63,111 nucleotides of DNA from a phage. How positions within the stretch are numbered: position 1 is the first letter of the stretch; the number at the start of each line of letters is the position of its first letter. Positions 1-63,111 of this stretch are shown piece after piece. The translations under genes and the position numbers were made by a program. The notes under the pieces were generated by a model. That model made no database searches. It worked only from the letters and a program-made list of their open reading frames with translations, and was not told the origin of the DNA. The DNA lies in NCBI GenBank assembly GCA_033178465.1, contig GCA_033178465.1_4726.1. The stretch is one strand, 5' to 3'.

Positions 1-48
1 GGTATGAATTAGGTTTCTTTCCTATCAACGATCATCTATGAGGTCAGC

Positions 49-879
49 ATGTATCCTGAAGCATCATGGCAGGAGGAAGTGTTATCTAAAATAAACGCCT
101 ATCTCCAGCATCCGTTGTCCCTGTCGGACGTTACGTTAACGCCAGCCTGGTATGGTGCGTCGGGTCGGTTACGCCTATCTATAGCCCCCGCACCACAATC
201 GGTTTACTACGTCGAAGACCCCGTACAGGTTTATCTTCAACGTCGAGACATTAATAAGCTCTTTATCAAACACCAACCTTTTATTGTCGTTGCTGATAAG
301 ACGACGATAGCAGACTGCTTAACACAGCTGTTTAAGAAGTATGGGTTGAAGATCGATTTAACGATCTTTGATTCTTCAGCGTTAGCGTCACAGGTTAAAT
401 TTGAAAGCGGCGAGAAAACCATATCTGTTCCCGTTCGTTCTGACGCATCGGCATCGTGGTACGGTACGTTTCAATTCCTCGCACGAAAAGATGTAAGTAC
501 CGATATTAGCGAACTGTTTACGGTACGAGAACCGCTAACCTCGTATTATCCAGAAGATAGTAAACAAGGGGATTTCCACACATTCAGTACATACGGCATC
601 AAGCTAAATTTACCGCCGCAAGATGCGATACGTTCGATGTCGGTTGGAGATACTCCAGAAGGATACAACGCATTCCGTTTAGCCTCATCGCTGATTTCAA
701 TGAGTTATACCTTAGCTTGGGAACTCATCACAACAGCCAACGTCGTTTATAATGGAAAAGTTGCCGATGCGAACGATTTAGATGTTCCAATACTTCCGTC
801 GTTCGGAAGCTCTGTTCTGGTATTAAAACCTCATTCCGATAGCGACGTCAGCAGCAAACTTTATTTTAGTTACGATTAA
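49..879 (+). CDS. hypothetical protein; N-terminal ~150-aa module paralogous to 4696-5223 and to N-terminus of 11277-13889 (putative fibre adaptor/attachment module)
   Basis: 276-aa ORF, ATG with GAGG 7 nt upstream; N-terminal residues share conserved pattern (…RRDI.K.F…YG..….DF…) with two other proteins in window; immediately upstream (13 nt) of a 1198-aa protein. Confidence 0.6.
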   Translation: MYPEASWQEEVLSKINAYLQHPLSLSDVTLTPAWYGASGRLRLSIAPAPQSVYYVEDPVQVYLQRRDINKLFIKHQPFIVVADKTTIADCLTQLFKKYGLKIDLTIFDSSALASQVKFESGEKTISVPVRSDASASWYGTFQFLARKDVSTDISELFTVREPLTSYYPEDSKQGDFHTFSTYGIKLNLPPQDAIRSMSVGDTPEGYNAFRLASSLISMSYTLAWELITTANVVYNGKVADANDLDVPILPSFGSSVLVLKPHSDSDVSSKLYFSYD

Positions 880-892
880 GGTGGAGTAAATA

Positions 893-3800
893 ATGGCGAC
901 ATTCTTACCTGACGATAAGCAGGATCTGGTTGACCAACTCAATGTACTAAATAAAACAAATATCCCGGCTGATGGTATCGCAGTCACTGCTGTTGGCGAT
1001 AGTCAAAAACTTGACGGTGTTGGAAATTACACAGGGACGGTTACGGTTAATAAACCAAAACGGTCATTCGCGACACTGTTTCCGTTCGGTGCGATCATGA
1101 AAAAAGAAACCGGTAACGAGGATGTTACTGGCCGCGCTGCACTCGCGTTATTGAACGAGCAGTTCCATCTGACGATTGCAGAAAGTTATTTCACAGAAGA
1201 ATCTTTAAATGCAACATACCAGTTAGGGACATGGAACAGCATCTCCGCACAAATCGCTTTAGAACCAACCAAGGATAACCCTTACTGGAAAGATACGTTG
1301 TTCATCTCAATGTATCGGTCAACGCTAGGTGCTTTGGAGGCATCTGATGCAAGCGCATCATCGAGTATTTATGTTGATTTAGGATCGGCTAGAAAAGCGT
1401 TCAATCTGAATCGTACCGGCGTATACAAGTTACCTTTACCAACAACGTCCAGTAGTGTACCGGACCGTTATGAATGGTGTCAGTTATTAGAAATTACACC
1501 ATCGGTTGTTGGCGGGCAGATTGACTGGAGCAACTACTTAACGCTGGAGCCGTTAACGCCGACGTTCCCAGTGATGGAAATCGATACAACCTATTACTTC
1601 CTGCTTTGGACATTTAACCGTAAAGATTGGTACGTGAAACAAATCACCGCATCGGAGCGTTATAACGATGTTGCTCAACTTATTGGTAAATGGGTGCTTA
1701 CAGCGTCGCCGGTTAATTTCGTTGGTTATGGTCATGCAAGATTCTTAACCCGAAACACAGGAACGTTTACCGATCCAGAAACCGATCATTACGTGTTAAA
1801 TGAAAGCGGGGTAATGGTAAACAACCGTCATTTCATTGCAGCAACACGACAAGAAGCGCAACCGGATGGTGACGCAACAACAGAAGGACAGTCGTTGTTA
1901 ATTCTGGGTGCGGGTATATTCAGTCATACAACGGATGACACCAAGCTTAAAGCGCATTATCTCACATTAGCAGAGGCATCGTTCGATGCGTATATAAAAG
2001 CGTTCTACGCAGGCCTTGAACCACCGGATACACCGACACGCTGGATCGCTAACTGGATCGTTAATGGTAAGCAACCGGTGTTGGCTCATTATCCTCTTGC
2101 AAAAGACGATTACCCAACACACGGGGGTTTCCATGACACAGCGGTTACATTCACCAGCGGTATCGGGAAAATAACACACGGTGCACCCACGTTCGGGGAA
2201 TACATGGATCTTGTTGTTCAGGTCTATGAGGGTAAACTCGGCTGGCAGAATTTGAACGCCGATGTGTTCAAAACCAATGATGAGGGGACGATTGACTGGG
2301 ATACAAAGGGTACAGTGTTCCCTATCGAGAAAGTTGCGTTACGCACAAAACGATACGTAAGTGCGGACGGGGACGATCTTGAAGCGTGTACTGACGATGA
2401 GGTAGGTACCATCGTACTCAAAGATAAATCCGTCAGCGGTTCTTATTTGGTTGCGTGGGCACCCCGCGTTCCTGTTGAATATGGCGGATACCTCATCAAA
2501 ACGAACGAGTGTCAGCATAACCGACCGATCCAGGTGCCGGTCACCAGAGACTACATGGGAAACGCGTCAGACGCTGAACAGTGGTTTTGTGAAGCAGCCT
2601 ACACCTTATATCGTTTAACGCAGCAGGAGCGTTATCAGAAAGCGTACAAGGCATCTTTGTTTACGATTGAAGAATATACCCGTATTGACGCTAACGATAA
2701 GTTCTTCCGTCAAGTAAAAGGAACCGATCGTTACGACACCGACGGTATCGCTTACACGTATACCTATCCATCGAAAGCACCGTTCACAATCACACGCGAT
2801 ACTGATGGCTGGATCGTGATTCAAGCATCTTCAGCACAAATTTACCTTGAACAGCAGGCCATTCCGTTCCGCGTCAATCGTGATTCAATTCTTCGGGTAA
2901 CCTGCGGCGGTAAAGATACAGCAGGTGTTGCAATTCCGGTTGAGATCTCATTATCGCTTTCTTTGGACAAAACCGAAGCGAAAGCCAAAACGTACAAGCT
3001 GGTATTACCTTCCAGCGCTGAACCGAAAGGATGGGATTTCAAAATAGGCTCATTGATTCCTGCTGATGCGGTTGATGAAGCTTCAACGCCAACCGGTGAT
3101 GCTGTTACAGGTTCTGTGTTGATATCGGCTGATAAAGTCGGCTGGAAAGACGATGTCGCCATCACAACAGAATTCAGCGAAGCGGTGGAAGATTCCTGGG
3201 ATGGGTTGTTCTTAAAAGCGCAGCTTACTGCGGCAGGCGGGCAATTTGAATTCAACCCAACCGCAAAACAGATCGTAAGACAGGTCAGTTATTTCGCGTC
3301 GATTGACTACAACGTTCGTGTAGAAGATGCAAATGGTTGGCGATGGTGGTATATGCTACCGGCCACCACAGCAAGAAATACATTGACGCTTTCGGCGAAC
3401 GGATGGACGCTTTCAGGGTATCAACCGGGCCACGCTGATACTGACCCTAGACCTTCTGCACCTGTGTGGGGCGATGGCTCAACTGAAATTCTGTTCTTGC
3501 CTGACGACAGCGATATCGCTGAAGGGGTATTTAAGCTCTACGCCATCAACAATCCGCCGTCAACTTACACCACGGATGACGGATACACCATGTTGTTTAC
3601 GTTAAAAGCAATCTTTGAGGCAGAGGGCACATTGCGTGTTGGCGATTGCACGATTGTCAACCAACGTCTGGATCCATTGCCTTATACTCCGGGTATTATT
3701 CCGTTCTCTAACAACTATATCCCTAACGCACCGACGTTCGACAGCTGGCGTGGTCAGCCTTATCCCGGCTACCAACATCCATGGGTCTTCCTGGATATGG

Positions 3801-4489
3801 ACGTATCGGCTGAACGACGTGACCTCATGATTCAGAATGTTGTGAATTTCTGGTATGACTCACAGCAGTGGTACTATCAGAAATTCGGTGTTTTAGGGCC
3901 AGGGGCAAGTGCGTACGTGTGGGATCGTTGGGATGCGCCAAGCGGATCAAAAGTTAATGATTTTACGATGTACCACTTCGGCGATCAGACAGCATGGTCT
4001 GGTTATCAGCCGAGGGCTTTCTTTTCAGCGGTGCGGCTTTATGCTGGACTGCTTGATCGTGGTTTAGCCGTCCCTGAGAAATTAACCACTTACATCAGTC
4101 ATTGGATTGATTTCTTGTTTACGTATCAACAGGAAAACGCTTATCAATCTCCTACGGATTTTCCGATGGATAAACCCCCTGCTTTTATCCCTAATGACTT
4201 TACTGGTCACATGGCAGGATTATGGTTGGCTGGTGCGTCGTTAGCAATGTTGTACGGACATCCCAACGATAAAGGCTATTCTGTTGCTGTTAATGCGTAT
4301 AACGAAATCGTTGAGAACTACATCAACCGCTACACCGTTGATGACGTAATGAACGGTGGGTGGAGTCCCGCACCAGATAGCGCTAATCTCGGCAGAGACG
4401 GAATGTATTTTGGTTTCTGGAGTGGGGAGATCCTCCGAGGATTAGGCTATTATATTGCCTTATTACGTGATGTAAAACCGACAATTTAA
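893..4489 (+). CDS. large putative virion protein, possibly tail fibre/tailspike-like receptor-binding protein (function inferred from context only)
   Basis: 1198-aa ORF, ATG with AAGGTGGAG RBS; follows the small adaptor-module gene exactly as fibre gene 5230-9198 follows 4696-5223; Trp/Tyr/Gly-rich; no motif recognised. Confidence 0.5.
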   Translation: MATFLPDDKQDLVDQLNVLNKTNIPADGIAVTAVGDSQKLDGVGNYTGTVTVNKPKRSFATLFPFGAIMKKETGNEDVTGRAALALLNEQFHLTIAESYFTEESLNATYQLGTWNSISAQIALEPTKDNPYWKDTLFISMYRSTLGALEASDASASSSIYVDLGSARKAFNLNRTGVYKLPLPTTSSSVPDRYEWCQLLEITPSVVGGQIDWSNYLTLEPLTPTFPVMEIDTTYYFLLWTFNRKDWYVKQITASERYNDVAQLIGKWVLTASPVNFVGYGHARFLTRNTGTFTDPETDHYVLNESGVMVNNRHFIAATRQEAQPDGDATTEGQSLLILGAGIFSHTTDDTKLKAHYLTLAEASFDAYIKAFYAGLEPPDTPTRWIANWIVNGKQPVLAHYPLAKDDYPTHGGFHDTAVTFTSGIGKITHGAPTFGEYMDLVVQVYEGKLGWQNLNADVFKTNDEGTIDWDTKGTVFPIEKVALRTKRYVSADGDDLEACTDDEVGTIVLKDKSVSGSYLVAWAPRVPVEYGGYLIKTNECQHNRPIQVPVTRDYMGNASDAEQWFCEAAYTLYRLTQQERYQKAYKASLFTIEEYTRIDANDKFFRQVKGTDRYDTDGIAYTYTYPSKAPFTITRDTDGWIVIQASSAQIYLEQQAIPFRVNRDSILRVTCGGKDTAGVAIPVEISLSLSLDKTEAKAKTYKLVLPSSAEPKGWDFKIGSLIPADAVDEASTPTGDAVTGSVLISADKVGWKDDVAITTEFSEAVEDSWDGLFLKAQLTAAGGQFEFNPTAKQIVRQVSYFASIDYNVRVEDANGWRWWYMLPATTARNTLTLSANGWTLSGYQPGHADTDPRPSAPVWGDGSTEILFLPDDSDIAEGVFKLYAINNPPSTYTTDDGYTMLFTLKAIFEAEGTLRVGDCTIVNQRLDPLPYTPGIIPFSNNYIPNAPTFDSWRGQPYPGYQHPWVFLDMDVSAERRDLMIQNVVNFWYDSQQWYYQKFGVLGPGASAYVWDRWDAPSGSKVNDFTMYHFGDQTAWSGYQPRAFFSAVRLYAGLLDRGLAVPEKLTTYISHWIDFLFTYQQENAYQSPTDFPMDKPPAFIPNDFTGHMAGLWLAGASLAMLYGHPNDKGYSVAVNAYNEIVENYINRYTVDDVMNGGWSPAPDSANLGRDGMYFGFWSGEILRGLGYYIALLRDVKPTI

Positions 4490-4492
4490 CCG

Positions 4493-4513
4493 ATGGGGCG
4501 GTAACCGCCCCAT
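4493..4513 (+). terminator. GC-rich hairpin after 893-4489 (second hairpin at 4548-4582 followed by AATATG)
   Basis: ATGGGGCGG-TAA-CCGCCCCAT inverted repeat directly after stop codon. Confidence 0.5.
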
Positions 4514-4695
4514 GAACTTTGGAGTGCAGTAGCGTAACCGTATTATCCTCCCCTCTATCTCGCTTTGTCGGGGTAGAGGGGCAATATGCGCGGAATTTTA
4601 TGCGGTCGTCTGGACTGTTTACGTTTACCTCGAATCACACTCTGGTTTCGAGGAGTTATATATTTTAATTTGATTGTTGGAGGAGGGTTGCGCTT

Positions 4696-5223
4696 ATGCG
4701 TTCACTTTACCCGCCATGGAAAGACGAACTGATTACGTTGATAAACCAACGTAACGGTAGCGTGTTCAGCAGCTCCGATCTTACATTAACCTTGGATGGG
4801 AGTTCTGGTGCTAACAGGGCAAAAGTGATCGTCACAGCAAATGAAGGAACAAGGTGGTGTGGTGAAAGTTTTATCACTTACACACGACGTGATATCGCGA
4901 AAGCGTTTCTAGGGATACCGATGAAAATCGTTTTGGAGTCGGTTGAAACAACAACTATAAGAGCGGTTATTCAAGCTATTTCAGATCAGTACGGATTCAT
5001 CTTTGAAACCGATGCTGATTTTGATTCAGCTATCCTTGCTACTGTCATTGATTTTCGTGACGACACATCCAAGAAGATCTCGATTCCCATCGCGAATACC
5101 TCCATGGTTTGGCGTGGGCAATTGGATCTTATCGTGACAAACCAGCGTGATACATCACCAGCGTATCTTTGCGCCGGTGCGGCAACTGTCATCGGTGATG
5201 TCATCACTATTTACCCGGGATAA
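4696..5223 (+). CDS. small protein consisting of the shared ~150-aa N-terminal module (putative tail-fibre adaptor/chaperone)
   Basis: 175-aa ORF; GGAGGAGGG RBS; paralogous to 49-879 and N-term of 11277-13889 (e.g. RRDIAKAFLGIPMKIV vs KRDLAKAFLGIPVKII); stop 6 nt before fibre gene start. Confidence 0.65.
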   Translation: MRSLYPPWKDELITLINQRNGSVFSSSDLTLTLDGSSGANRAKVIVTANEGTRWCGESFITYTRRDIAKAFLGIPMKIVLESVETTTIRAVIQAISDQYGFIFETDADFDSAILATVIDFRDDTSKKISIPIANTSMVWRGQLDLIVTNQRDTSPAYLCAGAATVIGDVITIYPG

Positions 5224-5229
5224 AACGCC

Positions 5230-8200
5230 ATGAGTACAACTTATAAAACGGTCATTACCGATAAAGGCGCTGAACGTATTGCCGCAGCGCTACTTCCTGA
5301 CGGTGAGAAACTAAGAATCACACATTTTGCTGTTGGTGACGGAAACGGCTCTACACCAACCCCGACCGCCAGCCAAACAGCGCTCGTACACGAAGTTTAT
5401 CGTGGGGGAGTTTCTAACATCCACATTGATGTTGACGACACAACTCGGATTGTTGTTGAAGGCATTATTCCCACCAGTCAAGGTGGGTTCTGGGTGCGTG
5501 AGATCGGTCTGTACGACGATCAGGGTGAACTTGTCGTTGTCGGCAATGCGCCAGAAGGGTACAAACCACTGCCTTCCGAAGGGGCAGGACGTGTGTTAAA
5601 TTGTCAGGTATTTGTTGTCGTAAGCAATACCGATGCGATCGAATTGAAGGTTGTTAGTGACGCATTCTTACCAGACGCGACCACCGAGAAACGGGGATTA
5701 ACGATCCTTAGCAGCGAAACAAATAGTGACGACGAAACCAAAGCCGCAACATCAAAAGCAGTTAAAGCTGTGATGGATGTTGCGAAAGGAAAGTACACGG
5801 CTGTGGACGCTAGTACCACTCGTAAAGGGTTGGTTCAGTTAACCTCGGCGACGAACAGTGATAGTGAAGTACTCGCACTATCCGCGAAAGCCGGGAAAGT
5901 CCTAGCAACACAAATTAGCGCTAAAGCGGATCTTTCTAGTCCGGCATTTACCGATAAGCCGACAACACCAACCGCAGCCGAAGGCGATAAAAGTCAGCAG
6001 ATTGCGAATACCGAATTTGTGATGCGTGCTATCGCATCGCTGGTCGACTCGTCTCCAGAAGCGCTAAATACGCTTAATGAGCTGGCTCAAGCTTTAGGGA
6101 ACGATCCTAATTTCGCAACGACAGTAACCAATGCGTTGGCAGGTAAACAGCCGTTGAACGCGTTGCTGACAGCGTGGTCTAACCTAACAACAGATGCGAA
6201 TAAACTCCCTTATTTTACTGGACGGAACCAAATCGGACTAACTAACGTAACGTCAATAGGTCTGAATCTGCTAAGCAAAGGAAGCGTTGATGCGGTCTTA
6301 CTGTATCTTGGATTGACAGAAACCATAAAGGCAGCTAAGACAGCATTGCAGGCTGGGAATAACGGTAGTGATATCGTAGATAAAACCGCGTTTGCTAAAA
6401 CGATCGGGTTATCGCCAGAGACGTACCTGAAATATAACGGCGATATGGCGATAGATGCGGACCTTAATACCTTCGGTCCAGTCGAAGCGTCTATGGGTAT
6501 TTGGTCGAAAGGCACATCTACAAACGCAACGTTTGCGAAGAACTTCCCGGAAGAAAACGCAGTCGGTTATTTAGAAGTTTTTAGAGCGGGTAACTACGGC
6601 GGAAGTCAACGTTTCACTGTACGTAACGGTAACATCTATACACGTCATCTTACTGCTTCATGGAATGGGACAAACGGTCCTTGGTCAGAATGGCGTAATG
6701 TTGCCGGTTCCGCCAGAACGTTGAACGAACAAAATAATCTGAATGACTTAGGCGGTGAACCCGCATTGGGTGTTTGGAGAAACAGTACAAGTACGTTAGC
6801 AACAGCTGCGCTGAATTATCCTGAGGAAGGTTCCTTTGCCCAGGGTGTATTAGAGGTCCTCAAAGGTGGTAACTACAGTTACACACAACGCTACACTACT
6901 CGTAGAGGTAATGTGTACGTTCGTTGTCTACAAGCCACGTGGGATGCTTCAAACCCGCAATGGGAGGAATGGCGCTGCGTCGGCTGTCAATCTGTCAGCG
7001 CATATTTCGAAGGCGATCTCGACACGTTAACTTCACCTAACCGTTATAGCATTACCGACAAAGCGACAAACGTTCCTTTAATCGACGGCACTAAAATTAT
7101 CGGTATCTTGGACGTCAGTCGTCGTTTTGATAACATTAGCATCGAACAAAAATTCACCTCGTTTGGTTCTGGTAGTAAAACCACAGGTCGCGTTTTCACT
7201 CGTGTATTCTCCGGCCAATCGAACGGTAAATGGAGTGACTGGCGAGAGGTTTTCACATCGTATTCACTTCCGTTGGTTTTGGGTATCGGTGGGGCCGCAG
7301 CTAAAGTCGATTCGTTGGACTGGCAGACCTACGACTTTATTCCCGGCCAGATGTTAACGACGCCTTTGAACACCATGCAGAACATTCCGTCCGATATGGA
7401 TTGGGGTGTGATCGACGGTAACCTAGTCAACATCCTTGTCGGGCCGTCTGATGACACCGGTACCGGTCGGAGTATGTTGGTTTGGCGTAGCACGGTGTCT
7501 ACCGCGAATTATCGGTTCTTTGCTGTTCGTATCGCTGGCACCGCCGGTAATCGTACGATTACGACGCGTCAGATGCCTGTGCTTAACGCTGCTCATACCT
7601 GGGCAGAAAAACAGACATTCAATAAAGGCTTAGCTGGTGATTTAACGGGTAATGCCACTACAGCAACCAAGCTACAAACCGCCCGTAAAATCGGCGGTGT
7701 CGCGTTCGATGGCACAGCTGATATCGCGTTACCTGGCGTCAATGCAGCTGGTAATCAGAATACAACCGGTAACGCAGCAACCGCCACGAAATTGAAAACC
7801 GCTGTTACGATCGGTGGTGTGAGTTTCGATGGTTCGGCCAGTATCAGTCTACCGGGTGTTAACGCAGCGGGAAATCAAAGCACCAGCGGAAACGCAGGAA
7901 GCGCAACCAAACTTCAGACCGCGAGAACCATCGGGGGTGTTTCTTTTGATGGTACTGCGAACATTGATTTACCAGGCGTAAATAAAGCAGGTACGCAAAG
8001 CACATCAGGGAACGCTGCAACAGCGACAAAACTCCAGACAGCCAGAAAGATCAACGGTGTTGCTTTTGATGGTACGAAAGATATCAGCTTCACGATTAGC
8101 GCGATCGCATCACGAGGTCGTGTAACCGCATTAGCGAATGCTGTTCAAGGTACCAGTACCGGTGTCCAGATGTACGAAGCGTACAACAACGGATACCCAA

Positions 8201-9198
8201 CAGCGTACGGTAACGTTATGCATCTTAAAGGGGCCAGTGCCAGCGGTGAAGGTGAGATCCTTATTGGATGGTCTGGGACATCAGGGGCGCACGCGCCAGC
8301 GTATCTTCGTTCTCGTCGGGATGCGGCGGATGCGAACTGGTCGGAATGGGCACAGATCTACACCTCGAAAGATAGTATCCCTGGTGTGAACGCAACCGGA
8401 AACCAGAACACGACGGGTAACGCCGCTTCAGCGACAAGGCTTCAAACGGCAAGAACGATAGGTGGGGTATCATTCAACGGTACAGCAAACATCAACTTAC
8501 CTGGTGTTAATACCACAGGTAACCAAGATACCACAGGAAATGCGGCGACAGCGACCAAATTAAAGACAGCCCGGACAATAGGCGGAGTGTCTTTTGACGG
8601 CAGCGCTAATATTAACCTACCTGGCGTTAACACCGCTGGTAATCAGAATACTTCAGGAAACGCTGCAACAGCAACGAAGTTGCGGACTGCGCGTACAATC
8701 AACGGGAAAGCGTTCGATGGTTCGGCGAATATCACGTTAACTGCGGCGGATTTGTCTACGTATACGAAGTCAGAAATCGATACGAAATTAGGATATAAAG
8801 CATCCAGTAGTGATATCCCTAACATGGCGATTAAAACATCCACGCTTTCATCTGGTAGTATGAACATGTCGTTTAGTGACTTCATCAACTATCTGAAAGG
8901 TGAAGGCGCATTCAGGAAACGTTATTGGATCGGATTTGGTGATATGATGGGCGCGAACGCTGGGAGTACAGGAACAATCACCGGGTTCGGTGCTCTCCAG
9001 CTCGCTGGTACGATCATTGAAGTATTCAACTTCCCTAACGGGATGGATTATACGATACGTATTACTACGCAACATAAAGCAGATTATAGCGGTTTGACAA
9101 ATATGATTGTAGTGTATCATTATCGGAGCGCATTGTCGCCTGCCGGTCAATGGTTGAAGTTCGCTGGTGCGACAGGAGCGACAAACGAAGGGTATTAA
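5230..9198 (+). CDS. tail fibre protein (lambda Stf / P2 gpH-type N-terminal domain plus tandem fibre repeats)
   Basis: 1322-aa ORF; N-terminus (…ITHFAVGDGNG…ASQTALVHEVYRG…VEGIIP…GGFWVREIGLYDDQGELVVVGN.PE.YKP) matches the conserved N-terminal domain of P2 gpH/lambda Stf-like fibres from memory; two blocks of ~40-aa repeats (GNxxTATKLxTARxIGGVxFDGxAxIxLPGVN). Confidence 0.85.
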   Translation: MSTTYKTVITDKGAERIAAALLPDGEKLRITHFAVGDGNGSTPTPTASQTALVHEVYRGGVSNIHIDVDDTTRIVVEGIIPTSQGGFWVREIGLYDDQGELVVVGNAPEGYKPLPSEGAGRVLNCQVFVVVSNTDAIELKVVSDAFLPDATTEKRGLTILSSETNSDDETKAATSKAVKAVMDVAKGKYTAVDASTTRKGLVQLTSATNSDSEVLALSAKAGKVLATQISAKADLSSPAFTDKPTTPTAAEGDKSQQIANTEFVMRAIASLVDSSPEALNTLNELAQALGNDPNFATTVTNALAGKQPLNALLTAWSNLTTDANKLPYFTGRNQIGLTNVTSIGLNLLSKGSVDAVLLYLGLTETIKAAKTALQAGNNGSDIVDKTAFAKTIGLSPETYLKYNGDMAIDADLNTFGPVEASMGIWSKGTSTNATFAKNFPEENAVGYLEVFRAGNYGGSQRFTVRNGNIYTRHLTASWNGTNGPWSEWRNVAGSARTLNEQNNLNDLGGEPALGVWRNSTSTLATAALNYPEEGSFAQGVLEVLKGGNYSYTQRYTTRRGNVYVRCLQATWDASNPQWEEWRCVGCQSVSAYFEGDLDTLTSPNRYSITDKATNVPLIDGTKIIGILDVSRRFDNISIEQKFTSFGSGSKTTGRVFTRVFSGQSNGKWSDWREVFTSYSLPLVLGIGGAAAKVDSLDWQTYDFIPGQMLTTPLNTMQNIPSDMDWGVIDGNLVNILVGPSDDTGTGRSMLVWRSTVSTANYRFFAVRIAGTAGNRTITTRQMPVLNAAHTWAEKQTFNKGLAGDLTGNATTATKLQTARKIGGVAFDGTADIALPGVNAAGNQNTTGNAATATKLKTAVTIGGVSFDGSASISLPGVNAAGNQSTSGNAGSATKLQTARTIGGVSFDGTANIDLPGVNKAGTQSTSGNAATATKLQTARKINGVAFDGTKDISFTISAIASRGRVTALANAVQGTSTGVQMYEAYNNGYPTAYGNVMHLKGASASGEGEILIGWSGTSGAHAPAYLRSRRDAADANWSEWAQIYTSKDSIPGVNATGNQNTTGNAASATRLQTARTIGGVSFNGTANINLPGVNTTGNQDTTGNAATATKLKTARTIGGVSFDGSANINLPGVNTAGNQNTSGNAATATKLRTARTINGKAFDGSANITLTAADLSTYTKSEIDTKLGYKASSSDIPNMAIKTSTLSSGSMNMSFSDFINYLKGEGAFRKRYWIGFGDMMGANAGSTGTITGFGALQLAGTIIEVFNFPNGMDYTIRITTQHKADYSGLTNMIVVYHYRSALSPAGQWLKFAGATGATNEGY
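7648..8100 (+). repeat. tandem ~120-bp (40-aa) tail-fibre repeats, ~4 copies, inside fibre gene
   Basis: Protein repeats GNATTATKLQTARKIGGVAFDGTADIALPGVNAAGNQNTT / GNAATATKLKTAVTIGGVSFDGSASISLPGVNAAGNQSTS / … read directly from translation. Confidence 0.8.
8416..8740 (+). repeat. second block of ~3 tandem 40-aa tail-fibre repeats inside fibre gene
   Basis: GNAASATRLQTARTIGGVSFNGTANINLPGVNTTGNQDTT / GNAATATKLKTARTIGGVSFDGSANINLPGVNTAGNQNTS / GNAATATKLRTARTINGKAFDGSANITL. Confidence 0.8.
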
Positions 9199-9252
9199 TA
9201 TCTTGCGATTATCCTTATGGAAGTCACTTCCGTTAACACACAAGGAAATCTA

Positions 9253-9759
9253 ATGATGAAAAAACTCTGCGCGATCGTTCTTGGTATGTTGATGGTGCTT
9301 TCTCTGGGTGGGTGCGCTACGCTGGAAGGCTTACCGAACCTGGATAAAGACCTGACACAACTGGTGGGGTTAAAACCTGTTGAGAAGAACAGCAATCTCG
9401 CTGTGTATTCCTGCTGGGGAGCAACCCAGGAATTCGAACATTGGAAACCGAAGTTTTCAACCACGGAAATCTGGAACGATAAGGTTCTGGTTGTGGATGA
9501 AGGTAGTCAGTTTACCGTCGACTCTCCGGTAACCGTTTTCGAGTCCACACAGTTGTACACCACGGTGAAAGACTACGTTGATCTGGGGTTCAATACCGCA
9601 ACCAGCGAACGCTTCTACCGTATGAATAAACCAACCCTGTCTTACGCAAGTTCAACCCTGAACTCGAACGGTGATGGTGTTGGTATGGTCTTCTTCAATT
9701 GTTCTACCGATCGTGCGCTGATCGCCGACCCGGATTCCGTTGAGGTTATCAGTAAGTAA
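9253..9759 (+). CDS. putative lipoprotein (signal peptide with lipobox LGGC); candidate receptor-masking/superinfection-exclusion protein
   Basis: ATG at 9253 with AAGGA RBS; N-terminus MMKKLCAIVLGMLMVLSLGGC = basic n-region, hydrophobic core, Cys after LGG; located directly downstream of tail fibre gene. Confidence 0.65.
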   Translation: MMKKLCAIVLGMLMVLSLGGCATLEGLPNLDKDLTQLVGLKPVEKNSNLAVYSCWGATQEFEHWKPKFSTTEIWNDKVLVVDEGSQFTVDSPVTVFESTQLYTTVKDYVDLGFNTATSERFYRMNKPTLSYASSTLNSNGDGVGMVFFNCSTDRALIADPDSVEVISK

Positions 9760-9768
9760 TTAAGTATG

Positions 9769-9796
9769 CTCCTCCAACCCGTAAGGGAAGGAGGAG
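9769..9796 (+). terminator. conserved palindromic hairpin element (family A), followed by CTATGG
   Basis: CTCCTCCAACCC-GTAA-GGGAAGGAGGAG between lipoprotein gene and 9853 gene. Confidence 0.55.
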
Positions 9797-9852
9797 CTGC
9801 TATGGCGTCATCGTATGAAATTTCCTTTTTGAGAATAGAAACGAGGTAGAAA

Positions 9853-10509
9853 ATGGCAATAGCGCGAACTATAGGGTTCACGTCTAGAAGGCACGCTGAC
9901 GGCAAATTAGGGTGGCGTGATCCCGGCTGGAGAGTGGCCTATAATAACAGCATTGTCGCCCATCTTTTTGACTTGCGTTCTTTTGCGCGAGAAGTCGTCG
10001 CTAGACACCCAAACGCGTACTTAGAATATGTCTCTGGGCATGGCGATGCTGAAGAAATTCAACACGGACAATGGAATAACGGGGTATACGTACCAAATAT
10101 ACCTCTCCAAGGATGGAGTGGCGATGTCGCCGCGTACGACTATAAACTATTCTGGAACGCGTCAGCTAACGGCTCAATGGGTAATATTGACTGTGATAGC
10201 CGTAAGCATACATGGAAACCATGGTCGGCGGGTAATCTCTCGGCACCTATTAGAATGTCCGACTTACAATCACATCCGTTCTTTGTTATTATTGAATTTA
10301 AGTATCGATCAACAACGCACTACGTTAAGCTTGGTTCGTTCCAGATAGAATCGTTCAATATATACGAAATGGTACCAGGTTTTCCGGGATGGGTAGGTAA
10401 CGTGATGAGTCAAAACGGTAGGGCAGTGCCTGGCTGGGCTTCGCAGCTTGTTTCAGGGAACTGGTTGACGTCGTTTGTTGGTGGTAAGCGATATCTAAAT
10501 TCAATTTAA
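9853..10509 (+). CDS. hypothetical protein, paralogue of 10612-11253 (putative fibre accessory protein)
   Basis: 218-aa ORF; C-terminal 45 aa nearly identical to neighbour (PGFPGWVGNVMSQNGRAVPGWASQLVSGNWLTSFVGGKRY) while N-termini diverge. Confidence 0.7.
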   Translation: MAIARTIGFTSRRHADGKLGWRDPGWRVAYNNSIVAHLFDLRSFAREVVARHPNAYLEYVSGHGDAEEIQHGQWNNGVYVPNIPLQGWSGDVAAYDYKLFWNASANGSMGNIDCDSRKHTWKPWSAGNLSAPIRMSDLQSHPFFVIIEFKYRSTTHYVKLGSFQIESFNIYEMVPGFPGWVGNVMSQNGRAVPGWASQLVSGNWLTSFVGGKRYLNSI

Positions 10510-10611
10510 GAGAAGCTACTGTTTTATCAGTGGGTGTTTATGTATGTATTACCTGACGACAACACGCATCCGATATCCGCCACCTCAACCACCAACGTAT
10601 AGGACAACACC

Positions 10612-11253
10612 ATGGCTATAAGCACAGATAAAACACCGAATAGCGGCGCACGCTTACAAGATGGTAACGCATGGCACGATAACACCGACGCTTACTACAA
10701 CACCATGATCTGCTGGACGTTCGACGTTCGTGATATTGCGACACAAGTCCAGAACAATTATCCTGGTACCAAATACCTGGAATCGATAAACGGATATGTG
10801 AACGCAAAAGAAAAGAAACACGGACAAGGTACCAACCCTGTTATCATTCCGAATATTCCACCACAGCAATTTACCTCACTTAAGAACATGAGTCCGTCGC
10901 TATGGTGGAACGCGGGCGGACGCGGTAGCAACGGTAACGTTAACTGTGACTCGCGCAGTCATACCTGGCAGCCGTGGAACGCGAATGCGAACTGGTCAGC
11001 CGTCCCTGTGACCGAATTGTTATCGTCTCCTTTACCCGTTGCGTTTGTCTTTAAAGCGGTTTCTGGTAAACATAACGTTGCGGTATGGAACTGTCATCTC
11101 TACAATTTAACTTTCTATTACATCCGTCCCGGATTCCCTGGTTGGTGTGGTAACATCATGAGCCAGAATGGTAGAGCCGTTCCAGGCTGGGTATCACAAC
11201 TCGTCAGCGGGAACTGGTTAACTTCCTTCGTGGGCGGTAAGCAGTACATCTAA
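10612..11253 (+). CDS. hypothetical protein, paralogue of 9853-10509 (putative fibre accessory protein)
   Basis: 213-aa ORF; C-terminus PGFPGWCGNIMSQNGRAVPGWVSQLVSGNWLTSFVGGKQY; shared central motif N.DCDSR.HTW.PW. Confidence 0.7.
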   Translation: MAISTDKTPNSGARLQDGNAWHDNTDAYYNTMICWTFDVRDIATQVQNNYPGTKYLESINGYVNAKEKKHGQGTNPVIIPNIPPQQFTSLKNMSPSLWWNAGGRGSNGNVNCDSRSHTWQPWNANANWSAVPVTELLSSPLPVAFVFKAVSGKHNVAVWNCHLYNLTFYYIRPGFPGWCGNIMSQNGRAVPGWVSQLVSGNWLTSFVGGKQYI

Positions 11254-11276
11254 TTCTAAAGGGCTGAGGTTTTTTA

Positions 11277-13889
11277 ATGAAGTTACATGAAACCGCGCAA
11301 AATGAAATACTAAGATTGGTCAACGAGAAAAACGGACTTTCTCTTACTTCCGACGATGTTGTATTTGCACGTGTTCTATCGGCACCCGAAACAACCTCCA
11401 TTCTTTTTAAAGGGAAAGATGGAAGCCGATACTACAAATCCGTATTCGTCTCGTTGGTTAAACGAGACCTCGCTAAAGCGTTCTTGGGAATACCTGTCAA
11501 GATTATCATTGAAGAAGATACCCAGTTACGTGAAATCATGCAAGCGGTCGCTGACCGTTACGGTATCGCCTTTGACCTCGCAACCGACTTCCTACAAGGA
11601 CAATTAAATAAAACGACAACAACGTCTACCACAGGCCGACAATCCGTTAAAGTAACAGCGGATGAGGGAAGTTTGGTTTGGGCAGGCGATCTTGTACTAA
11701 CTGTTGAAAACCGTAAATACAACCTGTTGTCGCTTATTCAGCATCTTGACCTTACCGGACTGAAATATCTTAACGACGATAGAACGAAGGGTGATGTCGA
11801 GTTATTGATTGCTGGCATCGACCCCGATCGCTTTGTAGGTCTTGCAAACCTACAACAGGGTGAGGCCATTTACCCCGCCTTAGCCCACCGCATCGCGGAT
11901 GCGATTCGTCGAGAAAACGCACCTGAAGATATCGGTTTACCCGCGCTGCGTGGGTTATTTGAAAACGCAACAGTCACGAAGGTGGAACGTACGGACCTCG
12001 GTGATGCGTACAGTGTCCCGATTAATACGAACGACCATTATCAAGGTACTGCCGTATTCCATCTCAATAACGGCAACCCCAAAGGCGCACCAACCTACCG
12101 CTACGCAAAAGGTACGCGTAACCTCTGGCAACCGATGTATTGGATTATCAACGGTCAGTCAACAGAGAACTTCGCGGTTGTCAGTGAAGACATGGTACTT
12201 AATGCGTATATGCGATGCCATACCGCTAACGGGTTGGTCGGGATAGAATGGCGGACAACGGATACGCTGGATCACGGTTGTATTGCGTATGATCCCATGA
12301 CGTCGTTATTCGGTTTGATCTTTAAAGCGAAGATCACGTTTACTGGCGATCAGCGTAACTTTGCAGATACCGAAAACCCGCCGGTTTTAACCGTCGTACA
12401 CAAAGACGATAGCCGTCAGTATATCTCATTAACCCGATATGCGACCGACGTCTCTGAAGACGGTACAAGCGCAATCGTGACGATCGATTTCAATGACGCA
12501 ATGGCGGGGTTCTATGCTGACGAACCCATCGAACTTGAATCGGTAACGTCGTTGATGTTCAGCATGAGTTCTCGACATTATAAGGAAGATGCGACTGAAA
12601 CGACATATCTGGAAACACCGATCGATCTTGGTTTAACCCTCGAGATTCTTCCTATCGATGGGGTGTATCAGGAAATGACGGTTAATCGCCATCATTGTAC
12701 ACCACACGAACTTCGTGCGATAACCGCTTATGATGACCATTACAACATCACACCAGAGCGTGTATTTGAGAACCTGGTTTATGCGGGATATCAAGATGAA
12801 TTAGTACACTATGTCGGAATGTCGCATTTCTACGATACTGTCTGGACGCCAAGTGCGGGTAAGTTACTGGTGAACACCACGGATGTATTAAATCCACCCT
12901 GTATCGCATGGCATGAAGCTTTCGCCGCATATGCTGCAAAACACCATTTCTCTGTCACCATCAGTTTAAGTTACGAATTGATGAGTACCGCATGCCCGTT
13001 CGAGTGGGCGCAGCAGGATTGGGAAGGAAACATTGCAGCAACCGGATATACGCCACCGTCTTGGTTGTTATCTCCATGTAACCAACAGGCGATGGCGTGG
13101 TTAGGGGATGTATTAACCGCGTTTGCCGATATCATCTACCCTCATGTCCAGGACATTTGTGTGCAAGTAGGTGAACCCTGGTGGTGGATCAATACGGCGA
13201 ACAACAAACCGTGTATCTACGATTACCAAACCAAACTGGCTTTCAATAACCGATATCCCAACAAATACGCCGCAGACATCGGTGATATTAACAACCCGTT
13301 ATCCGGTGGTGACTACGATCTCTACGTTGAGTTTTGTAACGAACAGTTAGGATACAGTTGCTGGAATTTGGTTAACCGGGTAAAATCGAAATACACGCAG
13401 ATCAAAACCGGCGTTCTTCCGTTCTTACCGACGATCATGTCGAATGCGTTCACGGAGAAACTCAATCTTCCCAAAGCGTGGTATAATCCAGAGAAATTCG
13501 ACCGGTTCTATTCGGAGTGCTATGACTGGATTATTGAAACGCATGTCACCAAGGCTGAGCAAGCGATCACCATTCCGCGAGATACGCTTGGTTTCCCGGT
13601 TAGTCAGATCCACTATTACCTGGGATTTGTTCCTGGTGAAGATCTTGCACCGCTTTATGGGTTCGATGTTAAAACGCCGTATAAACGCGAACTCTGGAAA
13701 CGTATCATGGGTAACCACGCAAATAACCTGGATATGTTCGAAGGGCTCACTCAGTATATCTGGGCGTATCCGCAGTTCATCGGCGATAGCATTATTCCCG
13801 GCCAGGTTCCCGAAGAGTTTTATTTCCTAGGAAAACGTTATGATATCATTCGTACGGACATTCCTTTTGATTTTACGCCGGACGCTTAA
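11277..13889 (+). CDS. large protein with N-terminal shared adaptor module fused to a ~720-aa C-terminal domain (putative receptor-binding/enzymatic tail protein)
   Basis: 870-aa ORF; first ~150 aa paralogous to 4696-5223 and 49-879; Trp/Tyr-rich C-terminal part, no motif recognised. Confidence 0.6.
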   Translation: MKLHETAQNEILRLVNEKNGLSLTSDDVVFARVLSAPETTSILFKGKDGSRYYKSVFVSLVKRDLAKAFLGIPVKIIIEEDTQLREIMQAVADRYGIAFDLATDFLQGQLNKTTTTSTTGRQSVKVTADEGSLVWAGDLVLTVENRKYNLLSLIQHLDLTGLKYLNDDRTKGDVELLIAGIDPDRFVGLANLQQGEAIYPALAHRIADAIRRENAPEDIGLPALRGLFENATVTKVERTDLGDAYSVPINTNDHYQGTAVFHLNNGNPKGAPTYRYAKGTRNLWQPMYWIINGQSTENFAVVSEDMVLNAYMRCHTANGLVGIEWRTTDTLDHGCIAYDPMTSLFGLIFKAKITFTGDQRNFADTENPPVLTVVHKDDSRQYISLTRYATDVSEDGTSAIVTIDFNDAMAGFYADEPIELESVTSLMFSMSSRHYKEDATETTYLETPIDLGLTLEILPIDGVYQEMTVNRHHCTPHELRAITAYDDHYNITPERVFENLVYAGYQDELVHYVGMSHFYDTVWTPSAGKLLVNTTDVLNPPCIAWHEAFAAYAAKHHFSVTISLSYELMSTACPFEWAQQDWEGNIAATGYTPPSWLLSPCNQQAMAWLGDVLTAFADIIYPHVQDICVQVGEPWWWINTANNKPCIYDYQTKLAFNNRYPNKYAADIGDINNPLSGGDYDLYVEFCNEQLGYSCWNLVNRVKSKYTQIKTGVLPFLPTIMSNAFTEKLNLPKAWYNPEKFDRFYSECYDWIIETHVTKAEQAITIPRDTLGFPVSQIHYYLGFVPGEDLAPLYGFDVKTPYKRELWKRIMGNHANNLDMFEGLTQYIWAYPQFIGDSIIPGQVPEEFYFLGKRYDIIRTDIPFDFTPDA

Positions 13890-13910
13890 CACGTTGGAGG
13901 TGGTGTCTAC

Positions 13911-14480
13911 ATGAAAGTAAAAGACCTTTACAAAATAAAACCGCAAACGATGGGTACCGCGAGCTTGGTTCTCGTTGACGGGCGCTCCCTGGTTGATGCG
14001 CTTAATAGTTACGACAACATCAACATTCCTGTCGGTCAACGATTAAGCATACAGCGGTTAAAAAAGCATCTCGATGATGCTGGATTAGCTCCTGACACAC
14101 GAAAAGAAATCGAAGAATTGGAAATCGATGAAACGAGTTCAGTTGAAGGTAATCTTCCTGATCTTACCGCTATTCATGATAACGCGAATCAACCCGCTGT
14201 CCAAAACTTCGTTGTTGTCATTGCGACAATCTCGCTCTTTTTAGTGACGATAGTATACACCGGTATCTGGGCATGGCTTGCGTTCATCGCGCAAACCAAA
14301 CCGAGCATTAACCATTTGTTCGTTCTGGCAGCTTGCTGGACGATGGTGATCTGGAAATCACAGGGCATCATCAGTCGCGAACGTCGTGATTTGATGTCGG
14401 TTATCGTCGGCGATGCGCCAAGTAAAAATCGCTTTTGGGATAATATCGAAAGCCTGGGTAAAGTGATGAAGAATCGTTGA
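13911..14480 (+). CDS. small membrane protein with two predicted transmembrane helices
   Basis: 189-aa ORF, GGAGGTGG RBS; hydrophobic stretches VVVIATISLFLVTIVYTGIWAWLAFIA and LFVLAACWTMVIW. Confidence 0.6.
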   Translation: MKVKDLYKIKPQTMGTASLVLVDGRSLVDALNSYDNINIPVGQRLSIQRLKKHLDDAGLAPDTRKEIEELEIDETSSVEGNLPDLTAIHDNANQPAVQNFVVVIATISLFLVTIVYTGIWAWLAFIAQTKPSINHLFVLAACWTMVIWKSQGIISRERRDLMSVIVGDAPSKNRFWDNIESLGKVMKNR

Positions 14481-14489
14481 GGGTAACAC

Positions 14490-14864
14490 ATGGCTGATAC
14501 CACCCCACCATGGATCGATCTGAATGTGCATCTTGTCTGGCGTTACGCTGGACGCTACACCCACGCGCACGATTTTAATGACGGTAAACTTAGTTATTAC
14601 AGCATCGCTTTTACCGAAGCACAAATACGTGCATGGTTCGCTCAACTGAATTATCCCAATTTGATTGCGAAGAAAAGCTATTCAATGTCAAGAACACGAT
14701 TAACTGTGACATTGGAGCTGTTCAATAAATCAACATGGGTTGACGCGTACCGGCTTCGTGAGGTTATTGATAGGCAGTTCCGTAAGCATCGTCATGAAGT
14801 GCCATCAATGCCGAAGAAAGATCCTATTGTTCCACCGGAAGATGCCATCTGGAACGAACATTAA
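14490..14864 (+). CDS. hypothetical protein
   Basis: 124-aa ORF, GAGGG RBS; followed by palindromic hairpin 14882-14913. Confidence 0.6.
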   Translation: MADTTPPWIDLNVHLVWRYAGRYTHAHDFNDGKLSYYSIAFTEAQIRAWFAQLNYPNLIAKKSYSMSRTRLTVTLELFNKSTWVDAYRLREVIDRQFRKHRHEVPSMPKKDPIVPPEDAIWNEH

Positions 14865-14881
14865 TAGCATAACAGCATAAG

Positions 14882-14913
14882 CCCTCCTCCAACCCGTAAG
14901 GGAAGGAGGAGGG
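14882..14913. terminator. conserved palindromic hairpin element (family A) between convergent genes; TATG on both flanks
   Basis: CCCTCCTCCAACCCGTAAGGGAAGGAGGAGGG; + strand continues TTATG, complement of upstream flank reads CTTATG. Confidence 0.6.
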
Positions 14914-14929
14914 TTATGTTACCGTTGCA

Positions 14930-15439
14930 TTAGAACAAGTAGAAATGAACGTTTGGTACGGTGGCAAGATACTGTTTGATTTGTGCGCGTACCCATTGAG
15001 GCTGGATTGTTTCGGATTGTCCGTAACCGATATTACCGCAACCAGAACCGACCGGAGGAATTGCGACAATCAACGGTTCAGCTGGACGCTGGTATGAGAA
15101 GCCGTCTCTTTCGAACTGAAGCTCCAATAACCATGCTTTTAACGCCAGTAAACCGTTAACGATATACTCGCGTCGTGTTCTTTCACGCCAATCCGATTTT
15201 GATGGAAACAACACGTAGGTGAGCTGATCGTTCTCGCCATGCTGATATGACACGACTTCGCCCACCTTAAACCCATCTCGACATTGCTTACGGTACGCTT
15301 CAAGAAGACCGGGCACACGATCGGCTGCCTGCTTGGCAAGACCACGTCCCATCACACCGACGGTGTTGACAGGAATAACCCGAACGTCAGCCGGTGTTTC
15401 CCAAATATCCAATCCAATCAAACTGGTAAATCTCGCCAT
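14930..15439 (-). CDS. macrodomain protein (TARG1/DarG-like ADP-ribose-binding/hydrolase fold), candidate ADP-ribosylation-reversing anti-defence enzyme
   Basis: ATG at 15439 (track ORF starts further upstream but overlaps previous gene); motifs VIPVNTVGVMGRGLAKQ and AIPPVGSGCGNIGYG resemble TARG1 (…CRMGAGIAVLFK…MPRIGCGLDRL…) from memory; ~169 aa, typical macrodomain size. Confidence 0.6.
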   Translation of the reverse strand: MARFTSLIGLDIWETPADVRVIPVNTVGVMGRGLAKQAADRVPGLLEAYRKQCRDGFKVGEVVSYQHGENDQLTYVLFPSKSDWRERTRREYIVNGLLALKAWLLELQFERDGFSYQRPAEPLIVAIPPVGSGCGNIGYGQSETIQPQWVRAQIKQYLATVPNVHFYLF

Positions 15440-15440
15440 T

Positions 15441-15770
15441 TTATTTTCCGTTTCGTAAACGTTCTTCTTCTCGTCGTAACTTGTCCTCATCGTCGTCCAG
15501 TACCGCACTACGTTTCCGCAGTTCGTCTTGTGCGATTTTGAGTACCGTTTGCGCGTAAGGATACGGTGCTTGTAAAAACGCATCCAGCGTCATGAACTCT
15601 TTAATACCGAATCGGACATAATCCTCGATTAAGGGTTTAATCCCTAATCTGTCCCAGGGATCTTCAGCAGGGTGCTGAGCCACCCATTTCAACGGCGTCC
15701 AGTCGTTAACGCGATCGTACAAGCCAAACATGGTATCGTACGCAATACCCATTTCGATGTTCAGCTTCAT
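15441..15770 (-). CDS. hypothetical protein (operon partner of macrodomain gene)
   Basis: ATG at 15770 with AAGGTGA RBS (track start at 15800 is TTG); stop 1 nt before macrodomain start. Confidence 0.6.
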   Translation of the reverse strand: MKLNIEMGIAYDTMFGLYDRVNDWTPLKWVAQHPAEDPWDRLGIKPLIEDYVRFGIKEFMTLDAFLQAPYPYAQTVLKIAQDELRKRSAVLDDDEDKLRREEERLRNGK

Positions 15771-15862
15771 ACCACCATCACCTTTACGCGCTAACAGCAA
15801 TTCCCAGATTTTTTCGTCATTACGAACAAGTTGCCCGTCGTGTAACCCGTATCGCGGATCGA

Positions 15863-17527
15863 TTAGAATACCGCGTCCATCCCCTCCTGAAGAGATTGGA
15901 CGGAGTTTAGGGTAAAAAAAAGCTGGGGTACATCCAAAGCAATCAGATCGTAGTATTTCTGGTCACGCAGATTGTCAGCAATATCGGCATTACATTTCGG
16001 ACATTTCCAGGCAGGCATTGCTGCGAGCGCAATCGTCGAATCACCGATGAATTGCATCAACCCATCGATATAGCGTTCACGAAGATCACTATCACGAGAC
16101 AGCTGCGCTAATACCGTTGCTGTATCCGCATCGCTTACACGACGCATGGTGCCGTTTACTGACACATGCATCGATTTGATCCATGCATCATACTGACGCA
16201 TCCAGCTGTAGAACTGACGCTCACGAATAACACGATCACGCTCTTCTTCGGTCATTGACGGACGCGATAGAATATCACGCAGATCTTCCAGGGTATCGCT
16301 TAACCAGCGTTCGCCCATGGCGATTTGTCGTGAGATCTTCGGTACTTCAAGTTCGATGATAACAGAACCGTTGTCGGACAGATCCAGCGTGCGGGAGTTC
16401 GTTTCACCCAGTTCGTTTGCATACTCACGCAAAAGTTCATCTGTCATGACCGGACCTTCGGTCATGATCTGCCGCATACGTTTGGTTATTGCGCTGTTGT
16501 CAACTTGATAGAGTTTCGCAAAGCTTACGGTATCTTCGACACGATAGTCGCAGGTTTCTGGATTCTGATAGCAGGTCTGTACGTAAGGATATCCGTACGG
16601 ATACATGGTTACCAGCACGTTCAACAATAACGCTGGAACATCGGTAACCGGGATAATGTCTTTCAAACGCTGGATATCCAGGTTCGGTACGTTGGCCATG
16701 TAACAGCATTCTAATGCTAATTCGATTGCGTGCTTCATGGTGATAATCGAGGTTGCCGAAAACAGGAAACCGGTACTATCACGTCCACCCAGGATTTTAT
16801 CGCGGGCAATACGTTCGTGCATAATCGCAACACGTTCATTTGACGGTGGATTAAACTGCAGCTTAATACCGCTATGCCATAACGGCATTACCGCAGGCGC
16901 ACCTGATTTCGTATTACGGATGGCAAAATAGATCGCATCGGTTCCTGTCAGCGGCGCTTCGACATCATCGGGAATATGGTTCGGTTGCGGGATGCCAGGA
17001 ATAACGCGACCAACACCCGATGAGTCTACGGGCACGTTAGTCCACTGACTGCCCTTACGTTCCAACGCGCGATCGTGAGCTGGACCACGCGGATGATATT
17101 GTCCATCAGCAACCGATTGCACCACCGCTTTACTGAATTTATCAAACTGTTCGTCTGTAGGTTTACCGCGTTGAGCGACAATGGCTTGCACGGTATCCAT
17201 TGCTTCGTTGATGTATTCCCGGTAATACGTTGTCTGCACACGTGGAGAATATAACGGTAACACCAGCGGCTGGCGTTTTGTTTTCTTCGGACTCTTAGGA
17301 CGAATGTCTTCGCATTGGAAACGTATCGTCGCCTTCGAGAAATCGATTAGCGGTGGATGTGATGGTTCTTCTTCACGGGTTGCTTCTGGAGCCACTACTT
17401 CGTCTTTACTTTCTTGCTGTGCGGAACCAACCGGCTCGGAACTTGCCGGAATCGTAGTTTCAACGGACGACTCTGAACGTTCGGTGGCTTCCTGATTCGT
17501 CACGACATTTTTTTCTTGTTCGCTCAT
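15863..17527 (-). CDS. hypothetical protein, 554 aa, acidic low-complexity N-terminus, C-terminal CPKC pair
   Basis: Long ORF, ATG at 17527 overlapping stop of upstream gene (ATGA coupling); no motif recognised. Confidence 0.75.
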   Translation of the reverse strand: MSEQEKNVVTNQEATERSESSVETTIPASSEPVGSAQQESKDEVVAPEATREEEPSHPPLIDFSKATIRFQCEDIRPKSPKKTKRQPLVLPLYSPRVQTTYYREYINEAMDTVQAIVAQRGKPTDEQFDKFSKAVVQSVADGQYHPRGPAHDRALERKGSQWTNVPVDSSGVGRVIPGIPQPNHIPDDVEAPLTGTDAIYFAIRNTKSGAPAVMPLWHSGIKLQFNPPSNERVAIMHERIARDKILGGRDSTGFLFSATSIITMKHAIELALECCYMANVPNLDIQRLKDIIPVTDVPALLLNVLVTMYPYGYPYVQTCYQNPETCDYRVEDTVSFAKLYQVDNSAITKRMRQIMTEGPVMTDELLREYANELGETNSRTLDLSDNGSVIIELEVPKISRQIAMGERWLSDTLEDLRDILSRPSMTEEERDRVIRERQFYSWMRQYDAWIKSMHVSVNGTMRRVSDADTATVLAQLSRDSDLRERYIDGLMQFIGDSTIALAAMPAWKCPKCNADIADNLRDQKYYDLIALDVPQLFFTLNSVQSLQEGMDAVF

Positions 17528-17997
17528 GCTTCGGTGGCTCCTTGAGATTTAACACTGTTAGCGAATCGGATCTGGTTCTCCATCCCTTCGACACGCAGTT
17601 GGCTCAGGCGTGCAACGTCAGGACGCAGAATATCGGATGCGCGTTCCAGGATGTTCATTAACGACATCCCGTAGTTGTACTGTAACAGAATACTTTGTTC
17701 ATCGACTTCTTTACCGTACATCGGCGTAATGGAGTTCTTGATCGTCGTCAACTCGGTTTGAAGTTCGGTCAGATCTTTATTCGTGCTTGTTGATAACGCA
17801 ACGAACTCATCACGTTTGTTTTGGGTTAATCGTAAACGACAGGGTTGCGTCGCTTGGTAAATAGCCGCACCCAGGGTGCCCAATAACAATTCGCAGTTTT
17901 CGATAGGTTCACGTAACTCGTCCCAACGAATTGCTGTTGTTTCCTGAGCTTTAGGGTTTCCTACGGATTTTTTTCTCGGTTTGGATGAAACTGGCAT
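17524..17997 (-). CDS. hypothetical protein
   Basis: 157-aa ORF, AGGAG RBS 10 nt upstream of ATG at 17997; first gene of minus-strand operon. Confidence 0.7.
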   Translation of the reverse strand: MPVSSKPRKKSVGNPKAQETTAIRWDELREPIENCELLLGTLGAAIYQATQPCRLRLTQNKRDEFVALSTSTNKDLTELQTELTTIKNSITPMYGKEVDEQSILLQYNYGMSLMNILERASDILRPDVARLSQLRVEGMENQIRFANSVKSQGATEA

Positions 17998-18087
17998 GGG
18001 ATGGTTACTCCTGATTAATCTAAGTTGGCGTAAGCTGGTAGTTTCTTCAATAGATTATGAGAGCTAGTAGACATTTACCGCATCGGA

Positions 18088-18966
18088 GTGGATATGATTG
18101 ATTCCGTCTTGGCTTTGTTAGAAGGTAAGATCCCTGAAACAAGGCGTACGCTGTTACAGCACTGCATGCATCGTTTATACCAAGATTTTAAATGCGAACA
18201 ACTGGAAACGTTCTGCAGTACGATGTTATCAGGTGCTGGGGAACAATACGACTTAAACGAATTAGATATCATTTTAACAAACGGATGTATCGAACTTTAT
18301 AAACAACAATTGCTTGCCTTCGGGATCCGAATTAACGAAGGGCAACTATCTCTGGATAGCCTGAAATATCTTCACGCGCTAGCGTCTACGTTATTAGACC
18401 TGGAAACACACGACGATACCGCTTTTCTACTCGCTATCGTTGAAGATGAAGACTACACCACAGCTGAAGCGCTGGCGGAATGTACGCGACACATTTACGG
18501 TGTTGATGCTGTTAACGTAACACCGTTAATCAGTTTCGTGCATTCAAGCTTACTCCCACGCATTCAGCAGGTACTGACCAAGAAGCTGGAGAAAGACAGC
18601 GAAAATATCACCGACGAAGAAAACGTCCTGATTCCGGATCATATTCGTCGACGAATTCGTGTAATCAGCGATGCGTTCCCACCGGTGTTCAGCCAGTATA
18701 TTGATGAAGGGGGTACGATAGCGGTTCCACTAGACTTGCTGATAGCGCAGTGTCGGAATCAGTTGGCTACATTACGCCAGCAACCGTATGCATACACCCA
18801 AGAACTGATTGCATTCGCTTTAGCTTCTGATCTCGAAGATAATGAAATTATTCCCGTCTTACGAGAACTTATTACCGCAAACTTCCCGATGGCTGAAGAA
18901 TCCAAAGAAGCAACCCGAGCGTTATCAGAGTTCGTTTCACGTCGCGGCGACCTGACCCAGGTTTAA
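18088..18966 (+). CDS. hypothetical protein
   Basis: 292-aa ORF diverging from minus-strand operon; no motif recognised. Confidence 0.75.
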   Translation: MDMIDSVLALLEGKIPETRRTLLQHCMHRLYQDFKCEQLETFCSTMLSGAGEQYDLNELDIILTNGCIELYKQQLLAFGIRINEGQLSLDSLKYLHALASTLLDLETHDDTAFLLAIVEDEDYTTAEALAECTRHIYGVDAVNVTPLISFVHSSLLPRIQQVLTKKLEKDSENITDEENVLIPDHIRRRIRVISDAFPPVFSQYIDEGGTIAVPLDLLIAQCRNQLATLRQQPYAYTQELIAFALASDLEDNEIIPVLRELITANFPMAEESKEATRALSEFVSRRGDLTQV

Positions 18967-18979
18967 AAGGAGTTGTTAC

Positions 18980-20281
18980 ATGACACCTCGTGAATATTTC
19001 CTTTACGCGATGCGTGAAGGGCACTACCGTTATCTTGAATGGATTAACGACGCATTTGCTTTTACGGAAGGTGGTGCTGAGAAGTATCAGCCTAAATTAC
19101 GTCGTCAAGGTAACGTCGTTACGGTTACCATCGACGGTGAGGAACATCAATGGGAAACCGAGCCAACAAAACCCTTGTTGAGTTTCTGGGAGCCATTGGA
19201 GCTCGCACCTGGTGATCTACCGTCGGTTAAGAATACGACCACCACAACCTTCGGTGAAGCGTTGTTCAATATGTACGTCCTTTATGATGCTTTTGGTATT
19301 CAGATTGAATATCAGGCAGGACGGTTGACCAGCGGTACACTGGAATCACTGATTGCACCACGCGTAGCGGACGATCCCGAAGAGGGGATACCCGATCCTA
19401 ACGAACGTCCTATTGGCCCGCTGTACGCAAGCGAAGTGAAGAATTTCACCAACAATATTAGTGCGTTAACCGCTATCAACCGTTTAATTGTCCCATCGAT
19501 GAGCGATAAAGCGTTAACGGTCGATGATGATATTATTGCTTATCGCGATAAAGAGTTAGCACGCCTACAAGAGGAAGGTAAGTTCACGCCTGAAGAACTG
19601 ATCAAACTCGAAGCCACGCTAACCAAAATGGATAAGGAATCCTTTAAGGGTGATGAATCGGAAGGGTTCTATATTAACCCTGGCAAGAGTTTCGGTAATA
19701 CTCGAAAGAAAACGCACATCATGATGGGGGTTGAAGCAGACTTCGTTGACCCTGGTAAACGTAACGTTATCACACACAGCCTGGCTGAAGGGATGCGCGT
19801 CGACCATTGGGCGGAGTACAACAACAGTGCACGTGCAGGTTCGTTCTCACGTGGCGCACTGACCGCTTTAGCGGGACAGACGGCGAAAGAATCACAACGT
19901 GCGACACAGAACCTTAAAATCACGATGGACGACTGTGGTACCCACGAACATATTCTGTTCACGGTAAACCGCGATCATATCAAAGATAAGCTGCTTGTCG
20001 GCCGTTACATGATCGACGGTGCAGCGCTTAAACTTATTGATGCTGAATTACTTGCTTCCTTGGAAGGACAAACCATCAAGTTACGTGATCCTCAACGTTG
20101 TAAAGCAGGCCCATTGGAATACTGTGCTACCTGTTGCGGTAACGCGATGGCTCCAACCCCAGACGCGATCGGGGCAGAGATCACCGGCGTAAACAACGTT
20201 TTCATGAACACTATGATGAAAGCAATGCATAACGCCAGTGTATCGTTAGCGCCTTACGATCCTGAACTTTACATTAGTTAA
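18980..20281 (+). CDS. hypothetical protein
   Basis: 433-aa ORF, AAGGAG RBS; C-terminal Cys cluster (CKAGPLEYCATCCG). Confidence 0.75.
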   Translation: MTPREYFLYAMREGHYRYLEWINDAFAFTEGGAEKYQPKLRRQGNVVTVTIDGEEHQWETEPTKPLLSFWEPLELAPGDLPSVKNTTTTTFGEALFNMYVLYDAFGIQIEYQAGRLTSGTLESLIAPRVADDPEEGIPDPNERPIGPLYASEVKNFTNNISALTAINRLIVPSMSDKALTVDDDIIAYRDKELARLQEEGKFTPEELIKLEATLTKMDKESFKGDESEGFYINPGKSFGNTRKKTHIMMGVEADFVDPGKRNVITHSLAEGMRVDHWAEYNNSARAGSFSRGALTALAGQTAKESQRATQNLKITMDDCGTHEHILFTVNRDHIKDKLLVGRYMIDGAALKLIDAELLASLEGQTIKLRDPQRCKAGPLEYCATCCGNAMAPTPDAIGAEITGVNNVFMNTMMKAMHNASVSLAPYDPELYIS

Positions 20282-20306
20282 CCTTGTTAAATGAAAGGAA
20301 ATAAAC

Positions 20307-20933
20307 ATGAGCAAGAATAAAGACCAACGTTCTGCAAAAATGGACGAGGAGATTACTGCGGTAGAAACCACCGTTGCAGATGCTCCGGTTAGTGATGTTG
20401 TAACACAGCCGGAAACGGTCGCTGTTGAGAAGAAGGAAACCGTTGTTGAAGAAAAGCCTGCGAAACCAGCGGTGAAAGAATCGCCTGCTGTTTCTATCGT
20501 GGCTTCTCGTGCCGCAACCCTGGTTGCTCCGTTCCAGAAATATGCGGAAGAAATGGGTCCGACCATGCCGCAAACGCCGCAGTCGTTGATCCGCCATCAG
20601 CGGTCTTTAATGTCTGCTTTCCGTGCGTTACTGGATGTGGATAATCCTGAGGTTTTCCGCACCGCCTTTGCTGATATTCTGAAGATCTGGAAAGATAACA
20701 GCGAAGGGGCATTTAACGCAAACCGTTATCTGTATCGCGGTATCGATAACATGCCGCTGGACTACCATACCCGCATGGCTTTCCTGACAGTACTGCGTCT
20801 GATGGATGCGATCTATGATGAAAGCCGTCGCCAAGTTGAAATCCGCGCTATCGACCTTAATATCGCAATTCCTGAAATTGCTTACTTCGATACGCGTAAC
20901 TATCTGGCAGGTTACATGCGTCGCTTTGCATAA
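20307..20933 (+). CDS. hypothetical abundant protein (host-optimised codon usage), Lys/Glu/Val/Ala-rich N-terminus
   Basis: 208-aa ORF, AAAGGAAA RBS; codon choice dominated by CTG/CGT/GGT/GAA/AAA/ACC unlike neighbouring genes. Confidence 0.75.
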   Translation: MSKNKDQRSAKMDEEITAVETTVADAPVSDVVTQPETVAVEKKETVVEEKPAKPAVKESPAVSIVASRAATLVAPFQKYAEEMGPTMPQTPQSLIRHQRSLMSAFRALLDVDNPEVFRTAFADILKIWKDNSEGAFNANRYLYRGIDNMPLDYHTRMAFLTVLRLMDAIYDESRRQVEIRAIDLNIAIPEIAYFDTRNYLAGYMRRFA

Positions 20934-21146
20934 CGTCTAATGCGACGTAACGGGATTGCTGTCGTTACGACGTAGGAGGTGATCCTGATCTCCCTCACTC
21001 GCGGGGTGATGCGATAATCGTCGTGAGCTTGTCGTGAGAGATTCTCATTGCGGTCATAAACTCTTCCCGCCCCATATAAGGGCAGGGAAGGGCTTTATGC
21101 CGTTGAATTTATCCTGTGCAGAAAATAAAAATAGGAAAAGCACTCC

Positions 21147-21548
21147 ATGAACGAAACACTCGAACAACCCGCAATCTATCGTTGGACATCCGTTTGGAAT
21201 TATTTTTCTTTTAGCGTTGACACCGCAATGCAAGCTGTAATGGATTATAAGAATACCGGCAAAACGAACGAATGGTTAGTCATGCCCTGCGGCGACCTTA
21301 TTCGTACTGAAGGAATGTATTTCCCTAATGCCGGGAAAGACCGCCGTATCCAGGACAGGATGCGTACGACGATTCTGACGAATGGTGACGTCATGATCGA
21401 ATGTTGGGCTGATTACCCCATCGATCGTGAACACCAGGATGAAATCTACCAGCGTTTACGCGATGAAATGGTTGCTGCAATGAAGCGGTATCCGTGTCGC
21501 GTTAAGCTGTATTGCTGGTTAAACGGCAATGCCGTCCACGACATTTAA
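21147..21548 (+). CDS. hypothetical small protein (first member of tandem small-gene array)
   Basis: 133-aa ORF, flanked by hairpins at 21061-21091 and 21554-21594. Confidence 0.65.
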   Translation: MNETLEQPAIYRWTSVWNYFSFSVDTAMQAVMDYKNTGKTNEWLVMPCGDLIRTEGMYFPNAGKDRRIQDRMRTTILTNGDVMIECWADYPIDREHQDEIYQRLRDEMVAAMKRYPCRVKLYCWLNGNAVHDI

Positions 21549-21553
21549 TCTCT

Positions 21554-21594
21554 CTCCCTCTTCCCACCGTCCTCTTGAAGGATGGGGAGGAGGG
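21554..21594 (+). terminator. GC-rich imperfect hairpin followed by GGGTTCTATGCTG
   Basis: CCCTCTTCCCACCGTCC…GGATGGGGAGGAGGG after stop of 21147-21548. Confidence 0.5.
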
Positions 21595-21621
21595 TTCTAT
21601 GCTGTTTATTTCTTGTTAACA

Positions 21622-21680
21622 CAGTTTATTTCATGGCTATATTACTAAGGTGATAAGAGCAAAGTATTTTATCAACTATT
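21622..21680 (+). promoter_or_regulatory. conserved promoter-like element (CAGTTTATTTC-N5-CTATATTAC-N-AGGTGATAA) with downstream inverted repeat
   Basis: 33/36 identical to element at 59784-59819; contains TATATTAC; ~60 nt upstream of gene start 21718. Confidence 0.45.
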
Positions 21681-21717
21681 TAAGATAACTGCAATCAATC
21701 CAATATAAGAGGATGTC

Positions 21718-22146
21718 ATGATGTTACAAGCTATAACCGGGCATATTACCGCTAACTATATTACCGTTGTAGAATTTCTGCGTAAACGAAAATACGAAAA
21801 ACAAAACCCAATTCTTGAAGATAGTACGTACAAAACAAAAATCTTTCGCGTCAATCACAATACAACCGTCGCAACATCTGAAACAGGTTACACAGTTTAT
21901 ATCGACTGTGATGGATTAATCCCTAACGTTAAAGCACGTGCGGCGACACTGTTAAAAGTCAAAGCATTGCTAGATAAAAACAGACCACGCATCACAGGTT
22001 TTGACGGCAAAGACATTGCTTTTGTTTATCACTTCGACAAACGTTATTCATTTTTCCAGTATTACAACCAGGATGGTCTGTTAACGCATAACGGACCGGC
22101 GGTTGAGATTTACAGTCGTTATGCGTTATATGCATCACTGAATTGA
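21718..22146 (+). CDS. hypothetical small protein
   Basis: 142-aa ORF, AAGAGGA RBS; preceded by conserved 36-bp promoter-like element; followed by classic hairpin+T7 terminator. Confidence 0.7.
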   Translation: MMLQAITGHITANYITVVEFLRKRKYEKQNPILEDSTYKTKIFRVNHNTTVATSETGYTVYIDCDGLIPNVKARAATLLKVKALLDKNRPRITGFDGKDIAFVYHFDKRYSFFQYYNQDGLLTHNGPAVEIYSRYALYASLN

Positions 22147-22172
22147 TTTTTCCTGCGTGTGTCTGACGTTTT

Positions 22173-22197
22173 GGTGGGGTTCGCCCCACCTTTTTTT
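22173..22197 (+). terminator. canonical intrinsic terminator (hairpin + T7 run)
   Basis: GGTGGGG-TTCG-CCCCACC followed by TTTTTTT, 27 nt after stop of 21718-22146. Confidence 0.8.
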
Positions 22198-22245
22198 ACA
22201 GCTTTTCATCATTAATTGAACTCAAGAGAATTTAAGGAATTCGAT

Positions 22246-22848
22246 ATGTCAATTACACAATTCGCGAACAGCATTCGTTCCAGTGAAGTCACCGTACAGC
22301 TCCTTAAAGACGAGCTACGCAAAGAACATGAAACCGCAGCCAACTATCTGAAAGAAATCGAAGCGTCAGTTTATAGTGAACTGGATAACGTAGAACGTTT
22401 CTTGCAGGCTGGGATGGATGAAAACATGGATCCAAACAAAGAAGTGTTAAAGCCACGTGTTGACTTTTACGGTTCAGATATCGATCGTGCGATTATTCGC
22501 ATGTATCCTAACGATTATGTCAAGGTCGACCTCAATCCAATTGTAACCAACATCAATATCGACCTGAAAGAAAAGATCGATCTGGCGAGACCTGATGGAG
22601 ATATCTTGCACGCGATGAACGCGATCGCAGTACTGAAAGCAGCTATTGTCGATACACTCAAGGAACGCAATGAACGTCGTCTGGTTATCAGCGTGGATTC
22701 CGATTCATTTTCTTTTTCGGTCTACATCGATGCCGACGGTGAAGAAGGAAATCCAAAAGACGTTCATCGTCAGCTTGCTGAGTACATCGGCGAGAGACCG
22801 AGTTTCGGTATGGGTTCCATAATCGTCGATATGTTAGAAAGCATGTGA
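22246..22848 (+). CDS. hypothetical small protein
   Basis: ATG at 22246 with AAGGA RBS (track start 22216 is TTG); ~200 aa. Confidence 0.65.
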   Translation: MSITQFANSIRSSEVTVQLLKDELRKEHETAANYLKEIEASVYSELDNVERFLQAGMDENMDPNKEVLKPRVDFYGSDIDRAIIRMYPNDYVKVDLNPIVTNINIDLKEKIDLARPDGDILHAMNAIAVLKAAIVDTLKERNERRLVISVDSDSFSFSVYIDADGEEGNPKDVHRQLAEYIGERPSFGMGSIIVDMLESM

Positions 22849-22891
22849 TCGCCCTATCCCAACTAACATTTAGATTAAAAAAGAGGTGAAT

Positions 22892-23386
22892 ATGGATAAG
22901 AAAGTTGAAATGCATGGTATTTGCGGGCGTCCTGCGGAAACGTCTAAAATAAAGGATAGGGTATCAGCTCTTCTCAATTTAGTGCCCAATACCGTACTAG
23001 TTGCATGTTGGGATATTATCGACACAACGATGCTGCGATTCGAGGCGAATTTAAGGAACAACAGTTGCTGGAGTCCCGCTTTGTCGGTTGACGATAAAGT
23101 CTATCTCGTAAACGAGACAACCGATAAAGATAATAATCGTATCGATCGTTGGCGTTTTGCGTTGCACGACAACGTTGTTAGTATCGACGTTATACTGAGT
23201 ATAACAGGTGAATCGTGTATTGCTGTCAATGAAATAGCGGCATACGCCAAACTAAAATTAGCACAGTGTTTTCATTCGCGTGTCCGAGGATTCGATATGC
23301 CCGTTATACTAACAATCAACGGGCACGACGGTTCAGGGCTGTTCGAATTCCACTACGATCCCGACAATGAAAATACAGAAGAGTAA
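22892..23386 (+). CDS. small protein, member of tandem paralogue family (C-terminal …EYxPDNE motif)
   Basis: ATG at 22892 with AAGAGG RBS; C-terminus (…FDMPVILTINGHDGSGLFEFHYDPDNENTEE) paralogous to 23460-23921 and 23921-24385. Confidence 0.7.
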   Translation: MDKKVEMHGICGRPAETSKIKDRVSALLNLVPNTVLVACWDIIDTTMLRFEANLRNNSCWSPALSVDDKVYLVNETTDKDNNRIDRWRFALHDNVVSIDVILSITGESCIAVNEIAAYAKLKLAQCFHSRVRGFDMPVILTINGHDGSGLFEFHYDPDNENTEE

Positions 23387-23400
23387 TTAATCAACGATAT

Positions 23401-23425
23401 CGTGTCCCTTGTTAGGTGGGACACG
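23401..23425 (+). terminator. hairpin after 22892-23386
   Basis: CGTGTCCC-TTGTTAGGT-GGGACACG inverted repeat. Confidence 0.5.
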
Positions 23426-23459
23426 TATCGGTTAAAAGGTGTCGAAGGTGTTAAAAAAA

Positions 23460-23921
23460 ATGACGACATGGGATTCTTACGGTGAGCAGCTGGTAGAATC
23501 GATAATTAAAAGCTTTGAAATACTCGAAGTAAGATTGCAGGAGGACGGGTGCTGGGAATTATTTAACGAGCCCGATTCCGACTCCGAACCTTACTTCTAC
23601 AACCTATCCGTTCCAACAACACAACACGGCAATGCTACGATTGTAGATATCACCGACATCAGAGTTTACAATAATCGTATCGCTGCGACAGCACAATTAC
23701 CTTTCAGCGTAAACGGGCTTGCCGCAAAGCAACTTCTAATGTATACAGCCAACGAGACATTTGGTAAATGCATAAAGTCGCACGGTATCTCGTTCCCCCT
23801 AGCGATCGATTATGAATTATCGGATGGCTGCAATCTCGTTACATTGGAGTATGAACCAGATAATGGAACAGAGAGTGCTGTTATCTCTGTTCCGATGAAG
23901 ATGAAGAAAGAGGTAGAATAA
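23460..23921 (+). CDS. small protein, member of tandem paralogue family
   Basis: C-terminus QLPFSVNGLAAKQL…ISFPLAIDYELSDGCNLVTLEYEPDNGTE; start assigned to ATG at 23460 (alternative GTG 23439/23448 possible). Confidence 0.65.
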   Translation: MTTWDSYGEQLVESIIKSFEILEVRLQEDGCWELFNEPDSDSEPYFYNLSVPTTQHGNATIVDITDIRVYNNRIAATAQLPFSVNGLAAKQLLMYTANETFGKCIKSHGISFPLAIDYELSDGCNLVTLEYEPDNGTESAVISVPMKMKKEVE

Positions 23922-24385
23922 TGGCAACAACGTATTCATTCGAATCTAACGTCAACGAACTTTTCGACTCGCATAAAGACGCTTACGTCACGCCTGTTGC
24001 TGACACCGTCACTCGAAGTATCGAATCTCTCAAACAAAATCTACGCAAATCCGATATTTGGTCGGTGGGACATAGCGATAATGACGGGACGTATTTTACC
24101 ATCGTGGAACGCATCCCAACAATACCGTTCCATAGCGTTTATCTCGACAGTACCGTTGTTTTCTATGTTTACAAGCACCGTATCCTTATCAACATACAAC
24201 TACCATTCAGCGTCAGCGGGGTTGATGCTATACGTCGGTTGTCTGATGTTGCTAATAACGCATTTACGAAATCAGCTATGCCGTGCGATTTCCCTATTAC
24301 GGTAACACTCAAGTTTTCCGATGGTTATGAATTCTACACGATGGAGTACTCTCCAGATGAAGAAGGAACTAACACCAAAGAGTAA
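23921..24385 (+). CDS. small protein, member of tandem paralogue family
   Basis: C-terminus QLPFSVSGVDAIRRL…DFPITVTLKFSDGYEFYTMEYSPDEEGTN; TAATG overlap with previous gene. Confidence 0.7.
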   Translation: MATTYSFESNVNELFDSHKDAYVTPVADTVTRSIESLKQNLRKSDIWSVGHSDNDGTYFTIVERIPTIPFHSVYLDSTVVFYVYKHRILINIQLPFSVSGVDAIRRLSDVANNAFTKSAMPCDFPITVTLKFSDGYEFYTMEYSPDEEGTNTKE

Positions 24386-24399
24386 TTACACGTAAACAT

Positions 24400-24432
24400 G
24401 CCCTTCCCTAGCCGTCAAGGCCGGGGAAGGGC
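24400..24432 (+). terminator. GC-rich hairpin after 23921-24385
   Basis: GCCCTTCCC…TCAA…GGGAAGGGC followed by TGTATACC. Confidence 0.5.
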
Positions 24433-24461
24433 TGTATACCGACTACACAGGAAAAGAAACA

Positions 24462-24902
24462 ATGAACATGAAAACCGACAAATCGATGAAAAAGCGCTTA
24501 GATCGTCTATTCAATGGTCCCACGGTAGCCTCCGTCGTTGAGGATGTTATTACTCAAGCATTCGAATGCGTGGACAGAGGTCTTAATAGTATCCTTGGAT
24601 GGCATCAGAAAGAACGTGAAGGTAAGCTCGTCCAGTGTTACAATGAACGTCACTTTGATGATGGTGGTATCAGTGGCGATTACTTTATCTATTTATTTCC
24701 CGATAAAATCACGATCAACATCGAATTCGATAATGCGATGAACGATCAGGAAATAACATCGATGCGCCAAGCCGCAAAACAAGCCTTCGGACGTTGCGTG
24801 GAGCAATACGATCCTGATGTGTTTATCACGTGCCGCATTTTCATCGAACCGAGAAAATTAATTCAGCATATGTCCTACGGCACCACGGATGATGATATCT
24901 AA
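24462..24902 (+). CDS. small protein, probable divergent member of tandem paralogue family
   Basis: 146-aa ORF; C-terminus ITINIEFDN…VEQYDPDVFITCRIFIEP resembles family pattern. Confidence 0.6.
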   Translation: MNMKTDKSMKKRLDRLFNGPTVASVVEDVITQAFECVDRGLNSILGWHQKEREGKLVQCYNERHFDDGGISGDYFIYLFPDKITINIEFDNAMNDQEITSMRQAAKQAFGRCVEQYDPDVFITCRIFIEPRKLIQHMSYGTTDDDI

Positions 24903-24972
24903 CGAAGGTGAACAACACCTTCAAACATAAATCAATACATCAATCAATCGACATAACCACTAGGAGCATTCA

Positions 24973-25458
24973 ATGAACATCAACTTTACTATCGAATCCG
25001 GCGATTACATGAACGATCGTGATATCATCCCATTCTACCGTGAGGATTTCCGCAACGCTATTCTTAAAACGATTGAGGATGTCTTGGATCTCGCTGAAGA
25101 TCAACTTAGCAGCATCACCCCTGAAACACACGTAAAAGCACGTGACGAAGCTCTGGGTGACTTGTATATACCTAAAGCCTGTGATCGCTGCTGCTTCACT
25201 GATTTCTTCGTGTCTACGCAAGCGGTCGTTACCGACGATGGGAAGCATCACGTGATCCTTATCTTGGCTTCTCATGAGCCTATGATCAATCACGCACTTT
25301 CTTTTACACCCGGGTACATCTATGCCCTTGCAAACAAGCCGATGATCAACGAAATCATTGCTGACATCCTTAGTCAGATTTGCAAAGAACATGGATTCCT
25401 GTCTATTTTCTTAACCGACGCTGACTACAAAGTAACGGTTGGTAACGAACGCGCATAA
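24973..25458 (+). CDS. hypothetical small protein
   Basis: 161-aa ORF, AGGAG RBS; followed by GC-rich hairpin 25463-25499. Confidence 0.65.
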   Translation: MNINFTIESGDYMNDRDIIPFYREDFRNAILKTIEDVLDLAEDQLSSITPETHVKARDEALGDLYIPKACDRCCFTDFFVSTQAVVTDDGKHHVILILASHEPMINHALSFTPGYIYALANKPMINEIIADILSQICKEHGFLSIFLTDADYKVTVGNERA

Positions 25459-25462
25459 ACCT

Positions 25463-25499
25463 CCACCCCTCCCTCCGGCTTCCGCCAGGGGGGAGGGGC
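25463..25499. terminator. GC-rich hairpin between convergent blocks (after 24973-25458)
   Basis: CCCCTCCCTCCGGC-TTCC-GCCAGGGGGGAGGGG followed by CTTCGCATGCG and TTTTCTTTTTG. Confidence 0.5.
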
Positions 25500-26297
25500 T
25501 TCGCATGCGTTTTCTTTTTGTTAGGCGAGGATCAACGGGATGACCCTTATCGTATCACTTGAATCATTCGATGGTCCGCGCTTCCTCTTTCGGACGCGTC
25601 GCATCGAAATGCTCTAAGAGTTCAAACATCGATGGTGCTTTATAAACGATTCTACAGAAGTCTACAGCGTTCGTTTTACCTCCGGTAATAAAGTTGATAC
25701 CTAACTTCCTGAATTGATAGTCAGAGACGCCCTCAATGCGTGATAGCTCACGGAAAACACAGGCTCTGGATAGATTCAACAGGATCTGCCCGTTTGGATA
25801 ACTTGAAGATATATCGAGCTCTTACGATGGCTCAGTAATTTCTATACATGAACACAACGAAAAATAGACCATATCTTAGCCTGTCTTAGATTCGCGTTAG
25901 CAAACCAAACGGTGTTTCTACAACACCTCGACCGACTTCTCCCTTTTCAGAGAATATCCTAATTCTCCTACTCCGCGCAACCGGATGGTCGTTGAACGTT
26001 ACCCGTAGCCTGTCCGTGTTAACCACGCCGACTTATGAAGCCGGTCACGACAGTCCGTAGGGTCTTCGCTGCTACGGTTACCTTATTTCTATCTTCTACC
26101 CTTAGTACCACTGTCGCCTTTCGCTATCCAAGAAAGCAGTGGCTTTTATTGCAACATAGGTAATCCCCTCCAACTTTTTTCTGTCTTTCGACAACCATCA
26201 CGTTTACCCTTTCGGATTGCGTTGTGGTGTGGAGGGGCATTAAAGGTTTCCAGCAATTAAAGAGAGTTCGCCCACTCATTACAAGTAGGGGGACCTG

Positions 26298-27488
26298 TTA
26301 TCGTTCTAATGGAACATTAAATACACGCTTCTTCTTAGGAACTAATTTATTAACATCGAAATCAGGCATGGCGGCAATATCATCAGCGTAGCGGAAGCAC
26401 CAAGGTTGTTTCGTAGGTACTGCGCGTCTATCACAATGGCGACGTACGGTAATCCAGGAGATTCCTAACGCATTTGCAGCAGCAGTTACCGATGGGAACA
26501 CATGTCGCTCGTTCGTCTCTTTATTAATAGCAAGAATACCACGACCATCGGTGTCCTCGACGCGACGATCTTCTCCGAGTTTCCACTCAGGCCAAGGCGT
26601 ATTATCCGTGGCAAACTTGATGTACAAATCGCATTCTGGAATACGTTTTGGTGGATTGTTCACCCACCATTTGAAACGTCCTTTCGGCACGTACGGATAA
26701 GCACGTTCCGCTTCTGCGATACTATTAAAACGACGTTCGATTCGTGCACGGTAATCATAAACCAAAACAGGTTTTGACGTACCTATACACAACCCTGCCA
26801 TACGAGCATGTTGATTGTTCTCAGCATATGTTGCCCATTCGAGGTTATCAAACCAATCGTCACCTTTAATTCCGTTCTTATGGTTTACGGTTAAGTTAAC
26901 AACGTTAGCGTCATATCTCGTAAACGCTAACATGATAGCTCGATGACGATACAATTGCGGTGTAAACCCGCTATCAGGAACCACTTTACGATAAGCGTAT
27001 CCGCCAAGACGCGTACCCTGTTGAACCGTTTTCGTCCACGTGATAGGATCCAACGAAAGAAGACTAATACAGTGTCCTTCTTTATTTATCGCGTAACGAG
27101 ATGCGAACGGAATATAACAATAACCTTCGAATCCCTCAACTTCTAACGGCCCATTACGGAAACGATAGATGTGATTGTTATACGAAAAGTTAGTCGGATC
27201 TCCATCCACAAACAACGATTCAATTTCATCGTAAAGATGGTCTGGTAAAACAACCCGTTCGAGAGCAGTGAGAACGATCATGCCGAGATCGTATTTTCCA
27301 ACGCCTCTATACCAATCGATTTCAACATAAGGGACACCATCTACAACTTCGTAAGGGACGACCCTATCTTCTTTATAGTCGTACAACTCGCCATCTTCAA
27401 ATATACGATAACGACGATTGGTATACGGTAAATAAGCTGAATCTCGATAGTCAATAGTTCCAGTTTGAGTATGTATAGATTTTTCCAT
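26298..27488 (-). CDS. HNH homing endonuclease with C-terminal helix-turn-helix-like DNA-binding motifs
   Basis: 396-aa ORF; HNH motif NHKNGIKGDDWFDNLEWATYAENNQHA; C-terminal FPSVTAAANALGISWITVRRH resembles homing-endonuclease HTH/NUMOD-type motifs; free-standing next to a DNA-metabolism gene. Confidence 0.8.
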   Translation of the reverse strand: MEKSIHTQTGTIDYRDSAYLPYTNRRYRIFEDGELYDYKEDRVVPYEVVDGVPYVEIDWYRGVGKYDLGMIVLTALERVVLPDHLYDEIESLFVDGDPTNFSYNNHIYRFRNGPLEVEGFEGYCYIPFASRYAINKEGHCISLLSLDPITWTKTVQQGTRLGGYAYRKVVPDSGFTPQLYRHRAIMLAFTRYDANVVNLTVNHKNGIKGDDWFDNLEWATYAENNQHARMAGLCIGTSKPVLVYDYRARIERRFNSIAEAERAYPYVPKGRFKWWVNNPPKRIPECDLYIKFATDNTPWPEWKLGEDRRVEDTDGRGILAINKETNERHVFPSVTAAANALGISWITVRRHCDRRAVPTKQPWCFRYADDIAAMPDFDVNKLVPKKKRVFNVPLER

Positions 27489-27577
27489 CTCGTAAACCTC
27501 ATGTAATATCTAGATGTATCGGCCTCTCTTATGCCGCACACAATTCTTACATGAAGTAAACTTTTACAGAACGAAGG

Positions 27578-29077
27578 TTAATCCGCAACAAATAATCGAA
27601 TATAGCTCCTTAAATTAGGCATATCCCAGAATAGATGAATGCCGTTGTCCGCCATGAGATCGCACGGTAATGTGACGATATGTCCGGTTCGTGAGATAAC
27701 CCACTTATCTTCTTCCTGGGTCATGTCGTCAGCGGTACATCCCATGACTTCCCCACGGTTAAGATAAACGAAGAAAAGTTTATCGCAGATACGTTTAGGG
27801 TTAGAACTGAAATCCTTCAAATCCGATGCCGCTAAACGAATCGGGATGGTCATCGAATAGTCTTTTGTTTTCTGGTCCAACGCCTCGATGCCTTGGTTAT
27901 CCCAAAGGTTATATACGCCGTAGTCGATTTGATGGTTCGTTTGCATCTCTTCGTGCCACGCAAGCTCCGTGAACCCCTCTGTACCAGGAATCGCTTTTAA
28001 TTTCGTATGGCATTTATTTCGCTCTAATACCGCATCGAGTGAATAGCGTCCTTCATCCGGTCTTCCTAAACGAACGAACTTATAACCACACATCGCATCC
28101 ATAACCTGATACGTAGCCATCGTATAAAACATCGGCCAGGTCTGCTCAAGGGTAAGGTTGGTTTTACGACCTGAAGCAGATACCTTGTCGGTCTTCGGTG
28201 GTACCCAGCGAGCAATACGATATTTAGGTGGTACACGAGGATCGGAGAAAACATCCTCGGGACGATACCCTTCCTCGTTCAGCGCCTGGAGCATGCGTGG
28301 AATATCGAACGCGATATTCCAGCCAAGGAGATAATCCGGCTGCCATTCGTGAACCTTCTGCATGCATTGGATGACCGCTTGCGCCGGACTTTCTACGATT
28401 CGCACATCGTAATGATATTTTTCGAACGCATGAGGATCTTCTTTGGTGTTCAGACGTTCGGCCAGGTAATATCGAATCTTCTCGTGGGTTTTCTCAATCG
28501 CATTCGGAATATGACCAACGAAGTCCTTGGTATAGCAAAGTATCGCATTGTATCCCATTGTAATAGACATACAGACGATCTTACCGTGCCCGTGGACAAC
28601 GTCGGTTTCGATATCGAAACAGGCAATGGAAGCGGGTAATTTATCGACGTATTCCGGCCATTTTGTATTGTATTGGGTTTTTAAATAACAGCTGGCGCTA
28701 ACGTCCGTACCATAGAGGTATGGACTCCGGGCGAGCTGTTGTAAACGGGTGTTATCGTCAGCACGTCTTTTATAAAGCACCGAACTGATCTTTTCAACCA
28801 GTTCACTTTGGCGGACATCATAGCGACGCACATGCGAGAGCTTCTCGCTTTCCTTTTTATATTTGTTCTTGCGTTTACTCTCTACTGTCACCCAAAACGG
28901 ACGTTTGTAATTCTCAAAGAAGCGAAGGTTCGTCGCTTGCGTATTATCATCGAAGAACACGATCTCTTTTGCGATCATGAGGTCGTTCTTGCTGCCATCG
29001 TTCGCTTCGTTATAGCTGATGTGTCGACATTGAATACCGAGCAGTTTCTTCTTAGGTTTTCGTTCTTGTTCGCTCAT
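27578..29077 (-). CDS. DEDD-type 3'-5' exonuclease domain protein (candidate proofreading/split DNA polymerase fragment)
   Basis: 499-aa ORF; motifs CFDIETD (Exo I), LLGWNIAFDIP (Exo II), YGVYNLWD (Exo III-like); no polymerase palm motifs seen in this ORF. Confidence 0.55.
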   Translation of the reverse strand: MSEQERKPKKKLLGIQCRHISYNEANDGSKNDLMIAKEIVFFDDNTQATNLRFFENYKRPFWVTVESKRKNKYKKESEKLSHVRRYDVRQSELVEKISSVLYKRRADDNTRLQQLARSPYLYGTDVSASCYLKTQYNTKWPEYVDKLPASIACFDIETDVVHGHGKIVCMSITMGYNAILCYTKDFVGHIPNAIEKTHEKIRYYLAERLNTKEDPHAFEKYHYDVRIVESPAQAVIQCMQKVHEWQPDYLLGWNIAFDIPRMLQALNEEGYRPEDVFSDPRVPPKYRIARWVPPKTDKVSASGRKTNLTLEQTWPMFYTMATYQVMDAMCGYKFVRLGRPDEGRYSLDAVLERNKCHTKLKAIPGTEGFTELAWHEEMQTNHQIDYGVYNLWDNQGIEALDQKTKDYSMTIPIRLAASDLKDFSSNPKRICDKLFFVYLNRGEVMGCTADDMTQEEDKWVISRTGHIVTLPCDLMADNGIHLFWDMPNLRSYIRLFVAD

Positions 29078-29100
29078 GGCTTGATAAACTCGTAATAAGT

Positions 29101-29202
29101 GTTAAAAGGTGATTTTCTATATCATCCCCACGTTCTGTTGTTTTTAACCGACCACTCTTATTGCTTGGGGTGTGATGGGTGATGTTACCGTCAAAAGGTA
29201 TT
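29101..29202 (+). promoter_or_regulatory. two direct copies of AAAAGGT(G)ATTTCTAT in divergent intergenic region (candidate promoter/operator)
   Basis: TTAAAAGGTGATTTTCTATATC at 29101-29122 and GTCAAAAGGTATTTCTATGAAT at 29181-29202, between divergent exonuclease and M48 protease genes. Confidence 0.3.
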
Positions 29203-29298
29203 TCTATGAATGCCGTTGCATAGCAGCGGACACATTGTGATTGGTGCGGCCAGCCGATCCATTAACCCTTAAATTTACGTAAATTTAGAGAGTGTACA

Positions 29299-30609
29299 AT
29301 GTCATTACTACAACGCGTGTATGGTCATGACGAATTAACGATGGAGGCCATCAAGTTTCAAGATGGTTCCTTGTTCAAGGAAATGACCGAGTTCTTCAGA
29401 AGCAAACAGGGACTGGATAAAAAAGATGTTTTAAACGTTTTCAAGGACGGTCGTTTAACCGAGATGGTTAAACGCTATACGGGGTTGAACATCGAATTCT
29501 CGGTCGACGTGAAAATGGGCCAGATGAATGCCTACGTGTACCCACCGGATATTTCAACAAACAACACGATCCTGGCGGACTATCATCGATTATGGATGCG
29601 TGGTGTCGATGGTGTCGCACTTCTTAAGAAGATTAAAGATGCACCGGTCGGTTACGTCGATTTAGAAAAAGGTCGCGTTTACGGTATTTTTGAGGAGTTG
29701 AAGATTCGTTCTGCCATCACGTATGAACTACTAACGGCGACAGAACCCTTTCTTCCGGAAGAAAAAGCAGCCATAATGCTGCATGAAATCGGGCACGCAT
29801 TTACTTTCCTTGAAACATTGTCGGAAACGGTTCGTGTCGAAGCCTCAATCATGACCGTACAGCGTGAACTGTTGGGAACAACCGATAAGGTAAAACGTAT
29901 CGAACTGGCGAAAGCGTTAAACAAAACGTTGGATACCAACGTCGACGTAAATAAAATCAGTGATTCAGACGATGGTAGTGTCTGGTACACGGTTTACGTG
30001 TCTAACAAAGCGATGCAGTTAAGAAACGTAAACAACGCTGGACGATATACCGACGTTGCTTCCGAATTCATGGCTGATCAGTTCGCTACGCGTCACGGTG
30101 GTGGGGAGTATCTCGTTAGCGGGCTTGCTAAAATGTATCGGCTTTATGGTACCAACTCCATGAAGTCCAAAACGATGTTCTGGCTCTCCTTCATCATGGA
30201 TGCTACTATAGCTTCTATGATGGCGCTAGGTTTAGCTTCTGTTGGTGCTATCGGCGTGTTGGTTGTTGTCGCGGTAACCGCGCTTTCTGTTTGGTTGGAT
30301 CCGACATTTAGCATTTACGATAACGACATGGAACGATTCCGCAAAATCAAACAAGATTTAATTATACGCTTGAAAGATCGTGATATCCCAAGCGATGTTC
30401 GTTCCATGACGTTGGATACCATCAAAACAATCGATGAAACGCTGAGTGTGATGAACAATAATCGTACCTTCTCACAGATGGTTACGCTTATCCTTCGTCC
30501 TGGGGTTCGTAAAGCAGTTAAACAGGAAGAAATTCAGCAAGTCCTTTCTTCTACAATGAACAACGACCTGTTCAAAACAGCAGCGACTCTTGATTCCATT
30601 ATCGCCTAA
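29299..30609 (+). CDS. M48/HtpX-like zinc metalloprotease with C-terminal membrane anchor
   Basis: 436-aa ORF; HEIGH zinc-binding motif followed ~90 aa later by SEFMADQFATRHGG (E.xADxxA third-ligand motif typical of M48); hydrophobic segment FWLSFIMDATIASMMALGLASVGAIGVLVVVAVTALSVWL. Confidence 0.6.
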   Translation: MSLLQRVYGHDELTMEAIKFQDGSLFKEMTEFFRSKQGLDKKDVLNVFKDGRLTEMVKRYTGLNIEFSVDVKMGQMNAYVYPPDISTNNTILADYHRLWMRGVDGVALLKKIKDAPVGYVDLEKGRVYGIFEELKIRSAITYELLTATEPFLPEEKAAIMLHEIGHAFTFLETLSETVRVEASIMTVQRELLGTTDKVKRIELAKALNKTLDTNVDVNKISDSDDGSVWYTVYVSNKAMQLRNVNNAGRYTDVASEFMADQFATRHGGGEYLVSGLAKMYRLYGTNSMKSKTMFWLSFIMDATIASMMALGLASVGAIGVLVVVAVTALSVWLDPTFSIYDNDMERFRKIKQDLIIRLKDRDIPSDVRSMTLDTIKTIDETLSVMNNNRTFSQMVTLILRPGVRKAVKQEEIQQVLSSTMNNDLFKTAATLDSIIA

Positions 30610-30642
30610 TCTCTTCTATTTTTTACTATAAAGGAATTTAAC

Positions 30643-31083
30643 ATGAATATTTCTGATTTCGCCATTCAGCTGAAAGACCTGGTACGTGATTTCCCAGCCG
30701 AACAACAGACCCGTGCATTAAGTATTGCCGCAGGTTATATCGCCGGTTACAGCATGCCGGTATTCGCTGAAAAAGAAGATCTGACTGCTGACAGCATCTT
30801 CGTTCGTGAACATCTCCCTAAAATCCGTGAAGGGTTGGATAAGCTGAACAAGGTACTGGTTATTGGGCTGGCTGATGCGTTAGACGTTGCCCGCTACTTC
30901 TGGTGCCTGCGTTACCGCATGGTGCATGAGCCAACCGCACCTGAAACCATGCTGTTATTAGCCTCCGCTGTTCGTGACCAAGAAACCGCAGGGCTGCCTG
31001 ACGTTATCGAAGGGGTTGATCCTAAGCTGGTTGCGCAACTCGCAACGGCTTTCGCTAACGCACTGCAAGGAGAAAACGCATGA
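30643..31083 (+). CDS. hypothetical protein, host-optimised codon usage
   Basis: 146-aa ORF, AAAGGAA RBS; ATGA overlap with downstream 931-aa gene. Confidence 0.7.
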   Translation: MNISDFAIQLKDLVRDFPAEQQTRALSIAAGYIAGYSMPVFAEKEDLTADSIFVREHLPKIREGLDKLNKVLVIGLADALDVARYFWCLRYRMVHEPTAPETMLLLASAVRDQETAGLPDVIEGVDPKLVAQLATAFANALQGENA

Positions 31084-33875
31084 GTATCCCAGTTATTACC
31101 CCCGATCACAACGAATTCGGTTTAGCAACCGATTACGGGGTGGTTGAAATGCGTCACGGTATGCTCATGGCATTCCCCGACGAAGACATCCAAACCAGCG
31201 ATGGTTCAAGCGTTGTTACCACCGAAGATCAGGAAGCAATGGTGTCCTTCGACGTTAATGATTTCGTGGCTGTCGGTGAAGAAAACGTTCGTCTCCATGA
31301 ACAATTAGTAACACGTGGTATCTCTCGTGCCGATGTGCCTGAACTACGCATGCGTCTTGGTGACGCATTCCCGAAACAACTGCCGGATGCTTTCTTCACG
31401 GAAATCCCATCACGTAACGGCGTTGAGTTGGTGCAGGAAGGATTCGTTGCTAAGGTCTCTAAACTGTTTGTTGATGGTGCGAAGAAAGTCTGGGAACTCA
31501 TCAAACGTATCTGGGCGTTCATCTTTGCAGGAATCAAGAAAGCGGTACGATACGTCTGGAAGTATTCAAACGTTGATACGAAGAAGTTTATCGCAACAAC
31601 CGATGACGTAATAAACGATATTGTCGATGCGTTAGGTGCTGATTATCCACGTTTCAAAGAAATGTTGGATAAACAGATGACACTTAGCGACGTATATAAA
31701 GAGCTTGCAGGTTACGGTGGTGCGATAAACCTTAAAGAAATCGCAGACAAGAACCTGAAAGAAAAAGCGAAGTCGGTTGCTGAATGGCTTATGGTCCTGG
31801 TTCCTTTTGTTACCGCTAAGCAGAAGGAATTCGCTGATATCGTAACGACAATGAGCCGTAACGGCAGTACGTTTTTGGATATGGTACCAAACGTACAATC
31901 CATCGTTGAATTCAGAAACGCTTTGAACGATTATTGGAAAACTCCGGCATGTGTAGGCGTACTTGCTGGAGTTGTTCCGTTAGTTTCCGATAGTACAGGA
32001 ATTGTCGCCGCCGCTGATATCGTCGAAGAATGGGTACAGAAACATCAAACTGAACTCCATGATGACGCAGCTATTCGCAACAATAAGGAAGCCTGGGTTC
32101 GTGAACTTCACGATCGAATGGCGGAGTTGGCTGAACCGTTTGACGCGTTTAATGAAGTCAAATTCGAACAAACGTTAAATGAAGCCGAACAAATCTTCAA
32201 AGCAACGAAGGAAATGAACCCAACGGCTGATATTCAAGACGGCGATATTGAGCTGTATGAAAAGCACATGAAGCTGACATATCAAACGTTGCTTGCTTAT
32301 AGCCGTTTGATTTCAGCGATGTCGCGTTGGCTGATGGACGTGCAGCTCGCTCATATTCAGGTAGAACAACTCGTTGCGCGATACCGTGCTTTTGAACTCA
32401 AGAATTACTTCCTTGTCCTTGAGCGTGACGCCGACTGGAAACAGATCGTACAAGCATTAAAAGAACGTGCGTTAAAGCCGGTGAACAACATCAAAGCGGA
32501 ATATCAGGCGCAGAAAAAAGATTTTATCGATGTCGATAATGACGCGAAGAAAATCAAGATTGACGTTACGGACTTTTTCAAGTTCTTAAGCTTTGAAGAC
32601 GACGTATCCGGTTGTGCTTACCTAACAGAATCCGACCGTCAGGCGCGCAAAGATCTTGTTGAAATTGACGAAGCCATCTATCGGACTTCGCATCGTGGCG
32701 AGATCAGCAAACCGGATGAGCAGATCTATCTGGAGCTGCGTGAACGGTATATGCCTGACCAGGCGTTAGAGCCGACCATGGAATCGTTCGGTATCATGAA
32801 GATGGCTGTTATCGGTGTCATCATCACGACGGCCTATACTGCGATTCGTCGTCTGTTGCTCTGGATTATTGAACTCTTGAAGAAACGTGCTGATAGCGTA
32901 GCGGCCACCGAAAAAGCGGCCAGCGACGCCATCAAGCAGGCGAAACGTAATGCTAACGTTTATGTTCCTGATGAGCATGTTCGTAAAGAGGTCGATAAAA
33001 CCGAGGATACCGACGCAATGCGTGACGTTGTTGGTGCGCCCAGCAAGTCGGTCTCCGACGTTCCATTAACGACAGAACAGAAACTTTCGGCTGTTTCTGC
33101 GATTGTTGATGGTATCCGTAAAGAGATGGTAACCTTACCGGTCTTCGATCGTCTTCAGCAAGCGTGTACGTCTTTAACGTTAGGTTATTTCCAGGAAGGT
33201 AAGCTGGATACCATTCTTCGTGAGATGCGTCGTCTACGTCCTGATCGTATCGTGTATCTGAACGACCAATGTAAAGAACTCGAAGGGGCGTTAGAAGACC
33301 AGAAACGCGCTAAAGAAGGCGAGATTGCTCCGCGTCTGGCTAACCTGGCCGGTACCATGAAACAGGGTATGGAAGCGTACCGGATGCTGTATGATAATTC
33401 GCTGACTTTCCGTTTCAACGAATTGACAACATCTGCACACTTACCGCCGAAAGACTTCGCGGAATTCGGTGAGAAAGTACTGCAAAGCGGTACTCCAGTG
33501 TATCCGGACACCAACGTACTTCAGCAGTTAGCGACCGCACTTGACGGCAACAGCTATCTGTTATTTACCCGTTCCGGTGACGAATTCAGCAAACTTGCCG
33601 ACAGTAAGTTTAAAGAAATCGAAACACAGTTCCGTCGTTTAAATGACGTTGCTCGCCAGGTGAAAGCCATCCCGCAAGAAAACGCAACCGAGCTTCGCTC
33701 AACCGTTGATTATATCAACGCACAGATTCGTGAAATCGCAGCGTGGTATAGCTTCGAAGAAGCCTTGCGTTCACGTGTGGATGCGTTAGTGACCGCCTAC
33801 CGCGATTACGTCTTCGCTGAAGCGAAAATCATCAACGAGAAACTGCAGAAAGCCGGTTTCGGTAAATTAGCTTAA
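31080..33875 (+). CDS. large alpha-helical protein (931 aa) with one internal hydrophobic segment; possible virion/ejected protein
   Basis: Long ORF translationally coupled to upstream gene; charged/coiled-coil-like composition; hydrophobic stretch MKMAVIGVIITTAYTAI; function not recognised. Confidence 0.7.
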   Translation: MSIPVITPDHNEFGLATDYGVVEMRHGMLMAFPDEDIQTSDGSSVVTTEDQEAMVSFDVNDFVAVGEENVRLHEQLVTRGISRADVPELRMRLGDAFPKQLPDAFFTEIPSRNGVELVQEGFVAKVSKLFVDGAKKVWELIKRIWAFIFAGIKKAVRYVWKYSNVDTKKFIATTDDVINDIVDALGADYPRFKEMLDKQMTLSDVYKELAGYGGAINLKEIADKNLKEKAKSVAEWLMVLVPFVTAKQKEFADIVTTMSRNGSTFLDMVPNVQSIVEFRNALNDYWKTPACVGVLAGVVPLVSDSTGIVAAADIVEEWVQKHQTELHDDAAIRNNKEAWVRELHDRMAELAEPFDAFNEVKFEQTLNEAEQIFKATKEMNPTADIQDGDIELYEKHMKLTYQTLLAYSRLISAMSRWLMDVQLAHIQVEQLVARYRAFELKNYFLVLERDADWKQIVQALKERALKPVNNIKAEYQAQKKDFIDVDNDAKKIKIDVTDFFKFLSFEDDVSGCAYLTESDRQARKDLVEIDEAIYRTSHRGEISKPDEQIYLELRERYMPDQALEPTMESFGIMKMAVIGVIITTAYTAIRRLLLWIIELLKKRADSVAATEKAASDAIKQAKRNANVYVPDEHVRKEVDKTEDTDAMRDVVGAPSKSVSDVPLTTEQKLSAVSAIVDGIRKEMVTLPVFDRLQQACTSLTLGYFQEGKLDTILREMRRLRPDRIVYLNDQCKELEGALEDQKRAKEGEIAPRLANLAGTMKQGMEAYRMLYDNSLTFRFNELTTSAHLPPKDFAEFGEKVLQSGTPVYPDTNVLQQLATALDGNSYLLFTRSGDEFSKLADSKFKEIETQFRRLNDVARQVKAIPQENATELRSTVDYINAQIREIAAWYSFEEALRSRVDALVTAYRDYVFAEAKIINEKLQKAGFGKLA

Positions 33876-33888
33876 TTGTGTTTATAAC

Positions 33889-33919
33889 CCTAGGGGAAGG
33901 CTGAAAACCTTCCCCTAGG
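33889..33919 (+). terminator. perfect 12-bp-stem hairpin between 31080-33875 and 33935-37519
   Basis: CCTAGGGGAAGG-CTGAAAA-CCTTCCCCTAGG. Confidence 0.55.
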
Positions 33920-33934
33920 CCAACGGAGTGTTTT

Positions 33935-36900
33935 ATGAACAAATATCTTGCCGCGGGACTCTCTTCAGCTGATAACGGTCTCCTGGTGCTTGAATCGTTA
34001 ACTGACGGTATTAATTCAACACCGCGTACGACCACCCTTAACGGCGCGTTTCTTGACGATCTTCTGGCGTTAAAAGAAACATTACACCGTGAACAGCAAG
34101 TATCACGTCAACAACTGTCTATGCTTTCGTTATCGATGCCGGAAGCCCTTGACGGTAAACCGCTGGCGTTATGGACAGAGCTTCCTTCCACAACCGGTTT
34201 TCGTGAAGCGTGTCAGATCGTCGATAAAGCCATTACGTTAATGGAAAGCAAGCTGAAGCAAGAAGGCAACGGACAGCTCGTTACATTGCTTCGACATGAA
34301 CTCGAGCGTCTGGACAACCACAAAGAGGATGGCGAAACCTTCAACACCATGATGGTCGATCTGTCTCAGCAACTCGGTGAGCTACATCAAACGCTTCAGG
34401 GGGTTATCGAGCATCCCGATGTGATCGAGGATATGGGGTATGCCATTCAACGTCACGCCGACGAGCTTGCTGCAGTATGGTCACCTGCGTTACCAATAAT
34501 CGCACACAGCCAAGCGCTTGCGACGCTTGTACAAGCCGATACTAACATCCTACAACAGATGCTGGATCTGCAAGCGGCTGATGCCGATATCCCCATGAGC
34601 GTAGAAAATCAGGATATTAGCGCATTAGAGAGATTCATGGACGGTGATGGTTGCTTACTCCCTATTGCGCCGACCGATTGTCCGACCGAATGGTCGTTAA
34701 AAGACCTATTGAACTATATCGGTACCGGGGTCTTCGCGACACGTATTCTGCGGGATGTTTGCCAGCAGTACGGTGATGTCGCTGAACGTGTAAAACAGGT
34801 TATCGCTAAAGCCGAAGGGCTTGCTCAGGATAGCACCTTGGATGGGATCGCACAACTGAATCTGCTAACCCAGATGCAATGCGTTCGAATCAAATATCAG
34901 CGGATGTTCGCACAATCGGTACGTGCGGCCTTGCTGTTTGCACAAACGGTTGGTCAGATCATCCTGGACGTTAAAGATACAGCGGTTGCTGCAAAGAGCG
35001 ACGACTTCTGGGATAAAACCCAGGCGGAAGTAGAAGCTGCTGATGGCTACACACGTATCGAACTCGTACAGGAAGGTTTCTTTGGTCCGATTCTGAAACT
35101 TTTCGATAAGAAGGGACCGAACCCGCTTTTGGATAACAAAGCATCCAACAGCTGGAAATACCTTGAAAATATCCAACAGCAGATCGCTCAAACTTACGCA
35201 AACAAATCATGGGTGGAACGAAATATCCACGATAAGCTTGTCGTAAGTAAACGTGTCGCTCGCGCTCTTAGTTTCGACGACGGTAAAGTTCGTATGCCGA
35301 TGATCGTACTAAAAGAAGCGATTTCTGCAATGCGGTCAGTACAAAAACTTGTTGAAGCTCCAGCACAAGCACGCCATGCCAAGCTTAAGCAGTTGGAAGA
35401 AAAAGCATTACGTCGCGTCAAGGCTGGGGAAAACCAATATCAGGTCGCAAAAGACACATTGGCTGAAGCCAAGAAAATCAAGCCGTTGTCTACAATCCCT
35501 GAAAGCAGCTATCCAAAATGGCTCGGATACAAGTACAGCACATTCTTCAATATGCTGATGTTGGAAGAGCCAGTCATCGACGAACTCCCCAAGCTTAATG
35601 TCGACGATGTAGTCGAAACAGGTAAATTCCTGACGAATGATGCAGCTAAAGCGCTTAAAGAGTTTACGACAGCTGACGTCTTCTGCGGTACAGGTTGTGA
35701 TACAGAACTGTGGAACTATGATGCCTTCGGTGATGACGACGAACTTTACGATCAGTTCTATCTGCATTCAAAGTTCAACGAAACGTCGGCAACAGACGTC
35801 TATTACAACTACCTGGAAGCCTTTGTAAACGTTTGTTCCGCAACGGTAGAATGGCTGGCACGTCAAACAAGCTTGAAAGCGTTGACGATGGAAGGGTACG
35901 GCATTTATACCGCAGAAAGCGCGTGGGAAACGTTACGGCGGACGATGGAATACACCGTCAACATCCTAAAACGTTTGGTTGATTGGTTGGTTAAGAGCTG
36001 GCGTAATGGAAGTGCGAAAGCAGCGATTCAGCAGGCGGAAGCTAATAACAGTCAGCTTACGCGAGCTAAAGACGCCCTGCTTACCGAAGGCACAAAGAAA
36101 CGTTTAGCGTCGTTGCACACCGTCGGTATTCAGACCATTGCGAAATACGCTGAAGCAGGAACGATTTGGTCGGGAGCGTTCAAAGGGGTTACCGACAATC
36201 TGGGTAACGTTTCGGCATTAATCAGCTCGGAAGTGAAAGAGCTATCGAACGGGCGTGAACTCGATCAGGACAAACTCGCTAAGATTCGTGAAGGTCTTGC
36301 TCATGCATTCGAGAAAGGTAACTTCAATAAAGTTCTTCTTGGACATGATGGTATCACTATCGATAATCTCGCAAGTGAAATCCATGATTACCGTGAAGAA
36401 TTGAAGGATCAGTTCAAGGAATCCACGAACGAATCTATCGATGTGGATAAACTGATTCGATACAACGATGGCTGCCGTAAATTCCTGCAGGGGCCGATTA
36501 CCGATGCACGTAACAAGGTCAGCGGACATGAGCTGGATAATCTGCTTACCATGTTGAACAGCATGATTCGTCAACAAGCCTCATCGCCTGAAAATAAAGG
36601 TTTAGGGGCGTTGAAGAACGAAATCGTGAATGCACGCGATCTTGCTAAAGCTGCGGTGGATATTCTCGGTATCGCACAGTGGCTGGAGGTCCGAGCTAAA
36701 CGTTATATTAACGCTTTGAGTACAGTTGTCGATAAAGCGAACAGCGAAGCAGCGGCTGTTAGCGGAACATTGAAACAGGAAGCGTTCGATCTTAACGAAG
36801 TTGTGCTCTCGTCCACCAATTACGATGTTTGTAGCGTCGCAGCCACAAGTCTTGCGGCAAACAGATTCCGCAACTCTCGTGACGAACTTCGTCGTCATTA

Positions 36901-37519
36901 TAACCAAGCCTTGGAGGCTGCGTTTCAAGTCTATAACAGGGCTGTTTATAACCGTGCCGTAATCGGACAGCATCTGTTGGGTGTTATGCCACGGTTTACG
37001 GGTGTATTCAGTAACTATCCGTGGACATTAGGCCTTGACCTTCAGGTGTCCAATCCTTCCGCGTTAAATGCGTTCTGTGAGAAGCTTTCGCGGTCTATCG
37101 AGCTCTATGGTGCAGGCACTGCCGACAGCATCACACAGGCGGTTGCTTTGTTAGATTCAACAGAACTCTGTTATGCGGTGGATCCGAACTATGAAGGCGA
37201 ATCTGGTAAATCATCGGCTTTAGCAACGCATATGTTCGAATATCGACGTCTGGCAAAAGAAGCATTGGAACCCCATAGCGACTTTACCACCGAAGAACAA
37301 CGGCGGGGATGGTACGCGACGTTCATGGACAGTTCACCATCATGGGAACCGGATAATACTCTCCCAGTGGTAACGGAAGATGTTGATCCTTCGCTGATAT
37401 GGGCATTCGCGTCTTTGTTCTGTGCTGCGCTGAATGCGTTTATCGCATTGAAGTACGGTACCGATCTCAAGGTGTACGGTTGGTTCAGTGAACAGCAGAA
37501 CAGCAATAACGTAAGATAA
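33935..37519 (+). CDS. large hypothetical protein (1194 aa), possible virion/ejected protein
   Basis: Long ORF preceded by perfect 12-bp-stem hairpin and followed by conserved palindromic hairpin; no motif recognised. Confidence 0.7.
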   Translation: MNKYLAAGLSSADNGLLVLESLTDGINSTPRTTTLNGAFLDDLLALKETLHREQQVSRQQLSMLSLSMPEALDGKPLALWTELPSTTGFREACQIVDKAITLMESKLKQEGNGQLVTLLRHELERLDNHKEDGETFNTMMVDLSQQLGELHQTLQGVIEHPDVIEDMGYAIQRHADELAAVWSPALPIIAHSQALATLVQADTNILQQMLDLQAADADIPMSVENQDISALERFMDGDGCLLPIAPTDCPTEWSLKDLLNYIGTGVFATRILRDVCQQYGDVAERVKQVIAKAEGLAQDSTLDGIAQLNLLTQMQCVRIKYQRMFAQSVRAALLFAQTVGQIILDVKDTAVAAKSDDFWDKTQAEVEAADGYTRIELVQEGFFGPILKLFDKKGPNPLLDNKASNSWKYLENIQQQIAQTYANKSWVERNIHDKLVVSKRVARALSFDDGKVRMPMIVLKEAISAMRSVQKLVEAPAQARHAKLKQLEEKALRRVKAGENQYQVAKDTLAEAKKIKPLSTIPESSYPKWLGYKYSTFFNMLMLEEPVIDELPKLNVDDVVETGKFLTNDAAKALKEFTTADVFCGTGCDTELWNYDAFGDDDELYDQFYLHSKFNETSATDVYYNYLEAFVNVCSATVEWLARQTSLKALTMEGYGIYTAESAWETLRRTMEYTVNILKRLVDWLVKSWRNGSAKAAIQQAEANNSQLTRAKDALLTEGTKKRLASLHTVGIQTIAKYAEAGTIWSGAFKGVTDNLGNVSALISSEVKELSNGRELDQDKLAKIREGLAHAFEKGNFNKVLLGHDGITIDNLASEIHDYREELKDQFKESTNESIDVDKLIRYNDGCRKFLQGPITDARNKVSGHELDNLLTMLNSMIRQQASSPENKGLGALKNEIVNARDLAKAAVDILGIAQWLEVRAKRYINALSTVVDKANSEAAAVSGTLKQEAFDLNEVVLSSTNYDVCSVAATSLAANRFRNSRDELRRHYNQALEAAFQVYNRAVYNRAVIGQHLLGVMPRFTGVFSNYPWTLGLDLQVSNPSALNAFCEKLSRSIELYGAGTADSITQAVALLDSTELCYAVDPNYEGESGKSSALATHMFEYRRLAKEALEPHSDFTTEEQRRGWYATFMDSSPSWEPDNTLPVVTEDVDPSLIWAFASLFCAALNAFIALKYGTDLKVYGWFSEQQNSNNVR

Positions 37520-37527
37520 CAGCATAT

Positions 37528-37560
37528 TCCCTCCTCCTTCCCTGACGGGTTGGAGGAGGG
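37528..37560. terminator. conserved palindromic hairpin element (family A, inverted orientation) between convergent genes; TATG on both flanks
   Basis: CCCTCCTCCTTCCCTGACGGGTTGGAGGAGGG; followed by TTATGC; complement of upstream flank reads AATATGC. Confidence 0.6.
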
Positions 37561-37581
37561 TTATGCTCATGCTATTTTGTT

Positions 37582-40575
37582 TTAGACACGAAGGCCTTGC
37601 GCTAGCGCTGAACTGTTGCTTTGTGCGTGTTTCACAAAACTTACATCGATCGCTTCGCGTACGGACAAGATACCATCCGCTTTAACATAAAGCTCTTTCT
37701 TCACCGCACAGCGAACGCCATCGTTCTTCGCCGTATAAACACTGAGGTTCTTACCTGGTCCAAAATCATCGATTTCAACGTTCAGGATGTCGTCACCTCC
37801 TTCCTCACGAATCATCGCGATCATTTCTGCTTTAGCCACCGTACGGGACGTTAAGCATTCGTTGATAACTTTCGATACCATCGCTTGAAGGACTTGACGT
37901 AAATCCAGGTCAGCGTATTGCTTAGCTGGTAAGTACAGTGTCACGTTGAACGAAAGGGCAGCAGGAAGCGTTGTTTCCAATCCGTTTTCCACAATCACAT
38001 CCACATACCCCAGCGATTGCTTAGGATACAGCGAAATCTCTGTTTCTTCATAACAGAAATTCCTGAACGTGCTGATATCGTTCTGGATCCACTCAATAAG
38101 CTGTGTAGGAATCGCATTACGATACTCAATCACGTCTGTATCGTTCGCTAACAGATACGACGCATCAATAAAGAACATGTCCAGGTTACGCAGAACCTCA
38201 CGTTCATCGACAGGGATCGGATTACCGTAATTATCTTTCATGATGTCGCCTTTCAGATAACGATAGGCTTGGCTTCCATCACTGTTTAATTTCGGGTCAC
38301 CTTTACGATGCAGATATTTAACAGACAATGTACCATCATCACCTTGCTCAATGATAACCGAACCGGTCTCATCCGTCGCTGGAATATCTTCGTCATACAC
38401 CCACGGAATGTTCTCGGTGTAACGTTTATACGTAATCTCCGAGGCCACCGTACGAGAGCGCATCCAAAGACCATCCAGATCATAACCAAAGGTTGCGGTG
38501 AGACGTTCACGGTAGAAACAATACCCATTTTGAAGTGTGAGTTTCTTAACCAGGTAATTATCGGAAGCACTGTGTAAGATACCGTCGACATCTTCCGGCG
38601 CGTAATCCGTCACCACATGGAAGATTTCCAAATACTGCTGCAGTGATGCCCAATAATCCCGCGGTGTCGATTCATACATCGAGAACGAAGTCAATGCGAT
38701 ATATGGTTCATACGCCGTGGAATCATCGGCCAGGATTCGTGTAAAATCATAATTCGTGGTGATATCGAAGGTGAACAAACGACGACCTTGTTCATCGGTT
38801 GTCGGTGATGCCAACATCGTCGCATAATCGCCCTCACCCCGCGGATTGAACCCCAGCTGGATGTGCACGTTTTTATCGTCGAGCGCCTTCCATGCGTCGT
38901 TACCTTCTACAATGAGGCTTAGACGATATCCTTCAGCGATACGGTCCAGACGGTATCCGGTCACCATAGCGGTTAACGGAATTGTCTCGTTCGCGTCAAG
39001 GAATGCCTGTGTGCCGATCTTAGGGGCATCCAGGTAATAAGCATGGATGTCGAAATCGCTCGTTGCATCTAATACGTAATGAAACGGACTGTAGAACAAC
39101 ATGGCGTTGTTTACCGCGTTCAACTTCGCATCGGAGTTGCCTGCATTAATACGGTCAATTTCATCGTCTGACAACAGTGCGATACTTCCGTTACTGTCAC
39201 GATACAAGCAATCCGGTTTAATCGTAATACGATCGCCGTTATCAGCGACAAACTTACTTTTCACCAATGCTGCAGCTGACGTATAGAAAGACCCCATCAA
39301 CGAACCGGCTTGCGGTACGCTGTCGCTCAATTGCGGTAAATCTCGGGTTGCCAGGAACGAACGATTTGTTACGTTATCGATAGTGGTTACCATCCCATAA
39401 CCCGCATCTTGAAGCACCAGCTCTACCTGCGTTCCCGTGATCGGTACCTTGGTTTTGTTCACGCCCGCCATAACACGTTCACGTTGTTCCTCGAACGTTA
39501 ACGCAGATCGTCCACCCGACAATGCCCCTTCGCTATAAATCCCTTTAATGTTGAATGCACTTAGCGACGCACTGTATTTCTGTTCAGCTTTTGGCGACAG
39601 ATCGATGTAGTTATCTTTCCAATCGGTCACGTCGTAATCAGACGGGTCGACGCTGATTTTCCCTTTCGTCGTCAACACCTCAAGTCGAATGGTGCTTTTA
39701 TCCATCGTACCTTGAGACAAATAAATTTCAGGAACACGCCAGTTAAGTTTGTTCCCTTCTACTTGTAACGCGATGGTCGGTGTTAACGGATCGTAGATCT
39801 GCTGACTGTGTGTTGTCGCTATCTCCGTCCAGGTATCGTTATCCGACGACATGTACGCACGACAATGGTAAAACTGATCTTCGAAGGTAATGCTGCTGTT
39901 CATCCCATGAACGCTGTTAAACGGCACATCTTTTACCAGCGTTTTAAACTGGAACAACGGGATACGCATCACCAACACTTTACCCGCTTTTACACGAACA
40001 ACGCCGTACTCAACTTGGTTACTCTCCAAGGTTTGCAATGGGCTGATATTATCAGTGTTATAAACGACGCGTATCTGGTCGTGCGCTTGCACTTGGATTT
40101 CGATGGGATAATGCAACCCGAAATCCATTCCGGCTACCGTAAACGCCGTCGTACGTGGTATCACTAACTTACGGCTGTAAGAACGGCTTAAATCATCGGA
40201 GGTGGCGTTGTTTGGAATTTCTACCGCGCGATCGAGGATTTCCTGATACCCTAACGAATAAATGATTTCCGTTTTACCCGGCATTGCGAAACGTCCGACG
40301 TACGACTCATCATACATCCAACGATAAAGTTGGTTCCAGTTGGTTGCAAGCTTCGGATACAGTTCGCGAACACGGGACTCATCCCGTGCGTTCTGGTTCG
40401 CAGCCGTTGCCGTTGCAACCTCCAGCAGATAAACAAACGGGCAGCTGGGGTCAACCAGGGTTAATTCACCATCAGAAGCCAAACGGATCATATCGCTTGC
40501 AACAGCCTGCATTTCAATGGGTGAAAGCATATAGCGATTGAGCTGTTCAGCAAGATCTTTGTTGGTTACGCTCAT
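37582..40575 (-). CDS. large hypothetical protein (997 aa), possibly structural
   Basis: Long ORF, ATG at 40575 with GAGGG RBS, 3 nt after stop of upstream gene. Confidence 0.75.
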   Translation of the reverse strand: MSVTNKDLAEQLNRYMLSPIEMQAVASDMIRLASDGELTLVDPSCPFVYLLEVATATAANQNARDESRVRELYPKLATNWNQLYRWMYDESYVGRFAMPGKTEIIYSLGYQEILDRAVEIPNNATSDDLSRSYSRKLVIPRTTAFTVAGMDFGLHYPIEIQVQAHDQIRVVYNTDNISPLQTLESNQVEYGVVRVKAGKVLVMRIPLFQFKTLVKDVPFNSVHGMNSSITFEDQFYHCRAYMSSDNDTWTEIATTHSQQIYDPLTPTIALQVEGNKLNWRVPEIYLSQGTMDKSTIRLEVLTTKGKISVDPSDYDVTDWKDNYIDLSPKAEQKYSASLSAFNIKGIYSEGALSGGRSALTFEEQRERVMAGVNKTKVPITGTQVELVLQDAGYGMVTTIDNVTNRSFLATRDLPQLSDSVPQAGSLMGSFYTSAAALVKSKFVADNGDRITIKPDCLYRDSNGSIALLSDDEIDRINAGNSDAKLNAVNNAMLFYSPFHYVLDATSDFDIHAYYLDAPKIGTQAFLDANETIPLTAMVTGYRLDRIAEGYRLSLIVEGNDAWKALDDKNVHIQLGFNPRGEGDYATMLASPTTDEQGRRLFTFDITTNYDFTRILADDSTAYEPYIALTSFSMYESTPRDYWASLQQYLEIFHVVTDYAPEDVDGILHSASDNYLVKKLTLQNGYCFYRERLTATFGYDLDGLWMRSRTVASEITYKRYTENIPWVYDEDIPATDETGSVIIEQGDDGTLSVKYLHRKGDPKLNSDGSQAYRYLKGDIMKDNYGNPIPVDEREVLRNLDMFFIDASYLLANDTDVIEYRNAIPTQLIEWIQNDISTFRNFCYEETEISLYPKQSLGYVDVIVENGLETTLPAALSFNVTLYLPAKQYADLDLRQVLQAMVSKVINECLTSRTVAKAEMIAMIREEGGDDILNVEIDDFGPGKNLSVYTAKNDGVRCAVKKELYVKADGILSVREAIDVSFVKHAQSNSSALAQGLRV

Positions 40576-40578
40576 TTA

Positions 40579-41785
40579 TTATCCCTCGTAATTTTGCGGA
40601 ATGGTGGTACGGACAAGATCGCGACTGAACGTATCCGGTGGTAACGCCGACGGCTCAAGATCCAGATAGAATTCGTTGTAATCATCAGCGGGTACGAACC
40701 AAAGAAGCTCTGAGGTCAACGGATGAATAAATGGATACATATCGACACGATACGACATGATTCGACGCTCGTAGGGTGAGATAGGTACCAACTCCTCATC
40801 TTCAAGGAACGTACGGGTATCGTTCTCACCGTAATAGAACATCAGGACAAGTCGATTGAATTCATCCTTCAGAATCTCATCAAATGCGTTGTTACCAACC
40901 GCTTGGTATGGAATGGTGATACGTTCGTTATCTTGCGTGAAGGGTTTATCGATACTGTAGTTAGCCATATTACCGATCGGTAACCCGACGGGAAACATCG
41001 CGGTCGGTGCGAAGATATAACGAACATACATCCCAGTCGGATCCAAGATGATACGATAACATCTTGTCCAGTAATCCATTTCATTGTCGATGATGGCCTG
41101 AGGGCTTGGCGTCAGTTCACCATTATGCACGCCTGCGATGTAAATCAACCAAATATAATGAAGGAACATGATAGGGTTACCCATGATGTTCTTGAACGTC
41201 GCGTTCAGGTTATAGGGTTGAAACATATCCACTGAACCGTCAGCCATCACAACGGTTTCTTGGCGTAATCCCGGTTTACCCTGATAGACCTGCATTTCCA
41301 TGTCATTGAAACCGCTGATATCCGTCAGGTTGTCCGTCAGTATACTTATGAATGGATTGCGCTCATCGACGATGGCACGTCCTCGATGGTTCCGCTTTCT
41401 GGCACCCACAGGGTCCAAGTAATCACGGACAACAGCCTGAATGCTGTTAGGGTTATCCGTGCGTAACGACCACAAACGTCGATCTCGTTTTAAGTTCGCG
41501 TCGGTAAGATGTAAATTAGGTCGTGTAAAGAAGGTAATACCGGCATGATCGCGGTTAATCGGAATCGGGCTGTTACCCGGAATAGGTGATACATTCCGAT
41601 ACCGTCTGGCGATACTGTCCTCGTATGTCCCTTGACCGACACTGGTACGAATATTCTTCCGCGCTATTGCCCAATCCGAATCAGTGAATAACACCGCATT
41701 GCCCGCTGCCTCCACAGCTTCGGGTGTTAACGACGCATTATTCTCCTGAATGGTTTGAATAGCTTGGTCGTAGTAATTAGACATT
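40579..41785 (-). CDS. hypothetical protein (401 aa), possibly structural
   Basis: ATG at 41785 with AAGGAAAG RBS (track start 41817 is TTG); diverges from 41819 gene. Confidence 0.7.
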
Positions 41786-41818
41786 TTCTTTCCTTTATTT
41801 GTAAATAAGGATTTCAAT

Positions 41819-42925
41819 ATGGTAGCATCAGAAATTGCCGACGCTGTTAACGTTGTTGCGTCCGGTATCGCTAAAGTCTACGAAGTTAATAAACTTATCC
41901 AGCCAGGTTCGCTGGTTGAACTCTCACAACCTTCACGCGTTATCGCGCCGTTGATCTTTGAACGTGAGCTGTATTATAGCGACGCACGCAATGCGTTAGG
42001 CAACTGCATGCGCACCGCTGAAAACATGTATACCGGGTTCTATTTACTGGCGTTGAATACCATCATGCAGGTGGGTAATATCAGTGTCGATAAAACGCTG
42101 GGTCGTGTGAACCCAAACCGTAACGCTAACCTGATGGATAAGGCTGTTAAATTAGCGCTGGAAAGTGCGGATAGCAAAAGCCTTGTTTTCCTTGATGACA
42201 AAGGATTCAACCTGCAGGGGAAACAAAAAGATAGCCTCGATGTTGGAGCCAGCGACGCGGCGATCGAATTGCTGAACAAAGATGCAAACGCGGTCACCGG
42301 CAAGTTCTTAACCGTGACGCTGACCGATGGTCAGGCAACGATGAAAATGCCGTTGAACATCAGCATGCGTATCGCAAGTTCACCAGCGGAAGTGCTTGCG
42401 TCGATTTTAGCGATTGGCGGTCCACAGAACACCTGGCGAGCACGTTGGCATCGCATGATGGCAGGTGAGCTGTCTTTCTGGAGCGATATGATCCTGCTTA
42501 GCGATCTGGTTCGTGAACACAAACGAATCTCACGTATGGATAAAGAGGGTATCCGCAAGGCTGTTAATGCTGCACGCATCAATGCCGCAAAAGCTGCAGC
42601 GAGCACAAAGATCCCTTCTTCTGGAGCCATCGCCTCCACCTATATCATCTCTAAGGCTAACCAGGAAGCCATCGAGCGTAAGATCGGACGTCGTTTATCT
42701 GACTATACCACACGTCAGAAAGTCATGGCTGAAGCCCTCGCAATGCAGTTGATCATCATCGACGAAGCTGAAGAGATGGTGACCTTCTATTTCCACAGCT
42801 TGGATCAAGGGACCACCGTAAGCTTCAAGCAACTGGAAAAATCCAACAGTTCGTCAACTTCGGGTTCCGATCTCCTGACGATCCTCCAGGCGCTCCGTAC
42901 CGGAAACGTCCCGCAGATTCGTTAA
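41819..42925 (+). CDS. hypothetical protein
   Basis: 368-aa ORF, AAGGA RBS. Confidence 0.75.
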   Translation: MVASEIADAVNVVASGIAKVYEVNKLIQPGSLVELSQPSRVIAPLIFERELYYSDARNALGNCMRTAENMYTGFYLLALNTIMQVGNISVDKTLGRVNPNRNANLMDKAVKLALESADSKSLVFLDDKGFNLQGKQKDSLDVGASDAAIELLNKDANAVTGKFLTVTLTDGQATMKMPLNISMRIASSPAEVLASILAIGGPQNTWRARWHRMMAGELSFWSDMILLSDLVREHKRISRMDKEGIRKAVNAARINAAKAAASTKIPSSGAIASTYIISKANQEAIERKIGRRLSDYTTRQKVMAEALAMQLIIIDEAEEMVTFYFHSLDQGTTVSFKQLEKSNSSSTSGSDLLTILQALRTGNVPQIR

Positions 42926-42964
42926 TACACGTAACCTGTTTCGAAATAGCATAGGTGCTCACTC

Positions 42965-43867
42965 ATGGCAATTGATTTTAAAGAATTCATTCGCGGTTTG
43001 AAGCCGCTTTTTAAACGCACCGGTGTTGCTGACGCACTTGAATCGATCCGTGACGAAATCAACAACACCGCGATTCCTTACTACGAGACATCCGCTTCGC
43101 TTCTCCAAAAAGGGGAAAGCGCCTTATGGAAACTTGCTGATAAGGATCTGCACCAGCGTTTAACCCGCGTTCGCTCTGGAAGCTGGGTAGAAAACGTTCA
43201 CTTAGCGCTACGCAATGCTGTTGATCTAATTCCAGAAATTGTTAAACGTGTTAACAAAAACCTGGAAATCGATGTTGCTGCTGACGGCCTAAGTTTCAAA
43301 GAAGCCGCTCTGGTACGTCTTGTTGAGTCCTTGGGCTTCTACGTTAGCTATGCTCGTACGCTGCTTCGTGCAACGGTCATCTGCGAAAGCATGCCGGGTG
43401 GTGATAAAGCACTTGGTGAGTTCTTCACCAAAAACGAGATTGCTTACCTGACCGCCAATATGTACGGTTTCGCCATTGCCACCGAGGTGTTGTGTGGACA
43501 GAAACAACAGATCCTTGCTGGGTTGGATAAAATCCCGGATGTTGTGGTTTCTGATGAAGACGGTGTTGGTAATGGCTTATACAACGCGGGTAATACCGAC
43601 CCGATGCGTATGGGCTCATGGTCCGACACTCAAATGACCAACACGCTTATTTACCGTTATCGCATCTGGCGCAGCGAACGTGAAGAAGCGTCGTTACAAG
43701 CAGCCAAAGAAGAAGCCCAAGCGTTGGAGTACTGGATTTTGTCACTGAAGCAAAAACAGCAGAATGCAGGCAACGATCCAAAAATCCAGCAGCAGATCGA
43801 ATATCACGAAGAGCGACTGAAGAAACTTCGTTATGATATTAAACGAAAAGAAGAGGCGGCTGTATGA
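42965..43867 (+). CDS. hypothetical protein
   Basis: 300-aa ORF; ATGA overlap with next gene. Confidence 0.75.
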   Translation: MAIDFKEFIRGLKPLFKRTGVADALESIRDEINNTAIPYYETSASLLQKGESALWKLADKDLHQRLTRVRSGSWVENVHLALRNAVDLIPEIVKRVNKNLEIDVAADGLSFKEAALVRLVESLGFYVSYARTLLRATVICESMPGGDKALGEFFTKNEIAYLTANMYGFAIATEVLCGQKQQILAGLDKIPDVVVSDEDGVGNGLYNAGNTDPMRMGSWSDTQMTNTLIYRYRIWRSEREEASLQAAKEEAQALEYWILSLKQKQQNAGNDPKIQQQIEYHEERLKKLRYDIKRKEEAAV

Positions 43868-44394
43868 ATGCACTTCGTGACGTCCCTTTAACGTTATACG
43901 GTACCGGGTTCTTTGGATTTCCGGTTAACGGTGTAAAACGTCAGGAGAACTACGATCGTGACGTTGTTAGTCTGTATCAGCGTCTGGTTGACGGTACTCC
44001 TCTCGATGACTGGAAATACGAGCGTCAGGTTCTTTCCACCCTTTATCGTTTGATGTACCCCATTACCGACTGGGTGGAAATGAACAGCCATAACCCAAAT
44101 CTGAACTTCACCAGTCTGGAGTTTATCCGTGATACACTACGATTCATTCACACGGGTAGACGAGACACGAACGTTCAGATTGCGGGTCAATTGATTGATA
44201 ACTGGTCAGATCGTCAGTCGTTAAGTTCACACCAACGTCTGGAAAGCAGCGGTAAACTTATGAGTTATATCACGTTGTCAGACGAAGAGATGGTGCGTAC
44301 TTGGCTCCATTGGGACAATGGCATCCAGGACATCATATGTACTTTGAATGCGGTGTTTGGGCAACCTATGGCACCGGGTTTTAAGGGCTTTTAA
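43864..44394 (+). CDS. hypothetical protein
   Basis: 176-aa ORF; followed by hairpins 44383-44433. Confidence 0.7.
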   Translation: MNALRDVPLTLYGTGFFGFPVNGVKRQENYDRDVVSLYQRLVDGTPLDDWKYERQVLSTLYRLMYPITDWVEMNSHNPNLNFTSLEFIRDTLRFIHTGRRDTNVQIAGQLIDNWSDRQSLSSHQRLESSGKLMSYITLSDEEMVRTWLHWDNGIQDIICTLNAVFGQPMAPGFKGF

Positions 44395-44458
44395 GTGAGC
44401 TGACGGTTCACTTAAGCCACATTAGCTAATGTGCAATTTATTGTAAAGGAAACAAATT

Positions 44459-45781
44459 ATGCCTTCTATTTTTGATCGTCTTGTCGCAAATCCATCTAAC
44501 GCACAGCTGGTTCAACTGGCTGCTGAGATCGATCCGGATGCAGCGGCAACCGTTGAAGCAGAACCGGCAGCTGATGCTGCAGCAGCGGATGAAACCGTTG
44601 TGGCTGAACTGACCGAACGTGCTGAAATCGCTGAAGATACCGCAGCTGAAACCGAACTGGCTATCGAAGTTCGTGGTGATATCGAGCAGGTTGATGCTGT
44701 TGTTATCGAAATTGCAAAAGACGACGAAACCGCAGAAGCCATGGACGAAGCCATGGATGAACTGACGGAAACCGTTGTTGCAACCGAAAGCTACCTGAAA
44801 GACGGTGGTATGTCTGCACAAACCGCTCAGGAACACATGCGTAACCTGAAACGCCTGTGTGGTACTATCGGTTTCAAACTGCCGGAAACCATGCCGTCCT
44901 TCGAAAGCTTCGGTGGTTCCGCTTCCCGCTACGATGCAACCAACATGATCTTCCTGGAAGAACAAAAATGGTGGCAGAAACTGTGGGCAACCATCAAGAA
45001 CTTCCTGAAAACTTCCTGGGAAACCTTCGTGAAGTTCATGGATCGTATCTTCGACGGCGCGACCAAACTGAAAGCACGTGCTGCTAAACTGAAAGAAATG
45101 ATCGGCAAGCGTAAAGGCGTTGCTAAAAATACCAAAGTTAAACTGGGTAGCGGCGTTTCAGGCTACATCGGTGGCGACGATCTGGTTACCGGCGCGACCA
45201 AAATCGCTGACACCTTCGAGAAAGCAATGAAGGCTGCTGACGATCGCGCTGATAAATTCGTTGGCACCGTTGTTGCTAAATCTCACACCGAGTACGCTGA
45301 TAAACTGAACGCTCCGGCGATCGCTGACGTTGCTGGTCCGGCAGGTTGGGGTTTCAAAGCCAACGATGGTAAAGTAACCTGGGAACGCTCTGGCGAAGCA
45401 AAAGAAGTTGAAGCTACCGTCCTGTCCCTGAATCAGCTGGCTGCTGCGGTTAGCGGTGTTGAAGTACTGGCTGACAAACTGCTGGCGCTGAAAGGCAACA
45501 TCGGTAAGAAATCCCAGGGCTTCAAAGACGCTGTTAAATTCGGTGACGATATGGAAGCCGATCTGTCTAAGAAAGGCGAAGTTTCCGCTCAGGAAAAACA
45601 GCGTGTTCAAGCTGTACTGTCTGCACTGAAAGACGCACGTTCCTGCTACGTGAACCCGCAGACTGGTCTGATGAAATACGGTGTTCAGGCAGGTAACGCT
45701 GTCCTGGATGGCGTTGCTAAAATGCTGAAAGAGTACGGCGGCCAGGCGGCTGAGAAACCGGCTGACGCAGCACAGCAGTAA
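44459..45781 (+). CDS. putative abundant head-internal/virion protein, member of paralogue family; acidic Ala/Glu-rich N-terminal region
   Basis: 440-aa ORF; strongly host-optimised codons (CTG, CGT, GGT, AAA, GAA, ACC, TTC); N-terminal motif MPSIFDRLV shared with neighbours (SLFD-type); AAGGAAAC RBS. Confidence 0.7.
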   Translation: MPSIFDRLVANPSNAQLVQLAAEIDPDAAATVEAEPAADAAAADETVVAELTERAEIAEDTAAETELAIEVRGDIEQVDAVVIEIAKDDETAEAMDEAMDELTETVVATESYLKDGGMSAQTAQEHMRNLKRLCGTIGFKLPETMPSFESFGGSASRYDATNMIFLEEQKWWQKLWATIKNFLKTSWETFVKFMDRIFDGATKLKARAAKLKEMIGKRKGVAKNTKVKLGSGVSGYIGGDDLVTGATKIADTFEKAMKAADDRADKFVGTVVAKSHTEYADKLNAPAIADVAGPAGWGFKANDGKVTWERSGEAKEVEATVLSLNQLAAAVSGVEVLADKLLALKGNIGKKSQGFKDAVKFGDDMEADLSKKGEVSAQEKQRVQAVLSALKDARSCYVNPQTGLMKYGVQAGNAVLDGVAKMLKEYGGQAAEKPADAAQQ

Positions 45782-45803
45782 TCAGTTAATAAACTGACAT
45801 ATT

Positions 45804-45835
45804 CCCTCTCCCTTCCCTTACGGGTTGGGAGAGGG
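45804..45835 (+). terminator. conserved palindromic hairpin element (family A) followed by TTCTATGCC
   Basis: CCCTCTCCCTTCCCTTACGGGTTGGGAGAGGG immediately after stop of 44459-45781. Confidence 0.6.
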
Positions 45836-45883
45836 TTCTATGCCGCTCAGGTTTATCTTTTGAATCATTACTGGAGACAACAC

Positions 45884-47200
45884 ATGGTACACATACCGCT
45901 ATTTGCGACCCAAGGCGATATCAGCCTTGAGGCGTTTGAAAAAGATCCTATTGTTGCTGAGGCGCTTGCTGTGGAGCCTACAGCCGATGTCATCGATGCT
46001 GATGGCGTTGAATTACGTTTGGCGACAATCGACGAACATGAAGATGCACTTGATCGTGCTTTCCCTGCTGTTGCCGCATTACGGGAAATCAGTTTTGATG
46101 TTGCTCCGACTATCGAATCGGCTAACTACAGTGACGTTGCATTAGTTCGTAATGTGCAAGAATCCGCATCGATTGCTCTGGGTCTGCCCTCCGAAGCATT
46201 GCTGACGCCAACCGATCGTGTTGAGGTTGGAGAAGCTTTGGTTGTTGAAGGGTTTAAGGACACCGTTGTAAAAGCCATGAAAAAGATCTGGGATATCATT
46301 GTTGATATTGCCCTGACTCTGGCAGCAGCCTTTGAGAAGCTTACCCGTCTTGTTTACGACGAGACGCGCAATTTTCAGAAAGCTGTTGCAGACCTCGAAC
46401 AAATGCCTAAAGGTAAATACGAGGAAAATAAAGAAGTTGCATTTAAAGCGGAGTGGCGGACGCTTTTCCCTAACCGTAACAAAGTTGGTGGTGTAGACAC
46501 GCTGAAAAGCAACATCGATACCTTCAATCAGATGTTCCTTAAATCGGACGGTTATTCAGTTATTGATGGGTTAGGGTTAAACATCATCGACTTCCATTTG
46601 GATAAGGTTGAAAAACTTCCCGTTGATTATCTGACTTTCTTGAACGCTGTCAAATCGACACTGGAAAATCGCGGTTCTGTGGAAGGTACTGACGTTATCA
46701 CTCCAACGGTTTCCGGAAAACGTATCCGCTACGTCAACGGTGCAGTCTTCTTGAAAGAATTCGATGCGTCAAAAGACAATATCATCGATGCGGTTAAACG
46801 TTACCTCGACTTGGATATTGTCGTTGAAGATGTTGAATGGGATAGTGACCCGGAAACGTACGTCCTACCGACACCTGACGATTTGCGTAGCGTTCGACAA
46901 CTGACGTTCGCGAAAGATCTGTTGATGGTAACAAAACGCGGACGCGCTTTCTCTGAGATATTCTCTCGCAATAAAATTCGCACCATGGAGCGCATCCAGG
47001 AAATCACCATGAAACGCTTCAACGAGCAGAATTTTGACGCAAGCTACCAACCGTATGTCGAAATCTATCCTAAGCTCGTTAAGCGCGCGATTCTGCTTTG
47101 TGGTAAAGAGAACCGTATTGAAAACCAATTCGCTTACCAATATCTTCGTGCATTGACCTCATTTATCAACACTCTCGTTAAAGCTTATACCAAAGGTTAA
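45884..47200 (+). CDS. paralogue-family virion protein (putative head-internal/ejection protein)
   Basis: ATG at 45884 with GGAGAC RBS (track start 45860 is TTG); paralogous to 47210-48499 (e.g. VALVRNVQESASIALGL…VVEGFKD vs VALIRQIASTSAANLGM…VLEGFKE). Confidence 0.75.
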   Translation: MVHIPLFATQGDISLEAFEKDPIVAEALAVEPTADVIDADGVELRLATIDEHEDALDRAFPAVAALREISFDVAPTIESANYSDVALVRNVQESASIALGLPSEALLTPTDRVEVGEALVVEGFKDTVVKAMKKIWDIIVDIALTLAAAFEKLTRLVYDETRNFQKAVADLEQMPKGKYEENKEVAFKAEWRTLFPNRNKVGGVDTLKSNIDTFNQMFLKSDGYSVIDGLGLNIIDFHLDKVEKLPVDYLTFLNAVKSTLENRGSVEGTDVITPTVSGKRIRYVNGAVFLKEFDASKDNIIDAVKRYLDLDIVVEDVEWDSDPETYVLPTPDDLRSVRQLTFAKDLLMVTKRGRAFSEIFSRNKIRTMERIQEITMKRFNEQNFDASYQPYVEIYPKLVKRAILLCGKENRIENQFAYQYLRALTSFINTLVKAYTKG

Positions 47201-47209
47201 GGAACTAAC

Positions 47210-48499
47210 ATGGCCCGCATCTCTCTTTTTGATAACGTCGATAAAAACGCATTCGAACTCGCATTGCTCAGCGCCGAAGATCTTCTTGCGGCAATTCCAG
47301 CGGAGCAAAATGATCCCAACGCAGAAATCGAAGAGGACGAAGTTGAGTTGGTGATTCAACGTACCGACGAGACAATCGATGAATCCAGCGAGCTGGCTGA
47401 AATCGCGGTGCGTACCTCAGCAACGCTGGAAGATACCGCATACATGATCGCACCTACGATCCCTGAAGCACGTGCGAGCGACGTCGCCCTTATCCGTCAG
47501 ATTGCTTCGACGTCAGCAGCTAACCTGGGGATGTCCGATGAAGACATGTTCCAAGCCGACGATCGTTTGGTGGAAGGGCAGGCTATCGTACTGGAAGGCT
47601 TTAAAGAACGCGCAGCACAAGCGTTATACGCAGTTTGGGTAATCATTGCGAATATCGCTGAGCAACTGTTCAAACTGTTCCAGATGTTGTTCAAGAACCT
47701 GGTCGTTGCATACAACAAAATTGTCAAGATCGCAACCGCTGTGAATAAAGGTGAGCGCCATATCAAACAGTTGGATAAGCCCACTGGAAATATGGTCAAT
47801 ATGTTCCCTAATGCTAAATCAGCGAATGCCGTGTTTGCAAGCAAGCATATCGAACAACTCGCTGCAAGCGCAAGCGGGACGGATTCACTGTTTAAGCATG
47901 TGGCTGATATCAATAAAAAGGTCGCAGACCTCACTGACCTCACACTGCTTCCGTCTATCTTAGACAAATACCTGCTGGCGATCAAATCAGCTCTGAATAA
48001 AGTTGTTTTTCCAGAGAGCGGTGGGAAGGAATTCGTTATTCAAGGTCTCGACGCTGTTGAAAACGAACGTGATGCGATTAAAGCCTATACGTTGGTGAAA
48101 AATATTCGGGTTGAGGCCGAGATGACGGTGGCCGGTGAGATAGAGAACGCAAACATTTTCAAAGACGATAACGAACTGAAAGGTGCATTGACTTCCTATC
48201 TTAACGTGTTCCGTACGATAGACTCCTCTTATTTCCACATGGTTGAAGCTTTGGCCGGTTCTGTGGAGCGTACCGCTAAACTCAACGGCATGAAAATCAA
48301 AACGAAGTGGGGTGATATGCTCGACAAGCTGCCTGAAGCCGATCGTGAAACCATCCGTCCTTATGTAAGTGCGGTTTCTGAAATGGCGCGCTTAAGTACT
48401 GTATTGTCAACCAAGATTCTTCGCGCTTCGATACGCCAATATGCGGATGCTGTATTTGCTGCAGCGAAATACTTCGACGCTGTAACCGAAAAAGCATAA
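47210..48499 (+). CDS. paralogue-family virion protein (putative head-internal/ejection protein)
   Basis: 429-aa ORF; N-terminus MARISLFDNV; acidic propeptide-like segment; paralogous to 45884-47200. Confidence 0.75.
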   Translation: MARISLFDNVDKNAFELALLSAEDLLAAIPAEQNDPNAEIEEDEVELVIQRTDETIDESSELAEIAVRTSATLEDTAYMIAPTIPEARASDVALIRQIASTSAANLGMSDEDMFQADDRLVEGQAIVLEGFKERAAQALYAVWVIIANIAEQLFKLFQMLFKNLVVAYNKIVKIATAVNKGERHIKQLDKPTGNMVNMFPNAKSANAVFASKHIEQLAASASGTDSLFKHVADINKKVADLTDLTLLPSILDKYLLAIKSALNKVVFPESGGKEFVIQGLDAVENERDAIKAYTLVKNIRVEAEMTVAGEIENANIFKDDNELKGALTSYLNVFRTIDSSYFHMVEALAGSVERTAKLNGMKIKTKWGDMLDKLPEADRETIRPYVSAVSEMARLSTVLSTKILRASIRQYADAVFAAAKYFDAVTEKA

Positions 48500-48508
48500 C
48501 CACTATAT

Positions 48509-48541
48509 CCCTTCCTCCTTCCCTTACGGGTTGGAGGAAGG
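48509..48541 (+). terminator. conserved palindromic hairpin element (family A) followed by TTTATGGCG
   Basis: CCCTTCCTCCTTCCCTTACGGGTTGGAGGAAGG after stop of 47210-48499. Confidence 0.6.
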
Positions 48542-48647
48542 TTTATGGCGTTGGTATCCGGTTATCTTTTGACTTCTGAATCAACGGTTCAGAAGGTAAA
48601 TGGCGGACATGATCACCCGCCAAGATTTTCCTACGTAGGAGTCCCAA

Positions 48648-49949
48648 ATGGAAAACGTGTTACAACAACCCATGACATCGTTGTTTCAAGGGATTGATGA
48701 TGAACCTGTAGAATCGTTCGGTATCGCTGGCAATATTCTCGATGCCAGTAATATTGAGAATCAGTTTCACTCAATCGACGAAACAAACACGGTGATGAAA
48801 GAAGGTGAACAACACCTTCAAACATTAAATAAACTCAGGTTGGATATCGTCCCAAACATGGCTGAAGTTGAAGAACGCGATATTAACACCATCAAACATA
48901 TCGCAACAACCGCAGCTGCCGGAATGGGAATGGACCCAAACCAAATCATCGAGGGTCTGGAAGAGGAAACTTCCAGCGGGATGAGCTTGAACATGGAAAG
49001 TTTTGACAAGACCGCAAAAGAAGCAACCCGAGCGTTATGGCTTTACATGAACGAGTTATACCGCTACGCGATCGATATCTGTAATCGTTGTTATCGTCGA
49101 TTCGTTCGTCAGGTGAAGCCGTTATTAAAGAAAGCGGCTGCGTTGAAAACTATTTCCGAATACGATGTTAATGAAGATAACGCATTCTGGGAGAACTTTC
49201 CTTACAACTGGCGATATCTTCATCCGAAAGGTGGTGCCGTAAGCAGTATTGCTGATTTACGACAAACCGCAGAAAACATCGTGACGAACACAGGAATCCT
49301 CGCAGCATGGCATCGTCAACTCGATCCGTTATTAATGCAGCTACTAAAAGCACCATCAGCGGATAACAAAGAAGGTATCGCTGCAGAAAACGAAGCCTGT
49401 TGGGAGAATATTCTCGAGGTCATCAACGAGGCGTTATGCGAGAAGCCGTTAACACCTGCCGGAACAGACGATCTGGTCGTTGACGTTCCTGTTGGTGCTT
49501 CCTACCTTAAATTACACAACATCGAAGACGCATCAGGAACGCAATTCAGCGTTGTGTGGGAAGCCGTATCTTTCCAATCAGCAAAAGACGGATTCCGTTT
49601 CTTACCGTTAAACGATGTTATCGACGGAACCAACGCGATCATCAACGCATTAAGTACGTTATGGTCTACGCTACGACAGTTGGAATTTAAACGTTGTCTT
49701 GAAGCAAGCCTTGCCGACCAGGACGAATGGATTCAACCTTACGAGCGTTTGCTGCAACAGATGGACAACGACGATACCACCGCATCCGCTATCGTTCAAC
49801 GTGTGGGTATCGCGCGTAACGTCGTCGGCTTCCAGGCGGTTGCTTTTGCCCGATTCCTGTTAACTGTCTGCGACGTCATCGACGGTCTTAATGATTATCT
49901 TGACGCGCATCTCGAACTTGAGGAAACCAGCAATGCTGCAGACCTATGA
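48648..49949 (+). CDS. paralogue-family virion protein (putative)
   Basis: 433-aa ORF, AGGAG RBS; N-terminal MTSLFQGIDDE motif and segment IKHIATTAAAGMGMD resembling other family members. Confidence 0.7.
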   Translation: MENVLQQPMTSLFQGIDDEPVESFGIAGNILDASNIENQFHSIDETNTVMKEGEQHLQTLNKLRLDIVPNMAEVEERDINTIKHIATTAAAGMGMDPNQIIEGLEEETSSGMSLNMESFDKTAKEATRALWLYMNELYRYAIDICNRCYRRFVRQVKPLLKKAAALKTISEYDVNEDNAFWENFPYNWRYLHPKGGAVSSIADLRQTAENIVTNTGILAAWHRQLDPLLMQLLKAPSADNKEGIAAENEACWENILEVINEALCEKPLTPAGTDDLVVDVPVGASYLKLHNIEDASGTQFSVVWEAVSFQSAKDGFRFLPLNDVIDGTNAIINALSTLWSTLRQLEFKRCLEASLADQDEWIQPYERLLQQMDNDDTTASAIVQRVGIARNVVGFQAVAFARFLLTVCDVIDGLNDYLDAHLELEETSNAADL

Positions 49950-51039
49950 CGGACAGATTCAAGCGTTAAGCTTGTTAAAAACATTACCTGTGCCAGAGAC
50001 AGCAACGCAACGACAAATTCACCAGCTTATTTATCAGCAAGCAGGCGGTATTCCGGCAACCGGTTATACCACAGAAAGTGCTGATCTCCTCACGATGGAA
50101 TCGTACAATCAGCTTGCGATGAAAATCATCAAAGCCATCATCGATGCGATCTGGACAACGTTGCGGAACATCACTGCGTTTATCGCCCGGTTTATCGATC
50201 GTAGTCGCGCACTACAGCTCGAACTCAGCAACATCCGCCGTCACTACACAAAAGCCGTTGGTCGTAAACCCATCGCGCAAAGCTTCGAAGCTTCGTCAAC
50301 GCTGGCACCGCACCTACGGTATGGGAACAGTTTTGGATTCGACTTCACAACTGGGAATACGTTATACAAACAGAATTTGGCAATCGCTGAATATCTCTTG
50401 TCTTCGTCGTTCCGTGATGATTTCAAGCAGTTCGCTAATACGTTAGATAGAGCGCTCGACATTATCTTAAAACAGACGGATACCGCATTAATCGATGTGA
50501 TTAATCGCGATGCGTATACGTTATTGCATAAAGTCTACAGTACGCTGAACGAATCGAGACTTGTCAACGTAACGTTACTGGGTAACCGTACGCTACGACT
50601 CGATCAGGTTACCACCGCAGGTTCTGGTTCAATTCAACAATCCCTCGCTATTCAATCCGCACGGTTTGAAGTCCAGGATGTACCGTCAGTTGAACGGGAT
50701 ATGGTGGTTACAATGCCAACATTAGAACAAGTTGGTGTGCTACTCGAGTCGGTAAATACGGGTGTTGATTTACTGGTTAGTTACCATCGTAAAAAGTACG
50801 CCAACGAGTTACTCGAAATCGCAGGGAATCTACAAGCAAAACTTAACGACGTTTATCGTCAACAAGGTCAGTTGTCAGTTACTACTGCTTCTGATGATGC
50901 TATGGTAGCCCTTTCTCGATACCTTACAGCGTATACCGCGTGGATCAAGGTGCCGCTTGTGGGCTATGCCGAGTTCTTTACGAATTCAACAGCGGCTATG
51001 CTTGATGTCTCTCGCGAGGCGCTGAAATATTACTTTTAA
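49933..51039 (+). CDS. hypothetical protein, possible divergent family member
   Basis: ATG at 49933 with AGGAAA RBS, overlapping end of previous gene; ~368 aa. Confidence 0.65.
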   Translation: MLQTYDGQIQALSLLKTLPVPETATQRQIHQLIYQQAGGIPATGYTTESADLLTMESYNQLAMKIIKAIIDAIWTTLRNITAFIARFIDRSRALQLELSNIRRHYTKAVGRKPIAQSFEASSTLAPHLRYGNSFGFDFTTGNTLYKQNLAIAEYLLSSSFRDDFKQFANTLDRALDIILKQTDTALIDVINRDAYTLLHKVYSTLNESRLVNVTLLGNRTLRLDQVTTAGSGSIQQSLAIQSARFEVQDVPSVERDMVVTMPTLEQVGVLLESVNTGVDLLVSYHRKKYANELLEIAGNLQAKLNDVYRQQGQLSVTTASDDAMVALSRYLTAYTAWIKVPLVGYAEFFTNSTAAMLDVSREALKYYF

Positions 51040-51054
51040 GAGGAATAACGCTTT

Positions 51055-54000
51055 ATGAAAAAATCGTTAGCTGATCTGATGCGTAAGTCGCATCTTAACC
51101 TGGAAAGCGGCGATACACCTATCGAAGTCAAAGCAACGCTTTCTACTGATAAAGAAGAGCAAGTGATCGCATTACCTACAGCGGCACGGCCAGACAGCAT
51201 CGAAGCGACGATCGAATCAGATACGCTCGAGGAAGGGGCTACCGTTGATGACGCTGTTCGTGTGATTCGTAGCACGGGTGAAAACGGCGAGGATGTCGTA
51301 CGTGCTGTTATTGTTACCCGTCCTATTGATGGTAGTTTGCGAATCCGTTTCACACCGAGCAACGGTGGTGTGACCATGGAAGACGGTAACGATGTTCAAC
51401 CGTTCGTTCTGATCGCGGTACCGACCGCACCTGGCGAAGAGCCGAAGAACCCGTATCCGGCAAACGCACCGACCGAGACACCGGCACCGAAAGTGACCAA
51501 TGACCCGACCGTTAACGCTGACCGTGACAACCTGAAGAACAAGATTCAGGATGCGGCTAACGCCATCGATCCAACCAATCCGGCACAAATCGAACAGGCT
51601 GCGCAACCGGCAGAAACCACCGAAGGTGTTAAAGGCAATGTCGTCGAACCGGAAAAAGCAGAACCTGTTGCTGAAACAGCAGCTGAGGTAGCCGAGGCGA
51701 CGCCAGAAACCAAAACGACGGAAGAACCCATCAAAGTCACCGTGATTAAACGTGTCGTAGAGAAAGTAGAAAAGGTTGAAGATACCGTCGCTAACGAACA
51801 ACCTGTTGTCGACGCTAATGACGGTAATACCGGTGAGCAGAAAGCTGAAGCAGTTGCTCAGGAAACAGAACTGCAAGGCGATGTTGAGGTCGATAGCGCC
51901 GACGAAACGTCCACCGAGGATAGCACCACCGAACCCGCGTCCGAAGAACCTACCAACACCGACGCTGATGCTGATGCTACCGACACCACAACCACCGAAG
52001 GTGACGACGATGAAGACGACGAAAACGAAGAAGATGAAGATCTGAAACAAGAGTCGTTCGAAATTCATCAAGAGCTGGAAGCCCGCGGCGTATTAGATGT
52101 TCCTGTTGTTGAACAGCGCGCATCTGTTATTCTCGGCGAAGGTGAAACAGATGTAACCGTCATTGAAACAGAACAACCGTACATTCCTGGCACCATGGTG
52201 GTACGTCGTCTTGATGGGGATAAGAGTGTTATTGTTCGCCGTACTCGTTACGCTGAACGCTTTAACGCTGATGGTCAGGGTGAAGCGATCGCCATTGTCG
52301 ACCCTACTCTGCAAGGCGAACTGAAAATGGAATTCCGTCCGGCTGAAGGTCCGATGGAAAGCTTCGAGATTCGTCCTGAAATCAAAGACGAATACATCAT
52401 GGAATCGTACAAACAGCTTGATGTCGCACTGAACAGCGATCTCAATCTGGAAGACGGGGAAAAGCAACCGGGTCGCTTTAAACAGATTCTGAAATCGGTT
52501 TACGAAGCGGTCGCGAAGTTCTTAAAAGCCCTCGTGGCGCGTTTGAAAAATCTCTTTGGTGTTAATAAGAAAAAAATCGAAGAGAAGGCCGACAAACTGA
52601 CCAAAGAACAACGCACAGCACCAGTGATGAAACTGCTTCCTCCGCCGAGCGATACCAAGAAGGTTGACGTTGAGTGGAATAAACTGGATACGCTGCTCGC
52701 AAACGACTCGAAATCTGTCGATAAGATCGTAAACGCCGTCAAAGACAGTAAACGTATTGCGGACGCGTCGAAGAAATATTTCGATGAGTTAAAGAACAGC
52801 AAGGAAGGCGAGCAAGTTCAGCATCCAGCTGAAATGAAAGCAGCTCTTGGAATGGCGGGCGTGAAAGCGTTCGGATATTCTATCGACGACGCGTTAAACG
52901 GCATTCGTGAGTTCCGTGACGAACTTAGCGCCATGAAACAGCAGGATGATGCTGTGCCGTCCAACGTTAGCGTTGAAATGCTGATCGATGCATCAACAAA
53001 ACTGTTTGACGAAGACCTCCTGAAAGCAGCTACTCAACTTCAGGAGACGGCTGAGCAGTTACTCCGCGATCTGGACAAAGTGGAAAACGAATCAGGCGCA
53101 CGCTACGTCACGCAGCGCACACGTACCCTGATGAACTTTGCAACAACTGCATGCACCGTTTACGGATTCGCCGCAAAAGAACTGGGCGATGTTACCGTTC
53201 GTATACTCACCGCTGTCGCAGCGGCTGATAACGGTGATCTCAAACAGGAAGAGTATCAGGATGTTGCCGGTGAAAACGATCCGGTTGTCACCATCGAGAC
53301 ACTGGAAGGCGATGCTGGTACTCGTGTTGTTGCTGAGGCGGAAATCGTTGATGATCCTGCTGTGGTGGAATTCGTTGAGCGTGCTGAAGAAGCGCAGCGA
53401 AATCTGGCTATCGGTCGCCACGCGGTGAACGCGGTGGAAGGTATTCTGGTAGCGGCACGTGAGATCGGTCCTGATAACTTCCAGGGTAACGTCGAAGCTA
53501 CCGAAATTGCGATGGAAGGATTCATGGATACCGTTAAGAGCGCGGTCAACCGTATCGGTAACTGGATTGAAACCAACCACCGTTACTATACCGCCGCTAC
53601 GGCTCCATGGGATAAGCTGTTCGCCGAAACACAGCAAGCGTTGGCCAAAGCGCGTCGCGGTAACCCAGCAGCAGAACGGATTATTCTGAAACGTTTCATC
53701 CGTCATCTTACCATCGGTGGTGAACCTGTCACCGATGTGAAGAAGCTCATCGCTGCGTTGGGTGAAATCAAAATGCTTGGTAACATGACGCGTGAATTAA
53801 TCGTTGCTATCAATCGTGAGCTCAGCGACGTGCGGAAGAGCAACCAGTCCGAAACATCCGCTGGATCGGTTGTTGGTCTGAAGCGTATTCCTATTCAGAA
53901 ATGGGATAAGCTCATGGTCGCTACCGTACAACCGTGGAAAGACAGCGATCGTAAAGGTGTTGGGTCCAAAGCGTATCTTGGTGAAACGCACATCGTGAAG

Positions 54001-54414
54001 GTGAGCGCGACCTATGCGACAACGCGCAACAACCCGAACGAGGAAGCAGCGAAACTGATGCAGTGGATCTACACCGGTATCAATCGCCAGTTTACGGTTT
54101 CTGACGACCTCACCAGTGAGGAATTACCGGTAGCTACTATCAGCGAACTGGAGGCAGTGCTGCGTGCGGCTCGTGAAGCACATGAAGCTTGGCTTATTGC
54201 TGACAACGCCATGCAGACCCTGCGTTCAATCGATAAATTCCTGGATAGCGAACTCAACGTTGAGAACGATGTTAATAATGTCGTTAACTACGGTATTGTT
54301 CTCGGCCTGGAAGATTGGCTGTTCCATCCGGCATTGACGTTATGGCAACAGTTCAATAAACCGATGCAAGCGGTGCTTTTCCTCATCAAAGCCCATTGCG
54401 GTGCCTACAAGTAA
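51055..54414 (+). CDS. large virion protein (1119 aa) with extended acidic low-complexity region
   Basis: N-terminus MKKSLADLM (family-like SLxD motif); region ~51700-52060 encodes Glu/Asp/Thr-rich stretch (…TEGDDDEDDENEEDEDLKQE…); AAGAGGAA RBS. Confidence 0.75.
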   Translation: MKKSLADLMRKSHLNLESGDTPIEVKATLSTDKEEQVIALPTAARPDSIEATIESDTLEEGATVDDAVRVIRSTGENGEDVVRAVIVTRPIDGSLRIRFTPSNGGVTMEDGNDVQPFVLIAVPTAPGEEPKNPYPANAPTETPAPKVTNDPTVNADRDNLKNKIQDAANAIDPTNPAQIEQAAQPAETTEGVKGNVVEPEKAEPVAETAAEVAEATPETKTTEEPIKVTVIKRVVEKVEKVEDTVANEQPVVDANDGNTGEQKAEAVAQETELQGDVEVDSADETSTEDSTTEPASEEPTNTDADADATDTTTTEGDDDEDDENEEDEDLKQESFEIHQELEARGVLDVPVVEQRASVILGEGETDVTVIETEQPYIPGTMVVRRLDGDKSVIVRRTRYAERFNADGQGEAIAIVDPTLQGELKMEFRPAEGPMESFEIRPEIKDEYIMESYKQLDVALNSDLNLEDGEKQPGRFKQILKSVYEAVAKFLKALVARLKNLFGVNKKKIEEKADKLTKEQRTAPVMKLLPPPSDTKKVDVEWNKLDTLLANDSKSVDKIVNAVKDSKRIADASKKYFDELKNSKEGEQVQHPAEMKAALGMAGVKAFGYSIDDALNGIREFRDELSAMKQQDDAVPSNVSVEMLIDASTKLFDEDLLKAATQLQETAEQLLRDLDKVENESGARYVTQRTRTLMNFATTACTVYGFAAKELGDVTVRILTAVAAADNGDLKQEEYQDVAGENDPVVTIETLEGDAGTRVVAEAEIVDDPAVVEFVERAEEAQRNLAIGRHAVNAVEGILVAAREIGPDNFQGNVEATEIAMEGFMDTVKSAVNRIGNWIETNHRYYTAATAPWDKLFAETQQALAKARRGNPAAERIILKRFIRHLTIGGEPVTDVKKLIAALGEIKMLGNMTRELIVAINRELSDVRKSNQSETSAGSVVGLKRIPIQKWDKLMVATVQPWKDSDRKGVGSKAYLGETHIVKVSATYATTRNNPNEEAAKLMQWIYTGINRQFTVSDDLTSEELPVATISELEAVLRAAREAHEAWLIADNAMQTLRSIDKFLDSELNVENDVNNVVNYGIVLGLEDWLFHPALTLWQQFNKPMQAVLFLIKAHCGAYK

Positions 54415-54430
54415 TCCGTACGCATAAACA

Positions 54431-54450
54431 GCCCGCCCTTCGGGGTGGGC
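54431..54450 (+). terminator. GC-rich hairpin followed by TTTATGCTG
   Basis: GCCCGCCC-TTCG-GGGTGGGC after stop of 51055-54414. Confidence 0.55.
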
Positions 54451-54502
54451 TTTATGCTGTCGACCATCATGTGATATCTTATCTTTCAAACAGGAATCTG
54501 CG

Positions 54503-54886
54503 ATGACACGTGAAGCAAAATTTCTTTCACTCGCACTTAACGGTGCGCAGCAACAGACTTGCTTGGTAGCGGCGTGCCCGCGACATTCAGTACCCGGTAT
54601 GTATATTTGCCGTATTAACCCACATACCGCACACGAAACCGTCGTGCAGATTCCTGTTGCGGCACTACCGGAAGGTACCAACAAACCAATCATCCAAGGA
54701 TTGCCGTTAGAAGCGCTATACGCTGTTTTAAACAACGAAATAGAAACATTAATGGAAACGTCCAATGAAACAGATAAAACGCGTCTAGGGCTCGTTAAAG
54801 AGCTTCTACAGAGCAGTCTGATTCATTATACCGGATATCGACAACAAGGAGGTGAGGAAATTAGCGAGGACGACACCGATGCCTAA
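54503..54886 (+). CDS. hypothetical protein (first gene of translationally coupled 5-gene block)
   Basis: 127-aa ORF, AGGAA RBS. Confidence 0.65.
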   Translation: MTREAKFLSLALNGAQQQTCLVAACPRHSVPGMYICRINPHTAHETVVQIPVAALPEGTNKPIIQGLPLEALYAVLNNEIETLMETSNETDKTRLGLVKELLQSSLIHYTGYRQQGGEEISEDDTDA

Positions 54887-56444
54887 ACTTGATCGAAAAA
54901 TCAATGACGTATACGCGACGGTAACACGTCCGGTTGCAATCGCGGTGTTACGGCAGATCAGCGAGCTTTGCGGGTGGGATTATAATCGGGAGAACATTCT
55001 TTTTCGAGGGGAAGCGCTTCACGCTAAAATGAGCGCTGCGAACGAGCAACCACCGCAAGTTGTTGATCAGGATGTAAAGGGGCCTGCTGACGGGTTTATC
55101 CAAATTGAGCTTAATATTGTCCCCGAAGAACAGGCCTCTATGTACGATACTGTTTACAAACGAAACAGTCTTCCCGTATTTGAAGACCGTAACCTTGGCG
55201 TATCGTTAGTACCTGTTTACAGTACGATGGTTGCAACCATGCAGATCACCAAACGGTTCGAAGATCAGGTCACTGCCGAACGTTGGTGGTACGACATGAA
55301 ACGTTTGCTGACAAGTCAGCATGTCGCCGCCTTCCTTAGCGCCGAATACAGCTATGCGATCCCAACACAGTTTCTCATGTTGTTAAAAGTTATCCACACA
55401 CACCGAGAAGCAATAGCGGGTTACGGGGATAAGTTCAGCGAATACCTTAGGGATGGGTTCGACAACCGTGCAACCACCATGACGACAGTTGCTGGTGACG
55501 GTAAGAGCGTTAAATTGGTTATCAGGGAAATGCAAGAAGAGATCTCTGGTCAATTTGATTTCACCGACGCTCCGAAGCCAGAGAAGAATGAGAACAGTTC
55601 TTCGTACAACGCAACCTTCTCTTACCGTTACACGTACGACACGCCAACACATATCGTAGCACGGTATCCTGTTCAAGTACACCAACAGATACTCCCCGAA
55701 GAGTACCTTTACAAACCGAGCCTTTCGGTGCGTGATAAATCCCGTGCGCGTCGTGGTGGTATGGTGGTGCAGTATCAGGACATTCTTCGTGATTCGTTCT
55801 TGCCCGAGCAGGGTGCGTCGATTCAAGCGTATCGGTATCCTGATCTGGATGAATGGCTACCGCCATCAAGTGTGGAAACCGAACTTCCATCAAGCACGCT
55901 TTTCACCGCGCTGCTTGCCATCGATCCTGAACAACCTAACCTGTTGGTGACGTTGGACTCGTTAGCCGAAGAAGGTGAATTCCATCCCGATCTTGTTCGG
56001 TGGTTCCGTGAGTACCCAGAATGGTCAAAATGTCATTACCAATCTCCTTTTTTCCTTGAGGTTTGGAAGGGCAAATACCGCTACGCAAGAGACGCGTGGA
56101 CATTAACCGACGTCGGTGATCTTGAAGCGAAAGATCCATTAGACCTACGGAGTGATTACCACGTCCGTCTGGCGATACTGTTAGATTTAAGTCAGTTACA
56201 GGTTGAAACACTTGAAGCATTGTGTTGTTATCCCAATCTGGTGGATGAGCTGTTTGCAGTATTAGGTCTAGATAAAAAGTACTGGCCTAAGAAGAACATT
56301 CGGGGATGCTATACGCTAATCGGGCTTATCGAAGCCATCAAACGTATCCCAACAACCGCTTCATGGTTCAAACATCGTAGTTTATTTGTACCGAGAATTC
56401 TTGTCGGTACCATCGTAGGAGTGAAACGCTATGGCGCTCGCTAA
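54879..56444 (+). CDS. hypothetical protein (521 aa)
   Basis: ATG at 54879 with GAGGA RBS, overlapping stop of previous gene (track start 54852 is GTG). Confidence 0.7.
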   Translation: MPKLDRKINDVYATVTRPVAIAVLRQISELCGWDYNRENILFRGEALHAKMSAANEQPPQVVDQDVKGPADGFIQIELNIVPEEQASMYDTVYKRNSLPVFEDRNLGVSLVPVYSTMVATMQITKRFEDQVTAERWWYDMKRLLTSQHVAAFLSAEYSYAIPTQFLMLLKVIHTHREAIAGYGDKFSEYLRDGFDNRATTMTTVAGDGKSVKLVIREMQEEISGQFDFTDAPKPEKNENSSSYNATFSYRYTYDTPTHIVARYPVQVHQQILPEEYLYKPSLSVRDKSRARRGGMVVQYQDILRDSFLPEQGASIQAYRYPDLDEWLPPSSVETELPSSTLFTALLAIDPEQPNLLVTLDSLAEEGEFHPDLVRWFREYPEWSKCHYQSPFFLEVWKGKYRYARDAWTLTDVGDLEAKDPLDLRSDYHVRLAILLDLSQLQVETLEALCCYPNLVDELFAVLGLDKKYWPKKNIRGCYTLIGLIEAIKRIPTTASWFKHRSLFVPRILVGTIVGVKRYGAR

Positions 56445-57747
56445 GAAGCCCGCGAAACCCATCATCAACCCCCAACAACCCGCGAAGGCTCGCGACGATG
56501 TTTATCGTTCTGCGGTGGTGGATGAGCAATACAATAGTCAAATCGGGTTAGTGAATTACGCATCCGGTTATTCCGTAGAATGTGATTATTACGAACAGAT
56601 TCTCGGTCGCGATGATGAACAAAGCAGTTTTCAAGCTAACCGCGATATCGCTGAACAGCAGTACCGTCGCATCAGACATTACCCTATCAAGTTAATGTCG
56701 TCATTGACGCCGTCGTACGACAACGGTACCGCACGTTTTCAATCCGAGGGTACATGTATACTTCCGGCGGTATCGGTTCCTCTTTTAGGTAACATGCTGT
56801 TAATCTCCGGTCTCGATCATCGTATCGCGGTCTACACGATCACCCGAATCACGCCGAAGAACATCAGCTTAGCACCGGCTTACGAATGTGATATTTCCTT
56901 CCAACGTATTCTTGACGAAAAACAGCTTATCGAACTGGAAGCGAAAATCGTTGAGGATACGCTGTACGACCAAGACCAGTTAAAGCACGGAAAACATCCC
57001 GTAATGGCAACGGAGAAATACAATCGTAAGTACGATTATCTCCGTCGTGCACTGGGACTTTGTCACGCATATTACCATGAATTCTACAGCCGTGAATTAA
57101 ACACACTGCTTGTTCCTGGTCAAGATGCTGCAACCTACGATCCCTGGTGTGTTAACGCGTTTACGAAATTATGGTCGTCGCTTGAAGGAAAACCTTCATG
57201 GAACTTCGGACGTCTTAACGTAGACGACAGCCAGGAAGCGAATGCGATTTCTGTCTTTGAATGGGTCATGGACGGACGTCGGGAAGACGAGGCGCGGTTG
57301 ACGGTGAAATTCACACTGTTGTCAACAAAGCGTTTCTATCAGTACCCGGCTGCAGGTGGGATTCGTTTTAGTGGTGCGCGATTCTGTATGTGGCCTGCGA
57401 CCACGTCGCTTGGTGAAGACGTAGGTAAAGAGTTGGCTGTACCTGAAAACACACCACCGACAAATCCGTTGGTGACCAACCTTACATCGATGGAGTATGA
57501 CGGCGTTCCGTTGTTTCCATCGGTAGCGGACGATCCGTACTATGTTTTCACAGAGGCTTTCTATCGCAATCAAGCCCCAATGACGATTATTGAGAGTATG
57601 GTACGTGATATGGTCGATGAGGAAGCGATCAGCCATCCGGCACTGAAACAGATGGTTGACGCAATACCGTTGCTTTCTCCGCTAGATCGTTATTATTTCA
57701 CACCGTTCGTTATTATGCTGTTACGAGCAGGAGCTATTGAACCATGA
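56431..57747 (+). CDS. hypothetical protein (438 aa)
   Basis: ATG overlapping end of previous gene; ATGA overlap with next. Confidence 0.75.
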   Translation: MALAKKPAKPIINPQQPAKARDDVYRSAVVDEQYNSQIGLVNYASGYSVECDYYEQILGRDDEQSSFQANRDIAEQQYRRIRHYPIKLMSSLTPSYDNGTARFQSEGTCILPAVSVPLLGNMLLISGLDHRIAVYTITRITPKNISLAPAYECDISFQRILDEKQLIELEAKIVEDTLYDQDQLKHGKHPVMATEKYNRKYDYLRRALGLCHAYYHEFYSRELNTLLVPGQDAATYDPWCVNAFTKLWSSLEGKPSWNFGRLNVDDSQEANAISVFEWVMDGRREDEARLTVKFTLLSTKRFYQYPAAGGIRFSGARFCMWPATTSLGEDVGKELAVPENTPPTNPLVTNLTSMEYDGVPLFPSVADDPYYVFTEAFYRNQAPMTIIESMVRDMVDEEAISHPALKQMVDAIPLLSPLDRYYFTPFVIMLLRAGAIEP

Positions 57748-58349
57748 GTCTACAACACGTTAAAGATACCCCAACCAAACGTCTATTTGAACGTAAATTC
57801 GAATTCTGGATTCCCCGTAAATTCATGGTGGATAACTACACCAACGAAGTCAGCGGTGTCTACTCTTCAGGGGTTGCAGAAATCGACGATATGGCCATGA
57901 ACGAAGAGGTGCCCGCACAGCTCACGGTACCGCAGGCTGCTGAAAAACATTCTCGTGGTGTCCCTATGCGTATTGCAAATCCTGACGTGAACGCCATGAA
58001 GATGTTCATGCTTCTTCTGGAACACACGGAATACGTTAAATACAATCTCGAAAACGACCCTAACGCACGCGTACCGTCTCTCGAAGCCAGCCGTATCCTC
58101 GAAGAGTTCATGGGTGGTCTGTGGAACGTTGCGCGCGGTCGTATTAAAGACCCAACCGAAATGAGCGGATTATCTTCACGTTTACGTGAAATCGGCCAGC
58201 GCCGTAAAATCGGCATCAACCGCGCACGTCGTGGTGGTCTCAACGCAGGCCCAACCGTTGAAGAGCAACTGCAAGCGGTTCGTCACAGCGAATTCCGTGG
58301 TACGAAGATCGAAGAATTCATCATTCAACAACAGCAACGGGGTCGCTAA
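57744..58349 (+). CDS. hypothetical protein (201 aa)
   Basis: ATGA-coupled ORF. Confidence 0.7.
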   Translation: MSLQHVKDTPTKRLFERKFEFWIPRKFMVDNYTNEVSGVYSSGVAEIDDMAMNEEVPAQLTVPQAAEKHSRGVPMRIANPDVNAMKMFMLLLEHTEYVKYNLENDPNARVPSLEASRILEEFMGGLWNVARGRIKDPTEMSGLSSRLREIGQRRKIGINRARRGGLNAGPTVEEQLQAVRHSEFRGTKIEEFIIQQQQRGR

Positions 58350-58351
58350 AC

Positions 58352-59719
58352 ATGGATTACAAACAGACGCCGTTAGGACGGTATATCGGTACGTTTGCGC
58401 AGGAAGCAGTTGCTGTTGCGTATAAAGTCACCGCGGAATTAATCACGCCGTCAATGACGGTGTCTGTTCCTTTAGTGACTCAAGTCCACACGTATCGAGA
58501 CTATGAACGTAACGCAGGGGATGAACTTTATATTTCTGTAAAGTTCCCACCAGGCAGTTACGGAAAATACATTCTACCGTACCAACAACAACTTAAAATG
58601 CGCATCATCGTGCAGGCGTACAGCCTGATGCGCGGACAACGCCAAACCGTAGACGATGCCGCACAAGCTTACGTCTACCGAGCGGTTTGTTTAACAACCG
58701 TAGACAGTCGTATGTCTGCTACCGACGAACGTACCGCAACCGATTCTTCGAAGAAAGACTATGAACAAATGGTCGATCTTCAATTTCAACTGTTCGATCC
58801 TGTTCTTGAAAGCTTCATGCAATCAGAAACCGGTGAGAACTATACTGGTTCGAAAGTGTTGGATGTGTTGCGACTTGAATTCAGCAAGATACTTTCTGCG
58901 GTTGAAGCTGACACCGGATTCAAAATGCAAGGCGTGGATATTGTTGCACCGAATAACGACAATCCGTTCAAGTTGCTTATTCTTCCGCACGGTACCAACG
59001 CAATGGATCTCGTAGATAAAATACAGAACCAGGTCGGTATCTATTCAGCGGATGTCGGTTGTTATTATCAATCACCGTATCTGTATATTTATCCTCTCTA
59101 CGACGAAACCCGTTTCTCTGACGGTCGACGCACGGCTATCTTTTACAACTATCCTGCCGATATGTTTCCAGGTATGGACAAAACCTGGATCAATCGTGAT
59201 AAATACGTGGAAATTGCGTGTACGAGAGGGGCGTCGGTAAGCGACATCAATAACGCGGCTTCGTTGTTAGGTAATGCGGGCGGGCGTTTTGTTTCGGCAA
59301 GTCAGATGAGTCAGGGAATGACATTATCAAAAGGGGGTGATACGATAATCAGTCGTACCGTAAACGTTAGCGAGTACGTAACGGAAGAACGTAGCGATAA
59401 CGTGAAGGTGGCGAAAGGGATGGGGCGCGTAACCGATAACCGATGGCGTGAATTAAGTAATACTGCTGGATTACGCGGTAGAACAATGCAGTTGGTGTGG
59501 GAATACGCAAACATGGATATGTTGTATCCCGGCATGCCTGCTAAAGTTGTGTGGATGCAGGATAACAATCTCTGCGAAGCATACGGGGTTATCATGCGTA
59601 CCGATTGCGCCGTTACGATGGCAGGTTCTTCTGTACGTGAACCACAGTGGACATGTCATGGTACGGTCACGTTATGGATCGCACCAGAAAAAGACAATAC
59701 CGTTCGTCCAACCGTTTAA
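58352..59719 (+). CDS. hypothetical protein (455 aa)
   Basis: Starts 3 nt after previous stop; followed by conserved palindromic hairpin 59724-59756. Confidence 0.75.
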   Translation: MDYKQTPLGRYIGTFAQEAVAVAYKVTAELITPSMTVSVPLVTQVHTYRDYERNAGDELYISVKFPPGSYGKYILPYQQQLKMRIIVQAYSLMRGQRQTVDDAAQAYVYRAVCLTTVDSRMSATDERTATDSSKKDYEQMVDLQFQLFDPVLESFMQSETGENYTGSKVLDVLRLEFSKILSAVEADTGFKMQGVDIVAPNNDNPFKLLILPHGTNAMDLVDKIQNQVGIYSADVGCYYQSPYLYIYPLYDETRFSDGRRTAIFYNYPADMFPGMDKTWINRDKYVEIACTRGASVSDINNAASLLGNAGGRFVSASQMSQGMTLSKGGDTIISRTVNVSEYVTEERSDNVKVAKGMGRVTDNRWRELSNTAGLRGRTMQLVWEYANMDMLYPGMPAKVVWMQDNNLCEAYGVIMRTDCAVTMAGSSVREPQWTCHGTVTLWIAPEKDNTVRPTV

Positions 59720-59723
59720 TATT

Positions 59724-59756
59724 CCCTCTCCCTTCCCTTTACGGGTTGGGAGAGGG
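59724..59756 (+). terminator. conserved palindromic hairpin element (family A) followed by TTCTATGCTG
   Basis: CCCTCTCCCTTCCCTTTACGGGTTGGGAGAGGG after stop of 58352-59719. Confidence 0.6.
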
Positions 59757-59783
59757 TTCTATGCTGTCTTAAGCGCATCACTC

Positions 59784-59837
59784 CAGTTTATTTCGCGACT
59801 ATATTACCTAGGTGATAACAACGGTTACTGTTATCAC
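59784..59837 (+). promoter_or_regulatory. conserved promoter-like element with downstream perfect inverted repeat GTGATAACA-N8-TGTTATCAC
   Basis: Second copy of 36-bp element; ~50 nt upstream of gene start 59871. Confidence 0.45.
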
Positions 59838-59870
59838 TGTAAATTTCTCTTAATAACCGAGGATACAAAC

Positions 59871-60644
59871 ATGACAGATATTTACATCAAACTGGCTGAT
59901 GACGCTCTTGACACATTACTGGCTGACTACCAGGTCCCAGAACAGACGGATAGTTTCAACGAAATTGTTGGGGCGGACGAAGGACGACATTGGATATTTT
60001 CTCCTGTGGAAAATCAATCGCGCCTTGGTTATCGTACCGTAGAAACATTTAAGGTCGCTCGAATCTTTCGCGCTGCAAAAGACAACACGTATTTCGTTTA
60101 CATAACTCAGGATCATTCCGATGAACCGGGCTACCTAATAAAACTCGATGCGTACGAAGCTGAACGTAAGCTCGAATACGCTCTTAACGAGATTCGTCCG
60201 CGAATCACAAAGAAACGTCGTAGCACCGGTATTCTCCGCGATCTACCAACGATTTATCTTGAAGTCGTTGAACTCCTTAGTCGTCGAGACACTTCGGAAC
60301 TTGTTGAAACGAACAAGCCGATCTATATTCATCCTGAATGCCATACCACGTACGATCGTTACTTAACGATAACAGGTGGTGTAGCAGCGCCATCACCAGT
60401 CGATATTGGCGAGTGGAGAATGATTCGTGAGATCTATCCTGACGGCCGTATCGTGACGTTTTGCGGTCGTACCTGTCTACCTTGCGATGCGTTGAATGAA
60501 AAAGTCCTTTCCGCTTATTTCTCAACGCTAACAAATTCCCGACAGTTCTATGCACTCGTCGTCGATTCCCAGAAAGAATCCATAACCGGTAACGCGGGAT
60601 CGTACTCCGGCTACCCCCACCATTTCTACGCCGATCCTGAGTAA
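59871..60644 (+). CDS. hypothetical protein, paralogue of 60730-61632 (Cys-containing conserved C-terminal domain)
   Basis: ATG at 59871 with AGGATA RBS (track ORF extends upstream through terminator and promoter-like element); C-terminal PIYIHPECHTTYDRYLTITGG…GEWRMIREIYPDGRIVTF matches neighbour. Confidence 0.7.
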   Translation: MTDIYIKLADDALDTLLADYQVPEQTDSFNEIVGADEGRHWIFSPVENQSRLGYRTVETFKVARIFRAAKDNTYFVYITQDHSDEPGYLIKLDAYEAERKLEYALNEIRPRITKKRRSTGILRDLPTIYLEVVELLSRRDTSELVETNKPIYIHPECHTTYDRYLTITGGVAAPSPVDIGEWRMIREIYPDGRIVTFCGRTCLPCDALNEKVLSAYFSTLTNSRQFYALVVDSQKESITGNAGSYSGYPHHFYADPE

Positions 60645-60729
60645 CCCAATATTGGTAGGGCCCTAAACAAAGGAGCCCTACCAGCATCACAAAACCGCAA
60701 TCATCCTTATCGTAATCAAGGAGCTCAAC

Positions 60730-61632
60730 ATGACCATCATTTATCGTGAATTATCCGCTGAACAACAGGCACATTTCCTCGCAATGAAACAACGTTTGGT
60801 CGACAAAACAGAACTTTTAAACAAGACGACCGATGAGTGCATCTGGGTGTTATCTGACGACGCCAACGACAGCCTATGCTCCGTATATATCGAATCAATC
60901 GTTTTCTTCAATGCACCACACAACGACAATAACGCAATCTTCTTTCTCAAAGATCCCAGCGTTCCTGGGGGGATCTCTTATCTTACAAAACCTCGCGAAC
61001 AAGCGTGCGCGAGTATCTTTGGATTACTCGAAAACCTGAGAATCAGGTATAACGGAATGCTGACAACCGTTCCTGATCTTTACGTCAAAGCAATCAAGAA
61101 GTACTATACGAAAGAACCTGTAATCGACTTAAAGAAAGAATTTGACAATTTCAAAATCGACACATCATCGCTCTCAATAGAGAAATGCGATGATATCGAT
61201 AGAACGGAAATGACCGGACCTATCTATCGTCATCCTTGTTGTTCTGAAGGGTTCGATACTTACCTTACCGTTACAACCGGATACGGCAATACGCCACCCA
61301 AAGACGTTCTTATCGGAACATGGTGCGTCGTTCGTGAAGTTTACCCAGACGGTACAATTATTACCGCTGATGGTGATAGACTCGCTCCAGCGATAAGTAC
61401 CTACGCCGACACCTTCAAAAACGAAGGAACGTTCGACCGTCAAAATTTGGTTTACTACGTACTCGCGGTTAATTCAAATCGTCCTTCTCAACAAGGTTTC
61501 TCATCAACAAGGCAAAATGCGCCATACGGCTATCATCCACACAACAACATGTTCAACCAATCTAACCCGTACTACGATGCAATTCAACGAGTACAACAAC
61601 AGGTCAGTCCTTGTAACTCGAAGACTAAGTAA
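60730..61632 (+). CDS. hypothetical protein, paralogue of 59871-60644
   Basis: 300-aa ORF, AAGGAG RBS; PIYRHPCCSEGFDTYLTVTTG…GTWCVVREVYPDGTIITA. Confidence 0.7.
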   Translation: MTIIYRELSAEQQAHFLAMKQRLVDKTELLNKTTDECIWVLSDDANDSLCSVYIESIVFFNAPHNDNNAIFFLKDPSVPGGISYLTKPREQACASIFGLLENLRIRYNGMLTTVPDLYVKAIKKYYTKEPVIDLKKEFDNFKIDTSSLSIEKCDDIDRTEMTGPIYRHPCCSEGFDTYLTVTTGYGNTPPKDVLIGTWCVVREVYPDGTIITADGDRLAPAISTYADTFKNEGTFDRQNLVYYVLAVNSNRPSQQGFSSTRQNAPYGYHPHNNMFNQSNPYYDAIQRVQQQVSPCNSKTK

Positions 61633-61707
61633 ACCTTAACAAACTTAAATCAGTCTATGCATTGATTCTTCTATCCGCAACCCACCTAACATAGAAAGGT
61701 AAAAACG

Positions 61708-62277
61708 ATGTTCAATCCAGAAATCATGATTCTTGATCCTTGGTATCTCAACAAACTTCCAGGAATCAAAATGCCAGGCGATCCTCACGCGTTCGATTTG
61801 ATGGTTGTTGCCGAAGTTACCAGTAATACGGTTAACACCATCGACGATGATGAGGTTCCTGTTGAAGAGGTGTTCTCTGTTACCACGACGTTACTGGAAA
61901 GTCGAGAGCTGACCGAAAACGGCTGCGCCGACGAAATCATTCCTATCGATGGTGAGATGGAGATCATGTTAACACAGGTCGAGTTACAGCATCGCGTCGC
62001 ACCAACAAAAGACACGCCTTATGACAATGAACCTGCAGAACAACCCGATGAGAACGGTCGAGTAAAACTTGCCGACATCGACGACGATGCTCTCGAAGAG
62101 ATCGACGAAAACGAAGAAACGAACTTCTACCAAGCTGAAGCGAAAGAAGCGTTTGATAAAGCGGTTCAGCATGATCGACGTATCACCGAGAAGATGATCC
62201 AGCAACAACTTATCGGTAAACGTCTTAAGCTCGAATTCGCAAGCGGGGTGCTTACTACCTGGTCACTCATCGTCTAA
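61708..62277 (+). CDS. hypothetical acidic protein
   Basis: 189-aa ORF, AAAGGTAAA RBS. Confidence 0.65.
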   Translation: MFNPEIMILDPWYLNKLPGIKMPGDPHAFDLMVVAEVTSNTVNTIDDDEVPVEEVFSVTTTLLESRELTENGCADEIIPIDGEMEIMLTQVELQHRVAPTKDTPYDNEPAEQPDENGRVKLADIDDDALEEIDENEETNFYQAEAKEAFDKAVQHDRRITEKMIQQQLIGKRLKLEFASGVLTTWSLIV

Positions 62278-62347
62278 AACCGAAACAACGTTTTCATTTC
62301 CAAATCACATACCCAACAATCTAAATCCAATTAAGAGGACAACATTT

Positions 62348-62749
62348 ATGTTTAATATTCTTAGTGTACCGCGTTCCCCTGTGAGTTCTTACTTCGGTAT
62401 TATGACCAGTAAAGAACACAATGTGGAATATACTGTTATCGCTAAAGACCCATCACCGATCAACGTAACGTTTGCTGAAGGTACTACCGAACTCGTTCCG
62501 TTAAACGGTGAATTCAGTAAACCTGTTAACGGCGTCTATGAACTCATCACTCGCGATCCGAATAACAACGCGACCTACCGTGTGGTGTGTGCGTTCAACA
62601 ATAACAAACTGGTTATCGTTGCGGATAGCCGAGGATTATCGTGGATGGCTGATGAAGGCGCACATCGTTACTACGAAGAGTGCTTACGAACCGCAGGCAT
62701 CTACGATCTGGTAATGGACGCCCGTGCTAAAAACGACCGTATGTTTTAA
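62348..62749 (+). CDS. hypothetical protein
   Basis: 133-aa ORF, AAGAGGA RBS. Confidence 0.65.
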   Translation: MFNILSVPRSPVSSYFGIMTSKEHNVEYTVIAKDPSPINVTFAEGTTELVPLNGEFSKPVNGVYELITRDPNNNATYRVVCAFNNNKLVIVADSRGLSWMADEGAHRYYEECLRTAGIYDLVMDARAKNDRMF

Positions 62750-62755
62750 ATTATC

Positions 62756-63082
62756 ATGATTACTCGAGAAATCATTTACGACGCTATTATCGAATGCCGT
62801 CATCGCGTCATGCGTGGAACGGTATATAACTACCACTTAAATAACATTATCAGTGAATGTATGGCGGTGATGACTAGCGCGCTGGGTAAACCTAGCGCTA
62901 TCGCACTTTATCCAAACATCACTGAACAGGAGCAAATCAATATCGAAAACCAACGTCGAGTGAATCGCCAATACGATGTAACAGCCATGCACGCATGGCT
63001 TATCGTTGCAGCGAAACTCAACACGCTTCTCACTGAGAACGGCTGGAAATTTTCACCTAATGAATTCATGACAATAAGTTAA
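62756..63082 (+). CDS. hypothetical protein
   Basis: 108-aa ORF; followed at window edge by start of conserved hairpin (63098-63111). Confidence 0.6.
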   Translation: MITREIIYDAIIECRHRVMRGTVYNYHLNNIISECMAVMTSALGKPSAIALYPNITEQEQINIENQRRVNRQYDVTAMHAWLIVAAKLNTLLTENGWKFSPNEFMTIS

Positions 63083-63111
63083 TCAAAGCGGTCATAACCC
63101 CTCCTCCTTCC

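Follow-up and report, generated by a model that had tools for sequence, protein, structure and literature searches.

Two tandem genes placed downstream of the tail fibre gene of a jumbo phage raise the question of why two proteins of some 215 residues should keep one end nearly identical when the rest of the chain has diverged, and of what such proteins do for the phage. The window analysed here, a stretch of 63,111 nucleotides of phage DNA, belongs to a relative of Goslar, an E. coli jumbo phage of the nucleus-forming kind. The two genes, ORF A and ORF B, form part of a series of fibre, DUF7941 and hydrolase genes on one strand, where the following features are found:

5230-9198, + strand: long tail fibre gene, orthologue of Goslar gp090 with a different tip (Pfam Phage_tail_fib, Phage_fiber_2).
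9253-9759, + strand: lipoprotein-like gene, the constant upstream flank, orthologue of Goslar gp088 (LSLGGC lipobox in the translation; phrog_9559).
9763-9801, + strand: strong hairpin between the lipoprotein-like gene and ORF A, from RNA folding.
9853-10509, + strand: ORF A (218 aa, from the ORF listing), the 'slot 1' paralogue, a predicted jelly-roll domain plus the conserved module.
10375-10497, + strand: conserved module of ORF A, PGFPGWVGNVMSQNGRAVPGWASQLVSGNWLTSFVGGKRYL, with 90% amino acid and 71% nucleotide identity to that of ORF B.
10510-10611, + strand: spacer of 102 nt between ORF A and ORF B, with a promoter-like string at 10543-10555, a weak hairpin at 10516-10533 and the ORF B Shine-Dalgarno region.
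10612-11253, + strand: ORF B (213 aa), the 'slot 2' paralogue, orthologue of Goslar gp087.
11128-11250, + strand: conserved module of ORF B, PGFPGWCGNIMSQNGRAVPGWVSQLVSGNWLTSFVGGKQYI, 'B-type' at 25/25 diagnostic nucleotide sites.
11277-13889, + strand: gene of a DUF7941 + NCTSP_N + TIM-barrel protein, the constant downstream flank, orthologue of Goslar gp086 (Pfam PF25613, PF23844, PF23845).

The sequence-only reading had described the locus as a tandem paralogue pair with divergent N-termini and a C-terminus preserved only at the protein level. The pair is confirmed: ORF A and ORF B are 47% identical over 188 amino acids (BLASTP, E 3e-60), have in common the central motif GN..CDSR.HTW.PW and the C-terminal string PGFPGW.GN.MSQNGRAVPGW.SQLVSGNWLTSFVGGK, and are sisters in an unbootstrapped neighbour-joining tree of the N-domains. 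The divergence is real but is not restricted to the N-termini, as it spans the whole domain of about 170 residues, across which homology is still clear. In the codon-level alignment the C-terminal 40 codons are 90% identical in amino acids, 71% in nucleotides and 0.30 at third positions, with a dN of 0.09 and saturated dS, whereas the 171 codons preceding the module show 35% amino acid identity and a dN of 0.71. The same codon is used at only 8 of the 32 identical residues that have degenerate codons, the expectation from random draws on the phage codon usage being 11.1 ± 2.6 (P = 0.16 for 8 or fewer). Since the codons of the two modules match no more often than by chance, selection at the protein level, and not recent gene conversion, accounts for the module identity in the window, and the claim that the duplication is old and the C-terminus under strong purifying selection holds. 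An excess of synonymous divergence, reflecting selection against recombination between tandem copies, was considered in view of an NG86 pS of 0.98, but codon randomisation yielded plain saturation.

In both ORFs the module follows the domain of about 170 residues and reads FPG(W)...QNG.A.PG(W).SQL..G.WL....GG..YL, with three tryptophans and several Asn, Gln and Ser. It is the sole strongly conserved part of the family: the motif is present in 16/16 aligned members, with F177, P178, P193, G194, G202 and L205 invariant, and the mean pairwise identity is 0.57 for the module versus 0.26 for the domain. The family is rare, comprising 8 clusters among 5.8 billion proteins; a profile search gave 13 matches among 1.84 billion representatives (of 15 billion proteins), all with the same motif, and retrieved this family alone. 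Neither ORF A nor ORF B matched a family of Pfam, PHROGs or NCBIfam, and a sequence search of the PDB gave no match at E ≤ 10. Goslar gp087 is the only E. coli member sequenced previously. Judged by their sequences, ORF A and ORF B are old paralogues within a small family specific to chimalliviruses, the nucleus-forming jumbo phages.

The genomic setting of the family would fit a role in host recognition. In most of the more distant jumbo phages compared, namely PCH45, SPLA10, L006 and L008 (L011 is a weak case), the family gene lies directly downstream of a Peptidase_S74 fibre gene, and this linkage recurs among phages with only about 25% identity; in the Goslar-like phages the gene lies inside the fibre/DUF7941 host-recognition cluster. 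The position after fibre and lipoprotein genes that had been read from the window stands, given the Phage_tail_fib match and the LSLGGC lipobox, and PF25613 (DUF7941) matches occur at the neighbours 49-879, 4696-5223 and 11277-13889; the Pfam search found none in ORF A or ORF B. The member of L007 does not adjoin a fibre gene and has a non-structural neighbourhood, next to thymidylate synthase. A weak DUF7941 match suggests that L007 is a chimallivirus, and no relatives of it were found in the phage collection by megablast of the whole locus or tblastn of one neighbouring 484-aa protein. In the long forms of the family the conserved segment is internal, with another domain after it; hence it is not simply a C-terminal docking tail. 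As regards a conserved partner, BLASTP found no similarity between the fibre-region proteins of PCH45 or L008 and the window proteins. The PCH45 family member goes unmentioned in the text of the Tn-seq/proteomics preprint on that phage (10.64898/2025.12.19.695335).

Comparison with close relatives shows how the locus changes. ORF B is 97.7% identical to Goslar gp087 (HOV27_gp087 / QBO63880.1), likewise placed between gp088 and gp086, and ORF A is 43% identical to it (E 4e-49). Module, fold and family rarity are common to gp087 and the window proteins. Goslar differs in having one copy only, ORF A being cleanly deleted with its first 11 codons remaining; the deletion, with the same junction each time, is shared by Goslar, L013 and L014. 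Moreover, the gp087 module carries a patch of about 45 nt of slot-1-type nucleotides that is absent from ORF B of the window, and short-tract gene conversion between the two modules is seen in Goslar, L014 and L004. The slot-1 alleles A (window) and C (L005) have domains of 24% identity followed by modules of 93% nucleotide identity; the slot-2 alleles B (window) and B' (L005) are 72% identical in the N-domain protein and 99% in module nucleotides. A near-identical allele of ORF A is present in L004/P0002. Thus, jelly-roll domains are swapped or lost between phages otherwise 97-99% identical, while the module and its flanks remain constant (flanking genes 95-99%; the lipoprotein-like gene 95-99% in four relatives, the 11277-13889 protein 97-99%). 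Between close alleles the domain has a dN/dS of about 0.05-0.1. Such whole-domain replacement amid constant flanks is cassette behaviour of the sort typical of host-range determinants. The fibre varies as well: up to residue ~1175 that of the window shares about 80% identity with Goslar gp090, with no match beyond, each of the four Goslar-like phages has a fibre tip unrelated to those of the others opposite one and the same module, and two different tips accompany the A+B pair. As a separate observation, single copies are dispensable, ORF A being deleted in three relatives and ORF B of L004 having a premature stop.

The AlphaFold2 model of ORF A (pLDDT 81.9, pTM 0.78) predicts a beta-jelly-roll of about 170 residues, nearest to carbohydrate-binding modules for acidic polysaccharides. 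At the end of the conserved module a short strand runs back to the sandwich, the Trp/Gly/Pro-rich segment of about 40 residues being otherwise unplaced. The pLDDT is lowest where conservation is highest (44-63; 44-57 in the ORF A module), with alignments of 9-16 sequences. A conserved segment of low pLDDT is typical of regions that become ordered only in a complex, but the low value may simply reflect the shallow alignment. The jelly-roll can be superimposed on solved carbohydrate-binding modules of CBM96/DNRLRE-like or CBM6/35-like type. This likeness has to be read together with the facts that the jelly-roll is a very common fold, that Foldseek gave only weak matches against the PDB, that no CBM profile matched ORF A or ORF B in Pfam or NCBIfam at E ≤ 1, and that sequence identity to the alginate-binding module 7vbo, the chondroitin-sulfate-binding DNRLRE-domain module 8wab and CBM6/32/35/36 is 6-9%, a comparison that allowed no assignment of ligand-binding residues. 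Known carbohydrate-binding modules are normally parts of enzymes, whereas the window proteins are free-standing and carry a conserved Trp/Gly-rich appendix. The predicted fold is consistent with glycan binding by the jelly-roll.

Mass spectrometry of purified Goslar virions detected gp087 through 4 unique peptides covering 28.6% of it, at about 19 (13-30) copies per virion (bioRxiv 10.64898/2026.04.21.720040, Table S4). The same data give about 43 copies of the fibre gp090, about 52 of the Caudo_TAP protein gp089 and, per virion preparation, about 737 of gp088; thymidylate synthase also reaches about 20 copies, so that non-structural proteins attain the gp087 level, and gp087 features neither in the cryo-EM model nor in the discussion of the preprint (bioRxiv 10.64898/2026.04.21.720040). 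The family protein is probably virion-borne.

Taking into account that: (i) the family gene is linked to fibre genes; (ii) gp087 is detected in virions; (iii) the predicted fold is CBM-like, and (iv) whole domains are exchanged, we propose, with a probability of roughly 0.45, that ORF A and ORF B are exchangeable, low-copy accessory binders of the host surface on the fibre or peripheral baseplate. In the model, the invariant segment would be a constant plug, attaching the protein to a conserved virion partner or holding an oligomer together; this attachment role and the identity of the partner we infer. The jelly-roll would be the exchangeable head contacting host glycans, and two copies would provide two specificities. 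The accessory role with two specificities that the sequence-only reading had suggested is thereby plausible, but its more precise versions, a chaperone or a tip adhesin, are not sustained. A tip-adhesin role bound to one particular tip sits uneasily with a module that stays constant opposite four tips that differ. A wider proposal, that the module is the universal plug-in adaptor by which one chimallivirus lineage docks small, free-standing glycan-binding heads at a conserved site on the fibre or peripheral baseplate and, in addition, a DNA-level recombination handle for their swapping, conversion, duplication and loss, is offered tentatively and is itself doubtful.

The tail-fibre tip adhesin gp38 of the T2/S16 type offers one comparison: it is encoded just after the long-fibre gene, is virion-borne and determines receptor choice; it combines conserved glycine-rich segments with variable parts and is exchanged by recombination. 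Small size and the combination of constant and variable parts are common to gp38, as known from T-even phages, and the proteins of ORF A and ORF B. The gp38-type position is found in PCH45, SPLA10, L006 and L008, whereas in the window the lipoprotein-like gene intervenes. The polarity is reversed, as gp38 attaches through a constant N-terminal domain and varies in its C-terminal part, and neither ORF A nor ORF B gave a PHROG match at E ≤ 0.01. The chimallivirus DUF7941 'fibre cloud' proteins (Goslar gp22/23/86/91-93) offer another comparison: they are proposed to present carbohydrate-binding heads on the peripheral baseplate and to dock onto a partner through a poorly ordered conserved segment, and Goslar gp086 is described as a filament protein of this kind with carbohydrate-binding and hydrolase domains (bioRxiv 10.64898/2026.04.21.720040). 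Both groups are restricted to chimalliviruses and lie in one cluster; however, DUF7941 proteins are present in hundreds to thousands of copies, against the low number of gp087, and ORF A and ORF B show no match to the domain.

The conservation of the module could also be understood the other way round, the invariant Trp/Gly/Asn/Gln-rich segment being the working site, perhaps an aromatic-rich loop, for one conserved ligand (such as a sugar of the LPS core, peptidoglycan or the surface of the outer membrane). The jelly-roll would be a drifting scaffold, both paralogues would have one and the same function, and the second copy would be a matter of dosage or redundancy. The residues of the segment are typical of sugar-binding sites, its internal position in the long forms means that it need not be a terminal anchor, and the loss of either copy fits redundancy. 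We nevertheless regard this as unlikely: replacement of whole domains between flanks of 97-99% identity is a diversifying host-range signature and not that of a neutral scaffold, the domain is itself under purifying selection, and a ligand loop that AlphaFold2 cannot order on its own domain would be unusual for a carbohydrate-binding module. A role outside the virion is rather improbable. The proteins would then be non-structural late products acting, for instance, in superinfection exclusion, in masking receptors on the debris of lysed cells or in counter-defence, with an arms race within the infected cell or at its surface behind their rapid turnover and carry-over behind the mass-spectrometry signal. 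Adjacency to the gene of an abundant lipoprotein-like protein, the similar levels of known non-virion proteins, the neighbourhood of the L007 member and the cryo-EM map, in which no density is assigned to gp087, agree with it. On the other hand, both proteins lack signal peptides and transmembrane segments, as read from the sequence, so that a surface role in the infected cell would be without a route, and the fibre linkage at only ~25% identity and the same-strand run of fibre, DUF7941 and hydrolase genes argue against it.

Assembly chaperones required for folding or trimerisation of the fibre, whether missing from the mature virion or carried along with it, we consider quite improbable. Detection in virions does not exclude them, since the bona fide Caudo_TAP chaperone gp089 is itself seen in Goslar virions; the family gene is downstream of fibre genes in most members, as are the likewise small Caudo_TAP genes (PF02413), and the window contains no separate Caudo_TAP gene. 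However, ORF A and ORF B match neither PF02413 nor PF28596 nor any other chaperone family at E ≤ 1, their predicted fold is a different, CBM-like one, Goslar and L004 carry a Caudo_TAP gene besides their family members, and an intramolecular S74 chaperone is built into the fibres of PCH45-type phages and of L005. Furthermore, no co-variation links the type of paralogue to the fibre tip, whereas a tip-specific chaperone should change with its tip.

If the wider adaptor proposal is correct, these genes would be host-range cassettes with a variable N-terminal head and a constant C-terminal anchor, a polarity opposite to that of classical tail fibres and gp38. Host recognition by nucleus-forming jumbo phages is poorly understood, and in Goslar and PhiKZ cryo-EM did not permit modelling of the fibres or the peripheral baseplate. 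A small, exchangeable CBM-like protein with a constant anchor would be a concrete, easily engineered host-range determinant in the jumbo phages of E. coli. As these phages evade DNA-targeting defences, such a determinant would matter for phage therapy. Were the proteins not virion components, what would be left is a small family without annotation whose loop is unusually well conserved. The locus is in addition a compact natural experiment in paralogue evolution: in one genome synonymous divergence has reached saturation under tight constraint on the protein, to which the closest relatives add short-tract conversion, whole-domain replacement, deletion and nonsense inactivation.

The non-coding elements around the pair differ in their conservation. 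The RNA fold of 9755-9855 has -30 kcal/mol (z -3.5), and the hairpin at 9763-9801 is identical in Goslar and L004. An in-frame ATG upstream of ORF A, the start assigned by another gene caller in P0002, is closed by a TAG in the window. Alignment of the A-B spacer from the window, L004, L005 and Goslar showed that the 3' ~70 nt are kept in 4/4, the TATGTATTAC part being specific to the window; the slot-1 gene of L005 reads through the spacer. The promoter-like TATGTATTACCTG that had been noticed between the genes is indeed there, at 10543-10555, but its promoter function finds no backing: L004 and L005, the nearest two relatives with both copies, do not preserve the string, it is not over-represented in the window, and a sigma-70 scan found no such site there. 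The phiKZ-type TATATTAC showed no enrichment, and GTATTACCTG with ≤1 mismatch was enriched (8 sites versus 2.5 expected), nearly all of its sites being intragenic.

ORF A and ORF B are clearly paralogous (BLASTP, 47% identity over 188 residues, E 3e-60) and are separated by a spacer of 102 nt. The sequence-only reading described this tandem pair correctly. Both motifs that it quoted were found in the two ORFs, and the pair is located, as it stated, after the fibre and lipoprotein-like genes:

5230-9198, long tail fibre, gp090 orthologue, upstream of the pair
9217-9759 (likely start 9253), lipoprotein-like gene with an LSLGGC lipobox, gp088 orthologue, directly 3' of the fibre gene
9763-9801, strong GC-rich hairpin (GCTCCTCC...GGAGGAGC, inner CCC/GGG), between the lipoprotein-like gene and ORF A
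9853-10509, same strand as ORF B, ORF A, 218 aa
10612-11253, same strand as ORF A, ORF B, 213 aa
11277-13889, gp086 orthologue with DUF7941, NCTSP_N and TIM-barrel domains, downstream of the pair

The codon alignment of A and B was split at PGFPGW. The upstream domain (171 codons) shows 35% amino acid and 48% nucleotide identity, 0.36 at third positions and a dN of 0.71, whereas the conserved module that follows (40 codons) shows 90%, 71%, 0.30 and 0.09, respectively, dS being saturated in both. The same codon is used at 8 of the 32 identical module residues with degenerate codons, against 11.1 +/- 2.6 expected from random draws on this phage's own codon usage; divergence is therefore not significantly above chance, but nothing is left in the module of a shared nucleotide ancestry either. 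Hence, the module of the window is conserved as protein only, and the proposal of an old duplication with purifying selection on the C-terminus, and no recent copy, holds for this window.

The window region is 94.5% identical, over a coverage of only 72%, to Escherichia phage vB_EcoM_Goslar, a jumbo phage (237 kb) in the Chimalliviridae that forms a nucleus. Goslar_00087 (gp087) is the ORF B orthologue (97.7%), and comparison of the gp088-gp087 spacer showed that ORF A is absent from Goslar. In this spacer the hairpin, the ribosome-binding site and ORF A up to codon 11 are retained and are joined, at a CACGC microhomology, to the final ~70 nt of the A-B spacer. The junction is identical in two IMG/VR contigs, L013 and L014. 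The two-gene state is therefore ancestral in this lineage and the single gene of Goslar derived.

Six distinct Goslar-like genomes were compared: the window, Goslar (L012 is the same genome), L004, L005, L013 and L014. Where four genomes were compared, flanking genes share 95-99% identity, and the fibre tips are unrelated in four of four (window, Goslar, L004 and L005). The window fibre has its own tip type, with neither a separate gene for a Caudo_TAP assembly chaperone nor a Peptidase_S74 domain; the tip is Gly-rich with Caudo_TAP in Goslar, His-rich with Caudo_TAP in L004, and of S74 type in L005. The first gene position carries allele A in the window and L004 and an unrelated allele C in L005, A and C sharing 24% identity in the domain and 93% nucleotide identity in the module. 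The second carries B, or B' in L005, with domains 72% identical (dS ~1.9) and modules 99% identical in nucleotides. It follows that the domain is replaced as a cassette within a constant frame of module and spacer. Either copy can be lost, judging from the ORF A deletions and from the L004 orthologue of ORF B (2441-3085, GTG start), in which a TGG-to-TGA change at codon 98 leaves ORFs of 97 and 81 aa; the gene may have become a pseudogene, the stop may be read through, or the assembly may be wrong. The L005 allele C gene (7224-7991, 255 aa) has no stop at the usual place; its frame stays open across the entire spacer and closes just 5' of the next paralogue's start, an extension also present in P0008. 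At 25 diagnostic sites the B modules of Goslar, L014 and L004 each contain a different short patch of nucleotides of the type found in the first gene, while those of the window and L013 are pure B. Short-tract conversion thus does occur between the two modules in relatives, but not in this window. Turnover of A and B among close relatives is well documented.

No match to either ORF was found in Pfam, PHROGs, NCBIfam or the PDB sequences. Profile searching recovered 8 clusters from 5.8 billion clustered proteins, and when 1.84 billion representatives were scanned exhaustively with HMMER, 13 matched, 11 of them with E < 1e-10; among annotated phages, members were found only in Goslar, Serratia phage PCH45 and Salmonella phage SPLA10. 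The family is a very small, unannotated chimallivirus one. Short forms have 213-219 aa; in long forms (316-370 aa) the module is internal and followed by a further, subgroup-dependent domain. Mean pairwise identity is 0.57 in the module versus 0.26 in the preceding domain. In PCH45, SPLA10, the metagenomic contig L006 and the 237-kb contig L008 the family gene lies immediately 3' of a fibre gene whose product (575-681 aa) carries the Peptidase_S74 intramolecular-chaperone domain, and contig L011 has the same order with a sub-threshold S74 match. Since these proteins share no more than ~25% identity with ORF B, the fibre linkage is old. The one exception is contig L007, where a 218-aa member (7001-7657, 38% identical to ORF A) adjoins a thymidylate synthase and many small ORFs; no relative of this contig was found in the phage collection. 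In Goslar-like phages the genes are embedded, all on one strand, among those for DUF7941 proteins, the fibre and the hydrolase-like gp086, a cluster proposed as the host-recognition apparatus (bioRxiv 10.64898/2026.04.21.720040).

AlphaFold2 models, built from alignments of 9 (B) and 16 (A) sequences, agree with each other (pLDDT 81.8 and pTM 0.77 for B; 81.9 and 0.78 for A). A beta-sandwich with one helix is modelled confidently over residues 1-172; the fold is like that of carbohydrate-binding modules (CBM), from which carbohydrate binding is inferred. Confidence is lowest in the conserved module (pLDDT 44-63), and the final four residues form a strand rejoining the sandwich (mean pLDDT 88 in the last 10-residue block).

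The most economical reading, to which we give a probability of about 0.45, is that A and B are a pair of accessory host-binding proteins, in which a variable CBM-like head would sit on a constant module; this module would either fix the head to a conserved component of the virion, in the fibre or peripheral-baseplate region, or mediate oligomerisation. It is favoured because the module is strongly conserved yet modelled with low confidence, the family is linked to fibre genes, cassettes are exchanged between near-identical flanks, and gp087 was detected by mass spectrometry in the virion, with 4 unique peptides, 28.6% coverage and 19 (13-30) estimated copies (bioRxiv 10.64898/2026.04.21.720040, Table S4). 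The same table gives ~43 copies of gp090 (fibre), ~52 of gp089 (Caudo_TAP chaperone), ~4.5 of gp086 and ~737 of gp088; gp087 is outside the preprint's model and discussion, and the peripheral baseplate and fibres are unresolved there. The probability is held at this level because we infer binding, location and partner alike, because the module is internal in long forms, and because sequence comparison gave no conserved partner. Phage accessory receptor-binding modules are a known kind, to which A and B would belong on this reading; their polarity, with a constant module and a variable head, is unusual.

That the module is itself a ligand- or membrane-binding site, the copies being redundant, we consider doubtful. 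It is quite improbable that the proteins are non-structural and their mass-spectrometry signal carry-over, although thymidylate synthase is listed at ~20 copies in that Table S4, so that the abundance level of gp087 includes carry-over. The earlier proposal of fibre-associated accessory proteins, chaperone or tip adhesin, stands in part: an accessory, fibre-linked nature is likely, whereas a fibre chaperone is unlikely, and receives the least weight here. Paralogue type does not track the fibre tip: the A+B pair occurs with two different tips, which counts against a tip-specific chaperone and a tip-specific adhesin alike.

The promoter suggested between A and B is not supported. The string TATGTATTACCTG is present at 10543-10555, but L004 and L005 carry CTGTACGTACTGCC and CTGTACGTGCCGCC in its place, its 10-mer is not enriched in the window, and no sigma-70-like site was found there; nor is there enrichment of the phiKZ-type early motif TATATTAC. 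Within the spacer, conservation is seen in the 3' ~70 nt, where the Shine-Dalgarno region of ORF B lies.

Goslar gp088, the orthologue of the lipoprotein-like gene and without known function, is among the most abundant proteins of purified virion preparations, which for a lipoprotein suggests either that membrane material co-purifies or that the virion has an unusual component. The hairpin at 9763-9801, identical in Goslar and L004 (101-nt stretch, -30 kcal/mol, z -3.5), may attenuate read-through from this highly expressed gene. In the 870-aa protein at 11277-13889, 97-99% conserved among relatives, DUF7941 is accompanied by two domains, N-terminal and TIM-barrel, from 'non-contractile tail sheath protein' families (PF23844, PF23845); the tail of this jumbo phage is contractile. 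A Macro-domain protein (PF01661; 14930-15583, - strand) lies just 3' of the structural cluster, as does Goslar gp083. Finally, GTATTACCTG occurs with at most 1 mismatch at 8 sites (3002, 10546, 13613, 17219, 28463, 39031, 41531 and 43587) versus 2.5 expected, a number reached in 0 of 100 shuffles; the sites are mostly intragenic and on the coding strand, and the excess could reflect a bias in codons or peptides, or else a signal of internal type.

Follow-up and report, generated by a model that had tools for sequence, protein, structure and literature searches.

The window analysed here, a stretch of phage DNA of 63,111 nucleotides, is about 92% identical at the nucleotide level to Escherichia phage Goslar (Chimalliviridae), a nucleus-forming jumbo phage of E. 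coli, and carries orthologues of Goslar gp70-77. Positions 21147-25458 are an accessory gene island amid the conserved genes of a Goslar-like chimallivirus. On one side lie a virion RNA polymerase subunit and the capsid decorator, and on the other the DNA polymerase gene, whose 3' exon is on the minus strand, convergent with the last gene of the island (Table 1). The eight small open reading frames, all on the plus strand, stand where the first-pass annotation had placed them, as borne out by ORF calls and by orthologues in relatives. Our comparison set for the island comprised eight related phage loci, in which the array ranges from 7 to 13 genes. Each open reading frame of the island has orthologues in up to 8 of these loci, with dN/dS of 0.10-0.35, and we regard all eight as real genes because these orthologues are under purifying selection. 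Goslar peptides were detected for all 7 of the island genes that this phage possesses. A Pfam search of the island found neither a helix-turn-helix regulator gene nor any other Pfam domain. The same neighbourhood contains a group I intron with a homing endonuclease, which is polymorphic for presence or absence.

Table 1. Genes and candidate regulatory elements in and around the island (window coordinates; energies in kcal/mol).
Feature	Position	Strand	Description
Capsid decorator gene	20307-20933		Upstream neighbour of g1
Hairpin	21061-21101	+	CTCTTCCCGCCCC...GGGCAGGGAAGGG then TATG; -22 to -24; between capsid decorator gene and g1
g1	21147-21548	+	133 aa; Goslar gp76; orthologues in 8/8 loci, mean identity 92%, dN/dS 0.13
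Hairpin	21554-21604	+	Strong, after g1, then TATG; stem 21554-21594, -25.8
Candidate early promoter	21622-21656	+	CAGTTTATTTCATGGCTATATTACTAAGGTGATAA; phiKZ type (virion RNA polymerase), upstream of g2
g2	21718-22146	+	142 aa, basic (pI 9.4); Goslar gp75; 8/8 loci, identity 90%, dN/dS 0.15
Terminator-like hairpin	22173-22197	+	GGTGGGG-TTCG-CCCCACC then T7, after g2; hairpin 22173-22190
g3	22246-22848	+	200 aa, acidic; Goslar gp74; 8/8 loci, identity 91%, dN/dS 0.10
g4	22892-23386	+	164 aa; family member; Goslar gp73; BLASTP to g6, hhalign
Hairpin	23395-23430	+	After g4, without T-run; -20.8
g5	23460-23921	+	153 aa; family member, absent from Goslar; 4/8 loci; BLASTP, hhalign
g6	23921-24385	+	154 aa; family member; Goslar gp72; BLASTP, hhalign, AF2 model
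Hairpin	24400-24432	+	Strong, directly upstream of g7; -29.3
g7	24462-24902	+	146 aa; divergent family member; Goslar gp71; profile-profile comparison, HMM
Hairpin	24904-24922	+	Weak, after g7; -10
g8	24973-25458	+	161 aa, acidic; Goslar gp70; 4/8 loci
Hairpin	25466-25498		Strong, between g8 and DNA polymerase 3' exon, at island end; -30.1

Judged by sequence comparison, g4, g5, g6 and g7 are true paralogues. The first-pass annotation had claimed this of the first three, and plain BLASTP bears it out (E-values of 1.5e-16 for g5-g6, 6e-6 for g4-g6 and 1.6e-4 for g4-g5), with hhalign probabilities of 97.6% for g5-g6, 92% for g4-g6 and 94% for g4 against x254. It had called g7 only probably related, and plain BLASTP gives no significant match between g7 and the family (E 0.3). 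The relationship was confirmed by a comparison of the profile of g4, g5, g6, x143 and x254 with that of g7 and x169 (97.0%, E 1.3e-10, 119 columns) and by reciprocal HMM matches of g7 to the family (8e-7 and 1.6e-6). A reciprocal HMM search of all six-frame ORFs of the window gave no further match. The genes g1, g2, g3 and g8 show no sign of kinship with the family (hhalign probability <0.5%), nor is any detectable among the four. Homologues of g8 form only 7 clusters in a search of 5.8 billion proteins, its AF2 model is unusable (pLDDT 55), and one more relative, L012, has the gene judging from length and position.

The family proteins are small, acidic (pI 4.4-5.1) and strongly diverged, with 15-30% identity between members, and g6 starts on the stop codon of g5, sharing one base with it (TAATG). 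A conserved C-terminal half with a variable N-terminal half, as previously described for the array, is a property of g5 and g6 (40% vs 19% identity) but not of the other family pairs, which have 13-23% identity in both halves. Across the family, L41 and W47 are the sole invariant residues, followed by the nearly invariant A111 and Y143; paralogue-wide conservation is confined to residues of the hydrophobic core, and the family alignment has no conserved polar residue. The AF2 model of g6 (pLDDT 79, pTM 0.72) predicts an alpha/beta fold that runs from two helices at the N terminus through a sheet of four strands and a further helix to a beta-hairpin at the C terminus. It matches the Goslar protein A0A482GHL3 (163 aa, as long as gp73; Foldseek E 3e-10, TM 0.71). 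We found no significant match among solved structures and viral predicted structures, where the top, non-significant neighbour is the T3S4 substrate-specificity-switch domain of the type III secretion ruler PscP (PDB 5cuk).

The family appears to be restricted to Goslar-like phages among the databases searched. It had no match in Pfam, PHROG, NCBIfam or PDB sequences, and tblastn against 50,697 GenBank phage records matched Goslar alone. When 1.84 billion representatives were searched exhaustively with a profile, 15 matches came back, of which 14 were proteins, whole or partial, from these orthologue groups and the other was a low-complexity false positive; g6 has 36 orthologue clusters at 64-97% identity. 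Within this narrow range, the family genes evolve faster than their neighbours. Their mean amino-acid identity is 72-80% (76% for g4 and 72% for g6, the latter with dN/dS of 0.35), whereas g0-g3 reach 90-92% and the virion RNA polymerase subunit 98.5%; dN/dS is 0.17-0.41 in the family genes vs 0.02-0.16 in neighbours. It stays below 1 in every orthologue group and so gives no sign of positive selection over whole genes. Among the 8 relatives compared in detail, the family has 3 to 7 copies; g5 is missing from Goslar, and x254, x169 and x143 from the window. P0091 is an in-frame natural chimera, the N-terminal half of g4 joined to the C-terminal half of g5, in which reading frame and domain layout are kept.

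The GC-rich hairpins reported earlier are real by their folding energies. The five, which start at 21554, 22173, 23395, 24400 and 25466, lie between -14 and -30 kcal/mol, whereas the window averages -7 (sd 3.4). They do not follow every gene: strong hairpins come after 5 of the 8 genes, while g3 and g5 have none and g7 only a weak one. The hairpin at 22173 is the sole canonical intrinsic-terminator-like one with a T-run and is kept in all relatives. The one after g1 keeps its position in all of them with a different sequence, and that at 24400 precedes g7 in all of them, whichever gene lies before it, its stem kept by paired changes (GCCC/GGGC to CTCC/GGAG, and CCGG to CTAG). In 6 of 8 relatives, the position after g4 is taken by a hairpin with a folding energy of -18 kcal/mol or lower. 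The position after g7 has a weak hairpin or none in comparable relatives, and the hairpin at 25466 closes the array, after g8 or x143, in the 7 of 7 relatives with an array end. The island hairpins belong to a window-wide punctuation pattern: TATG follows 9 of the 17 strong hairpins of the window (3.5% background), and the phiKZ late promoter consensus is (-3)TATG(+1) (PMC7618050). The hairpin at 21061-21101, whose best sequence is identical in 7 of 8 relatives and variant in L005, is a candidate terminator plus late-promoter element. We infer that the hairpins punctuate transcripts generally, as 3'-end or terminator elements of which several are coupled to a TATG late-promoter motif, rather than acting as regulatory insulators of single genes.

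The array is not a single transcription unit and is best read as two, g1 and g2-g8. Transcripts of Goslar gp70-gp75 are kept when the phage nucleus is blocked by ChmA knockdown, with log2FC of about +1 (gp75, +1.05 to +1.17; gp74, +1.06 to +1.09; gp73, +1.0 to +1.3; gp72, +1.03 to +1.16; gp71, +1.1; gp70, +1.0 to +1.2), whereas gp76 has log2FC of -4.5 to -6.1 (10.1101/2023.09.20.558163, Sup. Table 2). In the same data gp76, gp77 and gp69 behave as late class, and nucleus dependence is common to gp76 and the capsid decorator gene beside it. Early class there means nucleus-independent, with transcription from the injected-genome vesicle and expression throughout infection (10.1101/2023.09.20.558163). 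These timing data, like the proteomic ones below, come from Goslar (92% nucleotide identity), in which g5 has no orthologue. The suggestion that the array consists of early genes thus holds for gp70-gp75 but not for gp76 (g1). Upstream of g2, a candidate promoter contains the phiKZ consensus TATATTAC and fits the 201phi2-1 pattern TATATTACDWHDGTG (PMC7058600, Table 2), with one copy in each of 8 of 8 relatives. Only 2 such sites occur in 63 kb (0.18 expected), the other at 59783-59818, ahead of putative homologues of the early-class Goslar genes gp47-gp44. Sigma-70-like promoter motifs do not exceed chance (16 found, 18.3 expected in shuffled sequence). Goslar read density across gp75-gp70 is flat at the single time point of 30 min (~0.8-1.5 reads/nucleotide), with no step at any hairpin. 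The single conserved early promoter and this flat density speak against individually regulated cassettes, although weak internal promoters may exist within g2-g8. Hence g2-g8 (gp75-gp70) would be one early unit, read from 21622-21656 by the injected virion RNA polymerase before the phage nucleus forms, and g1 (gp76) probably a separate nucleus-dependent middle/late gene.

What the family does is best explained, tentatively, by non-enzymatic binders made early in the host cytoplasm and kept diverse. Each paralogue would probably have its own binding target in the host or in a competing phage, such as a defence protein, with diversity upheld through copy gain, loss and recombination. An anti-defence or host-takeover role, as first proposed, is plausible, and the early class of gp70-gp75 makes the island a sensible, if unproven, place to seek host-interaction proteins. 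The proteins could instead be accessory factors for early structures of the phage itself, acting in the injected-genome vesicle, at the nuclear shell, or in the import and sorting of proteins. The vesicle and nucleus biology of chimalliviruses requires many lineage-specific proteins, the family is transcribed at the vesicle stage, and the shell-associated chimallin and PhuZ co-purify with virions at gp70-like levels. Yet this seems unlikely for genes whose copy number changes as described among phages with 98.5% identical polymerase subunits, whose single members are dispensable in nature, and which are in no conserved gene set detected beyond Goslar-like phages. Somewhat less likely again is a role in competition between phages or superinfection exclusion, an early block of a second related jumbo phage. 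Gene content differing between very close relatives is what incompatibility determinants would give, and the polymorphic intron is another competition-type element of the neighbourhood; but nothing points to a target, and the mechanism, an early binder or inhibitor, overlaps that of the favoured explanation and differs in target alone.

Early transcription is no proof of an early cytoplasmic role, since early-class expression lasts and gp158, although early-class, is abundant in virions. Packaging and injection with the DNA, as for the inner-body paralogues gp53-58, is nevertheless improbable for the family. In Goslar virion preparations, gp71, gp72 and gp73 are estimated at 3.7, 0.5 and 0.4 copies, gp75 is at trace level, and gp76, gp74 and gp70 reach ~2.6, ~8 and ~166 copies (10.64898/2026.04.21.720040, Table S4). 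The values for gp71-gp73 are in the range of the carried-over non-virion RNA polymerase, ligase and helicase, and these three proteins are outside the 28-protein virion model. They also lack PF12699 and DUF7941 matches. The idea that the island genes do not encode virion parts is therefore supported for gp71-gp73 and ambiguous for the last gene, gp70 (g8), which far exceeds its operon neighbours (0.4-8 copies) at similar mRNA levels. It may be an abundant contaminant, because two proteins foreign to the virion, PhuZ and chimallin, are found in this preparation at 126-171 copies (10.64898/2026.04.21.720040). Finally, copies that are often lost and gained, together with the very narrow distribution, might suggest that the genes are passengers, decaying or without function, in a region prone to recombination. 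This is largely refuted, and very improbable, given intact reading frames and the above dN/dS in all orthologue groups, transcription, detected peptides of gp71, gp72 and gp73, a confident AF2 model and a chimera that preserves frame and domain layout.

The island resembles several known systems in part. The PF12699 inner-body cluster (phiKZ gp92-97; Goslar gp53-58), which product size and gene order place at about 44.4-54.4 kb of the window, is likewise a tandem set of diverged paralogues on one strand in the conserved genome half. Its proteins, however, are larger, present at ~50-2150 copies in Goslar virions and in some cases injected, whereas the island family has no PF12699 match, is early-class and occurs in traces in virions. 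Phage anti-defence clusters, such as anti-CRISPR loci with an aca regulator or early anti-restriction genes like T7 ocr, share with it small, often acidic, early and narrowly distributed proteins behind one promoter; unlike anti-CRISPR/aca loci, the island has no regulator gene of this kind. The genomic accordions of poxviruses and the MGF360/505 genes of African swine fever virus are tandem paralogue arrays that counter host immunity. They show the same expansion and contraction of copies between strains and rapid diversification, but the viruses, hosts and folds are unrelated, and immune evasion is demonstrated there and only inferred here. Large lytic phages such as the T4-like ones combine a core genome with a plastic periphery of accessory, sometimes hyperplastic, regions. 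These too place small genes of unknown function between core genes and vary in content among close relatives, whereas a good part of the island is one expanded orphan family, and the island would use a promoter of the phage virion RNA polymerase instead of host sigma-70.

The 6 kb around the array match vB_EcoM_Goslar (MK327938) with 92% nucleotide identity over 90% of their length; among GenBank phage records there is no further match. Goslar belongs to the Chimalliviridae and is the E. coli model for jumbo phages that form a nucleus. Its gene products gp76 to gp70 match the array and are annotated as hypothetical throughout. One flank carries gp78, a virion RNA polymerase subunit, and gp77, a capsid decorator (10.64898/2026.04.21.720040, a virion-structure preprint), and the other, on the opposite strand, an HNH endonuclease and the DNA polymerase gene. 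The eight ORFs, which we call g1 to g8, are real genes, since related contigs contain orthologues of every one of them (dN/dS 0.10-0.35), and mass spectrometry detected peptides of all seven Goslar orthologues. Most of their starts are preceded by a purine-rich stretch that, read by eye, resembles a ribosome-binding site. The stop codon of g5 overlaps the start of g6 (TAATG, 23919-23923), these two being the closest paralogues, and the overlap suggests that their translation may be coupled. Close packing also occurs in relatives, where 2-14 nt separate g6 from x254, g7 from x169, and x169 from x143 (the x groups being genes of relatives that the window lacks).

Features of the array and its surroundings, with the estimated copies of each orthologue per Goslar virion preparation
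Feature	Coordinates	Strand	Goslar counterpart or description	Copies
g1	21147-21548	(+)	gp76	2.6
Candidate phiKZ-type early promoter	21622-21656	(+)	CAGTTTATTTCATGGCTATATTACTAAGGTGATAA	
g2	21718-22146	(+)	gp75	0.48
g3	22246-22848	(+)	gp74	8
g4	22892-23386	(+)	gp73	0.40
g5	23460-23921	(+)	no Goslar counterpart	
g6	23921-24385	(+)	gp72	0.54
g7	24462-24902	(+)	gp71	3.7
g8	24973-25458	(+)	gp70; missing from 3 of 8 relatives	about 166
DNA polymerase exon 2	25821-25567	(-)	aa 499-583	
HNH/NUMOD1 endonuclease ORF	26298-27488		gp69; inside the intron	
DNA polymerase exon 1	29077-27581	(-)	aa 1-499	
Second 35-nt early-promoter motif	59783-59818	(+)	CCAGTTTATTTCGCGACTATATTACCTAGGTGATAAC	

Four of the eight genes form one family. 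BLASTP links g5 to g6 (1.5e-16), g4 to g6 (6e-6), and g4 to g5 (1.6e-4), and does not link g7 to any of the three (E about 0.3). We built orthologue groups from this region and from the same region of seven further Goslar-like genomes or contigs, and single-linkage clustering united g4, g5, g6, and g7 with x254, x169, and x143. The first-pass annotation had called g7 a probable paralogue, and this is borne out by profile comparison: hhalign aligns the g4/g5/g6/x143/x254 profile with the g7/x169 profile over 119 columns (97.0%, E 1.3e-10), and the HMMs of the two sides retrieve each other (8e-7 and 1.6e-6). The alignment of g7 with the family is full-length, with L41, W47, A111, and Y143 in common. 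The proposed division into a conserved C-terminal and a variable N-terminal half holds for g5 and g6 (40% versus 19% identity) and fails for the other pairs, which are uniformly 13-23% identical. The six-frame ORFs of the window contain no further match to either family HMM. The remaining genes, g1, g2, g3, and g8, show no relation to the family or to one another (hhalign 0.1-0.4%; BLASTP E above 1), and profile comparison lends no support to a single diverged superfamily spanning g1-g8; the AlphaFold2 model of g8 was too poor for fold comparison (pLDDT 55). As read from the sequences, all eight proteins seemingly end in a helix and a beta-hairpin. Finally, the x254 member (250-254 aa) looks like the family domain followed by a weak, partial second copy, its extra C-terminal part aligning weakly with the domain (hhalign 26%, E 7e-4) and matching nothing in Pfam or PHROG.

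The family is undescribed: none of the Pfam-A, PHROGs, and NCBIfam libraries that were searched contains it, and no fold relative can be recognised. Sequence searches of Pfam, PHROG, NCBIfam, and PDB gave no match, neither the eight proteins nor the additional genes in relatives have an HTH or other Pfam domain, and our literature search found gp70-76 named in supplementary tables only, with no discussion of them. From 5.8 billion proteins, a word-indexed profile search retrieved 172 matches; among the matches listed, those on long contigs all lie on contigs of about 228-259 kb, and wherever the sources give a name it is E. coli, Salmonella, or Shigella. HMMER, run exhaustively against 1.84 billion cluster representatives, returned 15 matches, 14 of which are the same orthologue groups or their fragments, the last being a low-complexity false positive. 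Searching 50,697 phage records with tblastn for g3, g6, and g8 revealed nothing beyond Goslar, and the array DNA matches nothing in the collections of complete E. coli genomes and plasmids. NCBI assemblies that bear the name of Salmonella enterica, Escherichia coli, or Shigella flexneri contain many Goslar-like contigs, several of them of 236-246 kb (protein matches P0006, P0011, P0030, P0037, P0039, P0058, P0061, and P0092), and none of these contigs occurs in the two collections of complete sequences. This suggests that Goslar-like phages are often co-sequenced with bacterial isolates, as a carrier state or as contamination.

The gene content of the locus changes between relatives. Counted from the decorator gene to the island's end, there are 8 genes in the window, 7 in Goslar, and 10 to 13 in each of the other complete loci (L005, L007, L009, L010, and L011; the L004 locus ends at g7), which gives a range of 7 to 13 genes across eight relatives, with 3 (Goslar) to 7 copies of the family. 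The flanks are conserved core genes, namely those of the virion RNA polymerase subunit (98.5% identity), the capsid decorator, and the DNA polymerase. The region between them is an accessory (plastic), copy-number-variable island with one expanded orphan family. Mean identity among the compared phages is 72-80% for the family genes versus 90-92% for g0-g3. Two relatives have an extra ORF between g1 and the early promoter (L004 12555-13046, 163 aa; L012 2824-3279, 151 aa), and the unrelated gene x132 (131-135 aa) is tandemly duplicated in two (L004 16013-16843; L011 8264-9094); gain and loss in the island therefore extend beyond the main family. A metagenomic relative encodes a natural in-frame chimera (P0091) that takes the place of both parental genes: residues 1-84 correspond to the g4 type, residues 81-163 share 99% identity with g5, and the junction is the shared motif NNRI. 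It occurs on L012 (5001-5492) and L013 (1690-2181), two loci that may come from the same sample.

Downstream of the array, a group I intron, present in some relatives and absent from others, interrupts the DNA polymerase gene (25567-29077, minus strand; Goslar gp68, annotated as 499 aa). Both exons are about 99% identical to the uninterrupted 583-aa gene of the relative L010, and Rfam Intron_gpI matches at 25844-26362 on the minus strand (45.9 bits for a threshold of 50, E 2.5e-9) with the full model covered. Exon 2 and the intron account for the 839-nt stretch after g8 that appears empty.

We modelled g6 with AlphaFold2 from a 30-sequence family alignment and obtained a confident model (pLDDT 79, pTM 0.72). 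It begins with two helices at the N-terminus, continues with four strands, a further helix, and two more strands, and ends in a disordered acidic tail. Foldseek found no match to this model in the PDB at E 1e-3 or better; in a viral predicted-structure library the sole match (E 3e-10) is a 163-aa Goslar protein, gp73 judging by its length. Across paralogues, L41 and W47 are invariant and A111 and Y143 nearly so. Since no polar residue is conserved, these proteins are unlikely to be enzymes and more probably bind partners or act as scaffolds. All four paralogues of the window are acidic (pI 4.35-5.07).

The data on timing and virion content are those of Goslar, and we apply them to this phage by orthology. 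Comparing transcripts between infections in which the nuclear shell protein was or was not knocked down divides the genes into two clear classes (10.1101/2023.09.20.558163). In that study gp70, 71, 72, 73, 74, and 75 have log2 fold changes of about +1.0 to +1.3. They belong to the class whose transcription persists in infections halted at the injected-genome vesicle stage, a class that also agrees with the 5-20 min transcriptome. Values for gp76, gp77, and gp69 are -3.6 to -6.1, as for the major capsid gene. Since gp76 is thus late-class like gp77 and gp70-gp75 are early-class, the array described at first as one block of eight genes separates into two units, g1 with the late decorator gene and g2-g8 early. 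Raw Goslar read density stays at about 0.8-1.5 reads per nucleotide from gp75 to gp70, and none of the hairpins is followed by a step.

Promoter-like motifs were initially reported before some of the genes; sigma-70-like motifs occur at chance level. A different signal precedes g2. The phiKZ early consensus TATATTAC occurs at 21638-21645, inside a 35-nt motif (21622-21656) that also fits the 201phi2-1 pattern TATATTACDWHDGTG (both patterns from Table 2 of PMC7058600). The 24-nt core of this motif occurs twice in 63 kb versus 0.18 times expected, and each of the eight relatives carries a single copy of the motif, located upstream of g2; none of g3-g8 is preceded by one. With its TATATTAC core, its AT-richness, and early-class Goslar genes downstream, it is a predicted phiKZ-type early promoter, and g2-g8 would form one early transcription unit driven from it. 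The second occurrence lies directly after a hairpin-TATG element and a late-class gene, and the genes that follow it are, from product sizes and gene order, probably homologues of the early-class Goslar gp47-gp44.

The hairpins said to insulate each gene are real, and several are evolutionarily maintained: the stem before g7 is kept through paired changes among relatives, and different hairpin sequences occupy the same place after g1. They are not special to the array, being found window-wide. Only that at 22173-22197 is followed by a T-run, the pattern of an intrinsic terminator; those at 21554, 23395, 24400, and 25466 are not. In the recurrent element that follows many genes, a C/T-rich 5' arm pairs with a G/A-rich 3' arm to form a strong hairpin, often CCCTCCTCC..CCC-loop-GGG..GGAGGAGGG (e.g., at 4539, 14875, 21061, 21554, 37523, 45793, 48505, 54415, and 59715). 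Of 17 such hairpins, 9 have TATG no more than about 10 nt downstream, versus a background of 3.5%. Because TATG is the late-promoter consensus of the phiKZ non-virion polymerase (PMC7618050), these elements may be couples of a terminator and a late promoter.

In Goslar, the orthologues of the family are thus early-class and near-absent from virions, their low values in the virion proteome being at the level of carried-over replication and transcription enzymes. That the genes encode virion or injected proteins is quite improbable overall, and the case concerns mainly g8. Its orthologue gp70 is as abundant as PhuZ (171) and chimallin (126), both known contaminants, yet it exceeds its operon neighbours 20- to 400-fold at similar mRNA levels, and gp158 is both early-class and an abundant virion protein. 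The status of gp70/g8 is therefore ambiguous: it may be packaged, or be an unusually abundant or sticky early protein. We think it hardly credible that the duplicated genes are functionless passengers; dN/dS is higher in the family than in g0-g3 and the virion RNA polymerase subunit (0.17-0.41 versus 0.02-0.16) and always below 1.

Our own reading, to which we give a little short of an even chance, is that the family proteins act as non-enzymatic binders in the cytoplasm before the nucleus forms, and that their targets differ between paralogues, probably being host defence or takeover targets, or competitor phages. The pre-nucleus period is attacked by dedicated host defences, and Avs5 senses an early-expressed jumbo-phage protein (PMC12931631). 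The family may further be a diversifying arsenal of early inhibitors with a previously unseen fold, in which each paralogue would neutralise a different cytoplasmic defence or competitor phage before the nucleus forms and specificities would arise by duplication, loss, and half-swapping, of which the natural g4/g5 chimera is an example; we regard this as possible and rather doubtful. Early proteins might instead serve the phage itself, in vesicle or nucleus biology, which is unlikely and would make the locus one more uncharacterised accessory island. Exclusion of one phage by another is less likely again. The island is a short candidate list for counter-defence or host-takeover factors, because it is early-transcribed, fast-evolving, and copy-number-variable, and encodes an orphan family. 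This phage contributes four genes to the list, Goslar three (gp71-73), and relatives up to seven family members. Genetics and defence-system libraries for testing such candidates exist in E. coli.

In phiKZ, tandem paralogues adjoin the virion RNA polymerase gene, as here, which led us to consider that the family might encode inner-body or internal proteins. We rejected this. A Pfam search with PF12699 (phiKZ gp93-like inner-body proteins) at E up to 1 had no match in the eight array proteins or in 30 family members, the cluster of such genes lies elsewhere in Goslar (gp53-58), and its products are present at about 50-2150 copies per virion, whereas the family is found in traces (0.40-3.7). 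The chimallivirus virion/filament proteins of DUF7941 (PF25613) are likewise not matched by the array proteins, with a model that does pick up a true member beside the array in the relative L007. Anti-CRISPR-type loci, where acr genes accompany aca, have an adjacent gene for a helix-turn-helix regulator, unlike this island. Islands of small early genes and multigene families of viruses are well known; the island, while unsurprising to a specialist, provides useful and testable candidates in a tractable model phage.

Follow-up and report, generated by a model that had tools for sequence, protein, structure and literature searches.

The window analysed here, a stretch of 63,111 nucleotides of phage DNA, carries on its + strand two copies of a conserved promoter-like element about 38 kb apart, each preceded by a hairpin and followed by an inverted repeat and a run of small genes. 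The whole window is collinear with positions ~108,089-48,126 of Escherichia phage vB_EcoM_Goslar, in reverse orientation and at 92-96% identity, with a few segments replaced; a 4-kb piece around the elements is 93% identical to Goslar. Judged by its sequence, the window phage is a Goslar-like chimallivirus (Chimalliviridae), a relative of Goslar at ~93-96% identity. Goslar is a nucleus-forming jumbo phage that injects a multisubunit virion RNA polymerase (vRNAP), and its early genes are transcribed by vRNAP inside the early-infection vesicle. The vRNAP subunit gp196 of Goslar is virion-borne and injected; its counterpart lies outside the window. Terminators are annotated in the Goslar record and promoters are not, and no description of a Goslar promoter motif was found in the literature searched. 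Comparisons within the Goslar clade covered four genomes: the window, Goslar, and contigs 3300011560_000001 and 3300045988_173921.

Anatomy of the two loci

At the first locus, the gene at 21147-21548 (+) is followed by a predicted terminator at 21556-21605, made up of a GC-rich polypyrimidine/polypurine hairpin (21556-21594; RNA fold -25.8 kcal/mol, z -2.65) and the tail TTCTATGCTGT (21595-21605). At the second, the gene at 58352-59719 (+) is followed by a terminator at 59724-59768 with its hairpin at 59724-59756 (-25.8 kcal/mol, z -5.06) and the same tail. The intrinsic terminator motif of phiKZ is BCCYCCCCHWWDGGGRRGGBYTTATKYYGT, with a counterpart in 201phi2-1. The window form, CCCTCTCCC...GGGAGAGGG-TTCTATGCTGT, has the CCYCCCC...GGGRRGG hairpin followed by the YTTATKYYGT tail with one deviation (C for T). 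Six such terminators are present in the window, with tail positions 14881 (on the - strand), 21094, 21596, 45837, 54451 and 59758, and a promoter follows only two of the six. A preliminary description of this DNA had placed the elements downstream of a hairpin plus TCTATGCTG. This arrangement was confirmed, the structure being a conserved phiKZ-type intrinsic terminator; TCTATGCTG, considered as a part of the promoter, was reassigned to the terminator tail by its match to the phiKZ motif and its recurrence in the window.

The tail ends exactly 16 nt 5' of the promoter-like element in both copies, and the conserved block is therefore larger than first described. The element itself, CAGTTTATTTC-N4-CTATATTAC-N2-AGGTGATAA, matches at 21622-21656 and at 59784-59818 on the + strand with no mismatch in the specified bases, and this exact match bears out the earlier claim of two copies ~38 kb apart at these positions. 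The dimensions had to be corrected: instead of 36 bp with N5 and N1 spacers and 33/36 identity, the copies are 35 nt long, align without gaps, have N4 and N2 spacers and are identical at 30 of 35 positions. No third copy of the 35-nt pattern was found in the window, even when 3 mismatches were allowed; by chance 0 would be expected, and 100 dinucleotide shuffles gave 0 matches. The core of both elements is TTTC-N6-ATATTAC-N4-GTGA, read as TTTC-ATGGCT-ATATTAC-TAAG-GTGAT in copy 1 and as TTTC-GCGACT-ATATTAC-CTAG-GTGAT in copy 2. TATATTAC alone was not enriched in the window (3 found versus 1.5 expected); the signal sits in the composite motif.

Each element lies shortly upstream of a gene, at 62 nt (ATG 21718) and 53 nt (ATG 59871) from its end, close to the 50-60 nt given earlier, and a GAGGA ribosome-binding site precedes each ATG. 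The first unit opens with the ribosome-binding site AAGAGGA (21707-21713) and a gene of 142 codons running from 21718 to 22146 (+), a homolog of Goslar gp075, upstream of which the Goslar ortholog of copy 1 is found. A canonical intrinsic terminator, GGTGGGGTTCGCCCCACC then T7, follows at 22173-22190 (+), where the Goslar record annotates a terminator, and more small genes extend up to 25458. In the second unit, GAGGA at 59859-59863 precedes a gene from 59871 to 60644 (+) that encodes 257 aa and is absent from Goslar; genes at 60730-61632, 61708-62277, 62348-62749 and 62756-63082 continue the unit to the window end. Ten downstream proteins were compared with Pfam and PHROGs, and none gave a match. 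Early genes of jumbo phages are typically of unknown function.

Promoter class and genome-wide placement

Published early-promoter consensuses are TATATTAC for phiKZ, TTTCARRYAKATATTATYWAAGTGWA for Klebsiella phage N1M2 (in its longer form TBYAWWWWWTTTCARRYAKATATTATYWAAGTGWA), ...TTTYARRYAKATATTATYWWADTG for OBP and ...WTTTRARR_BTATATTACDWHDGTG for 201phi2-1. By dRNA-seq, phiKZ promoters have an extended -10 and a T-rich element upstream of -19, and those of 201phi2-1 are conserved at -10, -20, -30 and -2. In phiKZ, promoters of this kind are served by the virion RNA polymerase, and the infection is rifampicin-insensitive; the phiKZ consensus promoter has already been used to design early-expressed inserts. 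The window elements have the same blocks at the same spacings (6 and 4) as the N1M2, OBP, 201phi2-1 and phiKZ consensuses. A comparison with published phiKZ-family motifs, proposed in the preliminary description, thus gave a match block for block and spacing for spacing, and the published consensuses agree with its statement that phiKZ early promoters carry a TATATTAC-type motif.

Copy 1 of the predicted vRNAP-type promoter (21622-21653, +; exact motif match) has the blocks and spacing of N1M2, OBP and 201phi2-1 promoters: an upstream CAGTTTA, a TTTCA box (21629-21633), the core CTATATTAC (21637-21645) and the start box GTGA (21650-21653). Copy 2 (59784-59815, +), which also matches the motif and has orthologs in three Goslar-clade genomes, consists of a TTTCG box (59791-59795), the core CTATATTAC (59799-59807) and GTGA (59812-59815). 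In both, CTATATTAC provides the AT-rich core expected near -10 (TATATTAC/TAYATTAY), with a T-rich -20 and an A/T-rich -30 region at fixed spacing from it; TTTC-N6-ATATTAC is spaced as in N1M2 and OBP. Both TTTC and GTGA are invariant in an alignment of eight sequences. The two Goslar orthologs have TACATTAC, an EL-type variant, in place of TATATTAC, and the Goslar copy at the second site has ATGA instead of GTGA, which suggests that some copies may be weak or decaying.

As only two copies are present in the window, enrichment was assessed in the 93-96% identical relative and in metagenomic contigs. The whole Goslar genome was scanned for TTTCA-N3-CTATATTAC-N4-GTGA, allowing at most 3 mismatches in the 18 specified positions, and 12 sites were found (2576, 15076, 43275, 49741, 86714, 113806, 142809, 160800, 166078, 172987, 201953 and 226704). 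Every one maps to the main gene strand, in a gap annotated as intergenic with a co-oriented gene downstream; site 201953 departs from this only in overlapping the last 5 nt of gp213. Site 172987 precedes chmA, which encodes the nuclear shell, and begins 89 nt ahead of its ATG. chmA is a known early gene expressed from the early infection vesicle, and the authors of the Goslar RNA-seq study showed its start in a sequence beginning 91 nt upstream of the ATG.

The 12 sites were used to build a profile, whose scores over Goslar were bimodal: 44-59 for the sites and 13 or less for everything else. The next-best sites were two weaker ACCTACATWACCT variants, both intergenic, upstream of gp165 (an RNA-polymerase subunit gene) and gp225. 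When open reading frames were crudely masked, leaving 7.2% of Goslar, 11 of the 14 sites fell wholly inside that fraction. Applied to the window, the same profile found exactly two copies, copy 2 at 48.7 and copy 1 at 39.7 (next best -10), and these are the orthologs of Goslar sites 49741 (copy 2) and 86714 (copy 1). The proposal that a related element, TATGTATTACCTG, lies at 10531-10556 was rejected: as a third copy it scored below -5, compared with 40-49 for the two real sites, the segment of the window that contains it (9893-10560) has no similarity to Goslar, and a terminator occupies the equivalent position in Goslar.

At least 120 stretches of IMG/VR viral contigs, mostly contigs of 200-280 kb, also contain an exact match to TTTC-N6-ATATTAC-N4-GTGA, and many of these stretches show the near-identical extended consensus ATTAAAAAAGA-TTTCAGATATATATTACCTAGGTGA. 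Among ~100 related promoters, structure is strong between about -83 and -44 (mean z -2.1) and the boundaries of upstream stems peak at -76 to -61, which indicates that a terminator immediately before an early promoter is the common arrangement.

The motif is thus intergenic and co-oriented with genes at 12 strong and 2 weak sites in Goslar, and in the window it precedes ten proteins without a family match. The motif search across a complete genome that had been suggested earlier showed, in Goslar, sites concentrated in intergenic gaps ahead of genes; this genome-wide placement is that of an early promoter. Together, these comparisons support the assignment of both elements as putative phiKZ-type early promoters read by vRNAP. 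The earlier proposal of early promoters for a virion-packaged RNA polymerase is upheld to the extent that comparison can do so, by the consensus match and by the genome-wide behaviour in Goslar.

The predicted start site and its hairpin

In phage AR9, the mapped start is the G of TATATTAT-N6-G+1, and the AR9 study places the starts of phiKZ and phiR1-37 promoters 6 nt downstream of the consensus element. In the window elements, the G of TATATTAC-N6-G falls within the invariant GTGA. From the mapping in AR9, phiKZ and phiR1-37, and from base pairing at -2 and -1 in the Goslar-clade copies, we infer a start within GTG at each site. For copy 1, the predicted start is at 21650-21652 (+), with G 21652 following the TATATTAY-N6-G rule and G 21650 as the alternative; for copy 2 it is at 59812-59814 (+), with G 59814 by the N6-G rule and G 59812 as the alternative. 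The Goslar counterparts are at 86,690-86,692 (site 1) and 49,717-49,719 (site 2). Numbered by the N6-G rule, positions -2 and -1 pair in 7/8 and 8/8 of the Goslar-clade copies, respectively, which suggests that the first G of GTGA (21650 and 59812) may be where the RNA begins in this clade.

An inverted repeat begins at this point in both copies. That of copy 1 is TGATAAGA-N8-TTTTATCA at 21651-21674, with 8 pairs including one G.T; as RNA it would form the hairpin UGAUAAGA / UUUUAUCA (21651-21674, +), 8 pairs including one G.U around an 8-nt loop. The repeat of copy 2, GTGATAACA-N8-TGTTATCAC at 59812-59837, is perfect, as had been reported, and corresponds to the hairpin GUGAUAACA / UGUUAUCAC (59812-59837, +) with 9 pairs and an 8-nt loop. 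The imperfect repeat described at 21649-21676 (7/8) is likewise real, with the extent and pairing given above. The first 30 nt of RNA fold at each site into a 7-bp stem with an 8-nt loop: 7 pairs are left if the RNA starts at 21652 (fold of 21652-21681, -5.0 kcal/mol, z -3.63), and 7 if it starts at 59814 (fold of 59814-59843, -6.7 kcal/mol, z -2.46). An Rfam search of the window gave no match.

We compared 98 non-redundant promoters of this class for structure at their 5' ends. The first 40 transcribed nt had a mean z of -0.93, versus 0.02 in a control region (p = 6e-6). A hairpin starting exactly at the predicted +1 was found in 38 of the 98, compared with 12.5% of 3000 random GA-starting controls and 13% of shuffles (Fisher p = 1e-10), and uninterrupted stems of 6 bp or more covering +2 were found at 44% of promoters versus 22% of other GTGA sites (p = 3e-6). 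The 5' boundaries of stems peak at -4 to +3, at ~4x the downstream background. The hairpin is not universal, being present at ~40% of related promoters. Nor did its boundary fix the start, as folding from -8 gave a broad distribution from -5 to +1 that was not decisive against controls.

The stems are conserved within the Goslar clade while the loops change. Goslar and both contigs retain the stem GATAAGA/TCTTATC at site 1, with the loop wholly replaced in one genome, and the window copy has a G.U where the other genomes have G-C. At site 2, the loop differs in one genome, and in Goslar the outermost pair changes from G-C to A-U and the next from U-A to U.G. The two loci differ in the sixth transcribed pair, which is C-G at site 2 but G-C or G-U at site 1. 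Over the eight Goslar-clade copies, 97% of cells pair, compared with 31-72% in slid controls, with five wobble cells and two unrelated loops; these eight sequences come from close relatives and two paralogous loci and hold few independent events. As wobble pairs point to an RNA helix on the sense strand rather than to a DNA structure, we tentatively interpret the inverted repeat as an RNA hairpin.

The preliminary description had called the repeat operator-like or 5'-UTR-hairpin-like. The promoter-wide folds and the conservation of the stem in the clade tentatively favour the second part of that proposal over the first. The symmetry could also act in DNA, as an operator at which a phage regulator shuts off early promoters or as a start-site structure that the polymerase senses, and we consider this unlikely. 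It often extends upstream of the N6-G start, with boundaries spread from -5 to +1, so that either the start in this clade lies 2 nt further upstream or the symmetry is partly DNA-acting. Contig 3300011560_000001 has CCTTAGTGA...TCACTAAGG, TTCATGA...TCATGAA is found upstream of Goslar gp200, and the core ACCTAGGT is itself palindromic. However, arm sequences vary from promoter to promoter (GATAAGA, GATAACA, GAAGC, GAGATTAG, GAGAGT and others), and one sequence-specific protein therefore cannot read them all. The eight Goslar-clade copies have five G.U or U.G cells, which in duplex or cruciform DNA would count as mismatches, and at most one A.C cell, a loop-length artefact. Hairpins with 8-nt loops and arms of 7-9 bp, such as these, also extrude poorly as cruciforms. 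A count of G.T versus A.C single mismatches over ~100 promoters left only 3 usable stems, by which an RNA and a DNA role are not separable.

A proposed regulatory cassette and its known relatives

We propose, with a probability of roughly 0.8, that the two loci are regulatory cassettes of a Goslar-like chimallivirus, each made of three parts: a phiKZ-type terminator, a vRNAP early promoter and a start-site hairpin. The proposal draws on sequence anatomy, motif membership, genome-wide placement and the conservation and covariation of the stem, all of which were observed here, and we infer the polymerase identity at the promoter, the timing, the exact start and the role of the hairpin. The terminator (CCCTCTCCC...GGGAGAGGG hairpin plus TTCTATGCTGT) would halt transcription arriving from the upstream genes. 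The promoter 16 nt further on, with its A/T-rich upstream part, TTTC near -20, CTATATTAC as core near -10 and a GTGA start box, would be the target of the virion RNA polymerase, a multisubunit enzyme without sigma factor that is injected with the DNA, so that transcription could begin at once after infection and without host RNA polymerase. The transcript would begin within GTG, and its first ~22-26 nt would fold into a hairpin of 7-9 bp with at most 1-2 unpaired 5' nucleotides. The most likely role of the hairpin, by analogy, may be the protection of early mRNA from 5'-end-dependent decay (RppH/RNase E). A leader of ~57-66 nt with a GAGGA ribosome-binding site and a run of small genes of unknown function would then follow.

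Several differences among the close relatives lie directly beside the cassettes. Two window genes (59871-61632) are missing in Goslar as part of a 1.77-kb indel, with similarity breaking 4 nt after the shared ATG. In two relatives an additional gene of ~150 aa lies directly 5' of the cassette at site 1. One of the two, contig 3300045988_173921, has a site-2-type terminator at site 1 and a hybrid spacer, and one relative has a 52-bp insert that extends from the start site and ends in a duplicated CCTAGGTGA. The tail, the 16-nt spacing and the promoter (30/35) are common to both copies, which together form a repeated terminator and early-promoter composite. Gene gain and loss next to the cassettes, and the start-site hairpin as a feature of the promoter class, are each suggested by these comparisons and may be new observations.

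A broader reading, possible but considerably less probable than the three-part cassette, is that the start-site hairpin is a class-wide selected feature of vRNAP messages, with a role that might go beyond protection from 5' decay, perhaps marking early mRNAs for handling particular to this phage family (for example, for vesicle export), or that the cassette is a PeSL-like recombination module that shuffles chimallivirus early genes. The route by which mRNA exits the early-infection vesicle is an acknowledged open question. The hairpin and the adjacent gene gain and loss could bear on the survival of early messages and on the diversification of early gene sets.

Recognition by a non-virion polymerase, which would make these middle or late promoters, appears very unlikely. 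The upstream terminator tail contains TATG, the core of phiKZ late promoters. However, in all phiKZ-like phages profiled, starts with the TATATTAC-type AT-rich motif are early and vRNAP-dependent, other motifs mark the middle and late classes (TACT at -22; TATG at the start), and one of the Goslar copies lies ahead of chmA, a gene expressed from the early infection vesicle. Slightly less probable still are ordinary sigma-70 promoters read by E. coli RNA polymerase, in which TATATT would be the -10 hexamer. Site 1 does offer TTAACA-16 nt-TATATT, a match to 10 of 12 sigma-70 consensus positions, but site 2 has no sigma-70-like match at all, and -35 and -10 hexamers conserved across the copies were not found. 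The positions that are conserved are not sigma-70 determinants (TTTCA in the would-be spacer, AC after TATATT, GTGA at the start), and the would-be -35 region differs between promoter subfamilies. The motif is also common to phages of Pseudomonas, Klebsiella and Erwinia-like hosts, and its phiKZ counterpart is the virion-polymerase class of a rifampicin-insensitive infection. Least probable of all is a functionless scar of recent duplication or recombination: the window copies have in common additional upstream bases (CCAGTTTA) and a terminator tail 16 nt away, both absent at other Goslar promoters, and cassettes appear to have recombined, but the conserved positions are exactly the ones that 12 other promoters and distant phages also conserve, and both copies are retained in place in four genomes diverged by 4-7%.

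With the vRNAP early promoter as the preferred reading, a Goslar-clade consensus, roughly TTTCA-YGR-CTAYATTAC-YTNN-GTGA, becomes usable. It gives a map of ~12-14 predicted early transcription units, that of the nuclear-shell gene included, and would aid early-gene annotation in a model E. coli nucleus-forming phage, the design of early inserts and the reading of existing RNA-seq data.

Stem-loops at the 5' end stabilise E. coli mRNAs, as in the ompA leader and the leader of T7 gene 10. The hairpins described here are similar in lying 0-2 nt from the predicted 5' end and well upstream of the ribosome-binding site. They differ in that their stems are short and A/U-rich (-5 to -7 kcal/mol) and occur at only ~40% of related promoters.

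The PeSLs of T4-like phages are cassettes of a terminator stem-loop and an early promoter that mediate shuffling. Like them, the window cassettes are small composites of terminator and early promoter and are repeated. Unlike them, the window promoters are of the predicted vRNAP type, whereas PeSL promoters are sigma-70 early promoters and belong to another phage family. PeSLs lie at the edges of gene insertions and deletions between close relatives and mediate exchange, whereas here a few indel events beside the cassettes are known from sequence comparison, and a role of the cassettes in them would be conjectural.

The terminators resemble those of phiKZ and 201phi2-1 in having a GC-rich polypyrimidine/polypurine stem followed by a (Y)TAT-K-YY-GT tail, not a plain U-run. 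They differ from the phiKZ terminator in their longer stems (9-16 bp) and in the promoter-linked tails, which are TCTATGCTGT and carry one C in place of the phiKZ T; the tail is TTATGCTGT in other window copies.

The promoter class itself is already known, and by their sequence the window elements are two additional putative phiKZ-type vRNAP early promoters. They differ from other phiKZ-like early promoters in their clade-specific flanks (CAGTTTA-TTTCA-YGR-C) and in the four upstream subfamilies found in Goslar. With the early promoters of phiKZ, 201phi2-1, OBP, N1M2, EL and AR9 they share a TTTC or T-rich box, 6 nt, ATATTAY, 4 nt and GTG(A). As in phiKZ-like phages generally, the promoters are intergenic and co-oriented with small genes of unknown function, number about a dozen or more per genome, and include one 5' of the nuclear-shell gene.

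Gene gain and loss beside the promoter cassettes

We compared the window with Escherichia phage Goslar at site 2, the predicted phiKZ-type early promoter element at 59784-59818. Similarity ends 4 nt past the common ATG downstream of this promoter, and two genes of 257 and 300 aa (window 59875-61649) are absent from Goslar (49574-49790), where a 25-codon ORF is the sole remnant. The Goslar copy of the promoter carries two core changes (TACATTAC, ATGA). As annotated, Goslar gp047 has its apparent start at an ATG within the terminator tail, and this annotation is probably a mis-call.

Gene content also varied at site 1 (window 21622-21656). In two Goslar-clade contigs, 3300011560_000001 (L046) and 3300045988_173921 (L060), the gp076 homolog is separated from the site 1 cassette of terminator, predicted early promoter and start-site hairpin by an extra gene of about 150 aa. 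The regions concerned, L046 3827-4435 and L060 3451-3954, both correspond to window 21548-21585. At this locus L060 has a terminator of the site 2 type and a spacer that is a hybrid between both window cassettes. Within 4363-4450, L046 carries a 52-bp insert that starts at the predicted start site and has a duplicated CCTAGGTGA at its end. The insert includes a 9-bp repeat (CCTTAGTGA/TCACTAAGG) over -7 to +2, relative to the predicted start, as well as GCGTTTTGTTA/TAACAAAACGC, which form a perfect palindrome. It looks like a trace left when two promoter cassettes recombined.

Promoter variants and the site 2 leader

The region from -40 to -24 of the 12 Goslar promoters divided into four upstream subfamilies, TTAATCCAACATT, ATTGAAAAAAA, ACACAAATCC and CYCCAGTTTA, the last having both window copies as its only members. 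Two weaker Goslar motif variants share the core ACCTACATWACCT and may represent a second promoter subclass. Both lie in intergenic gaps on the minus strand, one at 151643 upstream of gp165, an RNA polymerase beta-like subunit (profile score 13), and the other at 187648 upstream of gp225 (score 12).

Site 1 contains, in addition, a sigma-70-like promoter sequence that fits at 10/12 positions (TTAACA-16 nt-TATATT, window 21616-21643); no such match was found at site 2. The site 2 leader contains a second predicted hairpin (59837-59867), in which UUUCUC pairs with the GAGGA ribosome-binding site, and the predicted fold of the whole leader is -10.9 kcal/mol (z -2.8).

Other segments diverged from Goslar

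The tail-fibre region (window 5771-9216) was strongly diverged, with 66-86% identity to Goslar or none. Its several overlapping alignments to Goslar 99.5-101.1 kb point to internally repeated units, and host range likely differs between the two phages. No nucleotide similarity to Goslar was found for window 23364-23920, which takes the place of one small gene within the early unit that follows site 1, or for 35084-35884. The intergenic TATGTATTACCTG (10500-10611) is not conserved in Goslar, and its counterpart there is a phiKZ-type terminator.

phiKZ-type terminators

Six phiKZ-type terminators were identified in the window, each a hairpin resembling CCCTCTCCC...GGGAGAGGG followed by a YYTATGCYGY tail, with tails at 14881 (minus strand), 21094, 21596, 45837, 54451 and 59758. 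Two of the six, those at 45837 and 59758, are nearly identical. Because the tail of the window copies holds TATG, the core of the phiKZ late promoter, it might double as a late start.

Follow-up and report, generated by a model that had tools for sequence, protein, structure and literature searches.

The roughly 500 bases without a sizeable open reading frame (ORF) that lie downstream of an HNH endonuclease gene in this phage genome are, to judge from the sequence, the catalytic RNA core of a 1762-nt group I intron which carries the HNH gene as its own. We put the probability at about 90% that the element is a mobile group I intron, probably of subgroup IA, which extends on the minus strand from 27580 to 25819 and interrupts the Goslar-like chimallivirus gene that encodes the N-terminal DNA-polymerase polypeptide. 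The intron appears to be complete and not a remnant. All positions refer to the window, the whole 63,111-nt stretch of DNA that was analysed; the proposed features are collected in Table 1.

Table 1. Proposed features of the intron and its surroundings, in minus-strand order (positions in the window)
Feature	Position	Strand	Basis
5' exon of split DNA-polymerase gene (phiKZ gp82 / 201phi2-1 gp144 type), 499 aa ending ...RLFVAD	27581..29077	-	ORF; alignment with uninterrupted homologues up to ...VAD
Predicted whole group I intron, 1762 nt	25819..27580	-	Protein continuity with homologues; L008 homology break; RF00028 match
Predicted leader hairpin in 92-nt intron leader	27496..27557	-	Fold -24.9 kcal/mol, z -3.0; two L010 changes preserve pairs
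Intron-encoded HNH/NUMOD1 homing-endonuclease gene, 396 aa	26298..27488	-	Pfam, PHROG and PhiPA3 gp210 homology
Putative internal guide sequence AGGUCC	26291..26296	-	By homology: order GUCC-hairpin-P3-AAUUG in L008, L032, PhiPA3, HPP-Temi
P2 hairpin	26271..26289	-	Local fold; hairpins of differing sequence at same place in L008, L032, PhiPA3
P3 5' strand (26266-26259), P4, P5 with large branched extension	26069..26266	-	Rfam alignment; local fold -53.4 kcal/mol
P6 three-way junction, including CCGGCUU/AAGUCGG hairpin	26001..26063	-	Local fold; pair counts
P7 5' strand GACCA (25990-25986), P7.1 (25985-25972), P7.2 (25968-25949), P3 3' strand (25946-25939)	25939..25990	-	Rfam alignment; local folds
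Branched P8 (25937-25878), J8/7, P7 3' strand UGGUC (25871-25867)	25867..25937	-	Rfam alignment; local folds; pair counts
P9 region and terminal G	25819..25864	-	Local fold only; least certain part of fold
3' exon, 84 codons and stop, starting LDISSSYPNG	25564..25818	-	tblastn to polymerase gene in phage records
3' UTR and G+C-rich hairpin (about 25467-25502)	25459..25563		Between convergent polymerase gene and plus-strand gene ending at 25458

Results

The locus and its ORF-free stretch

Between 25400 and 26400 the window shares 93.8% identity with a nucleus-forming jumbo phage, Escherichia phage vB_EcoM_Goslar. It is distinct from Goslar and from two related IMG/VR contigs, L008 and L010; identity to the window on the exon-1 side is 92.8% for Goslar, 95.4% for L010 and 96.6% for L008. 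Along the minus strand, a 499-aa ORF (29077..27578) is followed by a 396-aa HNH/NUMOD1 ORF (27488..26298), the ORF-free stretch, a 71-aa ORF with a TTG start (25779..25564) and a G+C-rich hairpin, beyond which a convergent plus-strand gene ends.

The initial annotation had marked 25459-26297 as an unusually long, ORF-free and GC-structured region beside the HNH gene, perhaps a structured RNA or an intron remnant. The absence of sizeable ORFs from 25780-26297 was confirmed, as only chance ORFs of 30-55 aa, and none above 55 aa, occur on either strand. The length is indeed unusual: the counterpart in Goslar, the gap between gp069 and gp070, measures 820 bp, and no other annotated gap across the 63 kb exceeds 222 bp, a 3.7-fold difference. 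The description as GC-structured does not hold, since the G+C content of 46.6% is no higher than the 46.9% of the whole window and the minimum-free-energy z-score of the core is only -1.64, an unremarkable folding energy. The signal of the intron is the covariance-model match together with the continuity of the exons, and not thermodynamic stability. The suggestion of a structured RNA or an intron is borne out by a minus-strand match to the group I family and an in-frame join of the exons, and the notion of a remnant fares badly with an element that looks complete and is conserved.

Several boundaries drawn at that stage have to be moved. The HNH gene does not adjoin the element but appears to lie inside it, as the intron would start at 27580, 92 nt upstream of the gene. 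The short TTG-start ORF at 25564-25779 is better regarded as part of the 3' exon of the polymerase gene, which opens at 25818, upstream of the TTG, than as a gene in its own right. Nor is the whole interval one feature, for 25459-25563 falls outside the intron and is a separate feature; its segments on the two strands fold with -38.5 and -47.6 kcal/mol, an 18-nt indel separates it from Goslar at 25556-25539, and a simple terminator scan did not flag its hairpin. A scan for tRNA and tmRNA genes returned none.

A covariance-model match on the minus strand

When searched in E-value mode, the Rfam group I intron model RF00028 matches minus 26362..25844 over its full length (model positions 1-253) with 45.9 bits, at an E-value of 7.6e-10 locally and 1.7e-8 for the whole window, in which it is the sole match. 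This is about 4 bits short of the curated gathering score of 50 bits, and the default Rfam scan of the whole window, which applies that threshold, gave no match. Of the Rfam scan proposed initially as a check, the default setting would thus have spoken wrongly against the intron, and the E-value mode finds it. The shortfall in score coincides with long insertions in P5, P6, P7.1/7.2 and P8. Rfam's own placement of P1/P2 (26362-26330, within the HNH frame) was rejected as spurious, as the 5' splice site set by protein continuity is 1.2 kb upstream.

Predicted splice junctions and exons

The boundaries were set from the protein. When aligned to two uninterrupted homologues, 201phi2-1 gp144 and the polymerase of Burkholderia phage SURPRISE13, the two halves read ...FVAD|LDISSSYPN colinearly, with no overlap, gap or insertion. 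Only one junction, GAU|...G|CUC, restores the Asp-Leu pair. As a rule, group I introns have a U before the 5' splice site and a G as their last base, and here U27581 precedes the 5' splice site and G25819 (omega G) is the last intron base, directly before the exon-2 codon CUC. Because this is the only junction that restores Asp-Leu, and the U/G rule is obeyed, we assign the splice sites to 27581|27580 and 25819|25818, that is, to GCGGAU|UAACC... and ...UAAGAG|CUCGAU. An independent match to these boundaries comes from the contig L008, whose DNA is homologous to the window up to 27578 and then again from 25801 on. The first three bases of the intron (27580-27578) form an in-frame UAA. In the predicted spliced RNA, ...GCGGAU is joined to CUCGAUAUA..., which would yield a protein of 583 aa with the junction-spanning peptide ...LFVADLDISSSYPNGQ....

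The exon-2 frame is open from 25821, reads ELDISSSYPNGQ... and is closed off just upstream by an in-frame TAA at 25824-25822; neither a start codon nor a ribosome-binding site was found upstream of the DISSSYP motif in exon 2. In a tblastn search its translation matches 282 phage records, of which 280 are other jumbo-phage records, nearly all from chimalliviruses. The matches fall in genes annotated as DNA polymerase (RefSeq) or as hypothetical and, in Goslar, on unannotated DNA. The lack of a start codon in exon 2, taken together with the viability of Goslar, implies splicing.

The assignment to a polymerase draws on weak profile matches (E about 0.01) and on database annotations. Pfam DNA_pol_B_exo1 matches below its cut-off (E 0.0085-0.012), Goslar gp068 is annotated with the same domain, and PDB searches with the polymerase C-terminus gave no informative match. 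By eye, DISSSYPN resembles motif A of family-B polymerases, DISSSYP presumably corresponding to DxxSLYPS. The intron would then be inserted between the Asp and Leu codons of ...FVAD|LDISSSYPN, two residues before the putative metal-ligand Asp of motif A.

The Goslar reference genome leaves the intron unannotated, and among the papers searched none describes an intron in the Goslar polymerase gene.

The ribozyme core

The Rfam alignment contains the conserved core helices P3-P8 with the P3/P7 pseudoknot (8 bp in P3; 5 bp in P7, GACCA/UGGUC) and the J8/7 and P7 sequences. As minimum-free-energy folding of the whole core fails to recover the group I fold, local folds were used, and these reproduce P4-P6, P7.1, P7.2 and P8. 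The branched extension of P5 carries two GAAA tetraloops, and the P3-P5 region shows one compensatory change, from U-A to C-G, at 26138/26112. Two elements picked out at the outset by eye proved to belong to P6: the stem CCGGCTTCATAAGTCGG is real and forms a P6 hairpin (minus 26044..26028), which Goslar (CCGACTC/GAGTTGG) and L010 (CTGACTC/GAGTTGG) retain with every pair kept, and the two copies of the repeated CTACGG are the two sides of a P6 internal loop. In that hairpin four pairs vary, all remain paired and one has changed on both sides, and in P8 one-sided changes leave the pairs intact.

The P7.1/P7.2 insertion is the mark of subgroup IA, and its hairpins are conserved or covarying across a wider alignment of the intron family; they point to subgroup IA as the probable class. 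When the 3' halves of 13 family members were aligned with MAFFT, the window-type P8 was misplaced, and this alignment was excluded from pair counting. A 32-nt block comprising J6/7, P7 and P7.1 is common to nine IMG/VR contigs and the phiKZ gp72 intron, some of them in other genes. Aeromonas phage ACP1 has a similar RNA too, but the gene upstream of it, ACP1_0118, is not a polymerase homologue.

Conservation among three copies

Three copies of the window type could be compared, those of the window, Goslar and L010, the last a near-identical copy that scores 47.0 bits against RF00028. Over 1.8 kb they align without indels. Between the window and Goslar the core has diverged by 3.8%, compared with 23% for synonymous positions in the HNH gene, a pace about six times slower. 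Among 154 modelled pairs, 99.4% of the 462 cells are paired; with the partners shifted by 1-3 columns the figure drops to 40-46%. Two pairs have changed on both sides and ten on one side while still pairing; three pairs at helix ends (loop-closing or outermost) are broken, each in one copy. For three near-identical sequences shuffling gives no decisive answer, as 59 out of 500 shuffles attain the two double-sided changes observed.

The endonuclease gene and its leader

In the HNH protein both an HNH catalytic motif and a NUMOD-type DNA-binding module are present. Pfam NUMOD1 scores 29.5 bits, over its cut-off of 22.8, HNH_3 scores 20.8 bits, under its cut-off of 24.8, and PHROG 59 'HNH endonuclease' matches at E 4.8e-18. 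The motif NHKNG...NLEW.T..EN aligns with I-HmuI (1U3E), marginally so in a PDB sequence search (E 0.62). Homologues include the HNH protein of the HPP-Temi intron (32% identity, E 1e-40), phiKZ gp179 and PhiPA3 gp210 (E 8e-14). The gene is intact in three phages with a pN/pS of 0.02-0.06 at pS 0.09-0.23, and the reading frame is under strong purifying selection.

The 3' strand of the leader hairpin covers the HNH Shine-Dalgarno sequence GAGG (27500-27497). Hairpins covering a ribosome-binding site occur in the leaders of all three ORF-bearing introns, those of the window, L008 and HPP-Temi, with z-scores of -3.0, -1.9 and -4.8. From these folds we infer that the leader hairpin may mask the HNH ribosome-binding site and control translation.

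Two candidate guides for P1

Four bases past the HNH stop codon, the distal guide GUCC (26294-26291) can pair with the exon end GGAU, including a U27581-G26294 wobble, to give a P1 of 4 bp (duplex -4.0 kcal/mol); AG at 26296-26295 pairs with the CU that opens the 3' exon and is a candidate for P10. A proximal candidate, GUUCUGUAA (intron nt 9-17, 27572-27564), would set U27581 against G27572. We prefer the distal guide as the one likely to form P1, with the HNH gene looped out of it, because the order of GUCC, P2 hairpin, P3 and AAUUG recurs in four other introns. In L008, GUCC again directly follows the reading frame. The introns of L032 and PhiPA3 gp085 lack a reading frame, and there the distance between GUCC and the splice site is 15 and 9 nt, respectively. 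The HPP-Temi intron is of the PhiPA3 polymerase-intron type (83.8% identical) with an HNH gene placed between intron nt 7 and UAGUCCC, an insertion upstream of the guide, which implies that the reading frame is looped out of P1 in this family of polymerase introns.

A layout in which GUUCUGUAA forms P1, the hairpin at 27557-27496 serves as P2 and the loop with the HNH gene lies between P2 and P3 strikes us as unlikely, even though the proximal helix is the longer and stronger of the two (7-8 bp and -6.8 kcal/mol, against 4 bp and -4.0 kcal/mol), its guide sequence is unchanged across the three copies, and a 7-bp pairing seen by eye (UUACGAG/CUUGUAA) could close the ORF-containing loop. What speaks against it is that L008 has no comparable proximal guide, that the GUCC-P2-P3 order is kept in four other introns, in the two ORF-less ones of which GUCC is the only candidate guide, and that the gene in HPP-Temi was inserted upstream of GUCC. 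One may speculate that, if the distal guide forms P1, the proximal pairing is a short-lived alternative helix which keeps hold of the 5' splice site during transcription of the sequence up to the end of the core.

Related introns at or near the same site

The intron in L008 occupies the same phosphodiester bond and is a different element, with a core of 326 nt that scores 70.4 bits against RF00028 and a 377-aa HNH protein 42% identical to that of the window. Introns at or near the same site in PhiPA3 (71.7 bits), L032 (54.6 bits) and HPP-Temi (59.2 bits) also score above the cut-off. Three types (those of the window, L008 and L032) share the VAD|LD site and the PhiPA3/HPP-Temi type lies 6 nt downstream, which makes four intron types at two positions. 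The motif-A region of the chimallivirus polymerase, at the Asp-Leu codons, thus appears to be a place of recurrent homing.

Between the window and L008, the exon-2 protein is 100% conserved despite 21 synonymous differences. Ten of these are crowded into the first 27 nt of the exon, and over its last 51 nt exon 1 is the same in both. The clustered recoding fits an endonuclease target in the 3' exon that was either recoded or co-converted. Enzymes of the I-HmuI type recognise mainly 3'-exon sequence, a preference which fits the clustering at the start of exon 2. As for an uninterrupted allele, a protein database search for an intron-less close relative returned an exon-1 fragment only, and a search for the DNA pattern of the intron-less junction gave one IMG/VR and 27 metagenome matches, none of them encoding the polymerase.

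Discussion

Proposed mechanism and alternatives

The following sequence of events would account for the arrangement. Phage RNA polymerase would make a pre-mRNA, on which, as long as it is unspliced, ribosomes would halt at the UAA that opens the intron. GUCC, just past the HNH stop codon, would pair with the exon end GGAU to form P1, and the leader and the 1.19-kb HNH gene would thereby be looped out of this helix. The core, which comprises P3-P9 together with P7.1/P7.2 and has an enlarged P5, P6 and P8, would bind guanosine and perform two transesterifications, resulting in the mRNA for the 583-aa protein. The HNH/NUMOD1 protein could nick or cut alleles that lack the intron or carry a rival one, close to where exon 2 begins, leading to homing or to exclusion of a competitor, as with its homologue PhiPA3 gp210.

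Two quite different explanations deserve mention. The ribozyme could be dead, leaving a decayed remnant, a permanently split polymerase gene and an effectively free-standing HNH gene, and the Rfam score under threshold, the short P1 and the large insertions that set P5, P6 and P8 apart from the family consensus are what one might expect of such decay. We nevertheless rate this as very improbable. Exon 2 would be left with the in-frame TAA ahead of it and with neither a start codon nor a ribosome-binding site upstream of DISSSYP, and yet its protein is fully conserved between the window and L008 in the face of the synonymous differences. The core changes about six times more slowly than synonymous sites, with changes that keep the pairing, and Goslar, which has the same intron (96% identity), is a cultured and viable phage. 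Even less credible, to our minds barely conceivable, is a split intein or fractured gene, in which the polymerase pieces are translated apart and joined by protein trans-splicing with an HNH gene between them. That arrangement has been proposed for DNA polymerase B of the jumbo phage MIJ3 (PMC6892783), where the gene order (polymerase piece, HNH, polymerase piece) is the same. The missing start codon of exon 2 speaks against this as well, and a group I core exactly fills the gap. An intein is excluded because no residues intervene at the junction: compared with uninterrupted homologues, ...VAD and LD... abut with zero extra residues, which leaves no room for intein N- and C-terminal splicing blocks, and in the alignment to these homologues such blocks are absent from the polypeptide ends.

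A possible contest between introns

On the preferred reading of a complete mobile intron, the presence of two HNH introns at the same codon in Goslar-like phages of about 96% identity invites a further suggestion, namely that they are competing cassettes of weapon and immunity, combined with a switch between splicing and expression. We offer this tentatively and think it doubtful. Were it true, each endonuclease would get into the phage nucleus built by a co-infecting relative, where it would cut the rival allele, its own recoded exon being resistant, and the interference described for PhiPA3 gp210 would be extended to the replicative polymerase and to warfare of intron against intron. The ORF in the P1 loop, the masked ribosome-binding site and the competing proximal helix might then order splicing and endonuclease expression, a switch that would act in a virus whose transcription and translation are physically separated.

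Significance for nucleus-forming phages

Goslar is the E. coli model for nucleus-forming phages. Its annotation lists the polymerase as a truncated "hypothetical protein" (gp068) and the endonuclease as an independent gene (gp069), and leaves the putative motif-A exon unannotated; recognition of the intron would correct the gene model for an enzyme that is essential to replication. At its default threshold, Rfam overlooks enlarged phage group I introns such as this one. With transcription and translation spatially uncoupled, the system is suited to asking where splicing happens, and also how an intron endonuclease reaches DNA within the phage nucleus.

Comparison with known systems

The kind of element is textbook, and the individual intron was previously unannotated. 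Among its closest described parallels is the gp210 intron of PhiPA3, a chimallivirus; this group I intron lies in the gene for an RNA-polymerase subunit and encodes an HNH nicking endonuclease (Birkholz et al. 2024, PMC11620839). Both are found in the same virus family, in an essential polymerase gene near conserved acidic residues, and the HNH proteins are homologous (29.5% identity over residues 120-350, E 8e-14). The differences are that the host gene in the window is a DNA polymerase and not an RNA polymerase, that phage genus and host are others, and that, compared by sequence, the window protein has about 120 additional N-terminal amino acids.

The DNA-polymerase introns of the Bacillus phages SPO1, SP82, phi-e and Bastille encode I-HmuI, I-HmuII and I-BasI (Goodrich-Blair & Shub 1994, 1996; Landthaler & Shub 2003, as cited in PMC11620839 and PMC12908238). 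They too are HNH-encoding group I introns in a phage DNA-polymerase gene, and they too include similar introns at the same site in related phages with highly divergent ORFs, as for the HNH proteins of the window and L008 (42%). The polymerases of the SPO1-type Bacillus phages belong to family A, whereas that of the window would be a split, family-B-like enzyme.

Further parallels are the polymerase introns of PhiPA3 gp085 and HPP-Temi, which share with that of the window the gene, a similar core, the UAA start and a GUCC guide that pairs with the exon end ...GGAU; HPP-Temi also has its HNH gene (32% identical) in the P1 loop behind a hairpin masking the ribosome-binding site. Unlike the window intron, they sit 6 nt downstream (VADLD|I) and lack the enlarged P5, P6 and P8, and the PhiPA3 gp085 copy has no reading frame.

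Finally, the P7.1/P7.2 insertion is reminiscent of the subgroup IA2 introns of T4 td, nrdB and sunY and of phage Twort, and the P3-P5 region has BLAST similarity to sequences of Staphylococcus, Listeria and Brochothrix phages, all in unannotated stretches. In td with its endonuclease I-TevI, an in-frame UAA likewise opens the intron and RNA structure masks the start of the endonuclease, to which we liken the arrangement in the window. The T4 and Twort introns carry GIY-YIG or other endonucleases in P6 or P9 loops, whereas the HNH gene of the present intron would occupy the loop of P1.

Introns at the insertion site of the window

The bond in the DNA-polymerase gene at which the window's group I intron is inserted is occupied in the IMG/VR contig L008 by an intron that differs from it, yet exon 1 of the two phages is 96.6% identical. 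The core of the L008 intron comprises 326 nt and scores 70.4 bits against the Rfam group I model (RF00028), and the HNH proteins carried by the two introns share only 42% identity. Exon 2 encodes an identical protein in both, with 10 synonymous differences that are clustered within its first 27 nt. A further group I intron, in the more distant chimallivirus contig L032, is inserted exactly at the window's site (GUUGCGGAU/...GAG/CUUGAC); it is devoid of a reading frame, and its P10 helix consists of 5 bp.

Coordinates of introns, candidate regions and neighbouring genes
Feature	Sequence	Position	Record or counterpart	Description
Five consecutive ORFs	window	22886-25458 (+)	Goslar gp070-074	146-166 aa
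L008 group I intron	L008	4334-5869	IMGVR_UViG_3300045988_173921	counterpart of window 27580-25819
L032 group I intron	L032	4333-4837	IMGVR_UViG_3300037502_002993	54.6 bits
PhiPA3 DNA-polymerase intron	L031	4346-4689	HQ630627, gene 085	group I, 71.7 bits
HPP-Temi DNA-polymerase intron	L046	846-2564	PP968062	PhiPA3 intron plus HNH gene
Vibrio phage pir03 group I intron	L005	2931-3310		splits RNA-polymerase beta' gene; 54.7 bits
Klebsiella phage Miami unannotated gap	L006	3007-4399		1.39 kb; resembles P3-P5 of window's intron
Aeromonas phage ACP1 unannotated gap	L004	2533-3279		0.75 kb; resembles P3-P5 of window's intron

Homologues of the HNH protein

When the HNH protein was compared with the window by tblastn, no second homologue was found there, the only other match being a weak one to its NUMOD1/helix-turn-helix end at 53758-53937 on the plus strand (33% over 61 aa, E 0.006), which may represent a DNA-binding module within an unrelated gene. 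The genome of phage Goslar (MK327938) has two places that match the protein in tblastn, which indicates a second HNH homologue elsewhere in that genome, outside the equivalent of the window.

Convergent neighbours of the polymerase gene

The five ORFs that are convergent on the polymerase gene have similar lengths, show weak mutual similarity (18-22% identity) and have a Y-x-P-D motif near the C-terminus in common; they look like a diverged array of tandem paralogues. The stretch that separates the convergent genes (25459-25563) contains a strong G+C-rich hairpin (CCCCUCCCUCCGG...CCAGGGGGGAGGGG), probably a bidirectional terminator; a simple terminator scan did not report it. The adjoining 3' UTR differs from that of Goslar by an 18-nt indel (25556-25539).

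Intron detection and annotation

The enlarged intron type scores 45.9 bits in the window (25844-26362) and 47.0 bits in its near-identical copy in the IMG/VR contig L010 (5552-6072). As both values fall below the curated Rfam threshold of 50 bits, introns of this type would go unreported by routine annotation pipelines. Phages pir03, Miami and ACP1 contain sequences similar to the P3-P5 region of the intron in the window. The unannotated gaps in Miami and ACP1 are without an Rfam match at the gathering threshold and may be further introns that have been missed.

Among the annotated features returned for PhiPA3 and HPP-Temi there is no intron feature, the pieces of the polymerase gene being given as separate CDSs. 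The PhiPA3 intron lacks a reading frame, and its insertion site is displaced 6 nt downstream relative to that of the window's intron. HPP-Temi possesses the same polymerase intron as PhiPA3, but in its copy an HNH gene has been inserted into the P1 loop.
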